In this document: positions 1-64,000 of the stretch, one piece after another
How positions within the stretch are numbered: position 1 is the stretch's first letter
Layout of the letters: each line of letters starts with the position of its first letter
From: Candidatus Hadarchaeales archaeon
GTDB lineage: Archaea; Hadarchaeota; Hadarchaeia; Hadarchaeales; Hadarchaeaceae
Reading direction: 5' to 3'
Assembly (NCBI GenBank): GCA_038872135.1
Contig: JAVZGN010000002.1
Coordinates: forward strand, 41,368 to 105,367
Length of the DNA: 64,000 nt
Program-made: the position numbers and the translations under genes
Notes under the pieces: model-generated
Database searches by the model: none
Told to the model about the DNA's origin: nothing
Seen by the model: only the letters and a program-made list of their open reading frames with translations

Positions 1-309
1 TCTTTATGCTTTGGATGGGGCGCCATTAGGCCAAAGGGAACTGGGATTCCCCCCATCATCTTTGCGATTATCTCATCGTCGATTCTTCTAGCTGGAATTC
101 TCGCACCCTTCCCAACTATCTCATAGGGGGACTTCCTCTCTCCCTTTATCTCCCAGAGCCCGATTCCCGGAGCAAAGAAATAGAACTCGTCAAACCCATA
201 ATCGTCCCTTCCGATGACGGCCCTCCATTTTGACCTGAGGTTTGGGTGCTTCTGGTATAATTTTCTCATCTCCTCCATGACTTCCGCGAGAGAAAGAATC
301 TTCATCTCC

Positions 310-591
310 TCACCCATATCTTATTTTGAAACCGGAGAATTCGCCCGTGTATTTTTCCATCTTCACCTCAACGTTGGAGACGACGGCGGCCGGAGGCCCT
401 CTCCTGCAAAATTTTATCATCTCCTCCACCTTTTCTTTCTCTCCCTCAAAAACTGCCTCCACCCTTCCATCTGGAGTGTTCCTTACCCATCCACTCACGC
501 CTAGTCTCTCCGCCAGCTCCTTGACATGGGCCCTGAAGAAGACCCCGGTTACCTCTCCGCTCACATAAACATGCGCCCTTGTCTTCATCAA
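310..591 (-). CDS. acyP: acylphosphatase
   Basis: 93-aa ORF with acylphosphatase signatures (VSGEVTGVFFRAHV ... GWVRNTPDGRVE). Confidence 0.85.
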   Translation of the reverse strand: MMKTRAHVYVSGEVTGVFFRAHVKELAERLGVSGWVRNTPDGRVEAVFEGEKEKVEEMIKFCRRGPPAAVVSNVEVKMEKYTGEFSGFKIRYG

Positions 592-615
592 ATCATCTTT
601 TGCGGAAAAAGTTTT

Positions 616-1695
616 CTAACTTACGGTTATTATCTGCCCGCCCGCAGCCTTCCTGAGGCGGTTCATTATCGCAAGCCCGATCCCTTTCGCCTCAATCCCT
701 TCGACGGCGATGAAGGAAACCCCTGCCGCATCAAGGGCTCTGAGGGCCCCAAAGAGATTTTTGGCTATCGACCTTAGGTCCTCTCTTCTTCCCAGAACCC
801 TGATCTCGTCCGCGCGGTAGAGGTCGGCTGTTTCTGCTGTGGCGATCACCGCTGTCTTCTTTCCATTTATTTTCTTGAGATCCACGAGCTGCTGGATTTT
901 CTCCACGACCTTTGATATTTCGCCCTCCACCACCACAACCTCCGCGGCGGGGGCATAGTGGCGGTATTTCATCCCAGGAGATCTAGCCACTGCCTCCTCT
1001 TCATCCACCCTCGCCTCGGCTACAGGGTGAACCATAACCTCTCCCACCACCTCTTTCAGCTCCTCAACCGAGATCGGTCCGGGCCTCAGAAGCACCGGGG
1101 GAGTGGAGGTGACATCGAGGACCGTCGATTCTATGCCGTGGGTGATTTCCCCGCCATCGATGATGATGTCCACCCTTCCCCAGAGGTCCTCCACAACATG
1201 CTGGGCTGTCGTTGGACTGGGCCTACCGGAGAGGTTGGCGCTTGGGGCGGCCACAGGTACCTCTGCCTTTTTTATCAGAAGGTGAGATATCGGGTGAGAC
1301 GGCATTCTTACCGCCACCGTCTCGAGGCCAGCAGTAACAGCTTTTGGGACCGCTTCTGATCTCGGGAGGATGAGGGTTAGAGGGCCCGGCCAGAAGCGCT
1401 GGATGAGGGGGGTTGCTATTTCTGGGACCTCCTCGGCTAGGAGATGGATGTCCTCCTTCTCAGCTATGTGGACGATGATGGGGTTGTCGGGGGGCCTTCC
1501 CTTCGCCGCAAATATTTTTTTCACAGCAGTTTCATCAACGGCGTTTGCCCCCAAGCCATAAACAGTTTCAGTTGGAAATGCCACAAGCCCTCCTCTCCTT
1601 ATCACCCCTGCCGCGAGCTCCACCTTCTCGATATCTGGATTTGTGGGGTCTATCTTCAGGAGGATGGTGGTCATCTTTTCACCTAACACTCTCAA
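616..1695 (-). CDS. sua5: L-threonylcarbamoyladenylate synthase (Sua5/TsaC: YrdC domain + Sua5 C-terminal domain)
   Basis: 359 aa. YrdC-like motifs VAFPTETVYGLGANA and KGRPxDNPIIVH. A ~130-aa C-terminal extension is typical of Sua5. Confidence 0.85.
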   Translation of the reverse strand: MRVLGEKMTTILLKIDPTNPDIEKVELAAGVIRRGGLVAFPTETVYGLGANAVDETAVKKIFAAKGRPPDNPIIVHIAEKEDIHLLAEEVPEIATPLIQRFWPGPLTLILPRSEAVPKAVTAGLETVAVRMPSHPISHLLIKKAEVPVAAPSANLSGRPSPTTAQHVVEDLWGRVDIIIDGGEITHGIESTVLDVTSTPPVLLRPGPISVEELKEVVGEVMVHPVAEARVDEEEAVARSPGMKYRHYAPAAEVVVVEGEISKVVEKIQQLVDLKKINGKKTAVIATAETADLYRADEIRVLGRREDLRSIAKNLFGALRALDAAGVSFIAVEGIEAKGIGLAIMNRLRKAAGGQIITVS

Positions 1696-1737
1696 ACAAC
1701 CCTTAAATCATGAAGAGGATATTTCTTGGGGAAGGAT

Positions 1738-2127
1738 ATGGAGAACCAGCTGATAGGAAAGAGCGTCAATGCACCGAAATTTCTCGGGATTCTTGAGAAG
1801 GAGTTTGGATGGTTCATATCCTATACTATCCTCCTGGCCGAAAAACACTTTGAAGACCCGGAGACGAAAAAGATCTATGTTGCCGTGGTGCTTCTCGGGG
1901 ATTATCTGTGGAACATTCAGACGGTGAGGTTTGAGGAAGTCGTCTATGAAGCCGAGAGAACTAGGAGGAAGAAGGTTGACCGGCCCCCCCAAGCCATCCT
2001 GGAGAAAGCAATGAGCGACCTCATGTCTGCATATGAGAAGGCCAAGGAGCTGCCTCTGAAGATAAAGAAAAGGCTGGCCGAAACCCAGGAAGTCCACGAG
2101 GGGGCACCGGAGGAGCTACCCCGCTGA
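1738..2127 (+). CDS. hypothetical protein
   Basis: ATG at 1738 preceded by ggaagga (the ORF track used TTG at 1726). K/E-rich 129-aa product with no recognisable motif. Preferred over antisense ORF 1708..2097 on composition only. Confidence 0.3.
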   Translation: MENQLIGKSVNAPKFLGILEKEFGWFISYTILLAEKHFEDPETKKIYVAVVLLGDYLWNIQTVRFEEVVYEAERTRRKKVDRPPQAILEKAMSDLMSAYEKAKELPLKIKKRLAETQEVHEGAPEELPR

Positions 2128-2901
2128 CAGCTCCCTGGCTCTCCTGATTGCAGCCTCAACTGCCCCCTTCACTGCCTCCGCAACCTTCCTTTCCTCCAGA
2201 ACCTTCATCCCCTCAATGGTTGTGCCCTTCGGTGTGCAGATCTTCTGGATTATCTCTTCTGGGGAGCTCTCGGAAGAAATTGCCAGGACTCCCGCCCCAA
2301 TAGCAGTCTGCGCCGCCAGCTTGAGGGAAACTTCTTCAGGGAGCCCCGCTTCCTTCCCGGCGGCTGCCATCGCCTGGATCACATGGAGGAGAAAGGCTGG
2401 CCCACTCCCGCTGACCCCTGTGACGGCGTCCATGAGCTTTTCATCGATTTTTAAAAACAGGCCGAGGGGGGAGAAGAGCTTTTTTGCCACCTCCTCATCC
2501 TTCTTCCCCGCCCTTTTCCCCAGAGAATAACAGGCTGCCATCTCCCCCACCCCCGCGCAGAGGTTTGGCATCACCCTGATTGCCCTCCCGGAGGAGTTTT
2601 TCTCTATGAATGATGTTGAGATGCCGGCGGCGATGGAGATGAGAAGCTTGTTTTTTGCCGGCTTCAGCTCCTCTAGGACCTCCTTGACATTTGCTGGCTT
2701 GACGGCGATGATGATCACATCTGAGTTTTTTGCCAGCTCCTGGATGGTGGTTGGGGTGGCGCCGAGTCTTTTCACCTGTTTTGCTTTTTCTGGGTCCTTT
2801 TCTGCAACCAAGATGTTTTTTGGGGGAAGGGCGTTGGTGAGAAGGAATCCTCTGATAAGGGCCTGCCCCATGTTTCCCGCGCCGATTATCCCAACTTTCA
2901 T
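2116..2901 (-). CDS. proC: pyrroline-5-carboxylate reductase
   Basis: 261 aa. N-terminal Rossmann motif MKVGIIGAGNMGQAL and ProC-family body (VIIIAVKP ... SGSGPAF ... TPKGTT). Confidence 0.85.
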   Translation of the reverse strand: MKVGIIGAGNMGQALIRGFLLTNALPPKNILVAEKDPEKAKQVKRLGATPTTIQELAKNSDVIIIAVKPANVKEVLEELKPAKNKLLISIAAGISTSFIEKNSSGRAIRVMPNLCAGVGEMAACYSLGKRAGKKDEEVAKKLFSPLGLFLKIDEKLMDAVTGVSGSGPAFLLHVIQAMAAAGKEAGLPEEVSLKLAAQTAIGAGVLAISSESSPEEIIQKICTPKGTTIEGMKVLEERKVAEAVKGAVEAAIRRARELSAG

Positions 2902-2983
2902 CTTCCCAAATTCTATTGAAGCCGAGGGTTAAATCGCTGCCGAAGGGGAAAGTTTTAGAGTTTGAGGGGAGAAGTTGGTTTGG

Positions 2984-3060
2984 GCCTCGGTAGCTCAGTC
3001 GGTTAGAGCGCACGCTTGGTAAGCGTGAGGTCGCGGGTTCAATCCCCGCCCGGGGCTCCA
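2984..3060 (+). tRNA. tRNA-Thr (anticodon GGT), CCA encoded
   Basis: Hand-folded cloverleaf. Acceptor gcctcgg/ccggggc (one G-U pair), D-arm gctc-agtcggtta-gagc, anticodon stem cacgc/gcgtg, loop ttGGTaa, T-arm gcggg-ttcaatc-cccgc, discriminator T, then CCA (3058-3060). Confidence 0.8.
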
Positions 3061-3281
3061 CTTCTCGAGCCTCTTGTGCAGGCCCCTCTCTAGGTGTGCC
3101 CAGGCTATTCACTATGCAAAAAAACAAACTAATCTCAGGGCACAAATGAAGGGATGCCTTTAACCTACCACCCGGCTCGGCATTTGTCTGAAACTTTTTC
3201 GGCAAACTCTGGCATTTCGAAAGGTATTTAACCGCCGCCCCAAACTAATTGGAGGAAAAATAACAAAGGAGGCGAGAATGC

Positions 3282-3572
3282 ATGGCTGAAGCAAAAGGTG
3301 CCGCGGAAAATACCGTCTTCATAGGGACGAAGCCGGTGATGAACTATGTGCTGGCAGCGATAACCCAGTTCAACTCTGGGGCAAACTCAGTGACCCTGAA
3401 GGCACGCGGTAGGGCCATCAGCAGAGCTGTCGATGTTGCAGAGATCCTCAGGAACAGGTTCTTGCAGAATGTGAGTGTGAGCAACATAGCAATCGGGACC
3501 GAGCAGGTCCAAGGTGAAGGCGGCACGGCAAATGTGTCAATAATTGAAATAACGCTGGGCAAGGGCAAATAA
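3282..3572 (+). CDS. albA: Alba (Sso10b-family archaeal chromatin / nucleic-acid binding protein)
   Basis: 96 aa. Closely matches Alba ([21 protein letters not shown] ... [18 protein letters not shown]). Archaea-specific marker. Confidence 0.9.
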
Positions 3573-3577
3573 ACTTG

Positions 3578-3597
3578 CCCCATTTTTTTATTTTTTG
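3578..3597 (+). terminator. oligo-T tract downstream of alba (putative archaeal intrinsic terminator)
   Basis: cccatttttttattttttg immediately after the alba stop. Archaeal termination uses T-runs. Confidence 0.35.
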
Positions 3598-3649
3598 ACG
3601 GCATTTCCAAAATCTCTAAATAACTGCTGCCGGAGTCTCTGGTGAAACG

Positions 3650-4969
3650 ATGGAGCTGGATGAGCTAGGCTCACTTCGGAGAACTCATCTCTCCCGGGAA
3701 ATCGATGGAAGCTTGGCGGGGAGAGAAGTTGTGGTCATGGGGAGAGTGGGGGCGATCAGAGATCTCGGTGGGGTAAAATTCTTCGTTCTTCACGATGTGA
3801 GCGGGACAATTCAAATCACTGCTCATGAGAATAGGGTTGAGAGAAAAACTTTTGAAAAAATCTCCGCCCTCACCCAGGAGTCCTCGGTGGCGGTAAGGGG
3901 AGTTGTTGTAAAAGCTGCACAGGCCCCAAGAGGAATAGAAATCGTCCCATCTGAGATTAGAATATTAAATCTCGCCGAGGCCCCTCTCCCGCTCGACCCT
4001 CTAGGGAAGGTGAAGGCAAACCTGGACACAAGGCTGGATGCCAGAGCCATCGACCTGAGGAGAAAAGAAGCCCTGGCTATCTTCAGGATAAGAAATGAAG
4101 CACTTCAGGCGGCAAGAAATTACCTCCTTTCAAAAGGATTCATAGAAGTCCACACACCAAAGATAGTCGCCACGGCAACTGAAAGTGGGGCGGCCCTTTT
4201 TCCAATCTCATATTTTGAAAGGGAGGCATTCCTCAGCCAGAGCCCCCAGCTCTACAAAGAGGTTTTGACCGGAGCTTTTGAAAAGGTCTTTGAGGTGGGG
4301 CCGATTTTCAGGGCTGAGGAGCACGACACTCCTCGCCATCTCAACGAGGCGATTTCAATTGACATTGAAATGGCCTATGCCGCCGCGGAGGATGTGATGA
4401 AGATCCTGGAGGAAATTCTGAGGGAAGCCTTCAAAAGGGTGGTGGAGAACTGCAGGGAAGAGCTTGAAGCTCTGAATGTAAAGTTGGAGGTCCCTTCACT
4501 TCCCCTCCCAAGAATCCCCTACTCGAAGGCTTTGGAGATGCTGGAGAAGGAGGGAGTGAAAGTCCCCTGGGGCGAGGACCTCCCAACGCCGGCTGAGAAA
4601 AAGCTGGCGGAGCTTGTGGATGGGGCCTATTTCATCACCGAGTGGCCGATTAAAATAAAGCCCTTCTACACAATGCCGAAGAGCGACAACCCTGAGCTGG
4701 CGGAAGCCTTCGACCTCATGTACAAGGAGATAGAGCTGGCGTCCGGGGGGCAGAGGATCCACCAGCCAGACCTCCTGGTGAGGCAGCTAAAGGCAAAAGG
4801 ACTGAACCCAAAAAATTTTGAGCATCACCTCCTCAGCTTCAGGTTCGGGCTGCCCCCCCACAGCGGCTGGGGTCTCGGCCTCGACAGGCTGACGATGGTG
4901 ATGACCGGGAGCGACAACATCAGGGAATGCGTGCTTTTCCCCCGGGACAGACGGCGGCTTACCCCCTAG
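3650..4969 (+). CDS. aspS: aspartate--tRNA ligase, archaeal type
   Basis: 439 aa. N-terminal OB anticodon-binding domain. Class II motifs ([28 protein letters not shown]) and an archaeal AspRS-like C-terminus. Confidence 0.9.
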
Positions 4970-5685
4970 AAAAACTGCTCCAGGCCGACCTTCATCGGAA
5001 GATCTACCACTGTCACCCTCCCCGTCGCTGGAAGGGAAACATTGAAAATTGCTGTTTTTCCCATCATCGCCTTCAACCTGGTGCTGTTGTGGGCATGACC
5101 GTGAAACCATGCGTCTGGCTGTCTTCTCTTTATGACCTCCTCCATCTTCCTGCAGCCCATCTCTTCAAACACCCTTCTCTTTTCCCCCTCGAGCGTCTGG
5201 TAGGTGGGGGAGTAGTGGGTGACGACCATTTTTATCTCAGAGGCAAGGGATGAGAGAAGAGAATCTATTTTCCCAACCCTATCCTCGTAAATCTTCGAGA
5301 TATTTGGGATGTGCGTGCGCTGCCAGAAGGTTGGCCTGTCCAGGGAGCCGCGGGAAATAACCACTCCCACCCTGACCCCCGCAATCTCAAGCTCCACGGC
5401 ATCATCATTTATCCATCTTATGTCCTTGAAGCCGCGGAATATCTCCCAGTGATCGTCATACTCCTCGTTTCCAAAGCAGGCAAGGATTTCTCCCCGATGG
5501 CGGCTTCTGATGGCCTCAATCACCGGCGGCAGACTCCTCCAGTCGTTCCTCTCCACCAGATCCCCCGCCAGAAGAAAAATATCGCAGTTTGATATCTCTT
5601 CCATCGCTTTCCTGAAGAGCTCTATGCCGAGGGGGGAGTGGATGTCTGAAACTGCTGCTACCCTCACCACAGCCAGCGTCACCAT
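4966..5685 (-). CDS. metallophosphoesterase (calcineurin-like phosphoesterase)
   Basis: Trimmed from ORF 4966..5967 to the internal ATG at 5685. That ATG sits 2 nt after the stop of the upstream gene (5688). Motifs AAVSDIHSP, GDLVERN, GNEEYDDH, HGHAH. The 5-prime extension in the ORF track is antisense-like, R/E-rich low complexity. Confidence 0.75.
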   Translation of the reverse strand: MVTLAVVRVAAVSDIHSPLGIELFRKAMEEISNCDIFLLAGDLVERNDWRSLPPVIEAIRSRHRGEILACFGNEEYDDHWEIFRGFKDIRWINDDAVELEIAGVRVGVVISRGSLDRPTFWQRTHIPNISKIYEDRVGKIDSLLSSLASEIKMVVTHYSPTYQTLEGEKRRVFEEMGCRKMEEVIKRRQPDAWFHGHAHNSTRLKAMMGKTAIFNVSLPATGRVTVVDLPMKVGLEQFF

Positions 5686-5687
5686 CT

Positions 5688-7292
5688 CTATTTTTTCTTC
5701 TTCAGCAGCTCCCGGTAGGTTTCGATGATGTAGGGCTCTCTTTCGAAAAGCTGCCGCTTGATTGTATCCAGCGCAGCCATGTGCATTTCTCTCACCCTTG
5801 GTGGAACGCGTTCGATTTTCTTCTCTTTCTTCCAGGTGCGGTAGATGTCCTCCAGCCTCCTGAGAATCTCGATCCTCTCGGCTTCCTCGGCTTTCTTCAT
5901 CGCCTCTATGTTCACGATGATTCCGCGAACGCCGATAAATTTCCCATCCACCACAATCGGCCTGCACCGGATGAGCGCCGGGAATTTTGTCCCATTTTTC
6001 CTCACGGCTGTGAACTCTCCTTCCCAGGTCTTGGGCTTCCTCAGGAGGGACTTCAGCCGGCCCTGATCCCTTTTTGCCAAAAGCCTTGAAATTGACATCC
6101 CAGCAATTTCTCTGTCGGAAAATCCAAACTCCTTCTGGCCGGTGGAGTTAAGAAAAGTCAGCTTTCCATCGGCCCCCACCTCGAACACAGTTTCTGGAAG
6201 GAGATCAACTAGCTCCCGGTACCTCCTCTCACTCTCCCTCAGCCTCCACTCTGCTTCTTTTAACTCAGCAACCGTCTTTTCCAGCTCGGCTGTTCTTTCT
6301 CTGACCATCTCCCCCAGCTCCTCCCTGGAAGCCGCCCTGAACTTTTCATCCTCGAGAAGTCCCGGGGGAAGGCCAACCGCCAGCCTGGAAAATGCTTCCG
6401 CCCCCACCGCCTGCTCCTTCACCCTGTAGTAGATCTGAGAAAACTTTTTTTCTGCAAATTTTGGAGAGGTGAGCGCCCCAAGGAGATATATCAGCCTTGA
6501 GTTCAAAAGTGAGAATGCCGGCGCCAGTTTTTCCATCGCTTCCTCCAGCCCCATCTTTGAAACCTTTGGCGCAAGCCTGCTGCAGTCCAGCCTCCCTCTT
6601 TCTGTTATCTCACAATCCTCGAACACGTTGTGGTCGCGCGAGCACTCAATAAATATCTCTCTGACAGGTTTGATGCCGGAAATCTTTGCGATGACGCTCA
6701 AAAACATGTTTGTGAGCTCGGTGTAGGCGCGCAGAAGTCCCACGCTATCCTTGAGAAGCAGTTTCTCCTTCGGGAGCAGAATTGCGCCACCTATTTTACT
6801 GTGAAGTTTCCTTTCCCCAAAAGCGATGCCCCCAAGGCCAAAGCTGAGGAGCACCTGTGCAACCGCTCCATGGGGATATACCTCTGAAGCAGGAAGAAAG
6901 AGGATCAAAAAGGGCAGCGCCAGAAGGAGGGAGAGTGCTCCCACGAGCCTATATTTTCCATGCTCAAAGGCACGGAGCATTGTCAACCACGGAATCTTCT
7001 TAACCTTCCTTACCACAACGCCTGAATAGACCAGCCCTGAGAGGGTGACCGCAAAAGCTGCTAAAAACAGGAAAAATGCGAGATACTTTCCACCGATGAC
7101 CGTTAAAAAGATGTAGCCTATGAAAGGTGCAACCGCCGAAAGGACAAAAAGGATTGAGCCGGCAGAAATCATATACTCGGCGTATGCTCCTTTCAGAAGG
7201 GTGGAATTCTTCCAGGCAAAGTACACGCATAAAACCGCGAGAAGGGAGTCCACCGCGGCGAAAAACACAAAAACTAATGCAGCAACATCCAT
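5688..7292 (-). CDS. membrane protein with ~6 N-terminal TM helices, a cytoplasmic PAS-like domain and a C-terminal charged coiled-coil (putative sensor)
   Basis: 534 aa. Hydrophobic N-terminal third. Central segment LVDLLPETVFEVGADGKLTFLNSTGQKEFGFSDREIAGMSISRLL is PAS-like. No kinase or other output domain recognised. Confidence 0.55.
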   Translation of the reverse strand: MDVAALVFVFFAAVDSLLAVLCVYFAWKNSTLLKGAYAEYMISAGSILFVLSAVAPFIGYIFLTVIGGKYLAFFLFLAAFAVTLSGLVYSGVVVRKVKKIPWLTMLRAFEHGKYRLVGALSLLLALPFLILFLPASEVYPHGAVAQVLLSFGLGGIAFGERKLHSKIGGAILLPKEKLLLKDSVGLLRAYTELTNMFLSVIAKISGIKPVREIFIECSRDHNVFEDCEITERGRLDCSRLAPKVSKMGLEEAMEKLAPAFSLLNSRLIYLLGALTSPKFAEKKFSQIYYRVKEQAVGAEAFSRLAVGLPPGLLEDEKFRAASREELGEMVRERTAELEKTVAELKEAEWRLRESERRYRELVDLLPETVFEVGADGKLTFLNSTGQKEFGFSDREIAGMSISRLLAKRDQGRLKSLLRKPKTWEGEFTAVRKNGTKFPALIRCRPIVVDGKFIGVRGIIVNIEAMKKAEEAERIEILRRLEDIYRTWKKEKKIERVPPRVREMHMAALDTIKRQLFEREPYIIETYRELLKKKK

Positions 7293-7370
7293 CTACTTTG
7301 CCTCCCAAACAGGCATTCTCTCATCCTCTGTTAAAAATTTATGATTAAAAAACTGCCGCTCCTAAACGCT

Positions 7371-8600
7371 TCAAATCAGCCCTTTCAGCTTCCAGAGAAG
7401 CTTCGGGTGGGCCTTCATGAGAACCTTGAGCATGTCTGTGAGACTGATCCTGTCGAAATCTACGCTGCTGAGGACTTTTGCCAATTTGTCCAGCTCCTCA
7501 TCACTCAGCTCCAGCAAGACATCCTTTGCCTTGAGATATCGCTCGAGCCTCTTCCCAATAGCCTCCCGCCACCTCTTCTCATATTCCTTCAACCTCTTCT
7601 CCGAGGTGTTGCCCTCCCTCACCGCCTTGGCGGCGACTTCCCCAGCGATGTTTCCGGCCCTCATCGCAGAGTCTATGCCGCCCCCCGTGAGTGGATTCAC
7701 CTGCCTCGCCGCATCCCCGACTATCAGGAGATTATCCCCAACCGTCTTCTTAGCCGGGCCGCAGACTGGGACGCCCCCAACATTTATTTCCACCACCCTT
7801 CCCTTCGAGAGGTTGGGCATCCGCGCCACAAAATCCTTGAGATACTCCAGCGGCCTGCGCTCGGCCCTGCTCCCGATAACTCCAAGACCAACATTTGCAT
7901 AATCCTCTCCCTTCGGGAAAACCCATGCATAGCCTCCAGGAGAAATCCTGCTCCCCAGGTAGAACTCCAGCAGTTCCGGTGACTCTAGGTCAACATCAAC
8001 CATCTGAAACTGGGCGCACGTTTCGATGTCTGAGGGGCGAACCGTTGTGTTTATTCCCGCCCATCTCGCCACCCTCGAACCAACACCGTCGGCGGCGATT
8101 ATCACCTTGGCTCCAACTTCTATTTTCCCGTGGATTCCAGCTCCCCTCACCCCCGCCGGCTTCCTATCCTTGAAGATGATGCCGTTCACATAAGTGCCCA
8201 CCATCATGTCCGCCCCCGCTTCCACTGCTCTCAACGCCAGAAACTTGTCAAACTGCTTCCTGTTCAGAAGGTATCCAACCTTCCCCCCGGCCCTCTCCGC
8301 AATTTTTATTTCTATGCCCCCCGGAGAAACTATCTTCACAGCTCTAGTCCTGTTTACCGCCCAGATCTCGTCTGGTTTTATCTTCAGCTCCTTCAGGACA
8401 TCCTCGGCGAGAGCCTCCCCACATTGAACCGGAACTCCAAGCTCCCGCCGCCTGTCTATCATCAACACGCTCGCTCCATTCTTCACGGCAGCATAGGCCG
8501 CCGTGGACCCGGCAGGCCCTGCCCCCACAACCACAACATCATAATCTTTTCCTTGCAATTTCAATCGCCCCCACAGGGCATATCCTGGCGCACAACCCAC
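7371..8600 (-). CDS. geranylgeranyl reductase family protein (digeranylgeranylglycerophospholipid reductase-like, FAD-dependent)
   Basis: FAD Rossmann motif DYDVVVVGAGPAGS and GGR-family body (RRELGVPVQCGEAL ... GDAARQVNPLTGGGI). The ORF-track start is GTG at 8600. In-frame TTG codons at 8564 and 8558 are alternatives, so the exact start is uncertain. Confidence 0.85.
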   Translation of the reverse strand: MGCAPGYALWGRLKLQGKDYDVVVVGAGPAGSTAAYAAVKNGASVLMIDRRRELGVPVQCGEALAEDVLKELKIKPDEIWAVNRTRAVKIVSPGGIEIKIAERAGGKVGYLLNRKQFDKFLALRAVEAGADMMVGTYVNGIIFKDRKPAGVRGAGIHGKIEVGAKVIIAADGVGSRVARWAGINTTVRPSDIETCAQFQMVDVDLESPELLEFYLGSRISPGGYAWVFPKGEDYANVGLGVIGSRAERRPLEYLKDFVARMPNLSKGRVVEINVGGVPVCGPAKKTVGDNLLIVGDAARQVNPLTGGGIDSAMRAGNIAGEVAAKAVREGNTSEKRLKEYEKRWREAIGKRLERYLKAKDVLLELSDEELDKLAKVLSSVDFDRISLTDMLKVLMKAHPKLLWKLKGLI

Positions 8601-8715
8601 ACTCTGTGCACTTCTCCGTAGCCCAGACCGAGCCGTCAGTGGCCTCTATCGCATCCACGGGGCAGACGCTCACGCACGCCCCGCACCTCAGACAGAGCTG
8701 ACCGTTAACCTTCAT
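8539..8715 (-). CDS. 2x[4Fe-4S] ferredoxin (58 aa), not in ORF track
   Basis: Translated by eye: MKVNGQLCLRCGACVSVCPVDAIEATDGSVWATEKCTECGLCARICPVGAIEIARKRL. Two CxxCxxCxxxCP motifs. Its 3-prime end overlaps the GGR start region in another frame. Confidence 0.7.
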   Translation of the reverse strand: MKVNGQLCLRCGACVSVCPVDAIEATDGSVWATEKCTECGLCARICPVGAIEIARKRL

Positions 8716-9952
8716 CTTCCCAGAACTCCGTCAGTTTTTTCTGGACGCCTCCGACCACTTTTGGCATCCCAGGAAGTTCAATGTGACCATACTTTCCGCC
8801 TCCACCTGCGACAACCTTTAGATTTCCCTCCCTAAATGCCTTTATAACTTCCGCCACGCCATCCCCCGCCACTTCTCTCAGCTCCTCCAGCTGGGCGTTC
8901 ACCAAGACTGAGATCTCGCTGCCAAACCTCGTGACAAGACTCCGCCACGTAGCCTGCACCTCCTCATCGTGCGGGTCTTTCCCACCTTTGGAGAGCGCAA
9001 TGATCTCCGCCAGGGGAACTACTCTGAAATACCTTGGCCTGTGGGGTGGGTGCCTCGGCTCCGGGTAGCTTGCAAGCTCATTCACCCTGTCCCACACACC
9101 CTTCTTTATCCATCCCCCGCAGCTCTCGCACCTCCACTTCAGAGCTCTTGCCCTTTCAATGGAATACTGGTTAAAGCATCTTGAGCATGCAGTTCGGTGA
9201 TATTTTCCCAGCCTCGGGTCGAAGCCGACATTGAGAGAGATGCGCCTGCCTTCCTTCCTGAGAATCGCCATTTTCACCTCATCGAAGGTTGGCTCCTGCA
9301 GCTCCATTCTATTGAACTCCCTCCCAAGCTTGTCTGGCCAGGGGCTGTGGGCATCGGAGCATGAGAGGAAGGTGACCTCCTGAAGCTCCGCTATCCTGTC
9401 AGCCATGTCTGAATCTGCGCTCAGCCCGAGCTCCAAGAAGCTCACCCGATCGCGCATATCCCCATAGCAATCGCCCATTGAATCAAACTCTTTGTAAAGG
9501 CTGGTCCAAGGGGTAAAAGCATGCGCTGGACCTATGAGGCAACCGGCAGATGTGACAATTTCAGCTATTTCTGGGGCGCTCAACCCAACGGTGGCCCTTC
9601 CATCGGTGGCAATGTCCGGGGAGTGGCTCGAAAATTTTTCCCTCACAGTGTCCACCGCGCTCAAAGATGGAAAAATTATGAGATGGTGAACGCGGCTTGC
9701 GTCCTCAACCTCAGCCGTGAGAAGAAACCTGATTCCTGTCTCCTCATGCTCAAGTGTTCCGTCATCCACCAACCGCAGGGTCTCCTCAACCTCCTCGCGC
9801 CAGGAGGGGTGGAAGATATCCCCGGTTCCGACTATCTCCAGCCCCTTGAGCCTCGCCTGTCGGGCAATTGTCTCTATATCCATCCTTGAGGAGGTTGCGC
9901 CGGAAAACCTTGAATGGATGTGGAGATCTGCATTGAATGGCTGGAGGTCCAA
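8705..9952 (-). CDS. PHP-domain protein (archaeal uncharacterised PHP family, TIGR00375-like)
   Basis: 415 aa. N-terminal DLHIHSRFSGATS is a PHP metal-binding motif. Further His/Asp motifs (HHLIIF, SCSDAHSPW), plus CxxC ... CxxC zinc-ribbon-like insert. Confidence 0.65.
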   Translation of the reverse strand: MDLQPFNADLHIHSRFSGATSSRMDIETIARQARLKGLEIVGTGDIFHPSWREEVEETLRLVDDGTLEHEETGIRFLLTAEVEDASRVHHLIIFPSLSAVDTVREKFSSHSPDIATDGRATVGLSAPEIAEIVTSAGCLIGPAHAFTPWTSLYKEFDSMGDCYGDMRDRVSFLELGLSADSDMADRIAELQEVTFLSCSDAHSPWPDKLGREFNRMELQEPTFDEVKMAILRKEGRRISLNVGFDPRLGKYHRTACSRCFNQYSIERARALKWRCESCGGWIKKGVWDRVNELASYPEPRHPPHRPRYFRVVPLAEIIALSKGGKDPHDEEVQATWRSLVTRFGSEISVLVNAQLEELREVAGDGVAEVIKAFREGNLKVVAGGGGKYGHIELPGMPKVVGGVQKKLTEFWEDEG

Positions 9953-9956
9953 GCTA

Positions 9957-10721
9957 TCATCCTATGTAGGGAGTCTCCTCACCCGCTCTTTTTTCCTCCT
10001 CCCTTGCCCTTCTCTCCATCTCTTTCTTGAGCTTTTCCATCAGCTGCTCTGTGGCTCTGGCCTTCTCTTCAAGATTCTGCATGCTTATCTTCAACTTTAA
10101 AACTCCCATCAGGATTTCAAGAACCTCTTTGGCCGCCCTGGGATCAACCATCATCCCGTGGGTCTCGCCGAGAAGGCAGAGCCCCTTCATGCCCCTGAGC
10201 CTTCCCTTGGCGATGAGAAGGCCCGCCGCCCCTATGATGGGCCCTCCTGTGATCTCCGAGGATATTGCACCGTAGGCCTCCGCCTCCCTCACAAGATCGA
10301 TGTCGCCTAGAGCTATTACCTTCGGCTTCTCGGGAGTGTATCTTCCTGTTGCAAAGCCTCCGAGGGTGAAGAGGTACTGTGTCTTCATCTCCCAGACAAA
10401 ATCTAGGACCCTCTCGACGATCTCATAGTGGCCCTCGGGAGTGGCAGACTGGACATCCCCAACCCAGATAAGGAGATCCCTTCCATCGACCTGGACGTGA
10501 TAGATTTCATTTCTAAGGGGCCTCATTATCCCTCCTGCGCCAATAGAAACGTGATGGGGGAAATGGGGGGAGTAAAGCTCTGCAATCACCTTCCCCCTGA
10601 ACTGTGAGAGAATGTGCTCCGCAGCAAGCTTTCCCACATAACCCATTCCCGGGAGCCCTTCGATCAGCACAGGTTGGGTGAGCTTCGGCTTCTCAAGCAC
10701 CCTTAGAATTGTCGTCTTCAT
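9957..10721 (-). CDS. proteasome assembly chaperone (PAC2) family protein with C-terminal coiled-coil tail
   Basis: Trimmed to the ATG at 10721, which overlaps the nop10 stop (ATGA). [37 protein letters not shown] matches the PAC2/DUF75 family start. 254 aa. Confidence 0.65.
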
Positions 10722-10876
10722 TGATAAACACCAGCCTCCGCCTTCATCCTCCTCCTGTATTTCCCATAGGGATCCTGCGGTGAGAATCTTGGTGGGTGGG
10801 GCTGTCCTGTGGGGCTCTTGCAGGAGGGACAGAGTTCTTTGAAGGTGTAGATGTTGCAGGACTTGCACTTCCTCAT
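10718..10876 (-). CDS. nop10: H/ACA ribonucleoprotein subunit Nop10 (52 aa), not in ORF track
   Basis: Translated by eye: [52 protein letters not shown]. Has the Nop10 zinc ribbon and the PxRFSP motif. Position directly downstream of aIF2-alpha matches the conserved archaeal arrangement. Confidence 0.8.
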
Positions 10877-10878
10877 CT

Positions 10879-11670
10879 TCATTCCTCTCCCCTCACCAGC
10901 TCCCCTTTTCCGCCACTTTTCGAGATTTCTTCTATTGCTGTCTCCGCAAACCTCTTCAGCTGCGCCTCCCCAACCTTGTAAGAGGGTGCAACAATCTTTA
11001 TCATGTATCTTGGAGCCCCGAGATATTGGATCTCCACCTTGACGCTCTCATCGCTCACAGCTTTCTCGGCCATCATCAGAGAAGATTTTATTAATTCAAT
11101 GCCGTTGGGAGCAAAAGAGGTCAGCGAGAGTGTGCCGCTCACCATGAACCTTGGCTTTTCCACAGTTGCCGCGGCCTGTTCCTCTATCAGCTTTGCCCAC
11201 TTCTTACCGACGACCTCCTCGAGGGAGCCTGGCCTCTGAATTGCGGCCTCAAGAGCAGCATAGAGGTCGCCGAACTTCTCCTGGAGGGGGAATCCAGCCT
11301 CGGCATAAGCCTCATCCAAGGTTTTCCCAAGCTTCTGAGCCACTAGCTCCAGGAGCTTCTCCGCGCGCTGCTCAAGCTTCAGACGCTCCACCTTCCACCT
11401 TCTCTCGCTGTCCTTCACCCTCCTGATCGAGAGATCAACGCTCCTCCTCTCAGGGTCGGAGAAGAGAACCTTGCAAACCACCTTCTGCCCCTCCTTGATG
11501 TGATCGCGGATGTTCTTTATCCACCCAGATGCCACCTCTGAGATGTGCACCATCCCCTCCTTTCCCCCATACTCATCCAGGGAAACAAAGGCCCCTTGGG
11601 GGAAAATTTTAGTCACGGTGCAGAGAACTAGCTCTCCGGCTGATGGCCACTCAGCCCTACGCCTTACCAA
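10879..11670 (-). CDS. eif2a: translation initiation factor 2 subunit alpha (aIF2-alpha)
   Basis: 263 aa. N-terminal S1 domain ([35 protein letters not shown]), helical domain and C-terminal alpha/beta domain. Typical gene context. Confidence 0.9.
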
Positions 11671-11848
11671 AAGGCTCAGCCTCCCCGATCACTATCCCCT
11701 TCACCTTCGCTTTCCCTCCCGCCGGAACTGCCAGAGTCTTCTCGCACACCCTACATCTCACGACAGTTGTGGCGTGGCTGAAGATCACCTGCTCATTGCC
11801 GCAGCCGGTGCATCTCACCTTGATGAACCTTCCTCCCAAGGCCATCAC
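11657..11848 (-). CDS. rps27e: 30S ribosomal protein S27e
   Basis: 63 aa, C4 zinc finger ([33 protein letters not shown]). Confidence 0.9.
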
Positions 11849-12132
11849 TCCTCAAACTTTATCGCCTTGCTCCTGAACCCCTTCCTTGGGTGGGATTTCC
11901 CGCAAACAGAGCATTTCAGGAGGAGGGATATTTTCTTCGCCGTCTTGAAGAATTTTCTCTGCTCCGACCTTGGCTGGCTCCCGTAGCCCCTCATGACCCT
12001 CATGAACTGGCGCTGCCCCCAGCTTAGAGGGCTCGCCGAGCGCTTCTTCACCTGGGAGACGGTGTGCTCGGTGTGCCTTTTGCATGTGGGGCAGTATGTT
12101 TTGATTTTTTTCGGGACCTTCATCGATATCAC
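11845..12132 (-). CDS. rpl44e: 50S ribosomal protein L44e
   Basis: 95 aa. [20 protein letters not shown] ... KCSVCGK zinc-binding L44e pattern. Confidence 0.9.
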
Positions 12133-12231
12133 CCAGACTTCTCAATCCTGGGGATAAAAACTCTTCTTCATCGGAAGCTTTCAAGCTCTGGACTGCCCGC
12201 ATTCTCCTGAAAATTTATGGAATCTAGTCGC

Positions 12232-12786
12232 TCAAGTCTTTATCTTTATCCTCTTCAAATACCCGTGCCTTTCGAGGAAGCTCACATTCCACTCAGGCAG
12301 ATTGACCAGGTCCCCCTTCTTGAATGGCCCGTAGAATTTGGCATCTGCTCCAGCAATTTTCTCCTGAAGATCTGTTAGGAAGATGGCGGGGGCTCTCGTC
12401 TTTGTCGGTGGTGCAGAAAGATCTATTGCTCCGCTCAGGGCCGGCTCAAGAGTCTTCGCAGTCAGACCCTCCAGGATCTCTCTTATTCCCATGAAGCTCG
12501 CCCTTTCCTGCTCAAGAGCTGCTGGAGGAATTTTGCCCGCTGCGATTTCCTTCAGAGCTTTCGAGACCCTGACCACATGGATTCCCCTGAGGAAAAATGA
12601 TGCTGCCCTCAGCTCTCTATCCGCAAGCTCCTTCTGGAGAAGCTCCCCCCTGGCCAGCTCCTGCCTGAGATATGCTATGAGCTTTGCCGCATCCCGGTAG
12701 AAATGCTCGGGAAGCTCCGTGAGGTCCTTCGAGGAGAGCTCCCGGTTGTAAACTTCAATCAAGGTTTCGATTGTTATTTCCGTCAT
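12232..12786 (-). CDS. GINS complex subunit (Gins15/Gins51-like), putative
   Basis: Trimmed to ATG at 12786 (MTEITIETL...), 3 nt after the priS stop. 184 aa, helical N-terminal half. Immediately downstream of priS, matching the conserved archaeal priS-gins15 pair. Sequence similarity itself is weak by eye. Confidence 0.55.
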   Translation of the reverse strand: MTEITIETLIEVYNRELSSKDLTELPEHFYRDAAKLIAYLRQELARGELLQKELADRELRAASFFLRGIHVVRVSKALKEIAAGKIPPAALEQERASFMGIREILEGLTAKTLEPALSGAIDLSAPPTKTRAPAIFLTDLQEKIAGADAKFYGPFKKGDLVNLPEWNVSFLERHGYLKRIKIKT

Positions 12787-13736
12787 TCTCTCCTCTCCTT
12801 CACAAATTTTGGGATGGCGTCCTCGAGCCTGAAGCTTTCGAGATTCTTCACAACAATGCACTTCATGCTGACTCCTGAGTGGAGGGAAGATGGAAGGCGC
12901 AGAATTCTCTTTGTGTCGACAGTGACCTTTCCATCTGTGAACTCTGAGTTGAGCCTCGCCAGAGCAGAAAGGAGCTTTGTGATCGTTTCCGCGCCAAGGC
13001 CCTTCAGGCTGAAAATCTCATCGGTGTTGCCACTTCTGAGACAGTTTATGATGTGCTGCTTTTCCTCCAGGAGCCTAGCAAGAGTTCTCCTGACACCCAC
13101 CTCCGCCGCCAGCCTCTTCTCATCCATCTTCTCAAGGGTTCTCGCCGCCCTCTCCCTGAAGACCTTTGAATATCCAAGGAGAAGGGAGAGATTTGACGGG
13201 ACCACCCCGCCAGCTACATATGTCACAAACTGGCTCCTCTCCGTGGTCTCAAGATGCATGGCTGCCTCATCCAGAATCCTTATGTGAAAGCCCCTGCCTG
13301 AATAGGAGGTCACGATGTTTCTGAATCCCAGGTCGCCCTTTAAGGTATCGATGAACTCCAGCGCCACATCCCTCGCCTGGTAGATGCATGACTCGCACAC
13401 CTTTCCCTCGGCGCAGCCGCAGGATTTGACGGGGAGATCTTTTGCATCTATGTCCAGGGCCAGCTCCGCCTTCAGCCACCCCTCGCGCTTTGTGGGCCTT
13501 TCATAGAGGGCGACGCTGGTGTAGGCGGAGTAGGGGGCCATGTTTTTCAAAAATTCCTCAAGCTGCTCGACCGTCATGAACTGGTTGTATCTGTGGCTGG
13601 GGCCGCTCCCGTCAAGGTCAAAACCGAACTCTCTGAGGGAAAGGGTCTGACGGACGAAATCTGGGAGGTCCCGCTTGTTCCACTCTTCCCTGTAGAAAAT
13701 CTGCCGCTCATCTCTCGTTGCCTCCCTCATCAGCAT
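12783..13736 (-). CDS. priS: DNA primase small (catalytic) subunit PriS
   Basis: 317 aa. Catalytic acidic motif ELALDIDAKD, zinc knuckle CGCAEGKVCESC and SYSGRGFHIRI primase motif. Confidence 0.85.
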   Translation of the reverse strand: MLMREATRDERQIFYREEWNKRDLPDFVRQTLSLREFGFDLDGSGPSHRYNQFMTVEQLEEFLKNMAPYSAYTSVALYERPTKREGWLKAELALDIDAKDLPVKSCGCAEGKVCESCIYQARDVALEFIDTLKGDLGFRNIVTSYSGRGFHIRILDEAAMHLETTERSQFVTYVAGGVVPSNLSLLLGYSKVFRERAARTLEKMDEKRLAAEVGVRRTLARLLEEKQHIINCLRSGNTDEIFSLKGLGAETITKLLSALARLNSEFTDGKVTVDTKRILRLPSSLHSGVSMKCIVVKNLESFRLEDAIPKFVKERRE

Positions 13737-13886
13737 GATGTCCCCATCTAAGTTAAGGTGCGAAGGAAAAAAGCATCACTATTTGGGGGGCCACGGTCAT
13801 CACCACATCATCCTGCAAAGGCAACCGGTCGGGACAGGCGACCACCCTCTATTTTAACCCGGTCTGCGACTTTCTTACGGTGGGGC

Positions 13887-14765
13887 ATGAAAATCTCCGA
13901 GACAAGCGCAAGGGATGTGGGGCTGGCGATCCCCCAGCGAAAGCCAGAGGCTCACAAAGGGGACTTTGGGAGGTTGCTTGTGATCGGTGGCAGCCCTAGA
14001 TATGTGGGCGCCCCAGCCCTAGCGGCTTTAGCTGCCCTCAGAAGCGGGGTGGACCTCGCGATTGTCGCCGCCCCGGAGAAGGTAGCCTGGATGATAAACT
14101 CCTTTTCCCCAGATCTCATCACGGTAAAGTTGCCCTGCGAGGAGCTGGAGCCCTCAGTCATTCCCTCCTTAAAAGAAGAACTCGCAAAAGCCACAGCTCT
14201 TGTCATCGGGCCTGGGCTCTCTGGCTCACAAAAAGTTTTGTCGGCCGTCCGCGAGATCATCGAGATCCTAAAGGGAGAATTCTCATCGTTGCCCGCGGTC
14301 TTCGACGCAGACGCCCTGAAACCATTTGCAGAAATTAAACAGCGCCTCGAGATGCCCTGGATTTTAACCCCTCACGCAGGAGAGTTTAGGTTGCTCACCG
14401 GTGAAGAACTCCCTGGCTCCACTCAGGAAAGGGCAGAAGCTGTTGCCGCCCTCTCTCAGAGGATGGGAGTTACCGTTCTCTTGAAGGGCCATGCGGACAT
14501 CATTGTATCTCCAGATGGGAGGGTAAAAATAAACAGGACTGGGAATCCGGGGATGACCGTCGGTGGTACCGGGGATGTCCTTGCGGGGGTGGTTGGGGCC
14601 TTCCTCGCCCAGAAGAACCTTCCATTTGCCGCGGCTGCCGCCGGGGCGTGGGCCTGCGGAAGGGCGGGCGACCTCTGCCTCAAAGAAATCGGATATGAGT
14701 TCACAGCCTCAGATGTAATAAATATGCTCCCGTATGTCTTTAGAGAGATTAGGAGGCGGAGATGA
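13887..14765 (+). CDS. nnrD: ADP-dependent (S)-NAD(P)H-hydrate dehydratase (YjeF C-terminal / Nnr2 domain)
   Basis: Trimmed to ATG 13887 ([10 protein letters not shown]). Motifs [22 protein letters not shown] and [16 protein letters not shown] match the carbohydrate-kinase-like YjeF_C fold. Confidence 0.8.
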
Positions 14766-14911
14766 TGGCTAGGTTTGAGGTGGCCGAAAAGAGGCTCTTC
14801 AATGTGCTGATATGCATGAAGTGCAATGCCAGAAATCCCATCAAGGCTACAAAATGCCGGAAGTGTGGATACAAGGGGCTCAGGCCAAAATCGAAGGAGC
14901 CGAAGGGATAA
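14765..14911 (+). CDS. rpl40e: 50S ribosomal protein L40e (48 aa), not in ORF track
   Basis: Translated by eye: [48 protein letters not shown]. Start ATG overlaps the upstream TGA (TGATG). Confidence 0.8.
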
Positions 14912-14915
14912 ACCC

Positions 14916-15683
14916 ATGACTGAGAAACCTGTTGAAAAACACCTGAAAGATGTTATCAAAAGGGATGGAGTGGCTCACCTCACGCTGATAGACCCTGCAA
15001 AGCAGAAGCCCGAGGTGGCCGGGGAGATGGCCAGAGATGCTGAGATAGCCGGCACAAATGGAATAATGGTCGGGGGATCCACGAAAGCTACAGGGAAGAT
15101 CCTCGACGAAACTGTCCTAGCAATCAAGCGCAGGAGCAGCCTGCCGGTCATCCTCTTCCCAGCCAGCGAAGGGGGAATAACTCACTATGCTGATGCAATC
15201 TTTTTCATGAGCCTCCTGAACTCCCGAGATCCCTATTTCATCACAGGGGCGCAGATGAGGGGAGCACCTCTGGTGAAGAAGTTTGGGCTGGAGCCGATTC
15301 CGATGGCCTACATTCTGATTGAGCCTGGGGGAACTGCCGGGAAAGTTGGGAAGGCTGAGCTAATTCCCCGCGACTCCCCCGAAACCGCTGCTGCCTATGC
15401 TCTCGCCGCCCAGTATCTTGGAATGAGCTTTGTCTATCTTGAAGCCGGGTCGGGGGCGGAGGAACCGGTCCCAGTCGAGATGGTCAGGGCTGTGAAGAAG
15501 GAGATAGAAATCCCGCTGATAGTTGGAGGGGGGATAAGAGAGCCTGAGGCCGCGGAAGAGATAGTGAAAGCTGGAGCAGACATCATAGTTACTGGGACTG
15601 TTGTTGAAAAGGCGACGGACAGGGCCACAGAGCTGAAGAGGATCATAGACGCTGCAAAGAAGGTCGGAAGGAAGCCTACTTGA
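14916..15683 (+). CDS. geranylgeranylglyceryl phosphate synthase (GGGPS, PcrB family)
   Basis: Trimmed to ATG 14916 (MTEKPVEKHL). TIM-barrel PcrB/GGGPS motifs (DPAKQ ... GTNGIMVGGS ... EPGGTAG ... YLEAGSGA ... LIVGGGIR). Confidence 0.9.
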   Translation: MTEKPVEKHLKDVIKRDGVAHLTLIDPAKQKPEVAGEMARDAEIAGTNGIMVGGSTKATGKILDETVLAIKRRSSLPVILFPASEGGITHYADAIFFMSLLNSRDPYFITGAQMRGAPLVKKFGLEPIPMAYILIEPGGTAGKVGKAELIPRDSPETAAAYALAAQYLGMSFVYLEAGSGAEEPVPVEMVRAVKKEIEIPLIVGGGIREPEAAEEIVKAGADIIVTGTVVEKATDRATELKRIIDAAKKVGRKPT

Positions 15684-15900
15684 TGAGCCCCCTGTGCTTT
15701 GCGCAGGAGATGCAGGCGTAAGCCTTCTGGTAGGGGAGAAAAACCCTTCTCCTGTCGATGCCCGGGATATTTTTCAAATCTATTCCAGGGCCCCGTCTCA
15801 CCTCAACTGCCTTCACCCTCGGGGTGAGGCGCCCGCAGTAGACACATGAGACCGGTTGGCTCCTTCCACCCACCTTGTAAAGTCCCCATTTCTTTCCCAT
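15676..15900 (-). CDS. ribosomal protein S26e-like (short form), putative
   Basis: 74 aa, basic, two Cys pairs (SCVYCGR ... CISCAKH) arranged as in S26e (IRCTNCARCVPK ... YCVSCAIHS). Shorter than typical S26e. Confidence 0.5.
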   Translation of the reverse strand: MGKKWGLYKVGGRSQPVSCVYCGRLTPRVKAVEVRRGPGIDLKNIPGIDRRRVFLPYQKAYACISCAKHRGLIK

Positions 15901-16069
15901 GACTATCGCTACCTCTCTTCTTTTGCCGCTATAACTGTTGTGCTTTGAGAAGAATCATCAGCTATTATAACCCTGAGAGTTTCACAGACTCCATTCTGAA
16001 AAAAGCCTGAAATTTAGTGATGCACAAAGATGTTATAGAGCCGCAGACAAAGGTTCATCTGGGAAATCA

Positions 16070-18166
16070 ATGCAGGGGTCTCCAGACATCCTCAGCAATC
16101 CCCTCCTCAGAAAAGAGCTACTGGAGAAAAGGGAGTACCAGGTGAATGTCGCGAGAGAGGCCATAAGAAAAAACACCCTCGTGGTTCTCCCGACTGCCCT
16201 GGGAAAAACCATCATCGCTGTTTTAACCGCCGCCCACTTCCTCTACAACTACAGAAAAATGAAGGTCCTAGTAATGGCCCCAACAAAACCTCTAGTCCTC
16301 CAGCACAGAAACACCTTCCTGAGACTCCTCAAGCTTAGATCAGAAGATGTTGAGGTCCTCACTGGAAAATCTCCCCCGGCCTACAGGCTCAAGGCGTGGG
16401 AGGGGAACGCAAAGGTCTACTTCGCCACTCCCCAGGTTGTGAACAACGATCATGAAAAAGGGCTGAGACTCGACAAATTCAGCCTCCTCGTCTTCGACGA
16501 GTGCCACAGGGCCAGGAAAAACTACGCCTACACCAAAGTCGCTCAGGCCTACGTCTCTGAATCTCCCCATCCGATGATCCTTGCCATGACTGCGAGTCCT
16601 GGAGCCGAAAGGAAAAAGATAGAAGAGCTCTGCAGGGCCCTTTTCATCGAGCATGTAGAGATGAGAAGCGAGGAGGATCCCGATGTTCAGCCCTATGTTG
16701 GGAAGATCGGGCTGGAGTGGAAGATTCTCCCCTTCCCCCAATCCTACCGGGAAATCCACCAAAAAATCAAGGAAATGCTCGAGAATAGGCTGACCTCCCT
16801 CTCCTCCATGGGGGTGATAAAAAAGCATCCAAAATTCATCTTCAGAAATGATCTGCTGGAGGCCGGGGAGAAACTCAGAGAAATGCTCGCCTCAGCGCAC
16901 GGTCCTGAGAGGGGCAAAATCTTTGGAGCAATCTTGCTGCAGTCTTCGGCCATGACCCTCTACCATGCTCTCGAACTCCTGGAGAGCCAAGGGCTTCACA
17001 CCTTCGCCAGCTTTCTGGAAAAGCTGAGGAAAAGCGGGAAGAGAAGCCACCGCTCGATTGTGAATGAGATGGAGAGGGCCGGGATCTTTCAGAAACTTGA
17101 GGAAAAGGAGGAGCACCCGAAAATAAAAATCCTGGAGTCGGAGGTCAGGCAGCAACTCCTCGCCAACCCCTCCTCAAAAGTCATTGTCTTCACCCAGTAC
17201 CGGGACACCTCCTCCTGGATCGTGGAGAGGCTCAGAAAGCTGGGGATATGGGCGGAGAGATTCGTGGGGCAGGCCGACAGGGAGGAGGAAAGGGGAATGA
17301 GCCAGGATGAGCAGGCGAGGCTCTTGGAGAAGTTCAGAGAAGGCAAGGTGAGGGTCTTGGTGGCCACCAGCATTGCCGAGGAAGGCCTTGACATCCCAAA
17401 TGTTGACCTTGTGGTCTTCTATGAGCCTGTCCCAAGCGAGATAAGATACATCCAGAGGAAGGGGAGGACGGGAAGGGGGAAGTTTGGAAGGGTTGTGATC
17501 CTCGCGACCGAGAATTCCCTAGACACCACCTACCTGAGGAGCAGCAGGAAAAAGGTGGAGAGAATGAGAAGAATGATCAAACGGCTGAACATGGAGCTTT
17601 CGCCGATCATGAGGTTTGGGCCCCAGCCCCCTCTAGATCCAATGACACCGGATGAAATTGCGGAGGCCGAAAAACTAGCACCGCCCGAGGAGATGGGAAG
17701 GGAGGATTTCGAGGAGTTGGAGGATCTGAAGCTCAAAGAGTTCAACCGGGAGGTGAACAGGGCAGCGAGGAAGCTCCTCACCACCGTGCTGAAGAGCGGG
17801 CGTGAAGGAGTCCAGGTGGAGGAGCTTGAAAAGGAGATGCCGCCTGCGATCGTGAGGGAGGCAACGGGAAGGCTTCTTTCTAGCAACCTGGTGGAAGAAA
17901 TCGATGGGAAAATCCTGCCGGCTGGAATCGGGGGAGAGAAATGGCCGGAGAGCAAGCTCCACACCTTTGAGGTGGAGAAGATTCTTCCCGGGATGGCAAT
18001 TCTTCTCGTCGACGAGAAGTGGAGGGCGATTCTCACCCCCGATAGTTATGAGGGGCCAAGAGATCTTCTGAAAAAAGGCATAAGGTTCAGGGCTGCCGCT
18101 GACCTTTATAAAAGAGAGGGGCGGCTGCATGCCAGGGTCTGGGGAATCGAGTCTGTGCTCAGCTAG
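16070..18166 (+). CDS. Hef/FANCM-family DECH-box helicase (helicase core only)
   Basis: 698 aa. Motif I LPTALGKT, motif II DECH, motif III TASP, C-terminal RecA lobe with QRKGRTGR. The N-terminus LLEKREYQVNVAREAIRKNTLVVLPT resembles archaeal Hef. The C-terminal ~170 aa shows no ERCC4 nuclease motif. Confidence 0.75.
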   Translation: MQGSPDILSNPLLRKELLEKREYQVNVAREAIRKNTLVVLPTALGKTIIAVLTAAHFLYNYRKMKVLVMAPTKPLVLQHRNTFLRLLKLRSEDVEVLTGKSPPAYRLKAWEGNAKVYFATPQVVNNDHEKGLRLDKFSLLVFDECHRARKNYAYTKVAQAYVSESPHPMILAMTASPGAERKKIEELCRALFIEHVEMRSEEDPDVQPYVGKIGLEWKILPFPQSYREIHQKIKEMLENRLTSLSSMGVIKKHPKFIFRNDLLEAGEKLREMLASAHGPERGKIFGAILLQSSAMTLYHALELLESQGLHTFASFLEKLRKSGKRSHRSIVNEMERAGIFQKLEEKEEHPKIKILESEVRQQLLANPSSKVIVFTQYRDTSSWIVERLRKLGIWAERFVGQADREEERGMSQDEQARLLEKFREGKVRVLVATSIAEEGLDIPNVDLVVFYEPVPSEIRYIQRKGRTGRGKFGRVVILATENSLDTTYLRSSRKKVERMRRMIKRLNMELSPIMRFGPQPPLDPMTPDEIAEAEKLAPPEEMGREDFEELEDLKLKEFNREVNRAARKLLTTVLKSGREGVQVEELEKEMPPAIVREATGRLLSSNLVEEIDGKILPAGIGGEKWPESKLHTFEVEKILPGMAILLVDEKWRAILTPDSYEGPRDLLKKGIRFRAAADLYKREGRLHARVWGIESVLS

Positions 18167-19031
18167 CGGGAGATTCAAAGAATATCATTTTCTCCCAAAG
18201 AAGGTTTTGCTCCTGACCCAAGCTGTGGCCGAAAAAATAATTGAGGCGAATGCAAGGGGTGACAAAAGCGTCTACATTACTCTCGATCTTGGAAGATCCA
18301 TCTCAAAAGTCTTTTTGCGGGAAGGGCGCGTGGAGCTTGAGGGTATCTCCCTGCCAATGAAGGAGCTTGAGAGAATAAAAGAGAAGGACATTTATCAGGT
18401 GGGTTCAGAGGGAATCAAAAAAGTTGCATTTTTCGCAGGTGGAAATTACTACCGGCTAGTGAATGTCTACCAAAACTGCGCCCCAACCCTGGAGATAAAC
18501 GGCATCCACATGCACAGGATAAAAAACATCACCCCATGGGACGATGCCAGCGAAAAGGTGAAGTTGGCGAAAATTTTCCCGGGAGCAAAAGTCCTGGACA
18601 TCTGCACCGGGCTTGGATACACAGCCATCCTGTCTCTCAAGCGCGGGGCTTCCGTCGTAACTGTGGAGAAGGATGAAAATGTTCTGAGGATGGCGGAGAT
18701 AAACCCGTGGTCAAAAGAGCTTGAAAGCCCAAAGGTGAAGATGATTCTGGGGGATGCCACAGAAGTGATCCATGAATTTGAGAAATCTTCTTTCGACAGA
18801 ATAATTCATGATCCACCCAGATTGGCGATGGCTGGGGAGCTCTACAGCGGGGATTTCTACTCATCTCTTTTTGAAGTTCTCAAGCCAGGCGGAACCCTCT
18901 TTCACTATACCGGAGAGCCGGGAAAAATGCGGAGAAAGGATGTTCCCCGAGGCGTTTGCGAGAGATTGAAAGCGAGCGGTTTTGAGATCCTGAGAAAGAC
19001 CGCCACGGGTGTGGTGGCCAGGAAACCATAG
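18129..19031 (+). CDS. class I SAM-dependent methyltransferase (probable RNA methyltransferase, DPP motif)
   Basis: Motif I VLDICTGLGYTA and catalytic IHDPPRL (N-methyltransferase D/NPP[YFR] type). The N-terminal ~120 aa is an unknown domain. The ATG at 18129 overlaps the helicase 3-prime end by 38 nt. Confidence 0.6.
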   Translation: MPGSGESSLCSASGRFKEYHFLPKKVLLLTQAVAEKIIEANARGDKSVYITLDLGRSISKVFLREGRVELEGISLPMKELERIKEKDIYQVGSEGIKKVAFFAGGNYYRLVNVYQNCAPTLEINGIHMHRIKNITPWDDASEKVKLAKIFPGAKVLDICTGLGYTAILSLKRGASVVTVEKDENVLRMAEINPWSKELESPKVKMILGDATEVIHEFEKSSFDRIIHDPPRLAMAGELYSGDFYSSLFEVLKPGGTLFHYTGEPGKMRRKDVPRGVCERLKASGFEILRKTATGVVARKP

Positions 19032-19107
19032 ACAGTTCCAATTTTAAGACGAGTTCCATTTTTGGAAAAGCTTAAAAGCTGGACAAATCACGTGAAAGGG
19101 GAGAGCT

Positions 19108-19745
19108 GTGAAAACTGAAAGATTGCTCTTGGCTCTAGCAAAGCTTGGAGGATGCAGGAGAGAGGTAAAGGTTTCGCTGAGCCTGCTAGCAAAGGAGCTT
19201 GGAACATCAAAGCAGACGGTGGGGAGAGAGCTGGAAAAACTCCAAAAAGATGGGCTGATTGCAAGAAGTTATTCCCCTGACGGACAGAAGATAAAGGTAA
19301 CGGAAACTGGGACTGCGAAGCTGAAAAATCTCTACCGCCAGCTCCAGGAAATTTTTGAAAAGCAGGCCCCCCTGAAATTTGTGGGGGAAGTTGTCAGCGG
19401 GCTTGGAGAGGGCGCCTACTACATGCGGCAGCCGGGCTACACTAGGCAGATAGAAGAGGCACTGGGTTTTGTCCCCTATCCAGGAACCCTCGACATCAGG
19501 CTCGGTGAGGAGGCGGTGAGGGAGATAAAGGAACTTCCAAGCATCGAGATCTCCGGCTTCACAACCAGAGAGAGGTCTTTTGGAGGGGTGAAGCTGTACC
19601 CGGCGAAAATAGGGGGGATTAAAGGGGCAATCGTCTATCCCCTCAGAAGCCACCACCGAGACATCGCCGAATTCATAGCCCCGAAAAACCTTAGACGAAG
19701 CCTCAAGCTGAAGGACGGCGACACCGTGGAGGTTGAGGTGATGGG

Positions 19746-19749
<4 letters not shown>
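19108..19749 (+). CDS. ribK: CTP-dependent riboflavin kinase, archaeal (MJ0056 family) with N-terminal wHTH
   Basis: 213 aa. N-terminal HTH (LAKELGTSKQTVGRELEKLQKDGLI) plus kinase domain with YPGTLDIRL (the PGTLN motif). Confidence 0.85.
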
Positions 19750-20890
<1,141 letters not shown>

Positions 20891-20894
20891 GAAA

Positions 20895-21308
20895 TTGGTG
20901 AAGTTGGGAATAGTCGTCAGTGAGTTCAACGCAGAGGTAACGCTGCCAATGCTGGAGTTTGCAAAGAACCATGCAGAATTCCTCGGCGCCCAGATCTCAA
21001 CGACCATGATGGTTCCAGGGGTCTTTGAGATTCCGCTGGCCGTGAAGAAGATCGCCCAGCGCCAGGATGTGGATGCCGTGGTGACCCTTGGAGCAGTGAT
21101 CGAGGGGGGAACCGAGCATGACGAAATAGTGATGCAGCATGCGGTCAGAAAACTCCTGGATGTTTCGCTGGAGACCGGGAAGCCTGTTGGTCTAGGGATC
21201 TCTGGGCCGGGGATGACGAGAATCCAGGCGCTCGAGAGGGTCAACGACTATGCACGGAGAGCCGTTGAGGCAGCGGTGAAGATGGCGAGAAAACTGGAGA
21301 AGGTGTAG
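20895..21308 (+). CDS. ribH: 6,7-dimethyl-8-ribityllumazine synthase
   Basis: 137 aa. GIVVSEFNAEVT ... VPGVFEIPLAVKKIA ... VDAVVTLGAVIEGGTEHDEIV. TTG/GTG start preceded by aaggaggtga. Confidence 0.85.
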   Translation: MVKLGIVVSEFNAEVTLPMLEFAKNHAEFLGAQISTTMMVPGVFEIPLAVKKIAQRQDVDAVVTLGAVIEGGTEHDEIVMQHAVRKLLDVSLETGKPVGLGISGPGMTRIQALERVNDYARRAVEAAVKMARKLEKV

Positions 21309-21396
21309 AGCACAGAGGGGGCTGAAATCGGCGGAAGAAGGTAAATAGAGACACCACAGTTATTAATCTCGGCACTAAAGGAAGAAATGTGATCAA

Positions 21397-22044
21397 GTGC
21401 TCCCGGAAGAAATAGGAGTTATCGCAATGGGCTCCCACAAGGAAAGGCATGGCGCGGCTCTCCCCCAGGACATTGATGCAAAACTCGCATCCTATGTTGC
21501 TCAGGAGGCTGCAAGGAAAACGGGGGCAAAATTCCTCGGCGTCATTTACTCTTCCTATGAGCTTCCGGGAATAGACACCGGGGAGCACCATCCGATGGAG
21601 GTGGTGCTGGAGGAGTTGAGCAGTGCCCTCTGGGATGCCAAGCAGATTTTGGGGATAAAAGCGGCGGTGATAGTCAACGGTCATGGAGGGAACAACCCAA
21701 TCAAGGAAAAGCTTCCGGCCATTGAAAAGAAGCTGGGGATAAAGCTTGTCTTCAACAGCACCCTTGTGGAGCTGGAAGGCCCCCACGCAGCTACAGGAGA
21801 ATTGAGCATGGGGCTCGCCATCGGCGTGACCAACACCTCAAAATTACCCGAACACACAAACTTCTCCCTATACCCTGAAGTTGGTTTTGTTGGGCTGGAG
21901 GAAGCAAAAAGGAAATATCGCTGGGCAGAAGAGCAGGCGAGAGAAGTTCAAAAATTTGGAATAAAGGTAAGCCACTTTGTCGGAGAGAAGCTCCTCCAAT
22001 GCGCGGTGGCCGATGTCATCAACGATATAAAGGAAATCTCGTAA
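21397..22044 (+). CDS. arfB: creatininase-family hydrolase, probably ArfB (2-amino-5-formylamino-6-ribosylaminopyrimidin-4(3H)-one 5'-phosphate deformylase)
   Basis: Creatininase-fold metal motif MGSHKERHGAALPQDID ... NGHGGN. Last gene of the riboflavin operon, matching the archaeal pathway. Confidence 0.6.
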   Translation: MLPEEIGVIAMGSHKERHGAALPQDIDAKLASYVAQEAARKTGAKFLGVIYSSYELPGIDTGEHHPMEVVLEELSSALWDAKQILGIKAAVIVNGHGGNNPIKEKLPAIEKKLGIKLVFNSTLVELEGPHAATGELSMGLAIGVTNTSKLPEHTNFSLYPEVGFVGLEEAKRKYRWAEEQAREVQKFGIKVSHFVGEKLLQCAVADVINDIKEIS

Positions 22045-22058
22045 GCAATTCTTTGGCG

Positions 22059-22361
22059 TCACTTCCGCACGACGACGACAAAAGCCGCTGGAACTTCTTT
22101 CTTTGGCGTTGCTGCAACCACTAGGAAAGAATATGTCGCTGGTCTCACTCCATCTGAAACTGAAACTTCCATCACAGATGTCAGGGGGGGCTTTCCTGCC
22201 GGTGGCATAAACTCAACTTTAATCCCTTCTGGAAGCCCCTCTCCTTCAGCAGAATTTGCCGACAGAGAGATATCGTCGCCCTCTCCTTTCACCTTCACCA
22301 TCACCCTAACCTTATCTCCAGGCGCCATCACTGAAAAAGCCGGCTGAAGTTCAACGGCCAT
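22059..22361 (-). CDS. hypothetical protein
   Basis: 100-aa ORF, beta-rich (VRVMVKVKGEGDDISLSANSAEGEG ... ATYSFLVVAATPKKEVPAAFVVVVRK). No motif recognised. Confidence 0.3.
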   Translation of the reverse strand: MAVELQPAFSVMAPGDKVRVMVKVKGEGDDISLSANSAEGEGLPEGIKVEFMPPAGKPPLTSVMEVSVSDGVRPATYSFLVVAATPKKEVPAAFVVVVRK

Positions 22362-22398
22362 TGGTTCAACTTTTTTTCTCCCAAAAAGAGGCAGTCAT

Positions 22399-23322
22399 TC
22401 ACCCCACAAAATCTAGCCAGGCAAAATACTTCCGCACATTTCCTCTCACGGCTTCAAAGAAGATCCGCTGGAGTTTTGTAGTTATCGGCCCACGCCGACC
22501 GTCGCCTATTTTCCTCCCATCAACCTCTCTGATGGGCGTCACCTCCGCTGCTGTTCCTGTGAAAAATGCCTCATCGGCTGAGTAGAGATCTTTTGGAGAG
22601 ATTTTTTTCTCCCTAAACGGAATTCTTTCATCCTTTGCTATTCTGATTATTGAGTCTCTCGTTATTCCAGAAAGCGCTCCAGAAGATATGGGAGGAGTCA
22701 TCAGCACCCCATTTTTGACAATAAAAACATTCTCTCCCGGTCCCTCAGCAATGTCCCCATCAATGTTGAGCAGGATTGCCTCCTCATAGCCTGATCTCAG
22801 GGCATCAACCTTCGCCAGGATCGAATTTGCATAGTTGGCAACCAGCTTTGCATGAGGTGGAAGGATGCTGGGGTGAATCCTTCTCCAAGGGGAGATTTTG
22901 ACCCTCACCCCCTTCTCCAGTCCCTCCTCCCCGAGATATGTTCCCCAGGGCCAAACAGCAATCGCTACATCCACCGGGGCCCCGGCAGGATTGAGCCCCA
23001 TAACTCCATATCCATAAAAAGCAATCGGGCGGATGTAGCATTCCTCAATCCTGTTCTTTTTTATCGTCTCCTTCACCGCCTTGATCAAAACTTCTCTGGA
23101 GTATGGGAGCTTCATTCCCACAAGCTTCGCGGAGTTCTCGAGCCTGGCTATGTGGTCTTTAAGCCTGAAAACTGCCGGGCCCTCTTTTGTTTTATAGCAT
23201 CTTATTCCCTCAAAAACCCCAAGCCCGTAGTGGAGAGTGTGGGTGAGAACGTGAATTTTAGCTTTTTCCCACCTAACAAACTTTCCATTCATCCAGATGT
23301 ATTTTGTGGGAGTTAACCCCAT
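22399..23322 (-). CDS. ilvE: branched-chain amino acid aminotransferase
   Basis: 307 aa, PLP fold type [35 protein letters not shown] motifs. Confidence 0.9.
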
Positions 23323-23351
23323 CCTCTCAGAAGAGGATTTTTCCGGAAAAT

Positions 23352-24437
23352 TTAAAGATTCCCCTTCCTTCCTTTCAAGACCTCCCCGAGAGCCCCGAGC
23401 ATCCCTTCGATATCCTCAAAGAGAATGTATCCCATGTTTCCGATTCTGAAGGTCTTCTCCTTTAAAGTCCCGTAGCCCTTAGCCAGCTCAAATCCTCGCT
23501 TTCTCATCTCCTGATAGACCTCCAGACCGCTCATGCCCTCAGGGGCGTTAACGCAGGTAACAGTCGGGCTCTCATAGCCTTCCCTCGGGAAGAGCCTTAA
23601 CCCAAGCTCCTCAATCCCCCTTCTTATCCTCTCCGCCCTTCTCCGGTAGAGGTCCAGCCTCTTCTGCTTGCCCCCCTCTTCTTCGATTATCTCCAGCTCC
23701 TTCTTCAGGGCAGCTATCTGGGGAATTGGAGGGGTCATGTGGGTGCTCCACTCTTTCTGCTGGTATTTCTCATAAAGCTTGAAATCGAAATACCATCCCT
23801 TGTCCTTCATCATCTCTGATTTTTCGAGTGCAGCCTGGCTAATGCTCGCCATCGCCAGCCCCGGGGGGATCCCAAAACACTTCTGGGAGCTTGAAAAGCA
23901 AACATCTATCCCCCACTCATCAACCTTTATCTCGACTCCCCCCATAGCGCTGACGGCATCAACAAAAAGGAGTTTTCCATGCTCTTTCACTATTTTCGCC
24001 AGCTCCTCGAGTGGATTGAGGAGCCCAACGCTGGTTTCATTGTAGGTGATTGAAACTGCCTCAACATCTGGATTTGCCCTCAATGCATCTTCCAACAGCT
24101 CAGGTGTAACCGGGTCGCCGAGGGAGGTCTCCAGCGCTACAACTTCTTTTCCATTGGCTCGCCCGACCTCAGCATACCTCTTCCCAAACTCTCCCGAGAT
24201 GCAGCAGAGAAATTTTCTCTCAACGCAGTTTCTCACAGTTCCTTCCATTACCCCTGAGCCTGAGCTGGGAAAGAGAAACACCTGATTTTTTGTCTCGAGG
24301 AATTTCTGGAGGAGCTCAACGGTTTTTCTGTGGATTTCCTGATATTCAACGCTGCGGTGGCTGAACATCTGCCTCCTCATTTCCTCCAGGACCTCGGGCC
24401 TGCATGCCACCGGGCCAACTGTAAACAGCTTCATCAA
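23352..24437 (-). CDS. class V aminotransferase (serine/alanine-glyoxylate type)
   Basis: 361 aa. PLP-lysine context [14 protein letters not shown] and class V fold pattern. Confidence 0.85.
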
Positions 24438-24533
24438 ACAACCTCTTTTTAAAGCATTTAAAAAGGTGCCCGGAGCAGCCTATTCCCCCTCACAACATCC
24501 TTTTATGGCTGCCGCCCAAGTTTAAGTGATAGT

Positions 24534-25652
24534 ATGGTGAAAACGACGATTTCGATAATAAAGTGTGACGTGGGGTCTTTGGCAGGCCACCACACAGTCC
24601 CAGAACCTCTCCTGAGAATTGCCGAGAAAAACCTCCAGAGGGCAGAGAAAGAGGGGCTCATCAACAGCCACTTCGTCTTTCACGCCGGGGATGATCTTGA
24701 ACTCCTGATGGTCCACCAGAGAGGCGAGAACAACCCAGAAATACACAAGCTGGCCTGGGATACTTTCCAGGAGGCTGCGAAGAAGTCTGTGGAGCTGAAG
24801 CTCTACGCCGCAGGACAGGACATCCTGAAGACGGCGTTCAGCGGCAATGTCAAGGGGATGGGCCCGGGGGTTGCGGAAATGGAGATCGAGGAACGTGGCT
24901 CAGACCCGATAATAGTTTTTGCCGCAGACAAGACGGAGCCGGGAGCCTTTAACTACCCCCTCTTCCGCATTTTCGCAGATCCATTCAACACCGCAGGACT
25001 GGTGATTGACCCAGCCATGACAGGTGGGTTTAAATTTGAGGTCTTGAACGTCTTTGAAAACAAAAAAGTTGTGCTAAAGTGCCCAGAGGAAATGTATGAC
25101 CTTATTGCCCTAATAGGGACGCCGGGGGAGTATGTTATCTCCCATGTATGGCGGGCAAGCGACAACCAAATAGCTGCAGCAACCAGTACAACACGGCTCT
25201 CTTTGATAGCGGGGAAATATGTTGGGAAGGATGATCCTGTATCGATAGTCAGATGCCAGCATGGATTGCCCGCTGTCGGTGAAGCCCTTGCGCCCTTCAT
25301 GCACAGCTACTTCGTTGAGGGGTGGATGAGGGGAAGCCACTGGGGACCGCTGATGCCTGTTGGCCTCAAGGATGCGAGATGCTGCGCTTTTGATGGGCCA
25401 CCGCGGATAGTCGCCCTCGGATTTCAGGTGTGCAATGGAAGGATAGCCGCAGATGACGATGGAAAACCAATGATCAGCGATCTGTTTGATGACCCATCCT
25501 TCGATCTCGCCAGGCGCGAGGCAACAGAGCTGATGGCGGTGATAAGAAGGATGGGAGAGTTCGAGCCAGCGAGGCTTGGAAAGGAGTCAATGGAATATAC
25601 CACGCTACCAAAGGTCCTAGAAAAATTGAAAAACAGGTTTGAGCCTGCTTAA
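24534..25652 (+). CDS. fbp: fructose-1,6-bisphosphate aldolase/phosphatase (class V FBPase)
   Basis: 372 aa. N-terminal TTISIIKCDVGSLAGHH signature of the bifunctional archaeal FBP aldolase/phosphatase. Confidence 0.9.
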   Translation: MVKTTISIIKCDVGSLAGHHTVPEPLLRIAEKNLQRAEKEGLINSHFVFHAGDDLELLMVHQRGENNPEIHKLAWDTFQEAAKKSVELKLYAAGQDILKTAFSGNVKGMGPGVAEMEIEERGSDPIIVFAADKTEPGAFNYPLFRIFADPFNTAGLVIDPAMTGGFKFEVLNVFENKKVVLKCPEEMYDLIALIGTPGEYVISHVWRASDNQIAAATSTTRLSLIAGKYVGKDDPVSIVRCQHGLPAVGEALAPFMHSYFVEGWMRGSHWGPLMPVGLKDARCCAFDGPPRIVALGFQVCNGRIAADDDGKPMISDLFDDPSFDLARREATELMAVIRRMGEFEPARLGKESMEYTTLPKVLEKLKNRFEPA

Positions 25653-25674
25653 AGGCCTGCCTTCTTTCTCTTTT

Positions 25675-26238
25675 TTACAGATATTTCTTGGCTAGCTTTT
25701 CCCAGTCGATTTTCAACATTGCAGCAATGACGATAAGGAGCAGGACCCCGGTAATGGCCGCTGCCTCCCAGCTCTCGGCTATTCCCGCCCCGATGAACCC
25801 TCCAAAGTGAGCGATTATCAAGGCCATGCAGAGCTTTCCCGCAACCGCCGCCGCAAAGATTTTCAGAAGAGGACACCGGGAGAGACCCAGGGGAATGAAG
25901 AGAAGATCGTCGGGGAGGGGTGTTAAAGCAAAGATGAAAACTGCCGGCGCCCCGTATCTCTCAAAAATTTTTGCAGAGGCCTCCATTTTCCCTGCATACT
26001 TTTTGCCCACAAATCGTCTCCCCGCATATCCCACCATATAGCCGGTTAGTTCTCCGACAGCCGCGCCTATACCGAATGCCACCGCGAGGAGGGTTGGATC
26101 GAAGACTTGCAAGGTGGCCATCGTCAAAAGTGCCACGGTGGTTGGAACCGGCACTATTATCGTCGCGGAACCTAGAAGACCTAGAAAAAATGCCCCGGGA
26201 TATCCAAGGGCAATGAATGCCTCTGTCCACCCACCCAT
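25675..26238 (-). CDS. DedA / SNARE-associated (VTT-domain) membrane protein
   Basis: 187 aa, 4-5 TM helices. DedA-like GYMVGYAGRRFVGKKY ... ERYGAPAVFIFALTPLPDDLL. Confidence 0.7.
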   Translation of the reverse strand: MGGWTEAFIALGYPGAFFLGLLGSATIIVPVPTTVALLTMATLQVFDPTLLAVAFGIGAAVGELTGYMVGYAGRRFVGKKYAGKMEASAKIFERYGAPAVFIFALTPLPDDLLFIPLGLSRCPLLKIFAAAVAGKLCMALIIAHFGGFIGAGIAESWEAAAITGVLLLIVIAAMLKIDWEKLAKKYL

Positions 26239-26243
26239 AAAAA

Positions 26244-27158
26244 TCAGGCCTTCGCTCGCACCAGCTCTTTCACCTGCAGCCTTATTCCCTCTTCAATGGA
26301 GATCGTGGGCTCAAAACCTAGGAGTCTTTTTGCTTTTGAAATATCGGCGCAGGTGTGATAAACATAGTTCTTCACCGGGTTTTCAACATACTTTAGTTTC
26401 GGTTCTTTCCCCAGTTCCCTGCTGATGAGCTCCACCACCCGATTGAAGGTAGTTGCTATCCCAGTTCCGACATTCACGACCTCACAGCAAGGGGGGAGTT
26501 CTGCCGCCCGGATGCAAGCATTTACAACATCTTTCACGTGGATGAAATCTCTGGTCTGGGTGCCATCTCCATATATCTCCAGTGGCTCGCCCTTGCTAAT
26601 AGCCCAGATGAATTGAGTAATCATATTTGCATATTTTCCCTTGGCTTCCTCGTGGGGACCGTAGACCGAGAAAAATCTCAGTCCAACAGATGGGGCCCCG
26701 CTCAGCTGATGGTAGACCTGAGCCAGCCGCTCCATCGCCAATCTCGCCTCAGTATAAAAATCAAATGGCACAAGTGGTAGATCCTCGTGATGGGGAGGGG
26801 GAGACATTCCATAGAGGCTAGAAGTGGAGGCATAAACAACATTTGCCCCGTTAATCTTCGCCAACTCAAAAACCCTCATGAAATCAGCTATGGCCTCGCC
26901 AACAAGGATTGGGTTTCTCCTGTACATCGGGGAGCTGGAGGGAATTCCGAGATGAAAAATCTTGCTAACTTTGAGCCCCAGCTCCAGGAGTTTTGAGCAG
27001 GGGGCTTCTATCAGCTTAATTTTCTCGATCACTCCTCTGAGGTTTTCTCTTGATCCAGTGTGATAGTTGTCCACCACAACGACATTCTCTCCCCGGCGGA
27101 CGAGCTCCTCCACCAGATTTGAGCCGATGAAGCCTGCACCACCAGTTACCAGAATCAT
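26244..27158 (-). CDS. NAD-dependent epimerase/dehydratase (UDP-sugar 4-epimerase / decarboxylase family)
   Basis: Trimmed to ATG 27158 (MILVTGGAGFIGSNLV). SDR-extended motifs including YASTSSLYG. Confidence 0.85.
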   Translation of the reverse strand: MILVTGGAGFIGSNLVEELVRRGENVVVVDNYHTGSRENLRGVIEKIKLIEAPCSKLLELGLKVSKIFHLGIPSSSPMYRRNPILVGEAIADFMRVFELAKINGANVVYASTSSLYGMSPPPHHEDLPLVPFDFYTEARLAMERLAQVYHQLSGAPSVGLRFFSVYGPHEEAKGKYANMITQFIWAISKGEPLEIYGDGTQTRDFIHVKDVVNACIRAAELPPCCEVVNVGTGIATTFNRVVELISRELGKEPKLKYVENPVKNYVYHTCADISKAKRLLGFEPTISIEEGIRLQVKELVRAKA

Positions 27159-27298
27159 TTGCTGCCTCCAATCGCTTTTATCAAATGAGTTTATTATTCT
27201 ATTGGAGGTTATGCCCGAAGCGGTTTTAGTCAAGCAAGATAGCGGAAAGATTCCCATTAAACCTAAGAGAGGTGTTCAATCATCCGTGAGGGAAGTAG

Positions 27299-28390
27299 AT
27301 GAGGATAGGATTTTTCACTGACACCTTTCTCCCCCAAACAAACGGTGTTGTCACCTCAATCCTGAGTTCTGGGACAGCACTAACGGAACGTGGTCATGAG
27401 GTGCACGTTTTCTGTCCAAAAACTAAATTGAAAGAGTATCGTGGCATTCACATTCACTCATATCCTGCTGTTCCCTTCAGGCCATACCCAGAGTTCAAGA
27501 TAGCAGTTCCACAGGGGAGGGAGAAGGTCCCGCCGCTGGATATCGTGCACACCCACTCTCCTTTCACGATGGGTTTTTTTGGCTGGAGAGTATCCAGATT
27601 TCAGAAAATTCCCAGAGTCTCCACTTTCCACACGCTCCTTTCAGAATATGTGAAGTATGTGAAGCTGGGTGGTCCATTTGCAAAATTTCTCACTTGGAAA
27701 CTTTGCACTTTCTTTTACAATGGGCACAGAAAGGTGGTCGCACCCAGTCGCTCCCTCAAAAAGCTTCTGAAGGAAAAAGGGGTGAAAAAACCAATTGAAG
27801 TGATTCCAAATGGCATAGACCTGCGTCTATACCATCCGATAGATAAGAAACTCGCAAGAAAAAAACTTGGGCTCCAAAATGGAAGAATTTTCCTCAGTCT
27901 CGGAAGACTGAGCTATGAGAAGAATCTAGATGTGATCATCAGGGCAATGGAAAAGGCGGATGGAACACTTCTCATTGCTGGGAGGGGCCCGGCTAAACCC
28001 AAGCTCCAGAAGCTTGTGAAAAAGATTGGATTGGAGAAAAAGGTTCGATTTGTAGGATATATCCCAAATGCATATAAAAAATATTATTTCTCCGCGGCGG
28101 ATGGATTCCTCATAGCTTCAACAAGCGAGACCCAAGCAATAGTAGTCGCAGAAGCCATGGCTTGTGGCTGCCCAGTAATCGGAGCAAAATCTCTTGCTAT
28201 TCCAGAATTTGTCGTAAATGGAAAAAATGGATATCTCTTTGAGCCCAATAACATCGATGAGCTCTCAGAGATTATTGCAGAATTTGAGCCCTCGGAAAAA
28301 ATGTCTCGAGCAGCAATAGAAACCGCAAAGAAATTCCGGCTGGAAAACTGCGTCATTCGGCTCGAAAAATTTTACGCCTCGGTTCTGTGA
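27299..28390 (+). CDS. glycosyltransferase family 4
   Basis: 363 aa. GT-B/GT4 pattern (MRIGFFTDTFLPQTNGVV ... C-terminal EAMACGCPVI...). Confidence 0.8.
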   Translation: MRIGFFTDTFLPQTNGVVTSILSSGTALTERGHEVHVFCPKTKLKEYRGIHIHSYPAVPFRPYPEFKIAVPQGREKVPPLDIVHTHSPFTMGFFGWRVSRFQKIPRVSTFHTLLSEYVKYVKLGGPFAKFLTWKLCTFFYNGHRKVVAPSRSLKKLLKEKGVKKPIEVIPNGIDLRLYHPIDKKLARKKLGLQNGRIFLSLGRLSYEKNLDVIIRAMEKADGTLLIAGRGPAKPKLQKLVKKIGLEKKVRFVGYIPNAYKKYYFSAADGFLIASTSETQAIVVAEAMACGCPVIGAKSLAIPEFVVNGKNGYLFEPNNIDELSEIIAEFEPSEKMSRAAIETAKKFRLENCVIRLEKFYASVL

Positions 28391-29095
28391 TCAGTGAAAC
28401 AGTCGATATTCCTTCTGCTTTTTCCCGAGCAGGAATTGGACTGTTGTCCTGCTCCAATCGTCGATCAGTCCCCCCAGCCCAAGCGCCTCCAGCCTTCTCC
28501 TGGATGTTCTTACGACGATGTGCCGGAAAAACACTACCTTTCCCTTTCTTGAAATTCTTATGCAAAGATCAAAATCTTCCGATGCCGCCATCTCCTCATC
28601 AAAACCTCCAACCTCCATGAACGGCTTTTTCTTGTAGGCAACGCATGTGCCGGCTAGAACTGGTCTCCCATAGAGAAATGACAACATTATGAGAATGTTA
28701 AAAAAGTAAAATACTATCTCAGTTATTACATCTGTTTTCATTGGCATTATCATCCCGCCGGTGCCGACAACTTCCGGTACCCGCATGTATTTCAATGTTT
28801 CATCAACAAACTCCTTCGTGAGTATCGTGTCGGCGTCCAAGAAGAGAAGAATGTCGCCTTTTGCATTTTTTGCCCCTATATTCCTTGCCGTGGCGATCGT
28901 CCCCCGGCTGTAAAAAACTCTCGCATATTTCTTTGCTATCTCAACTGTCCTGTCTTTAGAGCCGCCGTCAACCACGATGATTTCGGCTTCTGGCGCTGCC
29001 TCTCTCGCTTTTACGAGAGTTCGCTCAATCAATTTTTCTTCATTCAATGTCGGGATTACTATCGAGATCTTTGGTTTTTCTGGTATCTGGTACAT
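28391..29095 (-). CDS. glycosyltransferase family 2 (dolichyl-phosphate sugar transferase-like)
   Basis: 234 aa. GT-A fold SIVIPTLNEE ... VVDGGSKD ... FLDADT, C-terminal TM region. Confidence 0.8.
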   Translation of the reverse strand: MYQIPEKPKISIVIPTLNEEKLIERTLVKAREAAPEAEIIVVDGGSKDRTVEIAKKYARVFYSRGTIATARNIGAKNAKGDILLFLDADTILTKEFVDETLKYMRVPEVVGTGGMIMPMKTDVITEIVFYFFNILIMLSFLYGRPVLAGTCVAYKKKPFMEVGGFDEEMAASEDFDLCIRISRKGKVVFFRHIVVRTSRRRLEALGLGGLIDDWSRTTVQFLLGKKQKEYRLFH

Positions 29096-29145
29096 GAATC
29101 AACCCTCACTTCTATACTCTTGAGGCTAAAAAATCACTTCGTCGA

Positions 29146-30303
29146 TTAATGAGAATATTTTTCCAGATATCTCTGATAACTCCTCTCTACCTTACTCGCT
29201 ATAACATCAAAATCAAAAACTCTCTCGGCCCTCCTCCTCGCATTTCTCCCGAGCCTTTTTCTCAGGTTGCTATCAGAAAGAAGTTGATTTGCTGCTTCCG
29301 CTATTTGCTCGGAATTCCTCGGCTCAACGAGAATTCCGCAGTCGGGAGTGACAACTTCTGGAATTCCTCCAGCTCTTGTGGCAATAATTGGATTTTCGCA
29401 TGCCATCGCCTCTATCAGCACTATCCCAAACGGCTCCCACAGGGAGGGGAGGACAAAGAAATCGCTTGCAGAATAATACCGGATAAGCTCTGGTTCCGGG
29501 ACAACTTCTGAAATAAACTTCACCCTTTTCTCAACGCCAACCTTCTCTGCGATGCCTTTGAGCCTCCCTAGTTCAGGCCCCCTCCCGATTATCACTGCCT
29601 TGAAATCCCCTTCGATCTCTTTTACCGCTCTAACCCAGTATTCGACTCCCTTCTGGGGGATGAGCCTGCAAACCGTGGTCGAGATGTGCTCACATCCCAG
29701 CTTCTCTTTGATATCGCTTTTAACCCTCCTGAATTTTTTTGTGTCCACACCATTGAAAATGACCTCGGTTCTTTCCCTGGGGTATTCCTTTGGGAGGGTT
29801 ATATCCAAAGTCCATCTGCTGTTAGCTATGATCCAGTCGCATCTGAGCATTATCTCCCTTCCCGCCAAGTCATCGTAAAGCTGGCCCCAGAAATCGATTT
29901 CCTCACTTATTCCAACTGGTCTCGCGTTGTGAAGGGTGAGAAAAAGAGGCACCCCAATCGATTTTTTCCAGAAGGCCACGGCGGCAAAGTTGAAAAAGAA
30001 TCGATTGTGAAGATGAATTATGTCTGGCCGCTCCCTTTTGCATATCTCAGTCAGATTTTTCCTGAAGGAAAGCGGGACAGACAGCGGCGGAGGAAGGAAT
30101 GCCGGAAGCTTTTTCAAAACCAGAGCCTTTAACCGGTAAATCCTCGTTCCTTCTACATCCTCTATTTCTTTCGTGTTCGGGAGCCGTGAGGTCACAACAC
30201 TCACTGAGTGTTTTTTGGAAAGCCTCTTGCACAGCTCGTAGAGATAGTTCTCTGTTCCCCCCTGGTAGGGGTAGAAGAATGGGTTTATGTGGAGGATTCT
30301 CAT
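29146..30303 (-). CDS. glycosyltransferase family 4
   Basis: 385 aa. MRILHINPFFYPYQGGTE ... EAMACENPIIAT ... GT4 pattern. Confidence 0.8.
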   Translation of the reverse strand: MRILHINPFFYPYQGGTENYLYELCKRLSKKHSVSVVTSRLPNTKEIEDVEGTRIYRLKALVLKKLPAFLPPPLSVPLSFRKNLTEICKRERPDIIHLHNRFFFNFAAVAFWKKSIGVPLFLTLHNARPVGISEEIDFWGQLYDDLAGREIMLRCDWIIANSRWTLDITLPKEYPRERTEVIFNGVDTKKFRRVKSDIKEKLGCEHISTTVCRLIPQKGVEYWVRAVKEIEGDFKAVIIGRGPELGRLKGIAEKVGVEKRVKFISEVVPEPELIRYYSASDFFVLPSLWEPFGIVLIEAMACENPIIATRAGGIPEVVTPDCGILVEPRNSEQIAEAANQLLSDSNLRKRLGRNARRRAERVFDFDVIASKVERSYQRYLEKYSH

Positions 30304-30535
30304 GGGACCAAGATTCTCTCTATCCCCAGATTTTATGGGTTTGGGTAAATGGCAAGTGTAAAATGAAGCTGGCCGAGCGGGGAAGAGGGGCGTGAAAAAA
30401 TCACGTGTGGGCTGGGCTCGGCACAGCTTCGATTTCTCTCACCTACCTCACCTTAAAAATTTTACTGTTCCATTTTTTGAGTCATTAAAAGATGGACATG
30501 ATTTTAACCAAGACGGAGAAAGTATCTCCGATGAG

Positions 30536-31006
30536 ATGGAGATAGAGCTGGGTGGGATAGGGTTCTCGGCGGCTCATTTCGTGATTGGCCACACCAAGTG
30601 TGAGCATCTCCACGGCCACAACTGGAGCATTAAAGTCGTGGTAGATGGTTACGAGGATGAGCGGGGATTAATAGTTGATTTCATAGAGCTGAAAAAAATT
30701 TTAGCAGACATCTGCGCGGGGTTTGACCATCATCTCCTCCTTCCTACCAACAACCCATCTTTAGAAGTAGTGAAGAAGGCGGGGACAACGGAAGTTCACG
30801 TCCACGGCAGAAGATATGAGTTTCCCGATGAAGATATCGTTTGGGTGCCTGCAATCAACATCACCGTTGAAGAGCTGGCAAGGGTGATAGCAGAAAAGCT
30901 GAAGGAAACCCTCAAAAAATATGAAAATGTCTACAGAATCACGGTTGAAGCTGAGGAGGCGAAGGGGGAGAGCGCTAGAGCAACCGTTGAGCTGAGGAGA
31001 ACTTGA
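30536..31006 (+). CDS. 6-pyruvoyl-tetrahydropterin synthase / QueD family
   Basis: Trimmed to ATG 30536 (MEIELGGIGF). Signature CEHLHGHNW (Cys-x-x-His-Gly-His) zinc/catalytic motif. Confidence 0.8.
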   Translation: MEIELGGIGFSAAHFVIGHTKCEHLHGHNWSIKVVVDGYEDERGLIVDFIELKKILADICAGFDHHLLLPTNNPSLEVVKKAGTTEVHVHGRRYEFPDEDIVWVPAINITVEELARVIAEKLKETLKKYENVYRITVEAEEAKGESARATVELRRT

Positions 31007-31007
31007 G

Positions 31008-31436
31008 ATGAGAAGTGGAGTTTATGTCCTTCTGATCCACGTCCCCTATTCCTTTTCAACGAAAGTTGGGGAGCTTGGGAACATTGAGTTTGAGCAAGGT
31101 TACTATGCATACATTGGCTCCGCGATGGGCGGTCTGGAGAAAAGAGTTGGGCGGCACATGAAGGGTGAAAAAAAGCTTCACTGGCACATAGACTATCTAC
31201 TGCTCCACTCCCGCCCAGTGGATGTCTTCATCGCTGAGACCAACGAGAAGTGCGAGTGTAAAATTGCTGAAGAGCTGTGCAGGAGATTCTCCTCAATCGA
31301 GGGATTTGGTTCAAGCGATTGTGGATGCAAAAGCCATCTGGTTTACTCCAAAGATCCAAATGAACTCACAAAAAGCGTAATCTCCGCTTTCAAGAACGCT
31401 GGTCTCAAGCTGGAGAAGAGGGACAGATATGGTTAA
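31008..31436 (+). CDS. DUF123 / GIY-YIG-like domain protein
   Basis: 142 aa. GVYVLLI ... GYYAYIGSA ... HWHIDYL pattern of the archaeal DUF123 (GIY-YIG-related) family. Confidence 0.6.
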   Translation: MRSGVYVLLIHVPYSFSTKVGELGNIEFEQGYYAYIGSAMGGLEKRVGRHMKGEKKLHWHIDYLLLHSRPVDVFIAETNEKCECKIAEELCRRFSSIEGFGSSDCGCKSHLVYSKDPNELTKSVISAFKNAGLKLEKRDRYG

Positions 31437-32040
31437 AAGCAGACGGAAGGACGAAGACGGATACTATAGAATGGCTAAGAAGCTGGGATACCGCTCCCGG
31501 GCCGCATTTAAGCTTCTCCAGCTTGATGAACGGTATTCTTTGATTAAGAAGGGGGATGTCGTTGTAGATCTGGGAGCTGCTCCGGGGGGATGGATGCAGG
31601 TTGCCGCGGAGAAGGTTGGAAGCGCCGGCTTTGTCCTGGGAGTAGATGTGCAGCAGATAGAGAAATTCCCTGAACCAAATGTTGTAACACTCATCGCCGA
31701 CATAACAAAAGAAAACACTGCTGCTGAGATATTGAAGATTCTCCCGCGGCAGGCAGATGTTGTTCTTTCAGATGTCTCTCCAAAGATCACCGGGGTGTGG
31801 AGCATAGATCATTCAAGGTCAATAGAGCTAACCAGAGCTTCAGTTGACATTGCAGAAAAAATCCTCGCCCCGGGCGGCAACATCCTCATGAAGGTCTTTC
31901 AGGGGGATCTCCTTCAGGATTTCCTGGCGGAGGTAAAAGAAAAATTCACATTTTTTAAGGCTTCTAAACCGAGAGCTTCAAGAAAAGAGAGCGCAGAGGT
32001 TTATTTAATCGGAAAGGGGTTCATTTCAACTAATAACTGA
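31429..32040 (+). CDS. rlmE: 23S rRNA (uridine-2'-O)-methyltransferase RlmE/FtsJ
   Basis: 203 aa. AAFKLLQLDERYSLIKKGDVVVDLGAAPGGW ... VVLSD ... match FtsJ/RrmJ. Confidence 0.9.
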   Translation: MVKSRRKDEDGYYRMAKKLGYRSRAAFKLLQLDERYSLIKKGDVVVDLGAAPGGWMQVAAEKVGSAGFVLGVDVQQIEKFPEPNVVTLIADITKENTAAEILKILPRQADVVLSDVSPKITGVWSIDHSRSIELTRASVDIAEKILAPGGNILMKVFQGDLLQDFLAEVKEKFTFFKASKPRASRKESAEVYLIGKGFISTNN

Positions 32041-32050
32041 TGAAAAAATT

Positions 32051-32689
32051 TTATTCCTGCTCCCGTTTCAAAGCTTTTGCCACTTCCTCCACAGTTTTCG
32101 CCGTCACTGCCGCCAGCTTCCTTTCAAGGCTGTCAACAAACCTGCTCGCCGGAGCCCCAAGCTGCCAGAGATCGACATAGGCCTGAACTATTGGAACCAC
32201 ACCATTCTCGCTCATCGCCCTCAAGTGCTCGTCCTGTTCTAGCACAAAGATGTTTCTCTTTTTTGCTCGGCTCGGGCGGAACTTCCTCTCAACCAACTCT
32301 GAGTTTGCGTAGACGAAAACCTGGGAGTATTCTGCTGGTGTTACACCAAAAGTGAACCTGTAGGCGGAATAAGCGGTGAGCTGACCGATTTTTCTCAGCT
32401 CCTCCTCAATTTTCTCGACCTTGGCCGGCGAAAATGTCGTGTATCTGATATCCTTGCCAAGCTCTCTCGTGGCCGCCCAGTAGAGGAGGAGCCGCTTCGG
32501 GTCGACAAGCCTGAAGCCTAGGGGTCGCCTCTCAACTGCCCCTATCTGTTCAAACTTTATGATGATTGGATTAACTGTCCCCAGCGAGAGGGAGCAGGTT
32601 TTAGCGATGCTCTTCTGGTTGAAAAACCTTATGCCCTGGGAGTAGTACCTATGGAGAATTTCTCTCATCACACGGTCGATTTTTCTCAT
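32051..32689 (-). CDS. winged-HTH domain protein (putative transcriptional regulator)
   Basis: 212 aa. N-terminal HTH-like KSIAKTCSLSLGTVNPIIIKFEQIGAV. Divergently transcribed from the giant surface-protein gene. Confidence 0.45.
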   Translation of the reverse strand: MRKIDRVMREILHRYYSQGIRFFNQKSIAKTCSLSLGTVNPIIIKFEQIGAVERRPLGFRLVDPKRLLLYWAATRELGKDIRYTTFSPAKVEKIEEELRKIGQLTAYSAYRFTFGVTPAEYSQVFVYANSELVERKFRPSRAKKRNIFVLEQDEHLRAMSENGVVPIVQAYVDLWQLGAPASRFVDSLERKLAAVTAKTVEEVAKALKREQE

Positions 32690-32704
32690 GTTACCGATTA
32701 TAAG

Positions 32705-32745
32705 TCACATATTTTATTTATATTTGTTTCGCTTATAATCGAAAC
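32705..32745. promoter_or_regulatory. AT-rich divergent promoter region with TATA-like elements (ttttatttatattt, cttataat)
   Basis: Only strongly AT-rich stretch between the divergent genes 32689(-) and 32805(+). About 25-35 nt upstream of the minus-strand start, and about 65-90 nt upstream of the plus-strand ATG. Confidence 0.3.
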
Positions 32746-32804
32746 TTTTCCCTAAGGAAAAACCGGCGAAAGTTGAAAGGTGGCATAGGTCTCTTTGAAA
32801 AGCT

Positions 32805-35800
32805 ATGGTGGCCACCATAGGCAAATTTAGAGATGGGGATTGGCCCCCTGCCAACTATTCTGGGACAGTTGAAGACAGGCGGGGGGCCCACTCTCCCCAA
32901 TCCCGAATCACTAATGCTAAATTAAATGACGTTCCTTTATCTGAAAAAGCCCTTTCTATATCCATGGTGATTTTAATTCTCCTCTCAACATTTTCCCCAA
33001 TGCTTCATCTGCCGCTGGCTTCTGCCGGAAGTCTAGTCGATAATTCAACGGAAAACTTTGCTCTGGGAGTCCACGAGAACACAGAAAACATCGCAAATAG
33101 GATAAGGCTCAAATCTGGGTACACTTCCGGCCAGTTCACCTCTCAGATTTTCGATGCTGGCGTCTGGGCCCATTGGGAGACCATGAACTGGGTGGAGAAC
33201 GAGCCATTCCTACTTATCCAAGAGAATGACGATGTGGGGGCCGAGCCGGAAACTCTGGCTGACGGAAGTTTGAGAAGAGGAGAGATCCTAGGCGGTTCGA
33301 TCACAGATGTGAGGGTGTTGGACGGAGTTTATGAAAACATTGGGGAGAACACCGAGGACAACTGTCTGAATTGGGAACACAAGATCGAGAACATTACCTT
33401 CGGCTTTGAGAACTATGTGTTGAAGATCAGGGGATACACTGGAGGGGATTATGAGAATGTAGGCATTTACATCTGGGAAAATCAAGGAGCAACATGGGGG
33501 TGGAGGTTTATCGACAATTTAACCTCCACCGAAAAGACAATCGAGTGGACAATTCCCAGAACTTCCATAGAAAATTACTTAGTCAGCGGCGCTATTTTAA
33601 TCAGATATTTCGAAAACAACACCGATGCCACTCAGACTTGGGTTGTCGTCGATCTCTGCATCCTCTCTGGGGAGAACAGGATTTTTTCAGAAGTGAAGAT
33701 TCAGGTTAGGGTTAGCTCAGACAACGTGGTGTGGACTGGGTGGGCTGGCCCAAGCGGAGACGACACAACATTTTTCACTTCTTCCCCGGCAAATCTCACA
33801 CCAATTCTCGACAGAAGATATATCCAGTACAGAGTTTACTTCACCAGTCCCTCTCCATCCCTCAGCGGAGGAGATGGGCCAACTTTCGGTGAGGTGGTGA
33901 TAAACTACTCCCCGGTCAGCCCACCATCTCTTCAATCGCCCTCCAATGGCTCCTGGACAAACGACAACACCCCAACATTTGATTGGAGTGATGTAGAGGA
34001 TGCCACAGAATATCATCTTCTGGTGGACAACGACTCCAACTTTTCATCCCCAGAGATAAATGTCTTAGTGGCCTCAAGCCAATTCACCTCAGCCACCGAG
34101 CTGCCAGATGCAACATACTACTGGAAGGTCAGAGCAAAAGTTGGCAGCGACCTCTCAACCGCCTTCTCCGCACCCTGGACGGTCAACATCGCCACAGCTC
34201 CACCGACCCCACCATCTCTCATCTCGCCGGACAACGATGTTACCCTCTTCGTCGACCAGCCACTCTTCAGATGGACCATCTCAACTGGCGTGGGTGCAAT
34301 TACCTACTGGCTTGTCATAGACAATGATCAGGATTTCTCCTCCCCGATCTACAACAAAACTGGAATCTCGGAGAACTCTCATGTAATTGAAAACAAACTT
34401 CCGGAGAACTTCACTCCCTACTACTGGAAGGTTGCCGCAGTGGACAACATCGGAAACCTGAGCTGGTCTGAGTGGAGGAAGTTTGAACTGAAGGTTTTCC
34501 CGTCTTCAGTTGTCGGCCAGATCTCTCCCTACTGGCAAACAGCGCCTGTAAGCATCTCAGTGACGGCAAGTGACAACGATGGAACAATTGAAAATGTCGA
34601 GCTGTGGTACAGGTACTCGGTGGACAACTCTGAGTGGGGCCCGTGGACCTTTTATGAAAACCGCTCCTCCCCGCCCTACTCCTTTACCTTCAACTTCCCA
34701 AATGGCCAGGGCCTTTATGAGTTTTACTCGATAGCCTGGGACTCTCGCGGGAACCGGGAAAATACCCCGCCGACCCCGGACACTGCCTGTGGATTTGACA
34801 ACGCTGCCCCGCCCGCCCCAACTCTGATTCAGCCGGAAAACGATGCTGTGATCGAAACACGGAAACCAACTTTCCGGTGGACCTCTGTGACCGATCTCTC
34901 CGGCGTCACCTACAATTTGATTGTGGATAACGAAAATACTCTAGCTCCCCCACATATTTACTTTAAGACAGGAATAACGGAAAACTCTCACACAACAGAA
35001 AACTCTCTCGACATTGGGGTATATTGGTGGAAGATTGTAGCGAGGGATGCTGTGGGAAATGAAAATTCTGAGAATGTTTTTATCTTCACGCTTAGACTCT
35101 GGAACAACGTTGAGAGATGGTCTGGGGTGATAAAAACAATTTCTGGGTGGATGACAGCCGAAGTTTGGTCTGTAACAATAAATGCACCTTATGGTGTTTA
35201 TGGATATCTGCTTGTAGAAGAATGGTCGGCTGTTGTTAATGCTCCACCACCTGTTTTCACAATTGTAGAGAGCTGGACTACCACTGTTGCTAGTGAAATC
35301 TCTGAATGGAAAGTTGTGGAATCATGGACGGCCAGCATCGGGAGTGGTGGGGGATGGATGCTAGCAGAGAGTTGGATGAGTACAGTGACGGCTCTCCCGC
35401 ATATTGGGTGGTCGCAGGTTGAAACCTGGAGTTTCACAGCGGTAACACTTGCAAGATGGGAACTCGTAGAGGGATGGAATGCTTCAATCACGGCTGCTGC
35501 GTATCTCGGCTGGCCGCAGGTAGAAATGTGGTCGGTGACAGTAGATGCCCTCCCCTATGTTGAATGGGTGCAAGCTGAGATCTGGGCGGAAACATTGACA
35601 ACCTCAGCCCAATGGTTTGTATGTGAGAGCTTCGCTGCGGATATCGTCGCTAATGTGGTCTCGGGATGGACATTTGTGGAAACTTGGACCCCCACCCTAA
35701 CCTCGGTAGTGTTGAGTGGATGGACACTGGACGAAAGCTGGATTGCTACGATTACCGCGGAGATCCTTCAACCGGTTCTCCTCCTGCCCCTAGACGGGGA

Positions 35801-38800
35801 GAACACCAACAACACAAACCCAACTTTCGACTGGGAGGACAACACCCTCCCGATAGACAACTTCGAGATTCAGATAGACGATGACCAGGACTTCTCGCCC
35901 CCGCTTGTGAGATGGGAAAACACTGGGGCGACGAGCCAGTACAGCCCCGGCTTCCTTCCTGATAACCTCTACTGGTGGAGGGTTAGGATGTGGAGGGGAG
36001 GGGTGCCGGGGGCCTGGGCTCAGAGAACTGTAAGAGTTGATACACTGCCACCAGAGAAACCATCTCTCCTCTCCCCCCTAGATGGAGAAAACGAAAATGA
36101 CAGCGCACCTAATCTCCGGTGGAGCGCCCCGCCCGAGAACTCCTTCCCGCTCACTTATTTTGTCCAAATCTCCAACTCCAAATACTTCGAGCCGGAAAAC
36201 ATTGCCACAAGCGCTTGGGTGATGGAAGAGAACTGGGAGGTGCCACCGGTGCTTCAGGAGAATGTATGGTACTGGTGGAGGGTGCTTGTGAAAGACAATG
36301 CTGGAAACACAGGGGACTATTCATCTGCCAGAAAATTCAAGATAGACACCATAGCACCGCCACCGCCCACCGTCATCTGGCCGGAGAACGACGGGTGGAC
36401 GACTACCCTGCCGAACCTAGACTGGGCGCCGGTGGTTGAAAATTCCCTCCCGGTGGTCTACTTCGGAGAAATTTCACTTTTCCCAGACTTCTCCGGCAGC
36501 CCGCTCAGAACCATTTCAACGCTGGACGACAACTGGAGCGTTTCACCGGAACTCTCAGAGGGCACATACTTCTGGAGGCTTAAGGTCAGGGACAATGCAG
36601 GGAACTTGGGAAGCTGGTCGCAGGGATTTGTCTTCAAAGTTGACAACACGCCACCAACCGCACCACAGCCACCCTTCACGCCACCAAACAACGGCTCAGC
36701 GCCCACTGGGTTGGTTCAATTCCAGTGGGCGGCGGCCTCCGACAGTGGCTCGGGCGTTGCAAAATACGCGATTCAGATAGATGATGAACCTAACTTCAAC
36801 CCACCGCTTGTGCATGAAAATGACAACGTTGTTGGAACTGCATACTCTTGCCTACTTGAATTTCCGAAGACATATTACTGGAAGGTAAAAGCCATTGATA
36901 ACGTTGGCAACGAAGGGGAGTGGTCTGAGACCCTCAGTTTCTTTGCCACCACCGTCTGGAGGTCCATTGAGAGCTGGACGGGCACAATAGCTACCTCTGC
37001 CGCCTATCAACAGGCCGAGTCTTGGGTAGCCACCATCATAACTGTTGCTCAGTGGACGCCAATTGAATTTTGTGTAGGAACGATCGCCACCAGCGCTTCC
37101 TGGAAGTCTGTTGAGAGCTGGACGGCAACAATAACCACTACAGCCACATGGCAGTTTACTGAAACATGGAGTGGTATAATTGCTACCGCAGCTGCTTGGC
37201 GGTTTGCTGAGACATGGGCTGGTACAATTGCTACTGCTGCTCAGTGGCAGCTAGTTGAATCATGGCAGGTAACCATTACAACATCGGCTCAGTGGCAGGT
37301 TGTCGAGAGTTGGACTGGAACGATAACGACTTCTGCTTCATGGCAGCAGGTTGAATCGTGGACTGCCACAATCGCTACTGCGGCCGTCTGGCAGGTTGTT
37401 GAATCCTGGATATGCACGATAAAGGTTGGTGGAGAATGGAAACTAGCAGAAAGCTGGTCCGTTAATATTGCCCCGCCTGCCGACTGGAACTACATTGAAA
37501 CTTGGGCGGCAAAAATTATCGCTATCATTCCCGCTCCAATCCCAGTTTCCCCGCGTAATGGAGAGAACAAAAACACGCTTCCAACCCTCCGCTGGGACAA
37601 CCTTCTCCCTGCAGACAACTTCCAGCTCCAGATAGACAACAACCCAGACTTTTCCTCACCAGAAAACGACCTTACAGTCTTTGAGAACTTCTACACACCG
37701 CCAGCCCTCCAAGACAACCTCTGGTACTGGAGAGTTAGGACATTCAGGAACAACGAGAACTCTGCTTGGTCCACTGTGTGGAAGTTCAGGATCGACAGGC
37801 TTGCTCCTGGAAAACCTGTGCTCGTTTCACCGAGCGATGGGGAGAACATCAACGACAACACTCCACTCTTCCGCTGGCAGGCCCCACCAGAAAACTCCTT
37901 CCCGCTCGTCTACACCATCCAGATATCCACAACTTCAACATTCGCTCCCGGAACATACAACGAGTTCGCCGTTACCTCTTACGAGCAGGAAGTGGGCTGG
38001 ATGGTTCCGCAAGAAAACCCCTTGGCCGACAACATCTACTACTGGAGGGTAAAGGCAAGAGACAACGCAGGCAACGAGGGAGCATTCTCTACACCCAGAA
38101 AGTTCAGGGTTGACACTGTTTCGCCAGTCATTACCCTCATCTCGCCGGCAAACGGTGAAACCGTCAGCTCGAGACCAACTCTGAGCTGGTCCCTCGTTTA
38201 TGCCGAAAATACCTTGCCCGTCGTCTATAACGCTTTGATCTCTGACACCAGCACCTTCGAATTCAGCTATGAAAATGTGAAAATAACCGAGAACTCATAC
38301 ACCACCCAGCCACTCGACGAAAGCGTTGGAACATATTACTGGAAGGTTTGCGCATGGGACAATGCAGGAAACTGGAGCGGATGGTCCGAGACGAGGTGGT
38401 TCACAGTCAGAACTGCGTGGAGACAGGCTGAGAGCTGGAACCTCATGCTGACTACTTCTAGCCAGTGGAATCTGGCTGAAAGCTGGTCTGCCGCTGCTAC
38501 GACTTCGGCCGAGTGGAGACAAGTTGAAGCATGGGGTACAGTGCTCAGTACAACTGCTAAGTGGTCGCAGGTTGAAACATGGCAAGCAACAATGGTCGCT
38601 TCTGCTAGCTGGCAACAGGTTGATGGCTGGGCTGTAACTCTAATAACCGCCGCAAACTGGCTCCTCGCTGAAACATGGCAGGGGATTGCAACGACTACCG
38701 CAAAGTGGTTCTCAACAGAATCTTGGACAGGGGCAGTAGCCACTGTCTCTATCTGGCAAACTATAGAGAACTGGTGGGCTATGGTAACTGCTCCAGTTTA

Positions 38801-41800
38801 TCATGGATGGATTAACGCTGAAAGTTGGAGCGGATACGTATCGTCTGGGGGTGGCTGGGTCCCCGCCGAATTCTGGAGCGCAACTATCGAAGGATGGGCT
38901 TTTTGGAAGATTGTTGAAAGCTGGTCAGACACGATAAACGCTAGCGCAGGTTGGAAAACCACTGAAACATGGCAAGTTCAAATATACTCGCCAATCCCAG
39001 CACCTGTTCTCATCTTCCCGCCAGATGGCTATAACTTCAGCCCAAGTGTCGGAGAGCTTGTGCTTAAGTGGGACAACTCGCAGCCGGCAGACAACTTTGA
39101 GATTCAAATAGACAACGATTTCGACTTTTCTTCCCCAGAAGTAGACGATTTCACCTCTACCGAAAACTTTGTGGTCCCGTCCCTGCCTGACAACCTCTAC
39201 TGGTGGAGAGTAAGGACCTTCAGAACTGGCGAGAATTCTCAGTGGTCCGAGGTTTGGAGGTTCCGCATCGATAACATTCCCCCAGCTGTTCCTTCCCTCC
39301 TCGCTCCTTCAGAAGGGGAGAACATCAACGATAACACTCCGCTTCTTAGGTGGCAGGCCCCGCCCGAGAACTCCTTCCCGCTCAGATATAGGGTTCAGGT
39401 TGCTACCGACAAATTCTTCACAAACATTGTGAGGGAGGCTCTCTGGACGGTCACGGCGGAGAACTGGGAGATCCCGGCCGAAAACTCGCTGCCAGACAAC
39501 ATGTACTACTGGAGAGTCGCGGCAAAAGATAACGCGGGCAACTACAGCATGTTCTCCTCCTATAGAAGCTTCAGGGTCGACACCCTCAAGCCCGCGGTTC
39601 CATCTCTCACTTCTCCACCCCATGGAGCTTGGATCGCCTTCCCATCTCTCACGTGGAGCAAAGTAACCGATATCTCTCTCCCGCTTCTCTATAACCTTCA
39701 GATAGCCTATGACAACGACTTCTCCCATCTCGTTGTGAACGTGGAGCTTCTGGATAACTCCTGGAGCGGGCCACTGGATGAGGGGTTATACTGGTGGAAA
39801 GTTCAGGCGAAAGATGGAGCCGGCAACCTGAGCGGATGGTCGGAAAACCGGAAGTTCATCGTTGACAACGCCCCGCCGACAAAGCCGGTTCTCTCTACAC
39901 CTGAAAACAGCACAGATGTGAATATAGGGACAATAACATTTGGATGGCAGGCTTCTGATCCTGGAGCTGGAATTTCAAAATACTGGATTCAGATAGATAA
40001 TGAACCTGACTTTGATAACACCTTTTTCGTGCACGAAAATCAGATGGTCACAGAAAATACCTATCAGTACATCATCTCAGTGAGCGGAAGATATTATTGG
40101 AGGGTAAGGGCAATAGACGGGGCTGGAAACATCGGTGAATGGTCGGACAACTGGAACTTCTTCGTATATGGCTGGAGCTCCATTGAAAGCTGGATGGCAA
40201 TGATCAGTGGGCCGAGCCAGTGGAGAAATGTTGAGAGCTGGAATGCAACTATCAAAACTAGGGCTTATATCTGGGAAAAGCTGGAGAACTGGAGCGCCAG
40301 CATTCAGGCCCCATTTTTGGCAGGGTGGAGTTTTGTGGAAAGCTGGCAGGTAGAATTCATTTCCGTTACAGTATCTTGGAGAGGTGTTGAAAGCTGGAGA
40401 GCGATTATAACTGGAAGAGTGATTGCTCCGGTACTTCTCTCCCCCTCGAATGGCCTGAACACATCTCAGAACCCACTCACATTCAGGTGGGAGAATGTCC
40501 ATCTCGCTGACAACTACAGGATCCAGATAGATAACAAGTCCCCGGTGGTTGCTTACGAAAATGACAATGTGGGGGCCGAGCCGGAAACCCTGGTTGACGG
40601 AAGCTTGAGAAGAGGAGAGATCCTAGGCGGCTCGATCACAGATGTAATGGTTCTGGACGGAGTTTATGAAAATATTGGAGAGAACACCGAGGACAACTGT
40701 CTGAATTGGGAACACAAGATCGAGAACATTACCTCCGGCTTTGAGAACTATGTGTTGAAAATTAAGGGATACACTGAAGGAGACAATGAAAACATCTTTG
40801 TGTACATCTGGGAGAATGACTTTGGGACTTGGAGATGGCGAGAAATTGGAACCATCACCTCAAATGAAACAACAATCGTCTGGGAAATGAAATACACAAA
40901 CATCGAGAAATATTTGATGGATGGCTCGATTTATGTCAGATATCTTGAAAACACTCCAGACTTGGTGCAAACGGTTCTTCACATAGATCTCTGCGTGCTG
41001 ATGGAAAATCTCGAGAATCTGACTCCACCATTTTTAGTTGACGCAACGAGCACTGACAACTTCTACACCTACACATTCCCCGAGAATGGGAGATACTGGT
41101 GGAGAGTAATGGCAATGGTCCAGGGGATTGTCGGAGATTGGTCAAACATCTGGACGGTTCGAGCCGATACTGTTGCTCCACAGCCGCCAATCCTGATATC
41201 CCCAATCCACCATGAAAATGTTAATGATACTACTCCACTTCTCCGCTGGCAGGCCCCGCCCGAGAATTCTCTTCCCGTGAAATTCTTTGTTCAGGTAGCA
41301 ACCGATCCAACATTCAATACTATCATTAGAGAAAACTGGGTTGTTGGAGAGCAATGGGAGGTGTATCCGCCACTACAGGAAAATGTTTACTACTGGATGG
41401 TGCTTGCGGTTGACAATGCAGGAAATTCCAGTCCTCCCTCTCCAACCTGGGAGTTTAGGGTTGACATAACATCTCCCGCCACGCCTGAACCCAAAGCCCC
41501 CCGTGATGGAGAAAATCTGAATGACAACACCCCAGAACTAGTGTGGACTAGTGTTTGGGATGATTCTCGGCCAGTAGTCTATCGCATTCAAGTAGCTTAT
41601 GATGAGGCATTCCAGTTTATGGTTCCTGGATGCGATGTTTATGTCTATGAAAACACTTGGACAACTCCCGAGCTTCCCAGCGAGAGAGTGTATCGATGGA
41701 GAGTCAAGGCCATAGACAATGCTGGAAATGAAAGTGGATGGTCTCCAACTCAAAGATTCAGGTTCGACTGCAGCCCGCCACTCCCCCCATCTCTTATCTC

Positions 41801-44390
41801 CCCAATGCCTGGCGAAAATGTTGGTAGCTCGACTCCAACCTTCTCTTGGGCGGCCCCATTCGAAAACTCAACCCCGATAAAATACTATCTTTCCATCAGC
41901 GATAATGAAGACTTCCCATACGAGAACGAAAACTCTGGATGGATCTCCTCAACTTCTTGGATAGTACAATCTCCTCTCTCAGACGGCATCTGGTACTGGA
42001 GGGTGAAGGCAAGAGACAACGCCGGCAACGAGGGAGCATTCTCTACACCCAGAAAGTTCAGGGTTGATACGCTTCCACCCGAGAATGTTTCTCTGCTGGA
42101 GCCGGAAAATGGCACGACGGTAGGTGATAACACTCCACTGCTGAAGTGGTCTAGTGCGGTAGACAACTCCCTTCCGGTAAAGTATGTTGTGGTTGTAGCT
42201 CGCGACCCCGCCTTCGCAGATAATGTCATCTCCTCTCCTTGGCTCGACAATGAAAATTGGGAAATCCCACTGGGGCTCTTGGACAACACATACTATTGGA
42301 AGGTGAGGGCGAGAGATAACGCAGGAAACATCTTTGAAACGCCATCTTGGTGGTTCATCGTTGAAAATGCCTCGCCCTTCATGCCACAGCTCGTCAGGCC
42401 TGCAAACGGAGCATGGGAAAACGACAACACCCCGACCTTCAAATGGGAAAACGCATGGGACATTTCACAACCAGTGGAATATTTTGTGTGGCTCTCCACC
42501 GACAACCTCTTTGAAAACATTGTACTCACCAGTGGCTGGGTGGAGAACGAGAACTGGACGGTTCCGGCGGAAAATTCCCTCTCGGATAATGTAAAATATT
42601 ACTGGAGGGTTCAGGCAAAAGACAACACCGGAAAGCTCAGCGAGAATTCTGAGACATGGTGGTTCATCGTCGACGTGGTGGTTCCGCCAAGGATAAACCT
42701 CTGGTCGCCGCCTAACGACGCCGTCTTCGAGAAGCTCACGATCACCTTCACTTGGGAAAGTGTGACCGATAATTCTGGAGTAACCTATCACATAGAAATA
42801 GATAATGAGCCCAGCTTCTCTAGCCCACTTGTGGATAGTAGATATACCACCAACGCCGTCCTGCCAAGTTACACCTTCCAAAAAACAGGGTGGTACTACT
42901 GGAGGGTAAGGACGATAGACGGAGCTGGAAATATCGGTGAATGGTCGGACAACTGGGTGATTTTGATTGGTAGATGGACTTTTCTAGAGCGCTGGAACGA
43001 GATAACAATCATTAGCCAGCCCACGGCGTGGAAATGGATAGAATCATGGGGATTAACTATAAAGGCTCCAAGCGGCTGGACCTTGGTCGAGAGCTGGCAG
43101 GCCACAGCCGTCGGAGCAATCCGATGGAGAGTTGCCGAAAGCTGGTCACTGAGCATTAGGACTAGGCCCTACTACTGGACTAAGGTTGAGGCATGGGAGA
43201 ATGTGGCAACATTGAGAGGATACCCGATTCCAGTTTGGAGATTTGCTGAAAACTGGGGAGGGATATCAATCATTTCTCTCCCACGTGAATTTAGATTTGT
43301 TGAAACTTTCAATGCTCAGATAAGGGCTCCGGCGGAAATAATTGACTTCCTCACCGCCATTGAGCGGCCACCGCCAAAGTGGGAGGAAATAGAGAAGATG
43401 CATGCGACCTTTAGGGCAAAAGAGCCGCTGCCAGGAATCCCTGTGACCGTCGGAAGGGTGATGCCCGGAACTACTTCAACGGCAGATTTTTCCGCCTTCG
43501 ACATCCCAGTGATCAAGATTGAAATAACTCTTAAGCCAGACGCCCCTGCCACAGAGATCGCTCCGATCGTCCTCTCAGCCAAGGCCGTTGACAACATCCC
43601 AGGAATATCTGGTCCTCCGGGCGAAACATACAAATTCTTGGAATTTGGTGTGGATGGGATACCACCGGAATACATTCAGAACTTCAGGGTGCGGTTCAGG
43701 GTTGAAAAGAGGTGGCTTCTCGGGATGGATGAGAAAACTCTCGAGGTGGTGAGGCTGAGCGGCAATTGGGTGCGAGTACCTTTTGAACTAATTAGCTCAA
43801 CTGAAGATTACAACATATATGAAATGGCTGGCGATGTCTATTCGACCTTTGCGATAATAGCGCAGAAAAAGACGCTACCACTTCAAGCCCCGCCGGTCGT
43901 CTTGATTCCAACTGGAGAAGCCCCATCCCCAAGTCCCATTGGATTATTTGTGCTTCTCGGCATAGGCGGGATAGCAGTGGGGCTGATGTTCTATCGTTCT
44001 GTCGCGAAAATAAGAATTGGCGGACTTGAGAAAGAGCTTGAGAAGCTCCAAAAGGCGCCTCCGACAAAAAAGGTGGCGGTGAGAGGTGTAAGGATAACGC
44101 TTCCCAAAGTGGAAAAAATGGAGATTAAGAGGATTGCCAGAGCGATTTGGGGTCCACCGCCAATCCCGAGAGTTCCTCCGCCTGAAAGACGCCTGGCCCC
44201 GCCAGAAATCGCGGCTGTGGAAACTCTCGAGAAGTTCATCGCTGAAAGGAGAAAGAAGGCGCCGAAAATAGCGGTTGAAAAAATTGAAGAGGTGAGAAAA
44301 AAGCTGAGCAAGGAGGAGATTGAGGTTTTCAAGACCCTAGAAAAATTTGTTGGAAAGAGAAGGAAAGCCATGAAAAGAGGAGGTGGATGA
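32805..44390 (+). CDS. giant cell-surface protein (3,861 aa): signal-like N-terminus, unknown ~150-aa domain (x2), ~35-40 fibronectin-III-like modules, five blocks of a 16-aa Trp-periodic repeat, C-terminal TM anchor and basic tail
   Basis: Uninterrupted 11,586-nt ORF. Hydrophobic segment MVILILLSTFSPMLHLPLASAG (alternative ATG at 32964). Fn3-like modules end in ...YYW[RK]V[RK]A.DNAGN.S.WS....F.VDT.[AP]P. Many N-x-S/T sequons. C-terminal TM IGLFVLLGIGGIAVGLMFY followed by a K/R-rich tail. Confidence 0.8.
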   Translation: MVATIGKFRDGDWPPANYSGTVEDRRGAHSPQSRITNAKLNDVPLSEKALSISMVILILLSTFSPMLHLPLASAGSLVDNSTENFALGVHENTENIANRIRLKSGYTSGQFTSQIFDAGVWAHWETMNWVENEPFLLIQENDDVGAEPETLADGSLRRGEILGGSITDVRVLDGVYENIGENTEDNCLNWEHKIENITFGFENYVLKIRGYTGGDYENVGIYIWENQGATWGWRFIDNLTSTEKTIEWTIPRTSIENYLVSGAILIRYFENNTDATQTWVVVDLCILSGENRIFSEVKIQVRVSSDNVVWTGWAGPSGDDTTFFTSSPANLTPILDRRYIQYRVYFTSPSPSLSGGDGPTFGEVVINYSPVSPPSLQSPSNGSWTNDNTPTFDWSDVEDATEYHLLVDNDSNFSSPEINVLVASSQFTSATELPDATYYWKVRAKVGSDLSTAFSAPWTVNIATAPPTPPSLISPDNDVTLFVDQPLFRWTISTGVGAITYWLVIDNDQDFSSPIYNKTGISENSHVIENKLPENFTPYYWKVAAVDNIGNLSWSEWRKFELKVFPSSVVGQISPYWQTAPVSISVTASDNDGTIENVELWYRYSVDNSEWGPWTFYENRSSPPYSFTFNFPNGQGLYEFYSIAWDSRGNRENTPPTPDTACGFDNAAPPAPTLIQPENDAVIETRKPTFRWTSVTDLSGVTYNLIVDNENTLAPPHIYFKTGITENSHTTENSLDIGVYWWKIVARDAVGNENSENVFIFTLRLWNNVERWSGVIKTISGWMTAEVWSVTINAPYGVYGYLLVEEWSAVVNAPPPVFTIVESWTTTVASEISEWKVVESWTASIGSGGGWMLAESWMSTVTALPHIGWSQVETWSFTAVTLARWELVEGWNASITAAAYLGWPQVEMWSVTVDALPYVEWVQAEIWAETLTTSAQWFVCESFAADIVANVVSGWTFVETWTPTLTSVVLSGWTLDESWIATITAEILQPVLLLPLDGENTNNTNPTFDWEDNTLPIDNFEIQIDDDQDFSPPLVRWENTGATSQYSPGFLPDNLYWWRVRMWRGGVPGAWAQRTVRVDTLPPEKPSLLSPLDGENENDSAPNLRWSAPPENSFPLTYFVQISNSKYFEPENIATSAWVMEENWEVPPVLQENVWYWWRVLVKDNAGNTGDYSSARKFKIDTIAPPPPTVIWPENDGWTTTLPNLDWAPVVENSLPVVYFGEISLFPDFSGSPLRTISTLDDNWSVSPELSEGTYFWRLKVRDNAGNLGSWSQGFVFKVDNTPPTAPQPPFTPPNNGSAPTGLVQFQWAAASDSGSGVAKYAIQIDDEPNFNPPLVHENDNVVGTAYSCLLEFPKTYYWKVKAIDNVGNEGEWSETLSFFATTVWRSIESWTGTIATSAAYQQAESWVATIITVAQWTPIEFCVGTIATSASWKSVESWTATITTTATWQFTETWSGIIATAAAWRFAETWAGTIATAAQWQLVESWQVTITTSAQWQVVESWTGTITTSASWQQVESWTATIATAAVWQVVESWICTIKVGGEWKLAESWSVNIAPPADWNYIETWAAKIIAIIPAPIPVSPRNGENKNTLPTLRWDNLLPADNFQLQIDNNPDFSSPENDLTVFENFYTPPALQDNLWYWRVRTFRNNENSAWSTVWKFRIDRLAPGKPVLVSPSDGENINDNTPLFRWQAPPENSFPLVYTIQISTTSTFAPGTYNEFAVTSYEQEVGWMVPQENPLADNIYYWRVKARDNAGNEGAFSTPRKFRVDTVSPVITLISPANGETVSSRPTLSWSLVYAENTLPVVYNALISDTSTFEFSYENVKITENSYTTQPLDESVGTYYWKVCAWDNAGNWSGWSETRWFTVRTAWRQAESWNLMLTTSSQWNLAESWSAAATTSAEWRQVEAWGTVLSTTAKWSQVETWQATMVASASWQQVDGWAVTLITAANWLLAETWQGIATTTAKWFSTESWTGAVATVSIWQTIENWWAMVTAPVYHGWINAESWSGYVSSGGGWVPAEFWSATIEGWAFWKIVESWSDTINASAGWKTTETWQVQIYSPIPAPVLIFPPDGYNFSPSVGELVLKWDNSQPADNFEIQIDNDFDFSSPEVDDFTSTENFVVPSLPDNLYWWRVRTFRTGENSQWSEVWRFRIDNIPPAVPSLLAPSEGENINDNTPLLRWQAPPENSFPLRYRVQVATDKFFTNIVREALWTVTAENWEIPAENSLPDNMYYWRVAAKDNAGNYSMFSSYRSFRVDTLKPAVPSLTSPPHGAWIAFPSLTWSKVTDISLPLLYNLQIAYDNDFSHLVVNVELLDNSWSGPLDEGLYWWKVQAKDGAGNLSGWSENRKFIVDNAPPTKPVLSTPENSTDVNIGTITFGWQASDPGAGISKYWIQIDNEPDFDNTFFVHENQMVTENTYQYIISVSGRYYWRVRAIDGAGNIGEWSDNWNFFVYGWSSIESWMAMISGPSQWRNVESWNATIKTRAYIWEKLENWSASIQAPFLAGWSFVESWQVEFISVTVSWRGVESWRAIITGRVIAPVLLSPSNGLNTSQNPLTFRWENVHLADNYRIQIDNKSPVVAYENDNVGAEPETLVDGSLRRGEILGGSITDVMVLDGVYENIGENTEDNCLNWEHKIENITSGFENYVLKIKGYTEGDNENIFVYIWENDFGTWRWREIGTITSNETTIVWEMKYTNIEKYLMDGSIYVRYLENTPDLVQTVLHIDLCVLMENLENLTPPFLVDATSTDNFYTYTFPENGRYWWRVMAMVQGIVGDWSNIWTVRADTVAPQPPILISPIHHENVNDTTPLLRWQAPPENSLPVKFFVQVATDPTFNTIIRENWVVGEQWEVYPPLQENVYYWMVLAVDNAGNSSPPSPTWEFRVDITSPATPEPKAPRDGENLNDNTPELVWTSVWDDSRPVVYRIQVAYDEAFQFMVPGCDVYVYENTWTTPELPSERVYRWRVKAIDNAGNESGWSPTQRFRFDCSPPLPPSLISPMPGENVGSSTPTFSWAAPFENSTPIKYYLSISDNEDFPYENENSGWISSTSWIVQSPLSDGIWYWRVKARDNAGNEGAFSTPRKFRVDTLPPENVSLLEPENGTTVGDNTPLLKWSSAVDNSLPVKYVVVVARDPAFADNVISSPWLDNENWEIPLGLLDNTYYWKVRARDNAGNIFETPSWWFIVENASPFMPQLVRPANGAWENDNTPTFKWENAWDISQPVEYFVWLSTDNLFENIVLTSGWVENENWTVPAENSLSDNVKYYWRVQAKDNTGKLSENSETWWFIVDVVVPPRINLWSPPNDAVFEKLTITFTWESVTDNSGVTYHIEIDNEPSFSSPLVDSRYTTNAVLPSYTFQKTGWYYWRVRTIDGAGNIGEWSDNWVILIGRWTFLERWNEITIISQPTAWKWIESWGLTIKAPSGWTLVESWQATAVGAIRWRVAESWSLSIRTRPYYWTKVEAWENVATLRGYPIPVWRFAENWGGISIISLPREFRFVETFNAQIRAPAEIIDFLTAIERPPPKWEEIEKMHATFRAKEPLPGIPVTVGRVMPGTTSTADFSAFDIPVIKIEITLKPDAPATEIAPIVLSAKAVDNIPGISGPPGETYKFLEFGVDGIPPEYIQNFRVRFRVEKRWLLGMDEKTLEVVRLSGNWVRVPFELISSTEDYNIYEMAGDVYSTFAIIAQKKTLPLQAPPVVLIPTGEAPSPSPIGLFVLLGIGGIAVGLMFYRSVAKIRIGGLEKELEKLQKAPPTKKVAVRGVRITLPKVEKMEIKRIARAIWGPPPIPRVPPPERRLAPPEIAAVETLEKFIAERRKKAPKIAVEKIEEVRKKLSKEEIEVFKTLEKFVGKRRKAMKRGGG
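33222..33680 (+). repeat. copy 1 of intragenic duplication (unknown ~150-aa domain of the giant protein)
   Basis: About 90% nucleotide identity over the first ~230 nt with 40556..41012, including a 55-nt exact run gagaacaccgaggacaactgtctgaattgggaacacaagatcgagaacattacct. Confidence 0.8.
35095..35770 (+). repeat. W16 block 1: ~14 tandem 16-codon (48-nt) Trp-periodic repeats inside the giant ORF
   Basis: Protein repeats such as VESWTTTVASEISEWK / VESWTASIGSGGGWML / AESWMSTVTALPHIGWSQ... with Trp at i and i+6 in each 16-residue unit. Ends at ...ILQPVLLLP before the next Fn3. Confidence 0.75.
36950..37535 (+). repeat. W16 block 2: ~12 tandem 16-codon Trp-periodic repeats (cleanest block)
   Basis: WQFTETWSGIIATAAA / WRFAETWAGTIATAAQ / WQLVESWQVTITTSAQ / WQVVESWTGTITTSAS / WQQVESWTATIATAAV / WQVVESWICTIKVGGE / WKLAESWSVNIAPPAD... 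The 48-nt periodicity is visible in the DNA (tggcag...gaatc/gtgg...). Confidence 0.85.
38410..39000 (+). repeat. W16 block 3: ~12 tandem Trp-periodic repeats
   Basis: WRQAESWNLMLTTSSQ / WNLAESWSAAATTSAE / WRQVEAWGTVLSTTAK / WSQVETWQATMVASAS / WQQVDGWAVTLITAAN ... Ends at ...YSPIPAPV. Confidence 0.8.
40170..40430 (+). repeat. W16 block 4: ~5 tandem Trp-periodic repeats
   Basis: WSSIESWMAMISGPSQ / WRNVESWNATIKTRAY / IWEKLENWSASIQAPFLAG / WSFVESWQVEFISVTVS / WRGVESWRAIITGRVIAP. Confidence 0.75.
40556..41012 (+). repeat. copy 2 of intragenic duplication (unknown ~150-aa domain)
   Basis: See 33222..33680. Protein NDNVGAEPETLVDGSLRRGEILGGSITDVMVLDGVYENIGENTEDNCLNWEHKIENITSGFENYVLKIKGYTEGD... versus the N-terminal copy. 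Confidence 0.8.
42970..43345 (+). repeat. W16 block 5: ~8 degenerate Trp-periodic repeats
   Basis: WTFLERWNEITIISQPTA / WKWIESWGLTIKAPSG / WTLVESWQATAVGAIR / WRVAESWSLSIRTRPYY / WTKVEAWENVATLRGYPIPV / WRFAENWGGISIISLP... Confidence 0.7.
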
Positions 44391-45033
44391 GGTGGAGCCA
44401 GAATTTCGCCTGACGAGGGCGGGAAAAATTAAATGGAAGCTGAAGAAAAACTGGAAAGTTATCGCGGCAATTATTCTATCTATATCAATAGCGGTGGGAG
44501 TTTATCTCTCAACCCTCCAGCCATCCAAGATTTCCAGAAGAGCTAAGATTACTGCTCCCTATGTTGAATTTGAAAGTAGAAGGGGGTTCTTTGCCGTGCG
44601 TAAATACCAGGAGTCTGGAATCGAAAACATTTACATCGTTAAATTTCCCAATTTTGACCCGACCAGGGATGCGATGTCTCAGCTGGAAAATGTTGATGCA
44701 ATCATTTCGAGTAGCGGGCAAACTGTGGATGTTTCGGACAATGCCCTTTTTGCTATAGTTGTGGCCGTTAGAGCAAAGGCTCCAGACAACATCGCATATG
44801 TGGTCAAAGAGAATATGTGGGTCTGGCTCGGGGCTAGTGGAGCATTCACCATCCCGAACTCTCTGGCTCCAGACTGGAAAGAATATGTTTTTGAGAGTTC
44901 TGGATATGGAACTGCGAATGGTTACATGAGAGTAAATGTGATCTGGGACAACGATGGCGAGGGATATATACTGTACGCAGGGCAACATCTCTTCATAGAC
45001 AACATCGTCTTGAAATTTTTCAGTCCAAGATAG
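44383..45033 (+). CDS. single-pass membrane protein (N-terminal TM anchor, extracellular beta-rich domain); paralogue of 58128..58724
   Basis: 216 aa. TM WKVIAAIILSISIAVGVYLSTL. Shared motifs with the paralogue: ENIYI[VM]K, [SP]GQTVD[VI], YVFE[SN]SGYGTANGY[MV]R[VI]N. Start overlaps the giant ORF stop by 8 nt. Confidence 0.6.
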   Translation: MDEVEPEFRLTRAGKIKWKLKKNWKVIAAIILSISIAVGVYLSTLQPSKISRRAKITAPYVEFESRRGFFAVRKYQESGIENIYIVKFPNFDPTRDAMSQLENVDAIISSSGQTVDVSDNALFAIVVAVRAKAPDNIAYVVKENMWVWLGASGAFTIPNSLAPDWKEYVFESSGYGTANGYMRVNVIWDNDGEGYILYAGQHLFIDNIVLKFFSPR

Positions 45034-45081
45034 AAATTTCATAGCTTATAACCTCGGCCGCAATTAGAAAAGTGAGATAAC

Positions 45082-45879
45082 TTGGCGGACCGAAAGATGA
45101 AACAACCTTCAATACCTGAACTTTTGAGACCGAAGCGAGAAAGGGGAATAGAAATAAAACCGAAACATGGGAGAGTGGTTGGGCTTTTTTCCTGCAAGGG
45201 AGGTGTTGGAAAGACTACCACCACGGCAAATCTCAGTCTCGCCCTTTTGGAAAAACTTGGAACGAATATCTTGGCTTTCGACGCAAACATCGGTGCCCCT
45301 AACCTTGGACTGCATTTTGGCGAGCTAACTCCAAAAATAACAGTTCATGATGTCATCTCCGCGGAGCTTCCGGTGGAAAATGCTATTCTCACAGTTCAGG
45401 GGTTGAAGATGATTTTGGGATCGATAGCCTTTGAAGATGAAGTTCACCTGGTAGATCTCAGGGAGCTGATAAACCCCTTGAGAAAGATGTTCAAACTTGT
45501 CATCGTCGACTCTGCCCCGGGGATAGGAAGCGAGGTGGTCGCCGCCCTGAAGGCCTGTGACGAGATAATAATTGTCACGGACCCATATGTCCCAACGATC
45601 GCAAGCACATTGAAGACATTTCGGGCAGCAGAAAAATATAAGGTTCCAATCTTCGGTGTTGTTGTGAACAGGGTGGCGGGGGACCCGTTTGAGCTTCCGA
45701 TCAAAGAAATAAGAAAGGCATTAGGGTGGCCTGTGGTGGCGGTGGTCCCGGAAGACAAGAAAGTGAGGGAAGCAACTGCTGCCGGCATCCCTGTAGTAAA
45801 ATATGCGCCGAAGTCGCCGGCCGCCAAAGAGTTTGTTATGCTGGCGAACACTGTGTATGAACATCTCAGAAAGGGGTAG
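45082..45879 (+). CDS. MinD/ParA-family P-loop ATPase (archaeal MinD-like)
   Basis: 265 aa. Deviant Walker A LFSCKGGVGKTTT, Walker B/VIVDSAPG, standard MinD-like layout. Confidence 0.85.
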   Translation: MADRKMKQPSIPELLRPKRERGIEIKPKHGRVVGLFSCKGGVGKTTTTANLSLALLEKLGTNILAFDANIGAPNLGLHFGELTPKITVHDVISAELPVENAILTVQGLKMILGSIAFEDEVHLVDLRELINPLRKMFKLVIVDSAPGIGSEVVAALKACDEIIIVTDPYVPTIASTLKTFRAAEKYKVPIFGVVVNRVAGDPFELPIKEIRKALGWPVVAVVPEDKKVREATAAGIPVVKYAPKSPAAKEFVMLANTVYEHLRKG

Positions 45880-45885
45880 CCGGCG

Positions 45886-47196
45886 TCACATGAACTCAAG
45901 GATTTTCTTCTGTGCTATTTCCTCTCTGATGAGCCTGCTGGCTGAAACCCACCTCTCCAGCGGCAATGTCAGCTTTTGAACAGCGTAATTTAAGGCCTCG
46001 CGAAATGTCGGAAAAGTCGAAGGCTGTGTGCGGAGCATTGCCCTGACAGACTCCCTTGTGAACCAAACGCCAAGAGGCAGGAGAAACCCAGGGTGAATTT
46101 CTCTGATGACAAGCGCTCCTGCCTGCCTTTTTTCCTCCCTCAGCTTTTCTGCCACCGCCAACCTGCATGCATAGTAACACCCCCCTATCTCTGGGTAGGT
46201 TGTCCTCCCCTGATATGGTTCCCAGTCGCCCATGACGGCAGGTGAAGTGGCTGATCTCTGGTTCCAAGTGGTGTTTGGAAACCATGCTTCAATCCACTCA
46301 AACCTCCAATTTTCTGGCATCAGGATGGCCGCAAAGAGATTATTCATTCTCTGAAAGGTATATACTCTGAACTCGTTTATCGATGGAAATTGCTTTATTT
46401 CATCTATTAGTCTCTGTGAAATTATAGAATCCACAGCAGTTATGCTCCAGCGGGTGGGCACCAGCCTCCTTCTGTTCCCCTCTCCAAACATTCCAAGGCT
46501 GAACGCTTTTTGGATTTTGGAAACCATGGTACCTAAGTTGTAAAGCTCTAGAACAGCGTCTGCGGCCTTTAAATCCTTATCATAAAATGCTTTCTCTATT
46601 CTTGGGTCTGCTTTGATGTTTGTGGCGGAAAAACTCTTGAGTGGTGCCGATGGGCCAAAGGGCTGAACATCGTCACTGAAAATCAATCGGGGTGAAGGAA
46701 TTTTTTCCAAAACTACCTCGGCGTCAATTGGGTGTTTTCCCATCGCCAGCTCCTGAAGGGCTTCAATATTTTTCCCACTGTTTGCTGCCTCATGGACATC
46801 AGCAGTAACTTTCCCCCTGATCAAGGAATACCTGAAATCGACAATCTCTTGGATTGTCTTGTCTCCCCATGCTTCCGGAGTATCGAGAATTTCTGTATCG
46901 CCGCGAAATGGGGGAACCATTGGCCCAACGCTCACCCTTGGATAGCCTATCCTTCCCACAAAAACTGCTGGTGGACTTGAACCAAAGATGTAAGCTGATG
47001 TTATGAGGGGTTTTACTTTCGCGAGCGATTGGGCCCTTATGAGAACTGGACATCTCCGCCTGCCGCAGAGCATCCTGCTTCCCCTGCAGATGATGCAGAG
47101 GTTTTGTTGAGTAGCCCTTCCCGGGTACCTGCTTTGAATTGAAAGTTCTCTCAAAAAATTGTCGGGAACTATTCCTCTAAGCCACTCTGTTGCCAT
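45886..47196 (-). CDS. Nre-family protein (DUF650/DUF651; archaeal PCNA-associated putative DNA-repair protein), putative
   Basis: Trimmed to ATG 47196 (MATEWLRGIV...). The ORF-track start at 47538 would run through the promoter of dph2. N-terminal zinc-ribbon LCIICRGSRMLCGRRRCPVL and FGSSPPAVFVGRIGYPRVSVGP, as remembered for Nre N-domains. 436 aa. Confidence 0.5.
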   Translation of the reverse strand: MATEWLRGIVPDNFLRELSIQSRYPGRATQQNLCIICRGSRMLCGRRRCPVLIRAQSLAKVKPLITSAYIFGSSPPAVFVGRIGYPRVSVGPMVPPFRGDTEILDTPEAWGDKTIQEIVDFRYSLIRGKVTADVHEAANSGKNIEALQELAMGKHPIDAEVVLEKIPSPRLIFSDDVQPFGPSAPLKSFSATNIKADPRIEKAFYDKDLKAADAVLELYNLGTMVSKIQKAFSLGMFGEGNRRRLVPTRWSITAVDSIISQRLIDEIKQFPSINEFRVYTFQRMNNLFAAILMPENWRFEWIEAWFPNTTWNQRSATSPAVMGDWEPYQGRTTYPEIGGCYYACRLAVAEKLREEKRQAGALVIREIHPGFLLPLGVWFTRESVRAMLRTQPSTFPTFREALNYAVQKLTLPLERWVSASRLIREEIAQKKILEFM

Positions 47197-47261
47197 CGGA
47201 TAACCATTCCTTTTAGAGAAATAAAGTTGGAGGTTCCCAAATGGTTTAATGTTTACAAACG

Positions 47262-48251
47262 ATGGAAGTTTGTATGGAATATGATTTTGAAGAAGAGCGA
47301 GTGAAAAAATTTCTGAGAGAGAATAGTGCGAAAAAAGCAGCGGTGCAGTTGCCATCTGGGCTGAAAAGTTACTGGAGAGAGATAGCAGAGACATTTCATT
47401 CTGCTGGCGTTGAGCCGGTTTTGATGGATAGCTGCTACGGGGGGTGTGATATCGCAGATGCCGCGGCAAAACAGATGGGGTGTGATGTTCTTGTCCACTA
47501 TGGTCACGCGGATATCGGACTAAAGGCGTCTCTCCCAACGCTGTACATAGAGGCGAGAGTGGTTGGATGCGATATGGGTGGTGTAAGGAGCCTGCTGGAA
47601 AAAATGAATGGAGAGAAAGTGGGACTTCTGACCACAGTTCAATTCATCGATTACCTCGACACCGTGAAAAAGATCGGCCGAGAATGTGGTGTTGAATTGC
47701 TTATCGGCGCCCCTGGATCCAGAACAAAATATCCTGGGCAGATCCTCGGATGCGACTTCAGCTCCGCTAGGAACTTGAAGGAAGAAGTGGGGGTCTACCT
47801 TTACATGGGGACCGGGGAGTTCCACCCACTTGGCGTCTCTATTGCAACAGGGAAAAAAGTCGTGGCGTTTGATCCAATATCTTCAGCTACAAAAGAAATC
47901 ACCGGAGAAGAGTTTCTGAGAAAAAGAAAAGCGACGATCACCATGGCTGCGATGGGGGAAAAGTTTGGTGTTGTCACCAGCACAAAACCTGGCCAATGGA
48001 GAATCGCAACAGCCAGAAGGGCTGTGGAGCAGCTGAGGAAAAGCGGAAAGCTGGCGGAGCTCCTTGTGGTGGATGAAATCACCCCCGAGACCGTGGGAGA
48101 TTATCGCTTCGACTGCCTCGTCTGCGCCGCATGCCCCAGAATTCCGATAGACGACCAAGACAGGTTTGAGGTGCCCATCATCACTCCCTGGGAAATGAAG
48201 GTAATGCTGGGACAGGCACAATTTTCACCCTACCAAATGGATGAGCTTTAG
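47262..48251 (+). CDS. dph2: 2-(3-amino-3-carboxypropyl)histidine synthase (diphthamide biosynthesis, radical-SAM-like Dph2)
   Basis: 329 aa. Three-domain Dph2 pattern with conserved Cys (DSCYGGCD, ILGCDFS, CLVCAACPRIPID). Confidence 0.85.
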   Translation: MEVCMEYDFEEERVKKFLRENSAKKAAVQLPSGLKSYWREIAETFHSAGVEPVLMDSCYGGCDIADAAAKQMGCDVLVHYGHADIGLKASLPTLYIEARVVGCDMGGVRSLLEKMNGEKVGLLTTVQFIDYLDTVKKIGRECGVELLIGAPGSRTKYPGQILGCDFSSARNLKEEVGVYLYMGTGEFHPLGVSIATGKKVVAFDPISSATKEITGEEFLRKRKATITMAAMGEKFGVVTSTKPGQWRIATARRAVEQLRKSGKLAELLVVDEITPETVGDYRFDCLVCAACPRIPIDDQDRFEVPIITPWEMKVMLGQAQFSPYQMDEL

Positions 48252-48305
48252 AGGATTGGGAGCTAAAAGGATTTAATACCTAACTGTTGAGGGGAATTGG
48301 TCTAT

Positions 48306-48884
48306 ATGGTAGAGGTGAAAACTGGCGACCTGGTTCTGCCCGGAGATCTTCTGGCCACTGTCGAAGAGTTTGTTCCGGGAGAGGGCGTTTACGAAGAGGA
48401 TGGAAAAATCTACTCTGGAGTTGTGGGGATGGTCCTGATAGACATGAGAGCAAAGAAAATCTCCGTTTTTGTGGGACAGAATGCTCCCCCAGTTTTGAAA
48501 ACTGGAGACATAGTGATCGGCAGGATCGATGAGGTAAGAGATCAGTTTGCCTCCGTTTTCCTTGTTGCGATGAGGGGAAAAGAAAACCGGGAACTTCCGG
48601 CACCAAAAACCGGAATAATCCACATCTCCAAGGCCCACACAACATATGTGAGAGACCTCGGGAGACTATTCAGGCCGGGGGATGTCATCAGGGCAAAAGT
48701 GGTGGGAGTTCAGCGGGAAAATATTCAGCTCACGACTGCCGAGCGAGACCTTGGCGTTCTCGTGGCGTTGTGCTCTAGATGCAGAGACATTCTGAAGCGG
48801 GAGGGAGGGAAGCTCGTCTGCCCCAACTGCGGTAGCGTTGAGAGCAGGAAGATTGCTGCAGATTACAGGCAGGGGATGATTTAA
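48306..48884 (+). CDS. csl4: exosome complex RNA-binding subunit Csl4
   Basis: N-terminal domain, S1 domain and C-terminal zinc ribbon (CSRCRDIL ... CPNCG). ATG at 48306 preferred (MVEVKTGDLVLPGD). Confidence 0.85.
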   Translation: MVEVKTGDLVLPGDLLATVEEFVPGEGVYEEDGKIYSGVVGMVLIDMRAKKISVFVGQNAPPVLKTGDIVIGRIDEVRDQFASVFLVAMRGKENRELPAPKTGIIHISKAHTTYVRDLGRLFRPGDVIRAKVVGVQRENIQLTTAERDLGVLVALCSRCRDILKREGGKLVCPNCGSVESRKIAADYRQGMI

Positions 48885-48898
48885 CGGTAAACAGAAAG

Positions 48899-49090
48899 GT
48901 GGAGATCAAGATTTCTGGATCAAAGGAACTTCTGGAGATGGTGAAAGTTTTGCAGGCTCTGAATGTGAATTTAGACGCGGAGTTCAAGGAAGGGAGAATG
49001 GAAGTTATTCTCCACGGCAAGAAGGAAAAGATAAATGAATCGCTGGAAAAGTTAAAGAAGCTTCAGCGGGGAATTAAGAAAGGGGTGTAA
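48899..49090 (+). CDS. small hypothetical protein (63 aa)
   Basis: K/E-rich ORF between csl4 and rpoL. No motif recognised. Could be a small KEOPS/RNAP-associated subunit, but this is not supported by eye. Confidence 0.35.
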   Translation: MEIKISGSKELLEMVKVLQALNVNLDAEFKEGRMEVILHGKKEKINESLEKLKKLQRGIKKGV

Positions 49091-49093
49091 AAG

Positions 49094-49372
49094 ATGGAAG
49101 TCGAAATTCTGGAAAAAGAAAAGGACAGCCGCCTGCTCGGGATAACAGGTGAGGACCACACCCTAGCCAACCTCCTCAGGATAAAGCTTAATGAGGAGAA
49201 GGATGTGGCTGCATCATACACAATGGATCACCCACTTTTGGGAAAGATAAAATTCTATGTGAGGAGTGAAGAGAGAAATCCGGATAAAGTTGTCATGGAA
49301 GCATGCGATAAAATTGTGATGGAGATCGAGGAGTTCAGAGATAATTTTGAGAAGGCCCTTAAAAAGAAATAG
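49094..49372 (+). CDS. rpoL: DNA-directed RNA polymerase subunit L (Rpb11 homologue)
   Basis: 92 aa. EDHTLANLLR motif of RpoL. Confidence 0.85.
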   Translation: MEVEILEKEKDSRLLGITGEDHTLANLLRIKLNEEKDVAASYTMDHPLLGKIKFYVRSEERNPDKVVMEACDKIVMEIEEFRDNFEKALKKK

Positions 49373-49410
49373 GATTTTATCTTCCCGGAAATCTTTAATT
49401 CAGGATCAAG

Positions 49411-50013
49411 GTGAGAGAAGCAAAATTCTGGCAGATAAAACCCGAGATAAGAATTCTCGGGGTGGACGATGGATCCTTCGCTCCGCATATAAGAACCGTG
49501 CCTCTTGTTGCAACTGTTTTCAGGGGGGGAAAGTGGTTTGATGGAGTAATGAAGACAGATATTGCGAAGGATGGAGAGGATGTCACAGAAAAGCTGATTG
49601 CAATGGTGAGGAAGAGCCGCCATCTTGGCCAGCTCAGGGTGATAATGACAGATGGAATAACATTTGGTGGTTTCAATGTCCTCGACGCTAGGAGAGTTTT
49701 CAGGGAGCTGGGGCTTCCCGTAATAGCCGTTTCGAGGAGACGGCCGAACATGGTGGAAATAAAGAGAGCGATTAAGCACCTCCCTGGCTGGAAGAAAAGG
49801 TGGGAAATTCTAAGAAAGACGGGAAAGATCTACAGCGTCAAGACGATGCACAGGGGTGGAGAGATATTCATCCAGCCCATCGGGATAAAAATCGGAGATG
49901 CGAGAAGGATAGTTGAGATGAGTTCTATTAGGAGCTTGATTCCCGAGCCGATAAGAGCGGCCCACATGATCGCCACAGCAATTGCGATGGGGGAGAGTCA
50001 TGGTAGGGTTTAG
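49411..50013 (+). CDS. DUF99 (UPF0215, endonuclease-V-like fold) family protein
   Basis: 200 aa. ILGVDDGSF ... VIMTDGITFGGFNV pattern of the archaeal DUF99 family. Confidence 0.65.
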   Translation: MREAKFWQIKPEIRILGVDDGSFAPHIRTVPLVATVFRGGKWFDGVMKTDIAKDGEDVTEKLIAMVRKSRHLGQLRVIMTDGITFGGFNVLDARRVFRELGLPVIAVSRRRPNMVEIKRAIKHLPGWKKRWEILRKTGKIYSVKTMHRGGEIFIQPIGIKIGDARRIVEMSSIRSLIPEPIRAAHMIATAIAMGESHGRV

Positions 50014-50590
50014 AAAACTTTTGAAAGGATTTCTTGCTCATGGAACTGTAAGGTGGTTTTTGGAACTCCTTCTGACCCTAGGAGTTCTATACTTTGCCAT
50101 GGCCGGGACGATGATTTTGATTTTCAGAACTAATTCCTACTGGATGGGGGTGATCTCTGGGAGCATGAAACATGAAGGTGAAGGATGGAGGGAATATTTT
50201 GAAAATGGGAGGGTGAGAGAGGCCTTCTTGATAGCAGAAGGTGCCCCCGTCTTTTATCAGACGACCTACGACACAAAGAAATTTCCGATTCAGGGAGGTT
50301 TTGAACGCGGAGATCTCCTGATCATTCAGGGTGTGTCTTCTGTGGCCGAGATTTCCGTTGGAGATGTCATCATCATAGACAGGCGCCCGCGCAACCCTGT
50401 AGCCCTCACCCACAGGGTTCTGGGTGTGTGGCAGGAAAATGGGAAGGTGAGATTTACAACAAAGGGGGACCACAATCCATATCTAATAGAGCCTGATGAT
50501 GTCGTCGTCCTGCCTGAAAAGATAGTTGGGAAGGTGATTTTCGTTGTCCCAAAGCTCGGATTCTTCTCCCTCTGGAGCCAGGGAAAATAA
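49982..50590 (+). CDS. signal peptidase I, archaeal (S26/Sec11 type)
   Basis: N-terminal TM anchor. Catalytic-Ser context ISGSMKHE, GDLLIIQG, and TKGDHN box typical of S26 peptidases. Confidence 0.7.
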   Translation: MRWGRVMVGFRKLLKGFLAHGTVRWFLELLLTLGVLYFAMAGTMILIFRTNSYWMGVISGSMKHEGEGWREYFENGRVREAFLIAEGAPVFYQTTYDTKKFPIQGGFERGDLLIIQGVSSVAEISVGDVIIIDRRPRNPVALTHRVLGVWQENGKVRFTTKGDHNPYLIEPDDVVVLPEKIVGKVIFVVPKLGFFSLWSQGK

Positions 50591-50606
50591 AAAGTTGCCT
50601 GTTGTC

Positions 50607-50978
50607 ATGGTGGATGTCGTAATAGTTTCTCAGGATGGAGTTATCTTGGTGAAAAGAAAAAAGGAGCCTTTTAAAGGGAAGTGGGCAATTCCCGGGGGTT
50701 TTGTTGAGTATGGGGAAAGGGTTGAAGATGCTGCAAAGAGGGAGGCCAGGGAAGAAACTGGGCTTGAAGTTGAGATTCTGAGAATTCTCGGGGTCTACTC
50801 AGATCCAGATAGGGACCCGCGAGGGCACAGCGTGAGCGTATGCTATCTCGCAAAACCCGTGGGTGGAGAGCTGCGAGGCGGGAGTGATGCCGCAGATGCC
50901 AGGGTTTTTCGCAAAATTCCATGGAAAAAATTGGCTTTCGACCACGCAAAGATATTAAAGGATGCGGGCTTCAGATGA
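50607..50978 (+). CDS. NUDIX hydrolase
   Basis: Trimmed to ATG 50607 (MVDVVIVSQDG). Nudix box GKWAIPGGFVEYGERVEDAAKREAREETGL. Confidence 0.8.
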   Translation: MVDVVIVSQDGVILVKRKKEPFKGKWAIPGGFVEYGERVEDAAKREAREETGLEVEILRILGVYSDPDRDPRGHSVSVCYLAKPVGGELRGGSDAADARVFRKIPWKKLAFDHAKILKDAGFR

Positions 50979-50982
50979 AACG

Positions 50983-51312
50983 ATGGAATTCTGCAAGAAG
51001 TGTGGATCTCTGATGCTCCCGAGAAAAACCGAAGAAGGGATATTCCTAGAATGCACATCCTGTGGAAAAATTGAAAAAGCGAAAGATACCAAAAACTACA
51101 GGGCGATTGAAAAGAGTGTGGCGGCTGAAAAGGAGATTCCAGTCATTGAAGAGGAAGCTCCCGCCACCCTGCCCATAACAAAGGTTACATGCCCGAAGTG
51201 CGGAAACAACCGGGCATACTGGTGGATCAAACAAACCAGGGCAGCGGATGAACCCTCCACGAGATTCTACAAATGCACAAAATGCGGGAAGGTTTGGAGG
51301 GAGTATGCGTAG
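50983..51312 (+). CDS. tfs: transcription factor S / RNA polymerase subunit M (TFIIS-type zinc ribbon)
   Basis: MEFCKKCGSLM ... CTSCG N-terminal ribbon and C-terminal CPKCGNNRAYWWIKQTRAADEPSTRFYKCTKCG with the acidic hairpin. Confidence 0.85.
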   Translation: MEFCKKCGSLMLPRKTEEGIFLECTSCGKIEKAKDTKNYRAIEKSVAAEKEIPVIEEEAPATLPITKVTCPKCGNNRAYWWIKQTRAADEPSTRFYKCTKCGKVWREYA

Positions 51313-51323
51313 GTGATTTTTCC

Positions 51324-51683
51324 ATGAGCTATCCCCTTTCAACGGCTCCGGCGATTCCAAAAAAGATATCAGAGATTACAGCCTCTTCTGAGAGGGTGAG
51401 GGTCTTCGGAGTTGTTGTCGCCAAGGGGGAGGGGGAGCTTTTGATTGATGATAGATCAGGACAGATAAATGTGGTTTTTGAGGATCCTCAGACGATAAAA
51501 GATGTAAAAGTTCAATCGATGGTGCGGGTCTTTGGCGTCCCAATGGTTACGGAAGAGGGGGTGGAGCTGAGGGGGGAAATCATTCAAAAGCTTGATGGAC
51601 TAAAGATAGAGCTTTATGAAGAAGTGCAGAGGGAATGGAGGAGATTGGAGGAAGAAGTGAGGCGGTTGAGTGGTAAGAGTTAG
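51324..51683 (+). CDS. OB-fold nucleic-acid-binding domain protein, putative
   Basis: ATG 51324. VRVFGVVVAKGEGELLIDDRSGQINVVF resembles tRNA_anti-type OB folds. C-terminal coiled-coil. Confidence 0.4.
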   Translation: MSYPLSTAPAIPKKISEITASSERVRVFGVVVAKGEGELLIDDRSGQINVVFEDPQTIKDVKVQSMVRVFGVPMVTEEGVELRGEIIQKLDGLKIELYEEVQREWRRLEEEVRRLSGKS

Positions 51684-51684
51684 A

Positions 51685-52419
51685 ATGAAGAGCCCGGAAG
51701 TCTGGAAGACATTCGTGAAGTCGGTTGTGAACCTCATAGGAGAGGGGGCTATGAAATTTGAGAGCGATGGAGTGAAGATGAAGGCAATAGACCCCTCCCG
51801 CGCCGTCCTCGTTGACTTCCATCTCAAAAAAGATGCTTTTGAAGCATATGAGGTGAAGGAATCTAAACTTGTGGGGGTGAAATTCGACGAGCTGGAAAAG
51901 GTTCTCTCTAGAGCAAAATCTGATGATGAGCTGATAATGGAGCTGGATGAAACCCAAGGAAAGCTTGCGATAACCTTCAAGGGAGCCTCAACGAGAAAAC
52001 TCAGCATCCCTTTGATCTCTGTGGATGAGAGGGAACTCCCTGAGCCGAAGATTCAGTTCACGGCGGAGGTTGAGGTTACTGGCGAAGTCATCCAGGATGG
52101 ATTGAAGGATGCCGAGATGGTTGGAGAGACAATAAAGTTCATTGTGGATAAAGATGAGTTCCAAATGATCGGGGAGGGAACAGAGGGGAGGTCTGAACTG
52201 AAGCTGTCCAAGGGGGACAAGGGGCTTGTGAAGATATCGGTCCAGCAGCCGGCGAAATCGAAGTTTGGGCTGAAAAACATTGCAGAGATAACGAGGGGAG
52301 TGAAGGGGTCTGATGTCGTCAAAATAAGCCTTGGGACAGACATTCCCCTGCAGCTTGACCTCCCGCTGGAAAATGGAAAGCTGAGATTTTTTGTCGCCCC
52401 CTACATTGATGTTGAGTAG
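51685..52419 (+). CDS. pcn: DNA polymerase sliding clamp PCNA
   Basis: ATG 51685 (MKSPEVWKTFVKSVVNLI...), 244 aa. Two-domain PCNA pattern, with a C-terminal acidic end. Confidence 0.85.
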   Translation: MKSPEVWKTFVKSVVNLIGEGAMKFESDGVKMKAIDPSRAVLVDFHLKKDAFEAYEVKESKLVGVKFDELEKVLSRAKSDDELIMELDETQGKLAITFKGASTRKLSIPLISVDERELPEPKIQFTAEVEVTGEVIQDGLKDAEMVGETIKFIVDKDEFQMIGEGTEGRSELKLSKGDKGLVKISVQQPAKSKFGLKNIAEITRGVKGSDVVKISLGTDIPLQLDLPLENGKLRFFVAPYIDVE

Positions 52420-52463
52420 TTCTGAAAGTTAAAAGCCGACCAGTAGATGATAATCGGGAGAAA

Positions 52464-53750
52464 ATGCTGCCGGGAGAATATCGGGCGGTCATAGATCCTT
52501 TTTCAGAAGAAGCTAGGGAGATTCTCAAGAGTGTCCCCTTGGAGAGCCTGCCAGCCGATGTTGTAGAGATGGCGGTGAAAAGGGTTGGATGGAGTGGAAG
52601 GGAGGGGATGATCGAAGCAAACATCGATGCAATAAAAGCTGATGTTCTCTCCTTTCACCTCATGTGCATGGGGATAGCCTCGGTTTCCCATCCCTACTCG
52701 AGAGAGGTTGCCCTTGCCAGCGAAGCCACAAGAAATGTGATCAGATATAGGGTTTCCAAGCTTTTCGGGATGGGGGAGGAGAAGTTTTGCATAGAAACCA
52801 TGGCAAAATATCTCAACCTGATTGATGTTGAAAAGGGAGAGAAATACAGGGTTGGGGATGCAGAGATTCCAGATGCAGATGTCTTTAGGATCAGAGACAA
52901 AAGGATGGAGAAAGATGGGAAGGAGGTTGATCCGGCATTTCTTTCCTGGTATTTTCCCCGATATGCTGTGAGATGGACAGATCTGGCGCCGATCATGAGG
53001 AGGGGGAAAATAGACCTAACGGACCTTTACCTGATGAATGGATGGGCAGTGCTCACGACCAGAGACCTTTGGGATGTGTATGCCGACTTTATAAGCGTTA
53101 AAACTGAGGAGCATATCCAATCAATTTATGAGAAGATTCAGCCGGCGGGCGAAGGGGGAAGCGCTGGTGAATCTCTCTTCATAGAAGTGGGGGGAAGAAT
53201 CTCTGCCCTAGTTCCGAAAACTTCGAGTGTTGGGGGGTGGTGGGCCGGAGCTGGAAAGCTAAGACCGGAGTTTTTCCCGCCCTGCATCTTGGCAACACTT
53301 GAGGGGGTTGGTAGTGGGATGAGGAACTTTGCTATAACGATGCTGCTGACGACATTTCTCTCTTATGCGAGGGTTGCACCCTCAGGGAAGGTGGTTACAA
53401 AAATGGCTGATTTTATCGACGACATTTCGGTTGTAACAGAGGAGATTGCGCCGATCATCTTCCAGGCGGCCGAGAGATGCAATCCACCCCTGTTTAAAGA
53501 TCAACCACAGGAGAAGGCAAACGTTTTTTACCACATGGGGTTTGGGATGACTACTGCGCCCAAGCTCTCGGACTCTGGAAAATCGAAGTGGTACCGGGTG
53601 CCGAATTGCTCGAAAATTCAGATGTCGACGCCAACGCTTTGTAGGCCGGATGAACTCTGCAGGAGGGTGAAGAATCCCCTCACCTACTACTTCAGGAAGA
53701 AAGCTGAGAGCTTCAGGAGGGGCAGTCAAACCAGTGGTGTCGGGGATTGA
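52464..53750 (+). CDS. priL: DNA primase large subunit PriL
   Basis: 428 aa. C-terminal 4Fe-4S domain cysteines (FFPPCILATLEG ... PNCSKIQMSTPTLCRPDELCRRVKNP). Confidence 0.75.
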   Translation: MLPGEYRAVIDPFSEEAREILKSVPLESLPADVVEMAVKRVGWSGREGMIEANIDAIKADVLSFHLMCMGIASVSHPYSREVALASEATRNVIRYRVSKLFGMGEEKFCIETMAKYLNLIDVEKGEKYRVGDAEIPDADVFRIRDKRMEKDGKEVDPAFLSWYFPRYAVRWTDLAPIMRRGKIDLTDLYLMNGWAVLTTRDLWDVYADFISVKTEEHIQSIYEKIQPAGEGGSAGESLFIEVGGRISALVPKTSSVGGWWAGAGKLRPEFFPPCILATLEGVGSGMRNFAITMLLTTFLSYARVAPSGKVVTKMADFIDDISVVTEEIAPIIFQAAERCNPPLFKDQPQEKANVFYHMGFGMTTAPKLSDSGKSKWYRVPNCSKIQMSTPTLCRPDELCRRVKNPLTYYFRKKAESFRRGSQTSGVGD

Positions 53751-54094
53751 GAAACTCCAGACGGCCTCTCGGTTTTTGTGGTCTTGGTGTCCACTGCGTG
53801 AAGTCTATATGTTTAACTGTGCCGCCCAATAATCTCGGCTCGACCTCCAATCCATTCTGGAGGCTGGCTTGGGACGAGACTGGGTCAGAAGCCCACAGGA
53901 GATGATCAACCATGTCAGGAACTCGAAGAGTTCCTAACACGTTTCGTCCATACGTATTTGGGGGTGCAAAAAATCTGCGCTTGCGTTTTCTCTCCACCGT
54001 GGCCGATAACATCAACCAATGAGAGGGCCGCTATCCTCTGACGCTGATGGATTAAGCTTTGGATGGGATGTGTATTTGTGCCTTTTAACATTAG

Positions 54095-54110
54095 TAAAAT
54101 TTAAATAATG
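54095..54110 (+). promoter_or_regulatory. TATA-like element (aaatttaaata) ~25 nt upstream of the GTG start of the DUF4143 ATPase gene
   Basis: Lies in a ~70-nt, >80% AT island (54060..54130). Spacing is consistent with a leaderless archaeal transcript. Confidence 0.35.
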
Positions 54111-54130
54111 TTAATAATTCTAATATTATT

Positions 54131-55414
54131 GTGGAAAAACAAGAAATAATTCCAAGGGATATTTTAACAAAATTCGAGAAATTGCTAGAAAGACGAGAGG
54201 CTCTTGCGATAAAAGGTCCCCGACAATCGGGGAAGACAACTCTTTTGAAAATCTTGGCGAGAAGACTTGAGAACGCAGGCAAAGTCGTTTTTCTGAATTT
54301 CGAGGACCCCGATGTGCTCGAAGCCTTTGAGAGGGACCCCAAGGGTTATGTGCGGAGCTTCATGCTCGGTCCCGAAAGGCATTACTTCTTGATGGACGAG
54401 TTCCACTACATCAGTGAACCTGGAAAGAAACTCAAGTTACTCTACGACACCTTCGAGAATGCGAAGTTCATCGTCACCGGTAGTTCCTCCCTAGAACTCG
54501 GTGGGGCGATGGCGAAATTTTTGGTGGGTCGAGTGTTTTTCTTTGAGTTGCTTCCCTTCAGCTTCCACGAGTTCCTAGTGGCAAAAAACGAGAGATTGGC
54601 TAAGATTTATGAGAAAAAGAACGAAGCCATCAAAGCCTTCATGCTGGGAGAAGAAGTAGAACTGGAAGAAGATATCTTCGTGAAAGAGCTTGAGCCCCTT
54701 TTCCTTGAGTACCTCACTTACGGCGGCTATCCGGCTGTGGTCTTGGCTAACGATGCGGAGACAAAGCGAATGATCCTGAAAGGCATATACGATACATACA
54801 TTTCCAAAGATGTGATTGAGTTTTTGAAATTCACCGACGCGTTCAAGTACAGAGATACTATCAGGATCCTAGCAGCGTCGGTTGGAGGATTGCTAAACTA
54901 CCAAGCGGTGGGCTCGGCGGTCCAAAGCTACTTCAAGGAGCTGAAGCGGATCCTCTCGATTCTCTCCGAAACGTACGTGATAATCTTGCTCCGACCATTC
55001 TCAAGGAACCCGAGAACCGAGCTAAGGAAAAGCCCAAAGGTCTATTTCTTTGACTTGGGGCTCAGGAACTATGTGCTAAACAATTTTAACCCACTCGACA
55101 GGAGGGCTGATGCCGGAGCGATGGTTGAAAACTTCGTGCTGCTGGAGCTAATGCGTGCCTTCCCAGCTGAGTCCTTAAATTACTGGCGGACGATAGCAAA
55201 AGCCGAGGTAGACTTCGTGCTGAGGGTCGGGGAAAAATTGATACCGATAGAGGCCAAATATCAAAGTTTCGCGGAACCAAAAATCTCAAGAAGCCTCCGG
55301 AGCTTCATCCACACTTACAGCCCAGAGCGCGCTTTGGTTGTGACCCGCGATAGGTGGGCGAGGAGTGAAATTGATGGAACAAAAGTGCTTTTCGCTCCCG
55401 CCTGTTACATTTAA
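54131..55414 (+). CDS. AAA+ ATPase with C-terminal DUF4143 domain (AAA_14/DUF4143 family)
   Basis: 427 aa. Walker A GPRQSGKTTLLK, Walker B FLMDEFHY, C-terminal DUF4143-like region (WRT...EVDFVL). Confidence 0.85.
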   Translation: MEKQEIIPRDILTKFEKLLERREALAIKGPRQSGKTTLLKILARRLENAGKVVFLNFEDPDVLEAFERDPKGYVRSFMLGPERHYFLMDEFHYISEPGKKLKLLYDTFENAKFIVTGSSSLELGGAMAKFLVGRVFFFELLPFSFHEFLVAKNERLAKIYEKKNEAIKAFMLGEEVELEEDIFVKELEPLFLEYLTYGGYPAVVLANDAETKRMILKGIYDTYISKDVIEFLKFTDAFKYRDTIRILAASVGGLLNYQAVGSAVQSYFKELKRILSILSETYVIILLRPFSRNPRTELRKSPKVYFFDLGLRNYVLNNFNPLDRRADAGAMVENFVLLELMRAFPAESLNYWRTIAKAEVDFVLRVGEKLIPIEAKYQSFAEPKISRSLRSFIHTYSPERALVVTRDRWARSEIDGTKVLFAPACYI

Positions 55415-58125
55415 CGATGCACAAGCTTGGATTCTTCCTCATGACCTAATCTTAGGCCGCTTGAGATTTCGGGGAGACTCTTCTTCCCGAGCCTGAGGTA
55501 CCTCCACACAACAGCTAAAACAACGATTGAAAGGACTATGAAGGCGGCCACAATGAGGTAGGGGGACGAAACACCGGCTAGAGGAACTGTCGGCATCGTA
55601 GAAATTGTGATGGTGTGAACGGAGAAGTAAGGGATTGAGACGATAACTTGGATCCCTCTGCCTCCCTTCACCAAATAATATTCTGGTAAACCATTGTCAT
55701 TTGTCGGGTCGAGGGCATCTACATAATCATCTGCAAGGGCTATTTCAACGTCATTGAGGAGGACCCTAGCAGTCCATCCCGCCGGGAGCACTCGATTTTC
55801 AACATTTATCACAACTGTTGTGCCATTTTCCATCGAGCTGATGTTCTCCACGACGAGCTCTACTTTTTCACCGAATACTACCGTGCCGAGTGTTATCCTG
55901 AGGTCCTTGTGCTCGTATCCCCTTGAAATTCCCGGTTTTTCAGCTTCAATTCTGATAGCCACGACCGCTCCGAGATTTCCCCTTAGGAAGGCATTTTCCA
56001 GCTCCCTCAATTTCTCCTCTTCAACTGGAACTCCGATATCAGCAGCCTGCTCGATAAAGTTGTTTTCCATGACTTCCATTTTCTGCTCTACCAGCTGGCT
56101 CACCACCGTAGCAGTGGAAATAGCAGTGGTAGCAGAATAGATGTTGTCGCCGGCAAAAAATGCGGTTATAGTGGCAGTTGTCTGATTTTCCACAATTGGG
56201 GCTGTGAAGATGACCGTGGCCTGCCCAGAGTTGTCAGTACTGCTGGTGAAGTAGCTGAGGCTTCCGAGGGTTGTTGACCAGGAGATGATTTTGCTGGAAA
56301 GTGGAAGCCCTCGCGAGGTGAGCTTGACGATCAAAGTCTCGGTCTTTCCAGATCCTATTACGAAACTTGCCGGGGAAATCGTGAGGGTTGTGGGAGCCGG
56401 GGTTATCGTCACCGTCAGACTCGCATTGCTCGAATAATAGCTCGCATCCCCGGCGAAAGAAGCCGTGACCACAACATTTTCGGATGCCGCGACACCTTGG
56501 GCAATGTAAATAACTGAGGCATTGCCATTCCCATCGGTTGTAGTGGCGGTCGCCGAGAGAACACCTTTTGCAACACTCCAGGAAATGGTCTTTCCTGAAA
56601 GGACCAACCCATTCGCGTCTTTGAGGGTAGCCGTCAGCATCACCGAATCGCCGGGTAAAATGCTCAGGCTAGAAGGAGCTATCGTTAAAAAGGTGGAGAT
56701 TCTTGAGGGGGGAGGGGAGGGCGTTGTAATTCTCGCGCTCCGGCTTTCGACCATCTGAAACCAAGTTGTTGTCGTAACAGTTGCACTCCTGCTCTCAGCC
56801 AGAGTATACCACAAAGCTGTTGTGATTGTAGCAGCCCAATTTTCGGCCAGCTGAAACCATGCTGGTTCTTTTGGCCCTATTTGCACGGATGGCATAGGAT
56901 CTATCGACTTTCGAAGAATTTTCCAGACATCACGCCTGTAATTCCCATCGTAACCTCCCATCACCCAGACTGCATCTTTGAAAACAACTGATGAGTGTTC
57001 ATATCTCGCGCTCCATGTGACTCCGGTCAATTTCGTCCAGCTTGAGCCATTTTCTGAATACCAAATGTCGGAAAGATATTCCGCCCACAACTCCCCATTG
57101 CCACCAATAACCCACATCCGGTTGTCAAAAACAACTGAAGTGTGATATCTCCTGGGAGTCCAGCCGCCATTTCCAGTCGCTTGGAACCAGTTTTCACCAT
57201 CTGAAGAGTACCAGACATCATTCTTGAAAGCACCGCTTGAGTATCCTCCAATCACCCACATCCTGTTGTTGAAGACCACCGAGGAATGGCTGTGGCGCGG
57301 GCTCCAAGGGGCTGCTGAAGTAACCTGACACCAGTTAACACCATCACTAGAATACCAGACATCATTCTTGTAGTTGCCATCATAACCTCCGATTACCCAG
57401 ATTTTACCGGCAAAAACAATCGAAGTGTGGCCCCATCTCGCCGACCATCCTGGAGAAGATGTTGCGAGTATCCAGTTTTCGCCATTCTCCGAATACCAGA
57501 CCTCAGAGTCTGGGCCACCGATTACCCACATCCGATTGTTGAAAACCACCGATGTGTGATTTCTTCGCGAAGTCCATCCCGCATTGTCAACAACTAGCAT
57601 CCAGTTAACTCCATCGGCTGAACACCAGACATCATTTTCTGCGTTTTCAGCCCCTCCTCCAATCACCCAGATTTTATTATCAAATACGAGGGAAGTGTGG
57701 GCATACCTTGGAGACCAGCCGGCATCTGCCGTCGCCTGAACATCAGCATACGGAAGAATAGTGTTCTCCCAGCTGCTCACATTTGTGGCCGTGGGATTTC
57801 CATAGTAAACGTAAATCGTGTTGTCGGAATTTTCAGGCCTCCGCACCCAAATAGTCGCGTTGTCTGGGGTGTAGTTCTCGACCCAGAAATTGAGAAGGCC
57901 GAAATTATCGTTCTCCAGAAACCTTAGATCTCTGAAGTCTGGTTGCATCTCAGCGTAGAAGGGGAGAATTATCTTCAGATGAATATTCTCGGGATGAGGG
58001 GAAATTGTGATGGCCCTCCTCCTCGTCCAACTCTCATCCCACCATCCGGCGGCTGCTGCGTAGGGAGAACTTAGAAGCATCGACAAGAGAAAAATCACTA
58101 AAAACGCCCGCGAAAACCGTTGCAT
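55411..58125 (-). CDS. cell-surface protein: signal peptide, DUF2341-like domain, six-blade Kelch-type beta-propeller, 3 W16 repeats, Ig-like (Big) domains, C-terminal TM anchor
   Basis: Trimmed to ATG 58125 (MQRFSRAFLVIFLLSMLLSSPYAAAAG). That ATG sits 2 nt after the stop of 58128..58724. Contains WWDESWTRRRAITI (DUF2341-like) and six repeats W.[PA]R..H[TS]S[VLI]VF.N..WVIGG......ND[VI]WYS.DG.NW. C-terminal TM YLIVAAFIVLSIVVLAVVW. Confidence 0.75.
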   Translation of the reverse strand: MQRFSRAFLVIFLLSMLLSSPYAAAAGWWDESWTRRRAITISPHPENIHLKIILPFYAEMQPDFRDLRFLENDNFGLLNFWVENYTPDNATIWVRRPENSDNTIYVYYGNPTATNVSSWENTILPYADVQATADAGWSPRYAHTSLVFDNKIWVIGGGAENAENDVWCSADGVNWMLVVDNAGWTSRRNHTSVVFNNRMWVIGGPDSEVWYSENGENWILATSSPGWSARWGHTSIVFAGKIWVIGGYDGNYKNDVWYSSDGVNWCQVTSAAPWSPRHSHSSVVFNNRMWVIGGYSSGAFKNDVWYSSDGENWFQATGNGGWTPRRYHTSVVFDNRMWVIGGNGELWAEYLSDIWYSENGSSWTKLTGVTWSARYEHSSVVFKDAVWVMGGYDGNYRRDVWKILRKSIDPMPSVQIGPKEPAWFQLAENWAATITTALWYTLAESRSATVTTTTWFQMVESRSARITTPSPPPSRISTFLTIAPSSLSILPGDSVMLTATLKDANGLVLSGKTISWSVAKGVLSATATTTDGNGNASVIYIAQGVAASENVVVTASFAGDASYYSSNASLTVTITPAPTTLTISPASFVIGSGKTETLIVKLTSRGLPLSSKIISWSTTLGSLSYFTSSTDNSGQATVIFTAPIVENQTTATITAFFAGDNIYSATTAISTATVVSQLVEQKMEVMENNFIEQAADIGVPVEEEKLRELENAFLRGNLGAVVAIRIEAEKPGISRGYEHKDLRITLGTVVFGEKVELVVENISSMENGTTVVINVENRVLPAGWTARVLLNDVEIALADDYVDALDPTNDNGLPEYYLVKGGRGIQVIVSIPYFSVHTITISTMPTVPLAGVSSPYLIVAAFIVLSIVVLAVVWRYLRLGKKSLPEISSGLRLGHEEESKLVHR
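56715..56865 (-). repeat. three units of the same 16-residue Trp-periodic repeat as in the giant protein
   Basis: WFQLAENWAATITTAL / WYTLAESRSATVTTTT / WFQMVESRSARITT, between the Kelch propeller and the Ig-like domains. Confidence 0.7.
56890..57725 (-). repeat. six tandem Kelch-like blade repeats (~130-140 nt each) within the surface-protein gene
   Basis: Recurring protein units ...W[ST][PAS]R..H[TS]S[VLI]VF[NDAK]..[MI]WVIGG... visible as DNA periodicity. Confidence 0.75.
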
Positions 58126-58127
58126 GA

Positions 58128-58724
58128 TTAGCCCCATAGCCATAGACTTACAGTAAATCCTGCATAAGAGCCAGCGGGCAACTTCCATCCCGTTCCATTA
58201 TTGTCGAACACTGCATTTATCCTCACATATCCGTTGGCCGTCCCATACCCGGAGTTTTCAAAAACATATTCAATCAAGTCGGTTGAGTTATCATGCCAGC
58301 TGAAGCCTGATGTCCATTGCAACTCAACCTTTACATTTTCTTTTGAAGCGTAGGCTGGTGGATCTCCATCCAAATTTATTGCATCTGCCCTCACAGCCGG
58401 CACCACATCGAAGGGGGTCTCATAGGGGATATCAACAGTCTGACCGGGCCCAGTTATTACATCTAGACAATAGTTTGTATTTCCCGCATATTGACCAAGC
58501 CAGCTATTTTTATCATATCCAGAACCATGCTTCATTATATAGATGTTTTCAAACCCATCGGTGTTTTCTGAGATAAAAGAGTATCCACTTCCGCTCCAGA
58601 CGGCAACGAGTCTCCACCGAGGTCCCTGAACAATCGATTCTTTGGCAGGGAGATATGAAGTGATAAGTAAAACAGCGATTACCAAAGTAGCTAAAATTCC
58701 TGCAGCCTGCCATCTTCCAATCAT
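58128..58724 (-). CDS. single-pass membrane protein; paralogue of 44383..45033
   Basis: 198 aa. N-terminal TM WQAAGILATLVIAVLLITSYL. Shares ENIYIMK, GPGQTVDI and YVFENSGYGTANGYVRINAVFDNNG with the other copy. Stop is immediately adjacent to the start of the downstream surface-protein gene. Confidence 0.6.
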   Translation of the reverse strand: MIGRWQAAGILATLVIAVLLITSYLPAKESIVQGPRWRLVAVWSGSGYSFISENTDGFENIYIMKHGSGYDKNSWLGQYAGNTNYCLDVITGPGQTVDIPYETPFDVVPAVRADAINLDGDPPAYASKENVKVELQWTSGFSWHDNSTDLIEYVFENSGYGTANGYVRINAVFDNNGTGWKLPAGSYAGFTVSLWLWG

Positions 58725-58941
58725 CTTCCCAAATAGACTCCTTTTTTCTGCCTAAAAGCGATGTACATGGAAAATTTCTATGAACTATTTTATCCATGAA
58801 AAATTGCCTGAGAAGCAAAGGAAGTAGTGCAACCATCATCAATTTGAACATTGCCCTTTCTCAACTACAATGAGGAGGCTTTTGCGGGCTTAACAAAAAG
58901 TTAAAATGGCGATAACGCCGATGGATAAAAGAGTGAGCTAG

Positions 58942-61602
58942 ATGGAAAAGATGATTTATTTCTTTGAAGAAGCCGATGGAACCAACAAAAGACTGCTGGG
59001 TGGAAAAGGAGCAGGGCTTTGCACGATGGCTCAGCTGGGACTGCCTGTTCCCCCGGGTTTTGTGATTACCACTGAAGTCTGCAGAAGATACTATGAAGAG
59101 GGGGGAAAATTCCCAGAAGGTTTGCTGGAAGAGCTTGCCCGAGCGATGGAGCGACTGGAAAAGCTGACCGGAAAAAAATTTGGTGATCCAAAAAATCCCC
59201 TCCTCGTTTCCGTGAGATCGGGTTCGATGCTTTCAATGCCGGGGATGATGGACACTATTTTGAACCTCGGACTCAACGATGCAGTTGCTGAAGGACTCGC
59301 TCAGCTCTCTGGGGACGAAAGATTCGCCCTAGACGCCTACAGGAGGTTCATTCAGATGTTTGGAAAAATCGTGATGGGGGTTGACGGCAAGAAATTTGAC
59401 GAGATTTTTGAGGAGCAGAAAAAGAAGAGGGGAGCCAAAGCTGACACCGAACTTACAGTGGAGGACCTCAGAGAAGTGATTCAGAAGTTCAAGCAGCTTA
59501 TAAAGGCGGAAACTGGAAAAGATATCCCTTCTGAACCTTTCGAGCAGCTGAAGATGGCGGTTGGGGCAGTCTTCAGATCCTGGAATAACCAGAGGGCAAT
59601 TGAGTACAGGAACTTCTACAAAATCCCCCATGACCTCTACACCGCAGCGAACATCGTCACGATGGTCTTCGGAAATATGGGGGAGAACTCTGGAACTGGG
59701 GTGGCTTTCACCAGAAACCCGTCAACTGGTGAAAAGGAGATTTATGGGGAGTTTCTCTTTAACGCCCAAGGGGAGGATGTTGTCGCTGGGATAAGAACCC
59801 CGCTGAAGATATCCGAGCTGAAGCTCCGCAACCCAGAGATCTACCGGCAGCTTCAGGAAACTTCTGAAAAACTGGAAAAACACTACAAGGACATGCAGGA
59901 CATGGAGTTCACGGTTGAGCGCGGGAAATTCTACATGCTCCAGACAAGAGCGGGAAAGAGAACTGCGCAGGCGGCCGTCAAAATTGCAGTGGATATGGCG
60001 GAGGAGGGGCTAATAACAAAGGAAGAAGCCATAAGAAGGATAGAACCAGCGCAGCTAGAGCAGCTCTTCTTCAAGCAAGTGGATCCAAGGGCAAAGGTGA
60101 AAAAGATTGCAAAAGGACTGAATGCAAGCCCTGGGGCCGCGGTGGGGAAGGTTGTGTTTGATGCTGAGAGGGCGAAGGAACTGGCAAGGAACGGGGAGAA
60201 GGTGATTCTTGTGCGACCTGAGACAAGCCCAGACGATGTTGGCGGAATAATCGCTTCAGCCGGAGTTCTGACATCAAGGGGCGGATTTACATCCCATGCC
60301 GCCGTTGTCACGAGGGGGCTTGGAAAACCTGCAGTAGTGGGATGCGAGGCAATAGAAGTGAATGTGAGCGAGAAGTTCTTCAGGGCGGGAGATGTTGTCG
60401 TCAGAGAAGGCGACATCATTACAATCAATGGAAGCACAGGAGATGTTATTCTTGGGGAGGCTCCGCTCATCGAGCCAAAGATGTCGGAGGAAGTTATCAA
60501 ACTTCTTAAGTGGTGTGATGAGATGAAGAGACTGCAGAACTGGGCTAACGCCGACACTCCCCAAGACGCCAAAAAGGCGAGAGAGCTCGGAGCCCAGGGG
60601 ATAGGCCTCTGTAGAACAGAACACATGTTTTTTGGTGAGGAGCGACTACCAATCTTCCAGCAGGTGATTTTGGAAGAGGACCCAGAAAAAAGAAAACAGA
60701 TCCTGGCAAAGCTCCTGGAGTTCCAAAAGGAGGATTTCAAGAAGATTTTGAAGGAAATGGACGGGTTACCAGTGATCATAAGACTGCTCGATCCCCCCTT
60801 GCACGAATTTCTGCCCAGTCATGATGAGCTGGTTCAGGAAGTCATTGTCAGGAAGATGGGTGGAGGAAAAGATGAGAAGCTGAAGGCTGTAGAAAATCTT
60901 CTTAGAAAAGTTGAGGACCTGAGGGAAGCCAATCCTATGATGGGGCTGAGGGGGTGCAGGCTAGGCATCACCCACCCAGAAATAAATGAAATGCAGGTCA
61001 GAGCAATTTTTGAAGCTGCATGCGAACTGAAACTTGAGGGCTACAACCCGAAGCCGGAAATAATGATCCCAATAGTTGCTCATGTGAATGAGTTGAAGGT
61101 TGTAAGAGAGCAGCTGGAGAAGGTGGCGAAAGAAGTGATAGAAGCGAAAGGAGTGAAAGTCAACTACAAATTTGGGACGATGATAGAGGTTCCGAGGGCG
61201 GCTTTGACTGCGGACGAGATAGCTCAAGAGGCGGAGTTCTTCTCTTTTGGAACTAATGATCTCACCCAGATGGTTTTTGCCTTCTCTAGGGATGACGCCG
61301 AAAGAAAATTCCTCTTCCCTTATGTTGAGAAAAAAATTCTCCCAGCCGATCCATTCCAAACACTTGACCGGGAGGGGGTGGGAAAGCTAATGAAAATAGC
61401 CGTTGAGCTGGGAAGGAAAACTAGGCGGGATCTTGAGATAGGGATATGCGGTGAGCATGGGGGAGATCCGGCATCGATAGAATTCTGCCATGAGATTGGG
61501 CTGAACTATGTTTCCTGCTCTCCATTCAGATTACCGGTGGCAAGGCTTGCGGCGGCTCAGGCAGCTTTAAAAGTGATGGCGGAAAAAGAGAGATATCTAT
61601 AG
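58942..61602 (+). CDS. ppdK: pyruvate, phosphate dikinase
   Basis: 886 aa. N-terminal YFFEEADGTNKRLLGGKGAGLCTM, phospho-His domain GGFTSHAAVVTRGLGKPAVVGC, C-terminal PEP-utilising TIM barrel (GLCRTEHMF ... NDLTQ ... CGEHGGDP). Confidence 0.9.
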   Translation: MEKMIYFFEEADGTNKRLLGGKGAGLCTMAQLGLPVPPGFVITTEVCRRYYEEGGKFPEGLLEELARAMERLEKLTGKKFGDPKNPLLVSVRSGSMLSMPGMMDTILNLGLNDAVAEGLAQLSGDERFALDAYRRFIQMFGKIVMGVDGKKFDEIFEEQKKKRGAKADTELTVEDLREVIQKFKQLIKAETGKDIPSEPFEQLKMAVGAVFRSWNNQRAIEYRNFYKIPHDLYTAANIVTMVFGNMGENSGTGVAFTRNPSTGEKEIYGEFLFNAQGEDVVAGIRTPLKISELKLRNPEIYRQLQETSEKLEKHYKDMQDMEFTVERGKFYMLQTRAGKRTAQAAVKIAVDMAEEGLITKEEAIRRIEPAQLEQLFFKQVDPRAKVKKIAKGLNASPGAAVGKVVFDAERAKELARNGEKVILVRPETSPDDVGGIIASAGVLTSRGGFTSHAAVVTRGLGKPAVVGCEAIEVNVSEKFFRAGDVVVREGDIITINGSTGDVILGEAPLIEPKMSEEVIKLLKWCDEMKRLQNWANADTPQDAKKARELGAQGIGLCRTEHMFFGEERLPIFQQVILEEDPEKRKQILAKLLEFQKEDFKKILKEMDGLPVIIRLLDPPLHEFLPSHDELVQEVIVRKMGGGKDEKLKAVENLLRKVEDLREANPMMGLRGCRLGITHPEINEMQVRAIFEAACELKLEGYNPKPEIMIPIVAHVNELKVVREQLEKVAKEVIEAKGVKVNYKFGTMIEVPRAALTADEIAQEAEFFSFGTNDLTQMVFAFSRDDAERKFLFPYVEKKILPADPFQTLDREGVGKLMKIAVELGRKTRRDLEIGICGEHGGDPASIEFCHEIGLNYVSCSPFRLPVARLAAAQAALKVMAEKERYL

Positions 61603-61642
61603 CGGTTCATCGATTGAGCGAGTTCTAATCGCTCTAAAACCA

Positions 61643-62044
61643 TTAATTTTCTTTATAATAGCAAATTGCAAGCTTTTCATCGTAGACTTTTGGCTCAGAG
61701 AACTTTTTTGCTTGTTCGGGGGTTACCCCATCACTCCTCCTCCAGTTGTGCATGATAGCGTTTGCTTTGAGACCCAAATCAACTTTCCTGAGGAGGCAAG
61801 TTGTGTCCTCCTGGATTCTCCTGACCTTCTTCAGAGTGCATGAGATATCTTCTTGAACTCTTCTTATGTCCTCCTGAACCTTTTTCACCTCGCCGAGGAC
61901 CGATTCAATCCTCGAAAGGATCTGGTAGGTCTGTGCTGTAGTCGTTTCGAATATCCTCTGGGTCTGCCGGTTGCTCAGGATAACTGTGACAATTATCGGA
62001 AGGGTGATCGCCCCAAAAGCCTGAAGGATGTCCATCAATACCAT
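61643..62044 (-). CDS. small membrane-anchored hypothetical protein with short coiled-coil repeats
   Basis: Trimmed to ATG 62044 (MVLMDILQAFGAITLPIIVTVILS). Then KKVQEDIRRVQEDISCTLKKVRRIQEDTTCLLRKV (three similar ~11-aa units). Confidence 0.4.
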   Translation of the reverse strand: MVLMDILQAFGAITLPIIVTVILSNRQTQRIFETTTAQTYQILSRIESVLGEVKKVQEDIRRVQEDISCTLKKVRRIQEDTTCLLRKVDLGLKANAIMHNWRRSDGVTPEQAKKFSEPKVYDEKLAICYYKEN

Positions 62045-62156
62045 CTTTCTCTCACCTCCTATTTCTCCTTTTCCCGCCAAAGTTTTGGGAGGGAGTTGTT
62101 TATAAATGAAGAAAAGCGCCGCACTTATGGCCCGACGAGGCATGTTTGGCCGGAAG

Positions 62157-62858
62157 CTACAAGATGTTCATCACTTCTGCAAGGGAGTGAACCGTAAAAT
62201 CTGCTTCTTCTTCGTTGTGCCATTCCCTCCTGAAAACTCTAATTGTCTTCATCCCAGCATTTTTCGCTCCACGGATATCCGTGTATGGTTTATCCCCAAT
62301 CATCACGCACTCCTCCGGCTTTACTCCGAGCCTTGATGCAACTACGAGGAAGGCCTGAGGGTCTGGCTTTGGAAGGGGTGTTTCTTCCCCAGCAACAATT
62401 ACAGTTTCAAAATATTTCATCACAGAGAGATGGCTTATCCTCGCCCATTTTCTCCCTGGAGTTCCATCTGTGTCTGTGACCATTCCCAGCCTGTAGCCCT
62501 TTTTCTTCAAATAATCGAGGAGGGGCTCGGCATCTGGAAATGGTTCGCTGGCCTCAGAGTAGGAGTCCCAGTAGAGCGCTGTGAGTTCTTTCAGTTGGTG
62601 GTTTTCAAGCGGCTGCAGCCCCACCCTCTCCACAAGCTCCTGCCACCATCGGTCCCTGTCATAATCCCTTTTCACCTGCTTTTCTCTCTCGAGCTTCTCC
62701 AACTCAGCCTCAATCTTTTCCCTCTCGACATTATCTCCCCTTTTGGCAAGAAAATCCATCAACTTGTCGATAACTCTTCCGTGGGCTACCCTTGATGCCG
62801 CCTGAGCGTCCATCAGCGTTTCGTCGAGATCAAAGAGAACCGCCTTTATTCCCTTCAT
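62157..62858 (-). CDS. HAD-superfamily hydrolase (subfamily IA-like)
   Basis: Motif I AVLFDLDETL. Motif II/III GMVTDTDG ... K ... Motif IV MIGDKPYTDIRGAKNAGM. Confidence 0.85.
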   Translation of the reverse strand: MKGIKAVLFDLDETLMDAQAASRVAHGRVIDKLMDFLAKRGDNVEREKIEAELEKLEREKQVKRDYDRDRWWQELVERVGLQPLENHQLKELTALYWDSYSEASEPFPDAEPLLDYLKKKGYRLGMVTDTDGTPGRKWARISHLSVMKYFETVIVAGEETPLPKPDPQAFLVVASRLGVKPEECVMIGDKPYTDIRGAKNAGMKTIRVFRREWHNEEEADFTVHSLAEVMNIL

Positions 62859-63511
62859 TCCCTTCCCCCACAGAACTTCACAGTCATCTCTACCGTCCGA
62901 TTCCCCACTTCCTGCAAGGTTTCTTCAGAAATTCCCGGAACACCGCAGATCAAAAAAAGGACATCGGTCGTGGCGGTCGTGATTTTAGTTTCTTCCGCAT
63001 CCCTGTATGGGTATATCGCGATCAACTTCTTTGTATCCGCCACAACCAGCTCATTCCCAGAAAGTGTCTCGGGGGCATTCATCCCTATTCCCAAGAATTT
63101 TTCCCCCTCCACAGCTTCCCTTAGAAGAAGTTCTCCCTCAATTTTCCGAAAATCGAAAGCACCTATCGCCACACCAGTTCTAAGCGAAACGGCGTTATAA
63201 ACATCTACCAGAGTATTTATCTTAGGAATGGGCTTTCCTCCAAAGACGCGCCTCACTAGGGCTTCCCCCGCGGGCCTTATCTTGGTAGGGTCTATGCCGA
63301 TCCTCCAGTAAAAATCGCGGTAAGCCCGAAAAATCGGCACATCTTTGACCTCTTCAAGCTTCATCGATCTTTTTACCTCTTCTATCATTTCCTGCTTGAA
63401 GCCTTCCACCCCGGCGCTTTCGGTCTCCACTCTCACCCCCCGGACAATCCTGATGAGCGCCCTAAGCCCTGGAAATTTTTCAGCCAACTTTTCCTCAATC
63501 TTCAGCCACAT
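62855..63511 (-). CDS. B3/B4 tRNA-binding-domain protein (stand-alone PheT B3/4-like)
   Basis: 218 aa. Layout and LVVADTKKLIAI...G motif resemble the B3_4 domain family. Confidence 0.55.
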   Translation of the reverse strand: MWLKIEEKLAEKFPGLRALIRIVRGVRVETESAGVEGFKQEMIEEVKRSMKLEEVKDVPIFRAYRDFYWRIGIDPTKIRPAGEALVRRVFGGKPIPKINTLVDVYNAVSLRTGVAIGAFDFRKIEGELLLREAVEGEKFLGIGMNAPETLSGNELVVADTKKLIAIYPYRDAEETKITTATTDVLFLICGVPGISEETLQEVGNRTVEMTVKFCGGRE

Positions 63512-63546
63512 ACACTCTAAAGAAGCGCTTCAATATCTTTAAAGTG

Positions 63547-64000
63547 ATGAGGATTGGCTGTGCGGAGTTTGCGGTTCCTGGAAAAACTCTCCGGGAGAAG
63601 CTTGAGTTTCTTGAGAGACAAAAGCTTTGGCTAGAGTTAGCCAACGATGGAGCAAAAACTCCGAAAGATGTGAAGTCCCTGCTCGCAAACTACAGGGTTG
63701 AAATCCGGTCCCTTCAAGCCTACCGCCAGCATGAGCTAAATCTCCTCGCAAAAGATGAAAGCGAGAGGAAAGCGGCAAAAGCTCATATTGAGGAGACCAT
63801 GAGATTTGCCGGGGAAATCGGGGCGAGAAATGTGGTGGTCGTCACCGGCTATGGGGCTCCTGGAGTCATTGAACCCAGAAAAGTCCTTGGGGAGTCGCTG
63901 AGAGAGTTCAGCCAGCTTGGAGAAGAAATCGGAGTGACAATTGGACTCGAGCCTCTTGGAGCAAAAACTTCATTCCTCCCGCGGGTTGGAGATGTCGCTG
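63547..64000 (+). CDS. sugar phosphate isomerase/epimerase (xylose-isomerase-like TIM barrel), 5-prime partial in window
   Basis: MRIGCAEFAVPGKTLREKLEFLERQ ... NVVVVTGYGAP ... GVTIGLEPLG pattern. The ORF runs off the window end. Confidence 0.5.
   Translation, partial: MRIGCAEFAVPGKTLREKLEFLERQKLWLELANDGAKTPKDVKSLLANYRVEIRSLQAYRQHELNLLAKDESERKAAKAHIEETMRFAGEIGARNVVVVTGYGAPGVIEPRKVLGESLREFSQLGEEIGVTIGLEPLGAKTSFLPRVGDVA

Follow-up and report, generated by a model that had tools for sequence, protein, structure and literature searches.

A giant modular surface protein with a tryptophan-periodic repeat, encoded near a MinD-type ATPase gene in a probable Hadarchaeota archaeon

The locus and its giant reading frame

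The window, as we call the whole 64-kb stretch of DNA analyzed here, is dominated by one reading frame on the forward strand that runs for 11.6 kb without a stop and is by far its largest ORF (Table 1), just as a sequence-only reading of the same DNA had stated. The core of that reading also holds: the product is a single giant, modular cell-surface protein in which fibronectin-III (Fn3)-type modules alternate with a tryptophan-periodic repeat outside described families (here termed W16). Upstream and divergently transcribed lies a gene whose 212-aa product is possibly a regulator, while downstream follow a 216-aa ORF without a family match, homologs of which recur at W16 loci, and the gene for a MinD-type ATPase. 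Rfam and tRNA scans gave no match inside the giant gene.

Table 1. Features of the locus in window coordinates (nt), with residue positions in the 3861-aa protein where they apply.
Feature	Position (nt)	Strand	Residues (aa)	Remarks
212-aa protein	32051..32689	-		Divergently transcribed; weak winged-HTH matches; conserved upstream of orthologs
Giant ORF	32805..44390	+	1-3861	3861 aa + stop codon; stop-free frame
N-terminal extension	32805..32951	+	~49 aa	Hydrophilic, before hydrophobic segment; alternative start M54
Hydrophobic segment	32952..33023	+	50-73	Signal-peptide-like or signal-anchor; ends ASA/GS; hydropathy scan
N-terminal (distal) domain	33027..33914	+	75-370	Without a sequence match in Pfam, NCBIfam, or the PDB
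Nested ~148-aa domain, copy 1	33222..33665	+	140-287	Within N-terminal domain
Array 1	33924..35090	+		Fn3-type modules at aa 374, 470, 672; Big_7-like domain
Big_7-like domain	34497-34808	+	565-668	Inside array 1; Big_7 E = 1.3e-6
W16 block 1	35100..35771	+	766-989	~13 units, some degenerate
Array 2	35772..36947	+		Four Fn3-type modules, subtypes A-B-C-D
W16 block 2	36957..37535	+	1385-1577	12 units; predicted beta-solenoid
Array 3	37536..38411	+		Three Fn3-type modules, A-B-C
W16 block 3	38418..39002	+	1872-2066	12 units
Array 4	39003..40169	+		Four Fn3-type modules, A-B-C-D
W16 block 4	40173..40427	+	2457-2541	5 units
Array 5	40428..42971	+		Seven Fn3-type modules; first (aa 2542-2788) split by nested domain
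Nested ~148-aa domain, copy 2	40557..41000	+	2585-2732	Duplicate of copy 1, inserted in Fn3 module
W16 block 5	42975..43334	+	3391-3510	~6-7 units, degenerate towards end
PGF-pre-PGF domain	43461..43880	+	~3551-3692	TIGR04213; E = 1.1e-11, 44.9 bits, cutoff 28; match at aa ~3551-3686
TM helix	43938..43994	+	3712-3730	IGLFVLLGIGGIAVGLMFY; single C-terminal helix after Pro/Ser linker
Cytoplasmic tail	43995..44387	+	3731-3861	131 aa; basic, Lys/Arg-rich
Tail motif, copy 1	44208-44255	+	3802-3817	E-I-x-x-[VF]-x-T-L-E-K-F-[IV]-x-x-R-R-K
Tail motif, copy 2	44319-44366	+	3839-3854	Same motif
216-aa ORF	44383..45033	+		Overlaps giant gene's stop by 8 nt; N-terminal TM helix, ~170-aa outer domain
MinD-type ATPase	45082..45879	+		Archaeal; deviant Walker A (KGGVGKT); conserved neighbor of W16 genes

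The frame is real and encodes a membrane-anchored surface protein, with partial support from independent assemblies. Exact look-ups gave no record for the giant protein or for the Nre protein. Window positions 29696-35900 are 100% identical to a GenBank MAG contig (found via the FtsJ neighbor), an independent fragment (P0146) is collinear at 77.5% identity over aa 3040-3860 (the last 820 aa), and another (P0029) shares 66% identity over aa 1062-1567. Full-length syntenic orthologs of 3,271-3,690 aa from other samples (P0018, P0154, and P0012) have the same domain order, though they are just 40-46% identical and vary in their numbers of W blocks and modules. An assembly artifact (i.e., repeats expanded, collapsed, or misjoined) or a non-functional remnant would fit the end, at position 35900 within the gene, of the matching short-read contig, as well as the fragmentary state of many database members of the W16 family; yet the frame holds no stop, the orthologs and fragments keep its order, and its internal DNA repeats are diverged. 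Specifically, comparing the gene with itself yields only five self-matches; the strongest cover 261 nt (88% identity), 84 nt (94%), and 63 nt (90%), and the others fall below 75%. We consider an artifact or a remnant barely credible.

The N-terminal region and the Fn3-type modules

Only two hydrophobic segments emerge from a hydropathy scan of the protein, aa ~50-73 and aa 3712-3730. The first is the signal-like segment anticipated at the start of the protein; orthologs have VSAAS/FTD at the position equivalent to ASA/GS, and at two orthologous loci (L003 and L024) the in-frame N-terminal extension is conserved and starts MVRTK. The distal domain beyond this segment, described before as an unknown domain of ~150 aa, spans ~300 aa and lacks known relatives. 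The domain nested within it recurs in array 5, the two copies sharing 88.5% DNA identity over 261 nt—a duplication that is new relative to the sequence-only reading. In Pfam, NCBIfam, and PDB sequence searches, neither the N-terminal nor the nested domain found relatives of known function, and the best PDB match of the nested-domain profile was discarded as chance-level (E = 0.12).

The ectodomain further contains 22 Fn3-superfamily modules and one Big_7-like domain, the latter likewise an addition to the earlier description. The repeated modules are ~95 aa long, and their alignment reproduces the consensus given before, albeit loosely: the strict form YYW[RK]V[RK]A.DNAGN fits two modules and SP.DG.N.ND.TP.F.W fits one. 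Arrays of 5-9 modules had been proposed, but the actual counts are 3 (+1), 4, 3, 4, and 7, and the [IV][IP]AP[VI] junction that was said to follow each W block does so after three of the five. The super-repeat of this layout is [W block]-A-B-C-D.

That these modules are fibronectin-III-like is borne out by Pfam Ig_Rha78A_N (PF25788; 162.8 bits, cutoff 27.4, E = 3.3e-48, 10 stretches) and Big_13 (PF19077; 123.8 bits, cutoff 27, E = 4.8e-36), and by a 20-module profile that matches the solved Fn3 domains of titin (8q6t, 1e-20), chitinase A1 (ChiA1; 1k85, 1e-4), and RPTP-delta (4e-5). Because Pfam fn3 (PF00041) scores 23.0 bits (E = 9.4e-5), under its gathering score of 25, the modules are, by these profile scores, divergent Fn3-superfamily domains and not canonical fn3. 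AF2 models two modules flanking a W block at pLDDT 80-90.

A tryptophan-periodic repeat outside described families

All five blocks of the Trp-periodic repeat that had been read from the sequence were located. The repeat (WxxVESWxATIxTxAx) totals about 50 units, most of them exactly 16 residues long; some have 17-18 residues, a few are degenerate, and Trp makes up 5.9% of the protein. Blocks of the same protein match one another at E = 1e-15 to 1e-28 in a local test, but no Pfam or NCBIfam model matches them, and no paper describing a W16 repeat or family turned up in literature searches on PGF-pre-PGF, on Trp-ladder solenoids, and on surface proteins of Hadarchaeota. Since neither a W16 model nor a paper was found, these searches do not place the protein in an adhesin family already described with a named W-repeat linker. 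As far as comparison at the sequence level goes, W16 is a Trp-periodic repeat outside any described family.

We defined membership of the W16 family as tandem 16-residue W-x-x-[IVA]-E-[ST]-W-x-[GA]-T-[IV]-x-[AT]-x-A-x units in blocks of at least three, a definition under which the window protein falls with its five blocks. An exhaustive HMMER profile search retrieved 174 representatives at E <= 1e-3, 57 of them at E <= 1e-30. Neither W16 block 2 nor the C-terminal 309 aa had retrieved anything in word-index homolog searches, which, given the 174 relatives retrieved by HMMER, reflects a limitation of the index on such composition and not absence. The family consensus, from 1,147 units, is W-[QN]-L-[IV]-E-[TS]-W-[TS]-G-T-[VI]-x-A-P-A-x, with uniform, Thr/Ala-rich repeat faces; the alignment has no conserved stretch of 7-10 columns, and related loci in genomes were found with a hand-made three-repeat DNA pattern. 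Nearly every genuine genome match falls in a MAG of Hadarchaeota or Hadesarchaea, and these genomes carry several loci each; the earlier reading was right to take the organism for an archaeon. About 30 single matches, most in bacteria and a few in archaea other than Hadarchaeota, were rejected together with all eight matches in IMG/VR: they are DNA tandem repeats unrelated to W16, for the most part out of frame or stop-containing, and lack a profile hit. On this survey, the W16 family is rare, has several members per genome, and occurs largely in Hadarchaeota. Relatives of the organism are from hot springs and deep-subsurface settings.

Structure prediction suggests that W16 blocks are probably folded beta-solenoid rods and not linkers, each block being predicted to fold into a parallel beta-solenoid whose coils correspond to single repeats. 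In a first AF2 run with three alignment rows the W block reached pLDDT 40-57; with a 25-row alignment it reached pLDDT 72.8 and pTM 0.67, i.e., moderate confidence. Foldseek returned essentially only beta-solenoids for this model (CsgA, bactofilin, and the S-layer protein RsaA among them), none of them significant and the best at E = 0.24. On another reading, the W16 solenoids would resemble pectate lyases and phage tailspike depolymerases in being catalytic or glycan-processing beta-helices, here of a surface polymer-degrading enzyme. That reading is very improbable: the matches to such proteins reflect generic solenoid geometry at 3-17% sequence identity, coils of 16 residues are far shorter than the 22 or more residues of pectate-lyase-type helices, the uniform repeats lack active-site-forming loops and acidic clusters, and no enzyme family was matched in Pfam or NCBIfam. 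As a compact 16-residue, two-Trp unit without a Pfam or NCBIfam model, W16 is of interest to fold catalogs and as a potential thermostable rod-like building block.

Membrane anchor and cytoplasmic tail

The single TM helix and basic tail of ~130 aa described earlier at the end of the protein are both present (Table 1). The PGF-pre-PGF domain before the helix and the twice-repeated motif in the tail had been overlooked, and the relatives share the order PGF-pre-PGF, TM helix, tail. The PGF-pre-PGF/PGF-CTERM surface proteins of archaea, which are archaeosortase A substrates, have the same arrangement, with a Pro/Ser/Thr linker between the PGF-pre-PGF domain and a hydrophobic helix. In contrast to those substrates, the helix here starts P-I-G-L-F instead of PGF and is followed by 131 residues instead of a few basic ones. 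Because of these two differences, and because a search of aa 3703-3861 at E <= 10 gave no PGF-CTERM match, the window protein is probably not cleaved by archaeosortase and lipid-anchored.

Across 7,655 residues of tail sequence, motifs resembling the tail repeat (L-x-x-L-E-K/R-F-like) number 57, whereas composition-preserving shuffles give 3.2 +/- 1.9 (an enrichment of ~18-fold); in the ectodomains they number 9 per 81,828 residues. Variants of the tail motif include LKRLERA, TLEKFI, and ISLKRLK types. An earlier suggestion, namely heavy N-glycosylation from dozens of sequons, is not borne out. With 40 N-x-S/T sequons observed and 39.7 expected from composition, there is no enrichment, and so sequon statistics give the idea no basis. 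Some W16 relatives carry one or two sequons per coil.

A MinD-type neighbor

The ATPase encoded downstream has minD_arch (TIGR01969, NCBIfam) as its best model, at 187.3 bits against a trusted cutoff of 201.75, and its best PDB matches are archaeal MinDs (P. furiosus 1g3q, 2.6e-39; 1ion, 7e-37). To survey the wider neighborhood, we took as informative the 36 W16 loci with a visible 3' end, each within an 8-kb span. A MinD gene lies within 2.5 kb of the W16 gene 3' end in 24 of them, and about one third of the informative loci have no MinD in the 8-kb span. A 5,559-aa relative (P0011) also has MinD downstream.

ParA/MinD genes often lie near their own cargo loci, and their partners bind via short charged peptides (PMC10241942); in archaea, MinD4 positions the motility machinery (bioRxiv 10.1101/2020.04.03.021790). 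By analogy with such positioning of neighbor-encoded cargo, we infer that the MinD-type ATPase may recognize the tail via its repeated L-x-x-L-E-K/R-F-type motif and thereby set the place of the giant protein on the cell. The adjacency could instead be inherited gene order without functional coupling, with MinD acting in division or other positioning, and with the tail motif binding membrane lipids, a cytoskeletal protein, or nothing specific. We take this joint alternative seriously while leaning against it. Sixteen of the 24 MinD-bearing loci are convergent (gap <= 80 bp or overlap), so that in most loci the two genes are not co-transcribed; the loci all come from one phylum, within which inheritance of gene order could explain much of the adjacency; in the remaining 12 of the 36, no MinD lies 3' of the W16 gene within 2.5 kb; and the tails are generally Lys/Arg-rich, like any positive-inside tail. 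On the contrary, simple inheritance does not readily account for separate paralogous loci in one genome that each have their own diverged MinD (44-74% identity to the window's MinD), as in MAG157 and JZ-2_bins_146 with three separate W16-MinD loci each. Nor does it for an adjacency that persists although orientation and side (3' or 5') vary, for the excess of the tail motif over shuffles, or for the lack of a MinD neighbor in two short-tailed W16 proteins (P0007 and P0004).

Proposed role

We favor, with moderate confidence, a type-I membrane-anchored, adhesin-like surface fiber of a probable Hadarchaeota archaeon, its placement perhaps controlled by MinD. If each W16 block folds as a solenoid, it follows that solenoids and modules would be strung together as stiff rods of ~2.5-6 nm and beads of ~4 nm. 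Such an ectodomain, if extended, would be about 100 nm long and would hold the N-terminal domain(s) far from the cell, and the protein may attach the cell to other cells or to solid surfaces.

A structural component of the envelope (e.g., an S-layer-associated canopy, sheath, or matrix fiber), in which W16 solenoids pack laterally into an extracellular lattice, cross-beta/amyloid-like as in curli or bactofilin, would share several of these features. PGF-pre-PGF domains are typical of archaeal envelope proteins, genomes carry several W16 paralogs, the repeat faces are uniform and Thr/Ala-rich, and CsgA, bactofilin, and RsaA stand among the solenoid matches. We nevertheless judge it unlikely, as one giant TM-anchored chain that carries a unique domain at its distal end is reminiscent of fibrillar adhesins, and the low identity and differing W block and module numbers of the orthologs better fit a fast-evolving interaction protein than a lattice subunit.

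The adhesin-like fiber lends itself to a more specific proposal, which we hold to be doubtful: a lineage-specific, two-part Hadarchaeota system in which each giant Trp-ladder solenoid fiber would be paired with its own MinD, which would read the tail motifs and place the fiber at defined sites, such as poles or zones of contact with syntrophic partners. If true, this would be the first ParA/MinD system with a cell-surface adhesin as cargo, and it would tie cytoplasmic spatial patterning to the archaeal cell exterior.

Widely distributed in hot springs and deep-subsurface settings, Hadarchaeota have so far been cultivated in syntrophic enrichment cultures only (PMC10811742, PMC11297162), and we found no publication on their cell surface in the searchable literature. 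The W16 genes offer a recognizable, multi-copy, fast-evolving set of predicted ~100-nm surface fibers of this phylum, which are prime candidates for cell-cell or cell-mineral contact, and the MinD pairing and conserved tail motif yield a testable hypothesis on what many orphan archaeal MinD paralogs position.

Comparison with known systems

Ice-nucleation proteins of the InaZ type are modeled as beta-solenoids with one coil per repeat and with aromatic and Thr ladders. Like W16, they have long arrays of 16-residue repeats; they differ in being bacterial outer-membrane proteins with the consensus AGYGSTxTAxxxSxLx. An ice-nucleation protein was rejected here for this different consensus and for the lack of a Pfam INP match at E <= 1.

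The ice-binding adhesin of Marinomonas primoryensis (MpIBP; RIV beta-solenoid, PDB 3p4g) and the giant RTX adhesins are bacterial, type I secreted, and outer-membrane anchored. MpIBP has one distal solenoid block of RTX/Ca2+-binding 19-residue coils, whereas the window protein is archaeal, interleaves five predicted solenoid blocks of 16-residue Trp coils with modules, and ends in a C-terminal TM helix and cytoplasmic tail; the two have no sequence similarity (7% identity). An RTX/type I secreted adhesin is ruled out by the archaeal context, by the C-terminal TM helix and basic tail, and by the absence of any RTX/hemolysin-type Ca-binding Pfam match in the window protein. The adhesin-like proteins of methanogens (Methanobrevibacter and Methanosphaera) and the autotransporter/TpsA adhesins (Ag43, TibA, FHA, and EtpA) are pectate-lyase-like/autotransporter beta-helices with larger, irregular coils, and they have no W16 repeat, PGF-pre-PGF anchor, or conserved cytoplasmic tail.

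For the proposed coupling to MinD, the comparison is with ParA/MinD positioning systems (bacterial McdAB, ParC, and FlhG; Haloferax MinD4 and MinD2). Among their known cargoes we found no giant surface protein, and their known partner peptides are N-terminal, whereas the motifs of the window protein sit in its C-terminal tail. What these systems share with the W16 loci is a deviant-Walker-A ATPase encoded beside a candidate cargo with short charged motifs.

Integrity of the giant reading frame

The giant gene is one open reading frame of 3,861 codons with zero internal stops; the second largest ORF of the window has 925. This bears out the sequence-only reading of a single uninterrupted frame that is the window's biggest. 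That this frame is an assembly artefact is unlikely, because several lines of evidence converge on its integrity. Its internal repeats have diverged at the DNA level (a self-comparison gave only five matches, led by ones of 261, 84 and 63 nt with 88.5%, 94% and 90% identity, respectively), and a public short-read MAG contig (JAVZLN010000053.1; GCA_038883755.1) is 100% identical to window 29696-35900, simply ending within the gene just past W block 1, the first of five arrays of a 16-residue Trp repeat (W16). P0018, a 3,672-aa orthologue from an unrelated ENA assembly (cluster member P0154, 3,690 aa), shares both the window's gene order (PTPS, DUF123, FtsJ, divergent 211-aa protein, giant gene, MinD) and the domain order of the giant protein, and two fragments match the giant protein as well: P0146 (77.5% identical, collinear, aa 3040-3860) and P0029 (66% identical, aa 1062-1567).

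The start codon at 32805 is plausible. Because two orthologous loci (L003, 9806-10000, and L024; MVRTK...YS.N..L.GPNP.N) share a conserved open frame 5' of the signal-like segment, there are hints of an N-terminal extension of ~50-65 residues (window 32805-32951) that would be translated, cytoplasmic and omitted by gene callers.

Coordinates of the giant gene, its neighbours and the features of its product
Feature	Position	Strand	Remark
Divergent 212-aa HTH-like gene	32051-32689	-	
Giant gene, 3,861 aa	32805-44390	+	
216-aa ORF	44383-45033	+	overlaps giant gene stop by 8 nt; TM helix and ~170-aa outer domain
MinD-type deviant-Walker-A ATPase gene	45082-45879	+	48 nt past 216-aa ORF; giant gene's direction
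Signal-like hydrophobic segment	aa ~50-73		Kyte-Doolittle; ends ASA|GS
Nested domain, copy 1	aa 140-287		autonomous unit inside N-terminal region
Nested domain, copy 2	aa 2585-2732		inserted within first Fn3 module of array 5
W blocks 1-5	aa 766-989, 1385-1577, 1872-2066, 2457-2541, 3391-3510		
Fn3 type A	starts aa 990, 1578, 2067, split 2542		always directly after W block
Fn3 type B	aa 1086, 1671, 2163, 2795, 2995		second position
Fn3 type C	aa 1188, 1776, 2266		third position
Fn3 type D	aa 1288, 2361, 3298		directly before W block
C-terminal TM helix	aa 3712-3730		Kyte-Doolittle; then 131-residue Lys/Arg-rich tail
216-aa homologues at other loci	L003 22355-23152 and 23729-24577; L047, L073, L080, L040, L064, L058		

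Topology and modular architecture

Only two hydrophobic segments emerged from a Kyte-Doolittle scan, and these, with the basic tail, match the signal-like segment, single C-terminal TM helix and ~130-aa tail first read from the sequence. We infer that the protein is exported Sec-dependently and retained by its TM helix, which would leave the tail cytoplasmic. Just before this helix lies a PGF-pre-PGF domain (TIGR04213; 44.9 bits vs a cutoff of 28), by which the protein belongs to the family of that name; it lacks the canonical PGF-CTERM sorting signal, as its helix opens P-I-G-L-F and has 131 residues after it. The heavy N-glycosylation once suggested has no statistical basis, because the N-x-S/T sequons number 40 vs 39.7 expected from composition. 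For the N-terminal region (aa 75-370), Pfam, NCBIfam and PDB yielded no relatives; the domain nested in it occurs in one to four copies, at varied positions, among relatives.

A self-trained HMM delimited 22 modules of ~95 aa each, one of them (aa 2542-2788) interrupted by an insertion, and a separate Ig-like domain (Big_7, E = 1.3e-6) spans aa 565-668. The modules match Ig_Rha78A_N (3.3e-48, 10 stretches) and Big_13 (4.8e-36) in Pfam, with canonical fn3 at 23.0 bits, just under its threshold of 25; a profile of 20 modules (alignment A5) matches solved Fn3 domains of titin (8q6t, 1e-20) and chitinase A1 (1k85, 1e-4) as well as those of RPTP-delta and contactins, and AF2 gave pLDDT 80-90 for the modules on either side of W block 2. 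The modules thus belong to the Fn3 superfamily, and the Fn3-like label is correct at that level. Finer details of the sequence-only reading fared less well: the arrays hold, in order, 3(+1), 4, 3, 4 and 7 modules rather than 5-9, the strict module motifs fit only a few modules, and the [IV][IP]AP[VI] junction is present after three W blocks and missing after the other two. The modules sort into positional subtypes A, B, C and D, which makes the evolutionary unit a super-repeat, [W block]-A-B-C-D, and the number of super-repeats varies among orthologues.

The W16 repeat family

Tryptophan makes up 5.9% of the giant protein (228 residues) and is concentrated in the W blocks, five in number as the sequence-only reading had it; their units (WxxVESWxATIxTxAx) are mostly exactly 16 residues long, a few being 17-18 or degenerate. 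The repeat has no family match in Pfam or NCBIfam. When 1.84 billion cluster representatives were searched exhaustively with an HMMER profile, 174 related proteins, P0146 among them, came up at E <= 1e-3, 57 of the 174 at E <= 1e-30. A word-indexed homology search gave zero matches for two parts of the giant protein; with repeat-rich queries, nulls of this second search cannot be relied on. As a consensus, 1,147 units of the family give W-[QN]-L-[IV]-E-[TS]-W-[TS]-G-T-[VI]-x-A-P-A-x, and the periods are 16 (1,147 units), 17 (268) and 18 (66). Most relatives are large, the longest having 5,559 aa; because the public MAG contig breaks inside the gene and many database members are fragments, the size and abundance of the family are probably underestimated. 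The largest (P0011; L092, JGI 3300035660) has 30 Fn3-type modules and a cytoplasmic tail of ~540 aa with weak or faint Pfam matches to HerA_C and DUF87 (ATPase).

The family is restricted in lineage. Available source names are 'PGF-pre-PGF domain-containing protein', Ca. Hadarchaeales (MEM1981440.1) and Ca. Thorarchaeota (MHA1858900.1). When 185,579 species-representative genomes were scanned for a DNA pattern of three consecutive in-phase W-x3-E-x-W units, 86 stretches were recovered, and those confirmed by profile, often 3-6 loci to a genome, fall in ~26 MAGs; almost every one of these MAGs carries the label Hadesarchaea, Hadarchaeota or Hadarchaeum. Combined with the syntenic orthologues, this distribution places the organism that carries the giant gene very probably in Hadarchaeota. 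Single-match stretches in bacteria and in a few archaea outside Hadarchaeota were unrelated tandem DNA repeats, as were all IMG/VR matches, so that no true W16 match was found in IMG/VR.

With three alignment rows, AF2 returned pLDDT 40-57 for a W block; with 25 family W blocks aligned, W block 2 reached a mean pLDDT of 72.8 and pTM of 0.67, and each 16-residue unit is predicted to form one coil of a parallel beta-solenoid, in which two ladders of Trp and one of Glu would run from coil to coil. The usual rise of a beta-solenoid is 0.48 nm per coil, at which 12 units would make a rod of ~5.8 nm. Ig/Fn3-type beads are ~3.5-4 nm long, and ~23 such beads plus ~50 coils would give an extended ectodomain of roughly 100-120 nm. 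A rival reading takes W16 to be a catalytic beta-helix; on our reading, the W blocks would be stiff rods alternating with Fn3 beads. In four relatives (P0028, P0063, P0073, P0128) each coil bears one or two N-x-S/T sequons (e.g., WNSIQDWNITISNTS; WNITISNTS), which implies that positions 8 and 13 are surface-exposed there and that the solenoid could be glycosylated on each turn; the giant protein is without these per-coil sequons.

Gene neighbourhood and the MinD pairing

The giant gene sits among archaeal housekeeping genes (Nre, DUF123, FtsJ, an aspartyl/asparaginyl-type tRNA synthetase, primase, Sua5, PPDK). Three glycosyltransferase genes (GT4, GT2, GT4; window 27299-30303) lie 2.5 kb upstream and may bear on surface glycans. 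Elsewhere, a 925-aa putative surface protein (window 55411-58188, minus strand) combines DUF2341, a Kelch beta-propeller and Big_1/invasin-type Ig domains; its sequence is unrelated to the giant gene, and an AAA_14/DUF4143 ATPase gene (54131-55414, plus strand) adjoins it.

For the MinD neighbour the best model is archaeal MinD TIGR01969, at 187 bits (below the cutoff of 201.75), and among solved structures the best matches are MinD of Pyrococcus and of Archaeoglobus (1g3q, 2.6e-39). The neighbourhood is conserved. We surveyed 8-kb loci around W16 repeats in other genomes, 55 of which had a W16 ORF, its 3' end visible in 36: in 24 of these 36 the 3' flank has a MinD homologue no more than 2.5 kb away, 16 of the 24 being convergent and either separated by <= 80 bp or overlapping, and two more loci have MinD at the 5' end, beside the divergent HTH gene. 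Homologues of the 212-aa HTH-like protein also recur at W16 loci. MAG157 and JZ-2_201705_bins_146 each carry three distinct W16+MinD loci, with MinD copies that share 44-67% identity with that of the window; the pair has thus been duplicated or kept together as a unit. P0011 has a ParA/MinD gene 1 kb downstream.

The 216-aa ORF has no family match; homologues of this single-pass protein recur at W16/MinD loci, sometimes in two copies, and it may have an accessory part in the system. Two further relatives, P0007 (2,831 aa; L090, JGI 3300022539) and P0004 (2,637 aa; L091, Logan ERR5988145), have only 10-11 residues past the TM helix and no MinD nearby. Their genes are embedded in long runs of small co-directional ORFs without Pfam matches, a layout that looks like that of a virus or mobile element.

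A motif in the cytoplasmic tails

The giant protein's tail carries E-I-x-x-[VF]-x-T-L-E-K-F-[IV]-x-x-R-R-K twice (aa 3802-3817 and 3839-3854). Across 59 non-identical tails of W16 proteins (TM helix then 40-600 residues), the motif [LIV]-x-x-[LIV]-[EK]-[KR]-x occurs 57 times in 7,655 residues, vs 3.2 +/- 1.9 in composition-preserving shuffles (maximum 11 in 200) and 9 per 81,828 residues in ectodomains; at least one copy is found in 39 of the 59, with variants including LKRLERA, LERLKRI, TLEKFI and ISLKRLK. In Haloferax, MinD4 positions the archaellum and chemosensory arrays (bioRxiv 10.1101/2020.04.03.021790; PMC11588486). From gene-neighbourhood and motif statistics only, we hypothesize that the tail motif is a handle by which the adjacent MinD positions the fibre; the rival is that MinD is adjacent without function.

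Proposed role and comparison with known systems

The N-terminal domain and its nested copy could serve as binding heads by which the fibre attaches the cell to partner cells or surfaces, and placement of the fibre would depend on MinD. The giant protein could instead be an envelope or lattice component. A cultured Hadarchaeon is reported to form aggregates (PMC10811742), which fits an attachment role, but the paper is silent on the giant protein.

The W16 repeat, the nested N-terminal domain and the W16-MinD pairing with its tail motif were not found in Pfam, NCBIfam, PDB sequences or a searched literature of 8 million papers, and appear undescribed. In working principle, the proposed attachment fibre resembles giant fibrillar adhesins, above all MpIBP, which combines Ig-like extenders with a beta-solenoid, and also methanogen adhesin-like proteins and autotransporter beta-helices. 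The giant protein is a member of none of these groups: RTX or T1SS features, an autotransporter barrel, an INP consensus and a PGF-CTERM signal are all absent. Set beside them, the giant gene would encode a giant modular surface fibre whose repeat family and genomic association are both new.

Follow-up and report, generated by a model that had tools for sequence, protein, structure and literature searches.

Probable partial gene conversion between two copies of a nested domain within a giant Hadarchaeales surface protein gene

Introduction

Among the repeat-rich surface proteins of bacteria, LigA and LigB of Leptospira share an identical 5' part next to divergent 3' parts. Nested domains are known as well, for example in reelin, the repeats of which are interrupted by an EGF module. 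Gene conversion within genes or between paralogues is known from repeat-rich bacterial surface proteins, an example being the polymorphic arrays of Ig-like modules in Bap of Acinetobacter (PMC4647330). In such bacterial proteins recombination between modules results in stretches of near-identity with sharp edges amid diverged surroundings, and a similar picture is seen in the archaeal gene described here. Unlike the bacterial cases, the two copies of this gene are not arranged in tandem but lie 7.3 kb apart, nested in different host domains. Furthermore, the exchange would comprise half a domain, in one population of an uncultured archaeon.

As in other nested-domain proteins, a complete domain, the guest, sits in a loop of another one, with the halves of the host on either side. 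In contrast to the known cases, one guest is found in two unrelated hosts of one protein, one being a beta-sandwich domain and the other an Ig-like repeat. Most family members moreover have a guest that is interrupted in turn by an insert of 300-600 residues. To our knowledge, Hadarchaeota have neither cultured members nor a known surface biology, and a literature search revealed nothing specific on Hadarchaeota surface proteins.

Here, we report the analysis of the two guest copies, A and B. We consider it likely, at a probability of about 80%, that copy B is old and that its 5' ~225 nt were later subject to a partial intragenic gene conversion with copy A.

The giant gene and its two guest domains

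The window (the whole stretch of DNA analyzed, 64 kb) contains a giant ORF with the following features:

32805-44390, plus strand: giant ORF of 3861 aa, containing both domain copies
33030-33221, plus strand: host beta-sandwich domain, N-terminal half (aa 76-139), from the family alignment and AlphaFold strands E6-73
33222-33677, plus strand: copy A of the guest domain (aa 140-291, ENDDVGAEP...DLCILSGEN), nested in the host domain
33678-33914, plus strand: host domain, C-terminal half (aa 292-370, ...RYIQYRVYF...VVINYSP), from the family alignment and AlphaFold, with a weak CBM32 match (E 0.4)
40425-40556, plus strand: Ig-like repeat hosting copy B, N-terminal part (aa 2541-2584, ...WENVHLADNYRIQIDNKSPVVAY), from the alignment with paralogous repeats, P0007 and P0004
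40557-41012, plus strand: copy B of the guest domain (aa 2585-2736, ENDNVGAEP...DLCVLMENL), nested in the loop of the Ig-like repeat
41013-41180, plus strand: Ig-like repeat hosting copy B, C-terminal part (aa 2737-2792, ...TPPFLVDATSTDNF...RYWWRVMAM...WTVRADTVAP), from the same alignment as the N-terminal part

Both copies are in frame. Copy A occupies the usual position of the family, with the host halves on either side, and copy B follows ~2450 residues further on, about two-thirds along the protein. The match between 33222-33482 and 40557-40817 (88.5% identity over 261 nt, ungapped, E 1.8e-92) is the strongest self-match anywhere in the 64-kb window as revealed by blastn of the window against itself. 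A preliminary description of this DNA had placed the repeat correctly to within 1 nt, the in-frame start of copy B being 40557 and not 40556. On amino acid level, copies A and B share 65% identity across a segment of 165 aa.

The only Pfam matches within the 3861-aa ORF are Ig-like repeats, namely Ig_Rha78A_N (3.3e-48, 10 stretches) and Big_13 (4.8e-36, 6 stretches). Furthermore, the translation displays an N-terminal hydrophobic, signal-like segment (aa 54-75), 16-aa W-x3-E-x-W repeats in five blocks and a C-terminal TM helix (aa 3713-3730), which is followed by a K/R/E-rich tail. This combination of multiple Ig-like matches with signal and anchor segments is that of an Ig-like repeat surface protein and suggests an adhesin-like, membrane-anchored fibre of Ig-like domains. 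An internal ATG at 32964 or 33000 may be the true start; the NCBI gene call in the assembly GCA_038883755.1 begins at the equivalent of window position 33000. Genes for archaeal Nre and a diphthamide synthase are present among the neighbors and identify the organism as an archaeon. The closest orthologue, P0001 (80% aa identity), which originates from a Candidatus Hadarchaeales MAG according to NCBI, has FtsJ and a 212-aa ORF upstream, as in the window.

Other parts of the gene had been described as far more diverged than the guest copies. This is true for most of the gene, the exceptions being two short patches in which Ig-like repeats match each other at 94% (84 nt) and 90% (63 nt):

38033-38116, plus strand: conversion-like patch between Ig-like repeats, partner 41987-42070, 79 of 84 nt identical (94%), flanks 0-48%
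40092-40154, plus strand: conversion-like patch between Ig-like repeats, partner 42894-42956, 57 of 63 nt identical (90%)

These two additional sharp-edged patches of 90-94% identity show that the giant gene is prone to such exchanges.

A sharp step in identity between the copies

The proposed conversion tract covers the following positions:

33222-33449, plus strand: conversion tract, copy A side, 228 nt, 91.7% nt identity, dS 0.33, containing the 55-nt exact run
40557-40784, plus strand: conversion tract, copy B side, from self-blastn, codon divergence and breakpoint scan

Divergence was calculated according to Nei-Gojobori on an ungapped codon alignment, with codons numbered within the 165-aa segment. 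Between copies A and B, codons 9-84 (33222-33449) display 91.7% nucleotide identity, a dS of 0.33 and a dN of 0.034, whereas codons 85-156 (33450-33665, 216 nt) display 56.9%, a saturated pS of 0.83 and a dN of 0.43. The earlier estimate of ~90% identity for the first ~230 nt agrees with the 91.7% measured across 33222-33449, and the 55-nt exact run is present (33345-33399 = 40680-40734). The subsequent decay of identity that had been noted is, however, not gradual but an abrupt step at ~33446. Counted per 30 nt, 26-30 positions are identical over 33240-33419, then 11-19 up to the end of the domain, and background level is reached beyond. Outside the domain the identity of the flanks is 42% (5') and 33% (3'), so that homology ends at the domain edges. 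This is also the reason why tract and domain have a common 5' edge.

The maximum chi-square method located the breakpoint at nt 33446, with 17 differences in 224 positions to the left vs. 95 in 220 to the right (permutation p<=0.0005), and the result was unchanged with third codon positions alone (10/74 vs. 48/74 differences, p<=0.0005). As a control, copy A was compared with its syntenic orthologue L014A, encoded at locus L014 of the Hadarchaeales MAG GCA_046294655.1. No breakpoint was obtained for this pair by maximum chi-square (p 0.49 and 0.70); its nucleotide identity is 81% in codons 9-84 (dS 0.90) and 80% in codons 85-156 (dS 1.36). This indicates that the synonymous sites in the tract are free to change.

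In the 5' half, copies A and B resemble each other more closely than copy A resembles its orthologue. Here, they share 92% amino acid identity and each is ~80% identical to P0001. In the 3' half, copy A is 81% identical to P0001 and copy B 68% identical to P0014, compared with 50% between the two copies. Therefore, A and B pair with each other inside the tract and with their own orthologues outside, the orthologues of the 5' half being of the A-type only. The similarity of the tract thus far exceeds that of the adjacent homologous sequence, synonymous sites included, at a supported breakpoint, as expected for gene conversion. This part of the preliminary description is well supported by the dS contrast, the breakpoint and the conflicting halves; the conversion had also been called possibly ongoing, which does not follow from a tract holding 19 differences.

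The 5' halves of both copies are similarly far from L014A (81% and 79% nt identity for A and B, respectively). Among the 19 of 228 tract positions that differ between A and B, L014A matches A at some and B at others. Since the dS of the tract (0.33) is below that of the orthologues (0.9-1.4), the 5' half was homogenized after the split from the L014 lineage; the age of this event would be roughly a quarter to a third of that of the split. Both copies are available as DNA from one genome only. The Logan contig L013, derived from a relative with a B-type copy, begins at codon 75, the 3' edge of the tract. This break was considered as a sign of conversion in the relative as well and rejected as too weak; the first 30 nt of the contig are 63% identical to L014A.

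Integrity of the assembly

It had been proposed that long reads might reveal the second copy to be an assembly chimera. This objection is countered by the separate MAG assembly GCA_038883755.1, in which the two copies lie within different contigs, each copy being bordered by unique sequence on either side. The contig JAVZLN010000053.1 covers the window from 29696 onward, copy A included, and matches it at 100% along the 4345 nt that were read. Copy B is present in JAVZLN010000049.1, which covers 39664-46529 and includes ~890 nt of unique upstream flank. This contig differs from the window by 3 mismatches in 6866 nt (99.96%), located at 41021, 41237 and 41240, none of them in the tract. The contig ends at window positions ~35900 and 39664 lie in the repeat-rich middle of the gene and not at either copy. 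This assembly and the window apparently represent the same population; the assemblies are independent, and the reads may be common to both. Furthermore, the 19 differences in 228 tract positions show that copies A and B are distinct loci.

The age of copy B

Copy B interrupts its Ig-like repeat between '...ADNYRIQIDN' and '...FLVDATSTDNF...YWWRV'. In P0007, a distant orthologous giant protein (~46% aa identity in the flanks), an insert is present at the identical site of the Ig-like repeat, and the same holds for five JGI metagenome loci of the P0007 lineage (L003-L007). Over the 72-aa 3' half, the P0007 copy is 46% identical to copy B vs. 39% to copy A, and its grouping with copy B rests mainly on the common insertion site. 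P0014, which is 82% identical in the downstream Ig-like flank, harbors a B-type 3' half with the common 3' junction 'ENLENLTPPFLV'; the 3' half of copy B is 68% identical on amino acid and 74% on nucleotide level to P0014/L013. In P0004 (~45% identical), the same Ig-like repeat is uninterrupted and the site is empty. Scans of metagenomes and genomes yielded distant relatives only, and no close relative with both copies.

An insert at the same site in distant lineages indicates that copy B is older than the deep splits within the group. The recent duplication proposed in the preliminary description is thus not tenable, since the 3' halves are saturated at synonymous sites (pS 0.83) and B-type copies occur at the same site in other lineages. 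A recent tandem or segmental duplication is likewise at odds with the uneven divergence along the pair and with the second copy in P0007/L003-L007 and P0014.

The family of guest and host domains

A first search for homologues of copy A was empty due to low sensitivity, and the absence of homologues was rejected when an exhaustive HMMER search with both copies retrieved 80 cluster representatives, of which 58 had an E value of 1e-10 or below. The few members with a named source all belong to Hadarchaeota (Hadesarchaea or Hadarchaeales). In Pfam, neither copy matched at E<=1, and 66 family segments gave only noise at E<=0.1. NCBIfam contained no match for the guest family. A profile search against the PDB yielded CBM32 only, at E 0.4 and within the C-terminal half of the host.

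The guest is enclosed by the two halves of the host in ~35 homologues as well as in a MAG of Hadarchaeota. Typical host motifs of the family are ...HENTENV..RL..GYTQGRFTS..FDAG..W... and later ...VKLQVRVS.D...W....RYIQYRVY...V.I.Y. The guest is usually placed in a loop of the beta-sandwich domain, which is located at the outer, N-terminal end of giant surface proteins with a membrane anchor. Most members have a guest that is split into an N piece of ~45 residues, with the consensus ENDNVGAEP..L.DGS.R.G...GS......DG.YENI.E, and a C module of ~100 residues, with 300-600 residues in between. The compact, unsplit guest is found in the window protein and its nearest orthologues.

Most of the near-invariant residues of the family (E78, P79, D84, E108, E112, W121, D146 and E148 of alignment A4) are located in the 5' half, which is conserved at ~60% amino acid identity among distant homologues vs. 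~40% for the 3' half. The tract comprises the N piece together with the first strands of the C module, where conservation within the family is highest and most of the near-invariant acidic and aromatic residues are found.

A Cys pair had been described as a conserved feature of the domain. However, it is only copies A and B that have the pair in common. The first Cys (DNC-LNW) is restricted to them, homologues having T, R, K or Y instead; the presence of this Cys in both copies is explained by the conversion. The second one (DLC) is common among homologues, yet not invariant. A family-wide disulfide was therefore rejected, the first Cys being confined to the two window copies.

Predicted fold and function

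Residues 70-381 were modeled with AlphaFold2 using an alignment of 66 rows, resulting in an almost exclusively beta-stranded structure with a pLDDT of 95.3 and a pTM of 0.80. Modeling of the 165-aa unit from its sequence alone did not give a usable structure (pLDDT 43). Fold searches with the host and guest region matched CBM-like jelly rolls, the report of these searches leaving aside which of the two domains was matched. The modeled region resembles CBM4, 16, 29 and 61, MAM and the Eph ligand-binding domain, as well as the sugar-binding domains of PNGase and Fbs1 and the jelly rolls of phage tail and nozzle proteins. Reelin repeats are also among the matches. Sequence identity of these relatives with a galactose-binding-domain-like fold to the window region is only 3-16%.

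The modeled host and guest region thus displays the beta-sandwich/jelly-roll fold of CBMs, and Pfam, NCBIfam and PDB profiles place it in no CBM family on sequence level. The earlier suggestion of a lectin- or CBM-like unit therefore stands for the fold of this region and not for membership in a CBM family. Judged by the pattern of eight strands in the model, the jelly roll would belong to the guest itself. By analogy, the two jelly rolls are probably ligand-binding heads, for a glycan or another surface ligand. The layout looks like a double jelly-roll head at the outer end of the protein with a second jelly-roll head about two-thirds along in this lineage.

Proposed history and rival explanations

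The data are best described by the following history. Long ago, copy B would have arisen by insertion of the guest domain alone into an Ig-like repeat, within one of its loops. Copies A and B would then have diverged to synonymous saturation. Later, a non-reciprocal homologous recombination within the gene would have copied ~225 nt from one copy to the other, in either direction, the transferred stretch beginning precisely at the 5' border of the domain and extending to ~nt 33446/40781. Among sequenced Hadarchaeales, the split from the closest relative would precede this conversion, after which the tract accumulated 19 substitutions (dS ~0.33). Gene conversion is the mechanism we infer for the homogenized tract, and an unsampled third donor may have supplied it.

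A recent duplication of the whole domain from A to B, followed by fast divergence of the 3' half under relaxed or positive selection, would account for the 91.7% identity of the 5' 228 nt. It would also be in line with the 3' half of copy B outpacing its flanks (68% aa identity to P0014 vs. 82% in the Ig-like flank). However, selection on the protein sequence cannot reach the synonymous saturation of the 3' half (pS 0.83), and B-type 3' halves or the same insertion site are present in P0014/L013 and P0007/L003-L007 (~46% aa), which renders this scenario highly improbable. An explanation that dispenses with recombination assumes stronger purifying selection or a constraint on nucleotide level acting on the N-terminal half of both copies. 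Indeed, the 5' half holds most of the near-invariant residues and is better conserved among distant homologues (~60% vs. ~40% aa). Nevertheless, the step is also seen at third positions (10/74 vs. 48/74, p<=0.0005), the same codons reach a dS of 0.90 between copy A and L014A, and the 5' half of copy B is 92% identical to copy A on amino acid level, which itself is 80% identical to its own orthologue. Constraint alone is thus very improbable. For an assembly artefact, in which one copy or the similar 5' part became chimeric by repeat collapse or mis-joining, one could refer to the repeat-rich nature of the gene, to the breaks of GCA_038883755.1 inside it (~35900 and 39664) and to the contig of the relative in Logan, which begins exactly at the 3' edge of the tract. 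Against this, the tract holds 19/228 differences with the reading frame kept, the copies lie well inside different contigs of GCA_038883755.1 (100% and 99.96% identical to the window), and A-type and B-type copies are found at the same two sites in orthologues from other samples. An artefact is therefore regarded as extremely improbable.

A single conversion event is also to be weighed against recurrent concerted evolution in Hadarchaeales, possibly selected for a ligand-contacting or folding surface, of which the present tract would be the latest round. The B-type 5' half of P0007 is 57-61% identical to A-types, and similarly distant A-type orthologues are 59-65% identical among themselves. 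Furthermore, the break of the L013 contig falls on the edge of the tract, which would be expected if the relative also had near-identical A and B sequences there, and other micro-tracts exist within the giant gene. On the other hand, an intrinsically higher conservation of the 5' half would yield the same pattern of identity, a contig break is weak evidence, and both copies are seen in one genome only. We regard recurrence as conceivable but rather unlikely. A more far-reaching interpretation considers the ~150-aa jelly roll as a transplantable recognition head in unrelated hosts, the ligand-facing N-terminal half of which is kept identical by recurrent, selected conversion; this appears improbable. 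The hosts in question would be the beta-sandwich domain and the Ig-like repeat, and further nested inserts are present in relatives. For the partial conversion of an old copy, a higher residual identity of the 5' half would favor homologous exchange in this half, so that neutral processes suffice as an explanation. Matched heads may also have been selected for.

Conclusion

Within one archaeal gene, a probable partial conversion is seen here in a clean and datable form. That repeats of surface proteins undergo conversion is well established, and the general significance is therefore modest; the setting is new in detail, not in kind. Nevertheless, high DNA identity between domain copies need not reflect a recent duplication, which calls for caution in dating based on repeats. 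One guest in two host folds furthermore provides a natural case for engineers of proteins with inserted domains. If the N-terminal halves of transplantable heads were indeed kept identical by recurrent, selected conversion, the archaeal system would be analogous to the segmental conversion by which surface proteins of bacteria are tuned.

For the Hadarchaeota themselves, host and guest are two uncatalogued domains, having no Pfam or NCBIfam model, which constitute the distal head of giant surface proteins. The high-confidence structure model represents a starting point for studies on what these heads bind.

Repeat Blocks and Short Near-Identical Patches

The Ig-like domains of the giant gene are arranged in groups, which are separated by five blocks of a 16-residue W-x3-E-x-W repeat:

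35100-35771, block 1 of 5
36957-37535, block 2 of 5
38418-39002, block 3 of 5
40173-40427, block 4 of 5
42975-43286, block 5 of 5

Here, each block comprises 5–11 units with a period of 48 nt. The repeats have no Pfam match, and such blocks are also found in the orthologous giant proteins P0002, P0004, and P0007.

Between the Ig-like repeats two short patches with sharp edges are nearly identical:

38033-38116 vs. 41987-42070, 94% identity (79/84 nt)
40092-40154 vs. 42894-42956, 90% identity (57/63 nt)

The Ig-like repeats carrying both patches are diverged elsewhere, and the patches probably represent micro-conversion tracts. A further large ORF of the window (55411-58188, minus strand, 925 aa) contains its own internal DNA repeats, which share 67–73% identity over 120–190 nt at 57100-57700.

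The Locus in Related Genomes

A near-identical version of the locus is present in the NCBI MAG GCA_038883755.1, distributed over two contigs (L015 and L017) equivalent to 29696-35900 and 39664-46529. The break in that assembly falls in the central, repeat-rich part of the giant gene, a stretch which the window spans. Three mismatches to the window were observed (41021, 41237, and 41240), all in or near repeated sequence.

In a relative, a contig of 1098 nt (L013, Logan SRR31360862) begins within a guest domain of the B type, at codon 75, and this start (positions 1–30) coincides with the 3′ edge of the near-identical tract shared by copies A and B in the window. Such a start would be expected if both copies were near-identical upstream in that genome as well, for which the contig start is only circumstantial evidence.

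At the A site of the homologous locus L001 (7274-11902, Hadarchaeota MAG CAZNRG010000010.1), the insert comprises ~470 residues. It is made up of the N piece of the guest domain, additional "YENI.EN" pieces, one other domain and a tandem pair of C modules, so that domains are nested at three levels.

Ends of the Giant Protein and Neighboring Genes

The candidate starts of the giant ORF lie within 32805-33030. They are the first ATG (32805), which is followed by 53 hydrophilic residues, Met54 (32964), where a signal-like hydrophobic segment begins, and position 33000, the equivalent of the start called by NCBI in the sister MAG.

Toward the C-terminus, the region 43452-43940 ahead of the TM helix resembles the part of the homologue P0024 named "PGF-pre-PGF domain" by NCBI; this region has no match in NCBIfam. 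The C-terminal end, however, is formed by the TM helix and a charged tail of ~130 residues rather than by a PGF-CTERM signal.

Just upstream of the giant gene lie two glycosyltransferase genes:

27299-28390, GT4 family
29146-30303, GT4 family

Since the giant protein carries 40 N-x-S/T sequons, it may, judged from its sequence, be glycosylated.

Follow-up and report, generated by a model that had tools for sequence, protein, structure and literature searches.

Described solenoids and the W16 repeat

Choline-binding repeats (CW_binding_1) and the clostridial CROPs are tandem beta repeats with units of about 20 residues that are rich in aromatics; they form elongated superhelical binding modules. 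MpAFP, region IV of the Marinomonas primoryensis giant adhesin MpIBP (3p4g), is built from coils of 19 residues, which bind Ca2+ and contain a Gly/Asn/Asp motif. The passenger beta-helices of Ag43, TibA and pertactin, as well as PbH1/NosD, possess wider, three-sided coils of about 19–25 residues. In the ice-nucleation proteins InaZ and PbINP (PF00818), the tandem units are 16 residues long (48-nt period), and in a published model each of them makes up one coil of a narrow beta-solenoid; the proteins are surface-exposed, and their long arrays carry an aromatic ladder (PMC10418271). This model is the precedent for a 16-residue coil.

The window, i.e. the whole stretch of 64,000 nucleotides from a Candidatus Hadarchaeales archaeon analyzed here, encodes a tryptophan-periodic repeat, W16, for which all of these features of the ice-nucleation repeats are found or predicted. 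There is, however, no sequence similarity: the ice-nucleation consensus AGYGSTQTAGEDSSLT has one Tyr, whereas W16 has two Trp and a Glu, and TxT is not conserved in the W16 family. Moreover, ice-nucleation proteins are gammaproteobacterial and contain a single array, whereas W16 appears specific to Hadarchaeota and occurs in several blocks between FN3/Ig-like domains. MpAFP has no sequence match to W16 either, and its coils differ from the 16-residue Trp/Glu coils predicted here; MpIBP is a bacterial RTX/T1SS protein, whereas the W16 protein is archaeal, contains a PGF-pre-PGF domain and is anchored by a TM helix. Like CW_binding_1 and CROPs, W16 consists of short aromatic-rich tandem beta repeats in surface proteins; the former, however, are bacterial, have a known ligand and form beta-hairpin solenoids whose repeats of about 20 residues bear a GW/YY signature, and W16 lacks a Pfam match. 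The residues conserved in Ag43, TibA, pertactin and PbH1/NosD differ from those of W16, and none of these families gave a Pfam match on the W16 blocks.

The repeat and its gene in the window

The initial annotation had reported five blocks of W16. All of them exist, at essentially the positions given there, and their 49 units lie in frame 1 of a single 3861-aa ORF (Table 1). The unit pattern in the window is W-x-x-[VAI]-E-[ST]-W-x-x-T-[IV]-x-[TA]-x-A-x. Among the strict 16-mer units, W1, E5 and W7 are each found in 30 of 31, position 4 is V, A or I, and T10 (17/31), I11 (21/31), T13 (18/31) and A15 (20/31) are frequent. The two tryptophans, which had been called invariant, are nearly but not strictly so, the exceptions including Y1401, C1423, F818 and F943; Glu5 matches both in its degree of conservation. 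A hand-made DNA pattern spanning three consecutive units and fixing W1, E5 and W7 only gave 13 matches in the window and none in 100 dinucleotide shuffles, and a tri-unit HMM matched the ORF with E = 8e-176.

The mean pairwise identity between units is 49% for nucleotides and 37% for amino acids. A comparison of synonymous and nonsynonymous differences between units, as proposed in the initial annotation, gave a saturated pS of 0.745 and a pN of 0.44. In agreement with the earlier view of diverged units under selection, the repeat is old and constrained and not a recent product of slippage. Tandem Repeats Finder detected only 5.5 copies (37149-37410), and the repeat alignments contain no conserved stretch of 7–10 columns. 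Word-indexed protein searches that started from B2, from a 21-row profile or from the head domain gave at most one fragment. In practical terms, W16 is a cautionary case: repeat finders working on DNA and protein searches by word index each failed to detect most of the family.

The ORF encodes an archaeal surface protein with an N-terminal signal or anchor segment, FN3/Ig-like domains, a PGF-pre-PGF domain, a TM helix and a basic tail. Pfam assigned Ig_Rha78A_N in 10 stretches and Big_13 in 6, in addition to fn3. The net charge is -214 for the ectodomain and +17 for the tail. The protein as a whole, though not the repeat, belongs to the PGF-pre-PGF surface proteins (TIGR04213), scoring above the curated cutoff. 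The N-terminal head domain has no match in Pfam or NCBIfam; its core (aa 130-287) is duplicated with 68% identity at aa 2575-2732 (40527-41000), and orthologues with about 50% identity occur at four other loci (P0021, P0010, L021, L049). Both flanks of the gene are conserved: the divergent HTH-like gene has counterparts with 48–62% identity at six loci (L085, L021, L010, L006, L077, L070), and tblastn found the small single-TM protein with 52% identity in L044 and with 38–39% in L070, L077, L037 and L061. The MinD-like ATPase matched TIGR01969 (minD_arch) with E 2.7e-55 and 187 bits, which is below the cutoff of 201.75.

Table 1. Coordinates of W16 blocks and associated features in the window
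Feature	Position	Strand	Protein position	Remarks
HTH-like gene	32051..32689	-		divergently transcribed; weak HTH_Crp_2 match; conserved upstream neighbor
Giant surface-protein gene	32805..44390	+	3861 aa	single uninterrupted ORF; holds all five W16 blocks
N-terminal hydrophobic segment	32949..33020	+	aa 49-72	hydropathy; putative signal peptide or N-terminal anchor; followed by ...LASAGS
N-terminal head domain	33030..33944	+	aa 76-380	no family match
W16 block B1	35100-35774	+		13 units of uneven length (16-20 aa)
W16 block B1, HMM domains			aa 768-989 of stop-to-stop ORF	ORF numbering 2 lower
W16 block B2	36957-37538	+		block of the original finding; 12 units, most regular; strictly 16 aa except last
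W16 block B3	38418-39002	+		12 units
W16 block B4	40173-40430	+		5 units
W16 block B5	42975-43343	+		7 units; closest to membrane, then PGF-pre-PGF domain and TM helix
PGF-pre-PGF domain	43455..43862	+	aa ~3551-3686	NCBIfam TIGR04213, E 1e-11, 45.1 bits (cutoff 28)
C-terminal TM helix	43929..43994	+	aa 3709-3730	hydropathy; then Lys/Arg/Glu-rich cytoplasmic tail to 44387
Small single-TM protein gene	44383..45033	+		conserved neighbor; 8-nt overlap with stop of giant gene
Archaeal MinD-like P-loop ATPase gene	45082..45879	+		Pfam ParA/CbiA; recurrent neighbor of W16 genes
Three degenerate W16 units	56707..56847	-	aa 448-494	in second surface protein, gene 55411-58188 (-)

Distribution and comparison with named families

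Hadarchaeota are an uncultured, globally distributed phylum of subsurface and hot-spring archaea. An exhaustive profile search among 1.84 billion (1.84e9) representative proteins found only 182 carriers of W16 at E<=1e-3. All carriers bearing an organism name, which are a minority of the 182, are Hadarchaeota proteins titled "hypothetical" or "PGF-pre-PGF"; IMG names relatives 'PGF-pre-PGF domain-containing protein'. Scanning 185,579 species genomes with the DNA pattern yielded 86 stretches and, from these, 58 HMM-confirmed loci. Of the latter, 57 are archaeal, 52 being named Hadarchaeota or Hadesarchaea and distributed over about 28 MAGs; the sole bacterial locus (L042) is weak (E 3e-4). Viral contigs contained only 8 single chance matches to the DNA pattern, all HMM-negative. 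The locus nearest to the window shows about 70% nucleotide identity, and none is identical. On present evidence, which comes from these searches, W16 appears to be restricted to cell-surface proteins of the phylum Hadarchaeota. The initial annotation had not recognized it as a phylum-wide family.

The family consensus is W-Q-L-I-E-T-W-T-G-T-V-x-A-P-A-x. Among 1075 units of the relatives, variable polar residues occupy position 12 (E20 S16 Q12 R9), Ala predominates at position 13 (A13 in 53%) and Pro at position 14; T10 occurs in 58% of units. Thus, the Thr ladder, from which an analogy to ice- and surface-binding solenoids had been drawn, is local to the window and not conserved, which leaves the analogy unsupported. 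The spacing is 16 in 1075 of about 1700 unit pairs; unit lengths vary between 15 and 18 aa, with insertions and deletions falling in positions 13–16. Orthologous arrays differ by whole units, and their junctions to FN3-like domains are conserved. Arrays of relatives are frequently adjacent to the membrane anchor: of the 95 that possess a TM helix following their last array, 26 have a gap of at most 60 aa and 18 one of 60–160 aa between the two. The arrays are joined with many unrelated extracellular domains, namely Big_13, Beta_helix/NosD, DUF2341, LamG, LVIVD and propellers.

The sequence comparisons support the claim that the repeat is not a named one. The W16 blocks had no match in Pfam or NCBIfam at E<=10, phmmer and hmmsearch found none among PDB sequences below E 0.1, and the HMM search suggested in the initial annotation led to no already-named family. 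Pfam scans of 50 relatives placed nothing named over the arrays except DUF3499 (PF12005) below threshold; these are summed partial matches to profile positions ~34–64 in some relatives, with no single stretch passing, and the W16 blocks of the window do not match this family. Choline- or cell-wall-binding repeats (CW_binding_1, CW_binding_2) and SLH gave no profile match at E<=10. Right-handed parallel beta-helix families (Beta_helix PF13229, NosD PF05048, PbH1) did not match the W16 blocks, and in relatives Beta_helix and NosD match separate regions rather than the arrays. Neither a match to the curlin repeat profile nor a close fold match to curli or functional-amyloid repeats was observed. 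In the literature on Hadarchaeota surface proteins, PGF-pre-PGF, Trp-rich and 16-residue repeats we found no description of W16, and likewise no experimental work on Hadarchaeota envelopes. Absent from every curated family library, W16 marks dozens of the largest Hadarchaeota surface proteins, with several paralogues per genome. It can be used as an annotation handle for Hadarchaeota genomes, can help to recognize Hadarchaeota fragments in metagenomes, and suggests targets for structural work on the surface architecture of this phylum.

Predicted fold and proposed role

AlphaFold2 modeled one coil per unit, with a pLDDT of 75.6 for B2 and of 60–71 for B3, falling to about 50 at irregular units. 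The model of B2 is all-beta with essentially no residue under pLDDT 50; the structure prediction that the initial annotation had called for did not indicate disorder of this block. The best structural neighbor of the models is the ice-binding MpAFP (3p4g). Membership of W16 in the Ca2+-dependent MpAFP/RTX-type solenoids was rejected, as the period is 16 and not the 19 residues of MpAFP or the 9 of RTX repeats, the Gly/Asn/Asp motif is missing and no PDB sequence matched. Each unit of about 16 residues most likely corresponds to one coil of a narrow beta-solenoid. The beta-solenoid, one of the folds suggested in the initial annotation, is predicted with moderate confidence, given a pLDDT range of 60–83 and a program prone to over-call solenoids for repeats. 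If the prediction is true, few natural solenoids would be narrower than this 16-residue coil with its two Trp per turn, and W16 would add a non-ice-binding case to a coil so far modeled only for ice-nucleation proteins.

According to our best reading, W16 is a new lineage-specific beta-solenoid rod or stalk module, possibly with an exposed Trp-Glu-Trp stripe. Each block would form a stiff rod with about 4.8 Å per unit, which corresponds to about 6 nm for B2 or B3 and to about 24 nm summed over the protein. Strings of FN3/Ig-like domains would separate these rods, and the last rod (B5) would stand next to the PGF-pre-PGF domain and the membrane anchor, on their outer side; on the basis of this arrangement, the arrays would act as rigid spacers or stalks keeping the head and the Ig-like domains off the membrane. 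The short gaps to the TM helix in many relatives, the combination of arrays with diverse extracellular domains and their place beside a Kelch propeller in a second protein speak for a stalk; indels falling in positions 13–16 and length differences by whole units speak for the fold. Judging from the conservation pattern, the small or hydrophobic positions 4, 6, 11, 13 and 15 would fill a tight core, and Gly9 and Pro14 may mark turns. Glu5 and Trp7 would constitute a continuous exposed stripe of acid and aromatic side chains, with Trp1 at a corner and position 3 alongside; the stripe is a candidate site of lateral self-association or of binding to glycans. That W16 is at once a previously unnamed structural repeat family, confined to Hadarchaeota, folded as a solenoid and serving as a stalk, we regard as probable, if only just.

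Two nearly invariant Trp and an equally conserved Glu per coil exceed the needs of a passive spacer, which points to an added function in binding or assembly. A possible but less probable alternative is that this is the primary function: the Trp-Glu-Trp stripe would serve to bind a linear polymer of the envelope or of the environment, e.g. a glycan, or to zip solenoids laterally, comparable perhaps to the self-association of the Ag43/TibA type or to the Tyr-ladder dimer of ice-nucleation proteins. The arrays would then construct the Hadarchaeota envelope, dock onto it or bring about contacts between cells, which is compatible with a stalk. However, the Trp side chains could be core residues, and the length of the arrays varies freely between orthologues, which is more typical of spacers. 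The solenoid itself might be an AlphaFold2 artefact, the real fold being another beta architecture such as a beta-hairpin meander as in choline-binding-type repeats, with strand W1–W7, turn T8–G9 and strand T10–A13 stacked into a sheet or superhelix. For repeats, the program is known to produce confident but unrealistic solenoids (PMC11795689), the pLDDT is only moderate, and the conserved T-G-T at positions 8–10 could equally be a hairpin turn. We nevertheless consider an artefact unlikely: it arises with perfect repeats, whereas the units of W16 share only 37% identity, the same best structural neighbor was obtained for two independent blocks and alignments, and the flanking FN3 domains were modeled normally in the same run. 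Moreover, a hairpin meander predicts a structural period of 32 residues for identical faces, and none is seen.

An ice-binding or ice-nucleating, water-organizing solenoid is the reading to which we assign the least credence. In its favor, W16 shares the period of the ice-nucleation proteins (PMC10418271), its models match an ice-binding protein best, and some B2 units display T10-x-T12. In PF00818 terms, the shared period with one modeled coil per unit is an architectural likeness and not homology: neither the protein nor any block matches PF00818 (octapeptide/16-residue consensus AGYGSTxTAxxxSxLT) at E<=10, and the W16 profile aligned with four consensus units of ice-nucleation proteins at an hhalign probability of 0.01. 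A conserved TxT/SxT ladder does not exist across the family (positions 12, 13), and the record names of the carrier MAGs point to hot springs and deep mines as their origin. The known habitats of the lineage are the subsurface and geothermal sites, which also counts against a role in ice binding. It is hardly more plausible that the arrays are low-complexity disordered linkers or a recent expansion by DNA slippage. B2 and B3 are indeed rich in Thr and Ala; but the blocks contain about 10–13% Trp, conservation is strictly position-specific while synonymous sites are saturated, the family is conserved across the phylum, and the all-beta prediction for B2 speaks against disorder.

A MinD-like gene lies within the same <=8-kb stretch as the W16 ORF in about 21 of 54 W16 loci, mostly directly abutting. 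This association is observed; a functional link would be hypothetical. We rate as rather improbable a more far-reaching proposal, in which the arrays serve the Hadarchaeota envelope as a building or docking element peculiar to this phylum: double-Trp/Glu-laddered solenoids would zip laterally or clamp an envelope glycan, and would be deployed with the recurrently adjacent MinD-like ATPase and the small membrane protein as a dedicated placement system for giant fibers.

W16 also occurs in a second surface protein of the window. There, three degenerate units (WFQLAENWAATITTAL, WYTLAESRSATVTTTT and WFQMVESRSARITTPS; HMM E 1.3e-6) link a Kelch propeller to Big_1 domains.

W16 blocks in the window and their host proteins

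W16, a 16-residue tandem repeat with two tryptophans per unit (unit positions 1 to 16), occupies five blocks, B1 to B5, which lie essentially where the initial annotation had placed them. All are contained in one uninterrupted plus-strand ORF and comprise 13 + 12 + 12 + 5 + 7 = 49 units; the opposite-strand ORFs around this giant gene are short by-products. A tri-unit HMM matched the giant ORF with an E-value of 8e-176, and a DNA pattern of three units, specifying only W1, E5 and W7, gave 13 matches in the window versus 0 in 100 shuffles. Tandem Repeats Finder (TRF) detected 5.5 of the 49 units. The two tryptophans, initially described as invariant, are near-invariant, and E5 is kept equally well: each of the three residues is present in 30 of the 31 strictly 16-residue units of the window. 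Position 4 is V, A or I, position 11 is I, V or L, and position 15 is A. The units share 49% identity at the DNA and 37% at the protein level. Because synonymous differences are saturated (pS 0.745) and pN is lower (0.44), the arrays are old and constrained, as had been proposed.

Features of the giant gene, the second W16 protein and adjoining genes
Feature	Position	Strand	Remarks
Giant gene	32805-44390	+	3861 aa
N-terminal hydrophobic segment	aa 49-72		
Head domain	aa 76-380		no family match
FN3/Ig-like domains			Pfam: Ig_Rha78A_N (10 stretches), Big_13 (6), fn3
B1	35100-35774	+	13 units
B2	36957-37538	+	12 units
B3	38418-39002	+	12 units
B4	40173-40430	+	5 units
B5	42975-43343	+	7 units
PGF-pre-PGF domain	C-terminal		TIGR04213, E 1e-11, above cutoff
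TM helix	aa 3709-3730		followed by basic tail
Second surface protein	55411-58188	-	signal peptide, DUF2341, Kelch propeller, Big_1 domains, C-terminal TM helix
Three degenerate W16 units in second protein	aa 448-494, 56707-56847	-	tri-unit HMM
HTH-like gene, divergent, upstream of giant gene	32051-32689	-	weak HTH_Crp_2 match
Small single-TM protein gene	44383-45033	+	216 aa, no family match; overlaps giant stop codon by 8 nt
Archaeal MinD-like P-loop ATPase gene	45082-45879	+	TIGR01969, E 2.7e-55

The product of the giant gene is a membrane-anchored surface protein, with a net charge of -214 in the ectodomain and +17 in the tail. The core of its N-terminal head domain (aa 130-287; 33192-33665, +) is duplicated at aa 2575-2732 (40527-41000, +) with 68% identity; neither copy matched Pfam or NCBIfam, and the second was apparently inserted among the FN3-like domains. 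Orthologues of the head domain were found in two proteins of the profile search (P0021, P0010) and at two loci of the DNA-pattern scan (L021, L049). A 23-nt tandem repeat in the giant ORF (40862-40911; 2.2 copies, 78% match, TRF) is probably insignificant. In the second surface protein, three degenerate W16 units join the Kelch propeller to the Big_1 domains; W7 is replaced by arginine in two of them.

A Hadarchaeota repeat family

W16 is a family of the Hadarchaeota. When 1.84 billion representative proteins were searched exhaustively with the tri-unit profile (hmmsearch), 182 carriers passed E<=1e-3, of which 122 also passed 1e-10 and 62 passed 1e-30, the longest arrays among the 182 reaching 1058 aa. 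Practically all of the family escaped a word-indexed protein search, as did even the orthologues of the non-repetitive head domain. Scanning 185,579 species (one genome each) with the three-unit DNA pattern yielded 86 stretches, and all those with multiple matches belong to Hadesarchaea, Hadarchaeota or Hadarchaeum MAGs or to archaeal bins. The HMM confirmed 58 loci, 57 of them archaeal (52 named Hadarchaeota) and from about 28 MAGs; the sole non-archaeal locus is a weak match (E 3e-4) in a gammaproteobacterial MAG (L042). The other single bacterial matches were HMM-negative and due to chance, and all eight viral matches were likewise HMM-negative. Cluster look-ups returned only "hypothetical protein [Hadesarchaea archaeon]", "[Candidatus Hadarchaeales archaeon]" and "PGF-pre-PGF domain-containing protein". 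None of the representative genomes is identical to the window; the best match has about 70% nucleotide identity, and gene order is shared, so that the window most likely stems from a Hadarchaeota genome outside this set. Nearby genes for archaeal Nre and the primase large subunit mark the source as an archaeon.

The view that W16 resembles no known repeat held up: Pfam-A and NCBIfam gave no match to any block at E<=10, and PDB sequences contained no relative by phmmer or profile (best E-value 0.11). Membership by sequence in the ice-nucleation, MpAFP, PbH1, RTX, choline-binding or curli repeats was tested and rejected; for the 16-residue ice-nucleation consensus, hhalign gave a probability of 0.01. 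Full-text literature searches turned up no account of it. In 50 relatives, i.e. W16 proteins outside the window, Pfam never covered the arrays, and the sole signal consisted of summed, sub-threshold partial matches to DUF3499 (PF12005). On the arrays of P0003, P0029 and P0032 whole-protein scores reached 31 bits (cutoff 25), adding up many partial unit matches at profile positions ~34-64, of which no single stretch passes. Note that these sums could cause false annotation of the three proteins.

The family consensus, W-Q-L-[IVL]-E-[TS]-W-[TS]-G-T-[VIL]-x-[ATS]-P-[AVS]-x, was derived from 1075 strict units of the relatives, where unit spacings are 16 (1075), 17 (267), 15 (74) and 18 (63) residues; the extra residues of longer units sit in positions 13-16. 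Residues at position 12 vary and are polar, whereas Ala predominates at position 13 and Pro at position 14. The alternating Thr/Ile/Ala run, first taken as a feature of the repeat, is local to B2 and B3 and absent from this consensus. Alignment of FN3-W16-FN3 super-modules showed conserved junctions (start ...WSExFxFTxxxW, end ...APIPAPxLxSPxxGxN), the arrays differing by whole-unit insertions and deletions.

Long runs of near-identical units, in blocks of up to 1058 aa, occur in P0001, P0004, P0011 and P0015, the maximum being 36 strict units (WQLIETWTGTVEAPAx) in P0001. Such runs point to recent expansion or homogenisation of these arrays, in contrast to the old, diverged units of the window; expansion is therefore ongoing in some relatives. 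Such arrays are liable to mis-assembly in short-read MAGs.

Predicted fold and proposed role

Modelled alone with AF2 (192 aa, 21-row alignment), B2 reached a pLDDT of 75.6 and a pTM of 0.71, each unit forming one strand of ~13 residues and a 3-residue turn. B3 was modelled together with its native flanks (aa 1770-2165, 13-row alignment); pLDDT was 80-94 in these FN3-like flanks, 60-71 in the array and ~50 at irregular units. The anticipated solenoid was predicted at moderate confidence. AF2 is reported to over-predict confident solenoids on perfect repeats (PMC11795689); the W16 repeats are imperfect, and the two independent runs agree. On these models, a beta-solenoid with one coil per unit is somewhat favoured.

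The layout of the coil was deduced solely from hydrophobicity and conservation parity. A 16-residue coil needs small or aliphatic core residues, and positions 4, 6, 11, 13 and 15 would form this core. The chain is expected to turn at G9 and again in the region from P14 to position 16, and W1 would occupy a corner. The outer face would carry E5 and W7 next to position 3, so that the invariant glutamate would not lie buried without a partner for its charge. The ice-nucleation coil, also of 16 residues, and the solenoid of MpAFP, which stems from a giant Ig-rich adhesin, resemble W16 in its predicted architecture and are unrelated to it in sequence. W16 is a new, lineage-specific repeat family within a known architectural class, its fold and function being predictions; it is a solid find, of use in the study of archaeal envelopes and in classifying repeat proteins, and does not constitute a new principle.

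Most likely, W16 arrays act as a portable rigid spacer or stalk between unrelated extracellular modules and the membrane anchor, because they pair with unrelated modules (Big_13, Ig_Rha78A_N, Beta_helix/NosD, DUF2341, LamG, LVIVD, propellers, GH43-like), precede anchors, and link a propeller to Big_1 domains. In 95 relatives a TM helix follows the last array, at a distance of <=60 aa in 26 of them and of 60-160 aa in another 18; the second range roughly matches the length of one PGF-pre-PGF domain, and in the giant protein B5 is followed by this domain and then by the TM helix. With the 4.8 Å per coil of general solenoid geometry, B2 or B3 would form a rod of ~6 nm. Since the conservation of W1, E5 and W7 exceeds the needs of a spacer, a putative W/E stripe for lateral association or glycan binding is a serious candidate for a second function compatible with the spacer. 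Analogies are the self-association of Ag43/TibA and the dimer that ice-nucleation proteins form through a Tyr ladder (PMC10418271). Ice binding, for which TxT-like ladders had originally been cited, is very unlikely and was rejected, because the Thr ladder is not conserved family-wide, homology to ice-nucleation repeats is lacking, and the names of the carrier MAGs refer to hot springs and deep mines.

Recurrent neighbour genes

In ~21 of 54 W16 loci, a MinD-like gene shares a stretch of <=8 kb with the W16 ORF, mostly directly abutting it. It adjoins the 3' end of the W16 gene, co-directional or convergent and often with a gap of 10-50 nt (loci L004, L006, L010, L018, L034, L037, L039, L044, L047, L055, L061, L066, L068, L070, L072, L078, L079, L083 and L086). 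By identity the copies form three classes, they occur in two orientations, and some genomes have two paralogues; the recurrent adjacency suggests a candidate functional link. The overlap of the small TM gene with the giant stop codon suggests translational coupling, and this gene is kept beside W16 and MinD-like genes at L044 (52% identity), L070, L077, L037 and L061. The HTH-like gene, a candidate regulator, is conserved upstream of orthologous giant genes at six loci (48-62% identity).

Follow-up and report, generated by a model that had tools for sequence, protein, structure and literature searches.

A previously undescribed family of small membrane proteins encoded beside W16-repeat surface proteins in Hadarchaeota

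Small β-rich proteins, secreted or membrane-anchored, that are encoded together with a dedicated peptidase of the ER type (SipW/Sec11 class) and an anchoring or accessory component are found within Bacillus subtilis's tapA-sipW-tasA operon, which includes the dedicated SipW (PMC9245690), and in the archaeal AbpA/AbpB bundling pili. Sec11, together with the eukaryotic SPC22/23 (Spc3), offers a second point of comparison, consisting of a single-pass, N-in β-sandwich protein of ~180-215 aa beside an S26B peptidase with one N-terminal TM helix, both of which have lookalikes in the clusters discussed here. In the archaeal type IV pilus loci of clade 1, a FleN/MinD ATPase occurs with large DUF2341 "adhesins", minor pilins and extra membrane proteins (Makarova et al. 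2016, PMC4858521); the passages on these loci make no mention of W16 repeats. Like them, the loci described below have a MinD/FleN-like ATPase gene close to genes for small membrane proteins and large DUF2341 surface proteins. They may be regarded as an adhesin system of the dedicated-accessory type, in which the family of small proteins is new. This system differs from curli (CsgB/CsgA) and from the β-helix adhesins of autotransporter and two-partner-secretion systems with their dedicated helpers. It belongs to an archaeal single-membrane setting, its helper is not a solenoid homologue but an Ig-like, predicted bitopic protein, and its putative solenoid lies inside a TM-anchored protein of several domains. 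Any nucleating role would be purely conjectural.

The window, i.e., the whole 64-kb stretch of DNA that was analysed, contains exactly two genes of the family and two proteins with W16 arrays (16-residue tryptophan repeats), each small gene being adjacent to a large one. A tblastn search returned no family member in the window besides proteins A and B, and no third W16 array was seen there by a motif and spacing scan. The first large partner is a giant surface protein of 3861 aa (32805..44390, plus strand). It has a signal sequence at the N-terminus, numerous Ig/fn3-like domains, W16 repeats in five blocks with about 48 motif matches, a C-terminal TM helix and a cytoplasmic tail of ~130 aa. 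The block at residues 1385-1585 (36957..37559, plus strand) is representative of the five, the others occurring at 35112-35774, 38412-39029, 40167-40439 and 42972-43304. A W16 block of the giant was modelled as a β-solenoid with moderate confidence (pLDDT 71.5). Protein A, a member of the A-type clade, follows on the same strand (44392..45033, 213 aa). The maximal ORF of 216 aa (44383..45033) proposed for it in an earlier note does exist and opens at GTG 44383, but the NCBI model of a 100% identical protein from a Hadarchaeales MAG (P0001, 213 aa) starts at GTG 44392, located 2 nt past the TGA stop of the giant (44388-44390) and preceded at 7 nt by the Shine-Dalgarno-like sequence GGAGGTG.

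Protein B, of the B-type clade, has the coordinates and length initially given (58128..58724, 198 aa) and is encoded on the minus strand, which had been left unstated. Its stop lies, as reported, 2 nt before the ATG (58125) of a DUF2341/Kelch/Big_1 surface protein (55411..58125, minus strand), for which 904 rather than 905 residues were counted. This protein starts with a signal peptide and a DUF2341 domain, continues with six Kelch repeats and then about three W16 repeats, and ends with two Big_1 domains, a C-terminal domain and, last, a TM anchor. The presence of W16 in both large neighbours, already proposed on first inspection, is borne out by the alignment of residues 422-487 of the Kelch protein with residues 1464-1528 of the giant (41% identity, E 1e-7). 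Each large partner comes with a signal peptide and a C-terminal TM anchor of its own, so an anchoring role for the small proteins is not needed.

The proposed paralogy of A and B holds, with 36% identity over 183 aa in BLASTP (E 9e-24), and the motifs ENIYI[VM]K, GQTVD and YVFE[SN]SGYGTANGY..N..DN.G are common to both. Each protein displays basic residues and then a single hydrophobic helix at the N-terminus, in agreement with the N-terminal TM anchor first noticed, and a β-sandwich follows. In A, the basic cytoplasmic N-terminus leads to a TM helix (about residues 21-40), which a short linker connects to a β-sandwich of ~150 aa; the AF2 model consists of an N-terminal helix and a nine-strand sandwich (pLDDT 86.9). 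Neither A nor B has a match in Pfam or NCBIfam. They are members of a new, previously undescribed protein family. With 106 clusters in 1.84 billion representatives it is rare, and it has been found in Hadarchaeota and in one unassigned, metagenome-only lineage. The members are predicted to be small bitopic proteins whose N-terminus faces the cytoplasm and whose single TM helix is followed by an Ig-like β-sandwich of ~150 aa outside the cell. Many carry cytoplasmic zinc ribbons at the N-terminus, while A-type proteins start with a conserved basic amphipathic helix; both features speak for a functional N-terminal domain rather than a signal peptide to be discarded.

The helix-plus-β-sandwich architecture also resembles that of archaeal pilins, and the earlier note had mentioned a minor pilin-like subunit among its options. 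Such a subunit, its class III signal peptide cleaved by a prepilin peptidase, would be built into a type IV pilus that displays the DUF2341 adhesin, either at the tip or at the base, as could be imagined from the clade 1 loci in the passages cited above; a weak Peptidase_A24 gene directly upstream at one distant locus (L062) and a Pilin_N gene nearby at another (L029) point in the same direction. Against this reading, the class III (FlaFind-type) motif is absent from A and B and occurs in only 4 of 98 representatives, there is no Pilin_N match, the TM helix is followed by Pro-rich linkers, and long N-termini with a zinc ribbon occur in some members. Moreover, no PilB/FlaI-type ATPase gene was recognised among the annotated neighbours of family genes, and, unlike in the clade 1 loci, no pilus ATPase or pilin gene was recognised in the window. 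With both class III motif and Pilin_N missing, the pilin reading is largely refuted and must be considered extremely unlikely.

The pairing with large surface proteins extends well beyond the window. B-type orthologues, with identities down to 52%, all directly precede a DUF2341-Kelch protein, as does a B-type copy in another species (L007, L008, L012 and L026). In a distant subfamily, that of the unassigned lineage, sharing 18-25% identity with A (A2 alignment), 18 of the 21 determinable loci have an ORF of 450 aa or more on the same strand, which starts between -8 and +63 nt from the small gene's stop, compared to a background of 9% (P ~3e-16, uncorrected for the relatedness of the loci). 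At 11 more loci the downstream ORF is cut by the contig end, and 29 of 32 informative loci fit an arrangement in which the small gene sits directly upstream of a very large ORF on the same strand. Each of the 7 complete distant partners contains 16-residue tryptophan repeats (e.g., WNITLSNSS.WQ.I.D and GWNTFGNTSS) that resemble by eye the Hadarchaeota repeat W..VESW.GT, and nine distant partners possess a DUF2341 domain. In addition, the clades of the small protein track the type of partner. The expectation of a conserved partner of W16 proteins is thus upheld by the B-type orthologues and the distant subfamily. Direct adjacency to the surface gene is also the rule in these two groups, but not for A-type and B'-type copies in most Hadarchaeota, where the immediate neighbour is a paralogue of the S26 signal peptidase.

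A rival reading takes the adjacency as inherited synteny around an independent membrane or surface protein, devoid of any specific functional link. In its favour, many Hadarchaeota loci are orthologues with neighbours such as PPDK or Nre in common, which means that they do not count as independent cases. Nevertheless, the pairing is found in both gene orders and persists where all other neighbours differ, at identities as low as those of the distant subfamily; the narrow intergenic gaps and the W16 repeat common to the partners equally speak against synteny, which appears very unlikely as an explanation. Recurrence in such distant relatives indicates that the small protein is probably a dedicated partner of W16 surface proteins.

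The S26 neighbours deserve separate attention. An S26 signal peptidase I paralogue lies directly downstream of a family gene in 10 of 12 Hadarchaeota species loci. Most other Hadarchaeota harbour two ER-type S26 paralogues in the cluster, one active and one catalytically dead, alongside the MinD-like ATPase gene and the giant gene, the latter one to three genes away from the A-type or B'-type copy. Both peptidase genes are missing from the lineage to which the window belongs. A-type copies are paired with the dead paralogue (Ser nucleophile lost in 8 of 9) and lack an AXA site, while B'-type copies are paired with the intact S26a and their TM helix ends in a conserved AXA-type G(L)GAWA(L) motif resembling the TasA cleavage site GGGTWA|A. 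This immediate vicinity means that processing-related models fit these copies as well. According to one of them, in the manner of TasA/TapA and SipW, an ER-type peptidase would remove the TM helix as a long signal peptide, and the released β-sandwich would either polymerise or decorate the giant, forming part of a matrix or fibre. The adjacent S26 gene, the GAWA motif of B'-type copies and the precedent of the tapA-sipW-tasA operon agree with this proposal. However, the GAWA motif is missing from A and B themselves. Nor is there a dedicated S26 gene in their vicinity or elsewhere within the 64 kb, the housekeeping Sec11 (49982..50590) being the only such peptidase. The loss of the nucleophile in the A-type partner, the zinc-ribbon or conserved basic N-terminal domains, which are unusual for a leader to be discarded, and the failure to match TIGR04088 also count against it. 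A search for TasA homology was negative and, unlike TasA, camelysin and AbpA, with which it has no sequence or fold relationship, the family accompanies a main structural protein predicted to be a giant TM-anchored β-solenoid adhesin rather than a donor-strand fibre. A catalytically dead paralogue and loci devoid of a dedicated peptidase further separate it from the TasA/AbpA systems. Cleavage into a secreted subunit is accordingly judged unlikely.

Alternatively, the small protein could act as a non-catalytic adaptor comparable to Spc3, docking on the ER-type peptidase or its dead paralogue to recruit or gate the processing of the giant's unusual signal sequence. Size and topology (N-in, one TM helix, extracytoplasmic β-sandwich) are those of SPCS3 (7P2P chain B), and the tandem pairs of small protein and S26-like protein, one peptidase active and the other dead, bring to mind the subunits of a complex rather than an enzyme and its substrates. 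Yet homology to Spc3 is undetectable (hhalign of the family versus SPCS3, probability 0.3%). Unlike Spc3, the family is tied to particular giant proteins: an adjacent S26 gene is missing for B-type copies and throughout the distant subfamily, yet both still stand beside their large protein, and the window provides no dedicated S26 gene either. An adaptor function is therefore quite improbable.

The explanation tentatively preferred is that A and B are cognate membrane-anchored partners or assembly factors of W16 β-solenoid surface proteins, with one small copy per large protein. The W16 array would form a tryptophan-ladder β-solenoid of 16 residues per turn. Both proteins would be made from the same operon, and the small one, remaining uncleaved in the membrane, would bind its partner on the outer face through its ectodomain, most plausibly at the W16 solenoid, the sole element common to all partner types. 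Once bound, it could serve as a cap, a folding nucleus or a "light chain", while its conserved cytoplasmic tail, whether basic amphipathic helix or zinc ribbon, could tie the complex to cytoplasmic factors, for instance the co-encoded MinD-like ATPase. In the window, this archaeal MinD/FleN-like P-loop ATPase (45082..45879, plus strand) is encoded 48 nt downstream of A and scores 187 bits against minD_arch, just below the cut-off of 201.75. The gene is kept in the same cluster of other Hadarchaeota, the orthologue of the L017 cluster being 74% identical.

The small membrane proteins A and B are encoded on opposite strands of the window, each directly beside a large surface protein. The maximal open reading frame of A occupies 44383..45033 (plus strand); its likelier start is the GTG at 44392, located 2 nt past the TGA stop (44388-44390) of the 3861-aa giant surface protein and 7 nt past a GGAGGTG site, which gives a protein of 213 aa, the length of the NCBI model. 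The NCBI protein (P0001, locus tag QW179_05225), encoded on a 113-kb contig of a Candidatus Hadarchaeales MAG, is 100% identical to A. In B (58128..58724, minus strand, 198 aa), the stop codon is followed after a gap of 2 nt by the ATG (58125) of a large protein of 904 aa. The earlier note had recognized both reading frames and the adjacency of B to its partner, and these stand; its start for A inside the end of the giant probably has to be moved beyond the giant stop, its 905 aa for the partner become 904, and the pair lies on the minus strand. The paralogy it proposed for A and B is borne out by 36% identity over 183 aligned residues (E 9e-24), together with the occurrence in both proteins of the motifs it quoted. 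A tblastn search of the 64-kb window disclosed no family copies other than A and B, neither of which matches any Pfam or NCBIfam family, and the family profile retrieved nothing but noise from the PDB sequences.

The giant (32805..44390, plus strand) consists of Ig_Rha78A_N, Big_13, Big_3_2 and fn3-like domains and five blocks of a 16-residue tryptophan repeat, W..VESW.ATI.T.A. (W16), predicted to fold into a beta-solenoid, and terminates in a transmembrane (TM) helix followed by a cytoplasmic tail of ~130 aa. The 904-aa partner of B, the Kelch protein, possesses a good N-terminal signal peptide (MQRFSRAFLVIFLLSMLLSSPYAAAA/G), a DUF2341 domain, six Kelch repeats and, toward its C-terminal TM anchor, two Big_1 domains; between Kelch and Big_1 lie ~3 W16 repeats that share 41% identity (E 1e-7) with the W16 region of the giant. 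No Pfam or NCBIfam model matched W16 in the scans made, the giant being left out of the NCBIfam scan. No further W16 array was seen in a motif and spacing scan of the window, and since the window contains only two W16 proteins and only two genes of the small family, the relation is two-to-two, with each pair adjacent. Anchoring, which the earlier note had listed among the possible roles, would make the small proteins comparable to SlaB; it has been downgraded, since a C-terminal TM anchor is already present in each of the two large partners. Two additional features concern these genes. The giant harbors an internal duplication of ~150 aa (residues ~141-290 and ~2586-2735, encoded at ~33225-33680 and ~40560-41010 of the window, plus strand), with the sequence NDDVGAEPETL.DGSLRRGEILGGSITDV..., highly similar by eye and covered in neither copy by a Pfam family. 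The B-Kelch pair is flanked in the window, as in the related loci L007 and L008, by an AAA_14/DUF4143 ATPase gene on one side (54131..55414, plus strand) and a pyruvate phosphate dikinase gene on the other (58942..61602, plus strand), a synteny limited to close relatives.

Structure prediction, one of the checks suggested earlier, yielded an AlphaFold2 model (18-sequence alignment, pLDDT 86.9) in which helices 9-19 and 21-40, the second corresponding to the TM helix, precede a sandwich of ~9 strands. The three family alignments (A1, A2 and A3), the profile search and the model all agree on a single TM helix with a cytoplasmic N-terminus and a beta-sandwich of ~150 aa, marked by the motifs SGIENIYI, FDIVVAVR and N..DN.G.GY. 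According to the positive-inside rule, the basic character of the segment preceding the helix places the N-terminus in the cytoplasm. This segment is amphipathic and conserved in the A-type proteins, and is replaced in many relatives by a zinc ribbon (CxxC...CxxC, 45-60 aa); such extensions argue that the protein is stably bitopic and that its cytoplasmic end is functional.

The family is rare. Word-indexed searches returned 11 proteins related to A and 6 related to B, those with a named source all belonging to Hadarchaeales, and the profile search that had been called for, run exhaustively against 1.84 billion representatives with a threshold of E<=1e-3, retrieved no more than 106 clusters. 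Almost all of them are single-domain proteins of up to ~300 aa, among which the shorter ones represent fragments; the two exceptions are the weak matches P0110 (378 aa) and P0116 (1122 aa). Scanning one genome per GTDB species gave 12 loci, assigned to Hadarchaeota or Hadesarchaea except for one short contig labelled Hodarchaeaceae. A 9.9-kb contig carrying the label Candidatus Hodarchaeaceae (Asgard; L028, JASEJC010000028.1) encodes a B'-type protein with GLGAWAL, which could reflect either horizontal transfer or mis-binning. A distant subfamily, 18-25% identical to A in the broad alignment A2, shares FDIVV.VR and N..DN.G.GY (E 3e-9 to 9e-4 in the whole library) and has members only on metagenome contigs. 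A viral or phage origin was ruled out by the absence of relatives in IMG/VR and in phage records.

Three clades, designated A-type, B-type and B'-type, are resolved in a neighbor-joining tree. The B-type genes, including B of the window, lie directly upstream of a DUF2341-Kelch-Big_1 gene (L007, L008, L012 and L026), the L012 protein showing 52% identity and an overlapping start. The A-type and B'-type genes belong to a conserved cluster ordered B', S26a, A, S26b and MinD-like ATPase, followed by a convergent giant W16 gene. This cluster occurs in L001/L017, L003-5, L011 and L020, variants of it in L006/L021, L018, L019 and L022, and single pairs in L023-L025 and L027; one genome, MAG157, holds both the cluster (L020) and the B-Kelch pair (L026). 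The S26 genes, which match TIGR02228 and PF10502, encode paralogues of the archaeal/ER-type signal peptidase I. They are found in L003 (9462-9914 and 10750-11202) and also in L001, L006, L011 and L017-L027. The Ser, His and Asp motifs are retained in S26a and in the single-pair copies; in S26b, 8 of 9 copies carry D, G or N instead of the Ser nucleophile and three have lost the His, so that S26b is predicted from its sequence to be a conserved pseudo-peptidase. In the window and in L013, a 79% identical relative, the order is giant, A and MinD, with neither S26 nor B' gene, and this arrangement is derived. The sole S26 gene of the 64-kb window, adjoining neither A nor B, is a housekeeping Sec11/SipW-class signal peptidase I (49982..50590, plus strand; TIGR02228, 58.6 bits) embedded in an information-processing cluster together with Csl4, RpoL, a NUDIX protein, TFS, PCNA and the primase large subunit.

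Two other explanations involve a signal peptidase, the genetic linkage with Sec11-type peptidases being seen in relatives only. The small proteins could be secreted subunits processed in the manner of TasA by SipW, an idea attractive for the B'-type, in which S26a is active and the TM helix ends in a conserved AXA-like G(L)GAWA(L) reminiscent of the TasA site GGGTWA/A, but poorly suited to A and B of the window. No such site occurs in the A-type and B-type proteins, Pfam searches with A and B at E<=0.1 gave no TasA or Peptidase_M73 match, and no NCBIfam match to the SipW-cognate signal peptide TIGR04088 was obtained with A, B or one B' copy. The alignment of A2 with TasA (its sequence verified against 8AUR and 5OF1) reached an hhalign probability of 2.5% over the signal-peptide region alone, and the jelly-roll fold of TasA or AbpA was not found in the small proteins. 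Homology with TasA is accordingly rejected, and processing of this type is considered unlikely for the family. Alternatively, the small proteins might act as a non-catalytic partner of the signal peptidase similar to Spc3, which would fit their topology and the tandem arrangement in which one peptidase is active and the other dead; yet hhalign of A2 against human SPCS3 gave a probability of 0.3%, a weak test with a single-sequence template, by which homology was rejected, and most family members lack an adjacent peptidase. We regard this second explanation as improbable. The zinc ribbon and the G(L)GAWA(L) sequence occur together in B'-type proteins of L003 (8561-9367), L024 (6813-7520), L028 (8956-9735) and others.

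The distant subfamily reproduces the pairing in a different setting. Among 52 metagenome loci, 32 with at least 300 nt downstream of the family gene were counted. In 18 of these, a same-strand open reading frame of 450 aa or more, the longest reaching at least 2230 aa, starts between -8 and +63 nt from the stop; the rest comprise 11 reading frames cut by the contig end, two smaller complete ones and one locus with none. An extra locus, L029, has such a reading frame of at least 1115 aa 3 nt downstream. Set against a background of 9% for reading frames of at least 450 aa on the same contigs, 18 of 21 corresponds to P ~3e-16, relatedness being ignored. These partners bear a signal or anchor sequence at the N-terminus and a TM anchor at the C-terminus, nine of them contain DUF2341, and tandem 16-residue tryptophan repeats occur in all seven complete partners and in 13 of the 18 long ones (e.g., WNITLSNSS.WQ.I.D and GWNTFGNTSS...I.Q), their resemblance to the Hadarchaeota W16 unit being by eye only. 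Upstream lie genes of small polytopic membrane proteins and of another large protein containing DUF2341, the neighbors are mostly ORFans, and no S26 gene was found in these loci. An N-terminal signal motif, LG(T/F)..V.P.F(N/D)(K/R), is conserved in the L030-L081 partners (e.g., L033 788-6256, L040 4126-10815 and L059 644-3721), and the abundance of N-x-S/T sequons in their tryptophan repeats, as in WNITLSNSS, suggests heavy N-glycosylation. A weak homologue of Peptidase_A24 (prepilin peptidase) is encoded directly upstream of the family member in L062 (7257-7982), and a Pilin_N gene and an integrase-like fragment lie near that of L029.

Together with the Hadarchaeota clusters, these loci support, through co-occurrence across genomes, the dedicated accessory suggested earlier for the W16 proteins, because the W16 array is the sole element common to all partner types and because the small gene tracks it through very different neighborhoods and in both gene orders. 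Mere synteny, i.e., neighborhood devoid of functional connection, is very unlikely. Still less probable is a minor pilin, another option of the earlier note, for which the resemblance of DUF2341 and FleN/MinD to the content of archaeal clade 1 type IV pilus loci (PMC4858521) offers a lead only. The FlaFind-type class III signal ([KRDE][GA][ALIFQMVED][ILMVTAS] plus a hydrophobic stretch, searched by regular expression and hydropathy) is absent from A and B, occurs in 4 of 98 family representatives and was rejected for the window proteins. Neither A nor B matches Pilin_N (PF07790), and no PilB/FlaI ATPase, prepilin peptidase or other pilus machinery was recognized among the window neighbors (giant, MinD, Nre, PPDK and AAA_14 protein).

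The reading we prefer, while holding it as tentative and at somewhat less than an even chance, is that of a partner which would stay uncleaved and anchored in the membrane, its ectodomain binding the W16 solenoid of the cognate large protein as a cap, a folding nucleus or a 'light chain', and its cytoplasmic tail possibly coupling to the co-encoded MinD-like ATPase. The analysis shows the paralogy, the fold class, the gene pairing, the sharing of the repeat and the solenoid prediction; we infer both the binding and its site, as well as the link to MinD. A broader and rather unlikely extension would be an archaeal system, so far unrecognized, by which giant adhesins with a tryptophan-ladder beta-solenoid are built and in which the bitopic Ig-like protein would both pair with an ER-type signal peptidase, or with the dead paralogue of this enzyme, and nucleate or cap the W16 array of the cognate giant, the MinD-like ATPase positioning the assembly. 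If true, it would represent an archaeal counterpart of both curli-type nucleation and the eukaryotic Sec11-Spc3 pairing.

Neither accessory genes dedicated to a neighboring adhesin nor dedicated peptidases of the SipW type are a new concept; what is new here is the protein family itself, without Pfam or NCBIfam match in the scans made. Hadarchaeota are uncultured subsurface archaea and, to our knowledge, their cell envelope is essentially unknown. A testable handle on it is provided by a rare, unannotated family of small proteins accompanying giant adhesin-like proteins in lineages far apart, by a new 16-residue tryptophan repeat forming a predicted beta-solenoid stalk, and by a pair of active and inactive ER-type signal peptidase paralogues located in the same cluster in most Hadarchaeota. 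Should the partner bind or nucleate the solenoid, a new assembly route for very large surface proteins of a single-membrane cell would emerge, and the pairing of peptidase and pseudo-peptidase could bear on the origin of multi-subunit signal peptidase complexes.

Some clusters display peculiarities of their own. In the metagenome contig L011 (7554-7949, 8166-9281 and 9794-10447), the B' gene is truncated beside an inserted TnpB/OrfB_IS605 element and the A-type gene is split by a stop or frameshift; either the cluster is decaying or the assembly is wrong. The cluster of one Hadarchaeota lineage (L006) adjoins the gene of a very large protein matching CarboxypepD_reg and HerA/DUF87 ATPase (1-4399), and that of a 316-aa coiled-coil protein; at the position corresponding to the large protein, L021 contains a 2076-aa reading frame (3-6233) with no family assigned.
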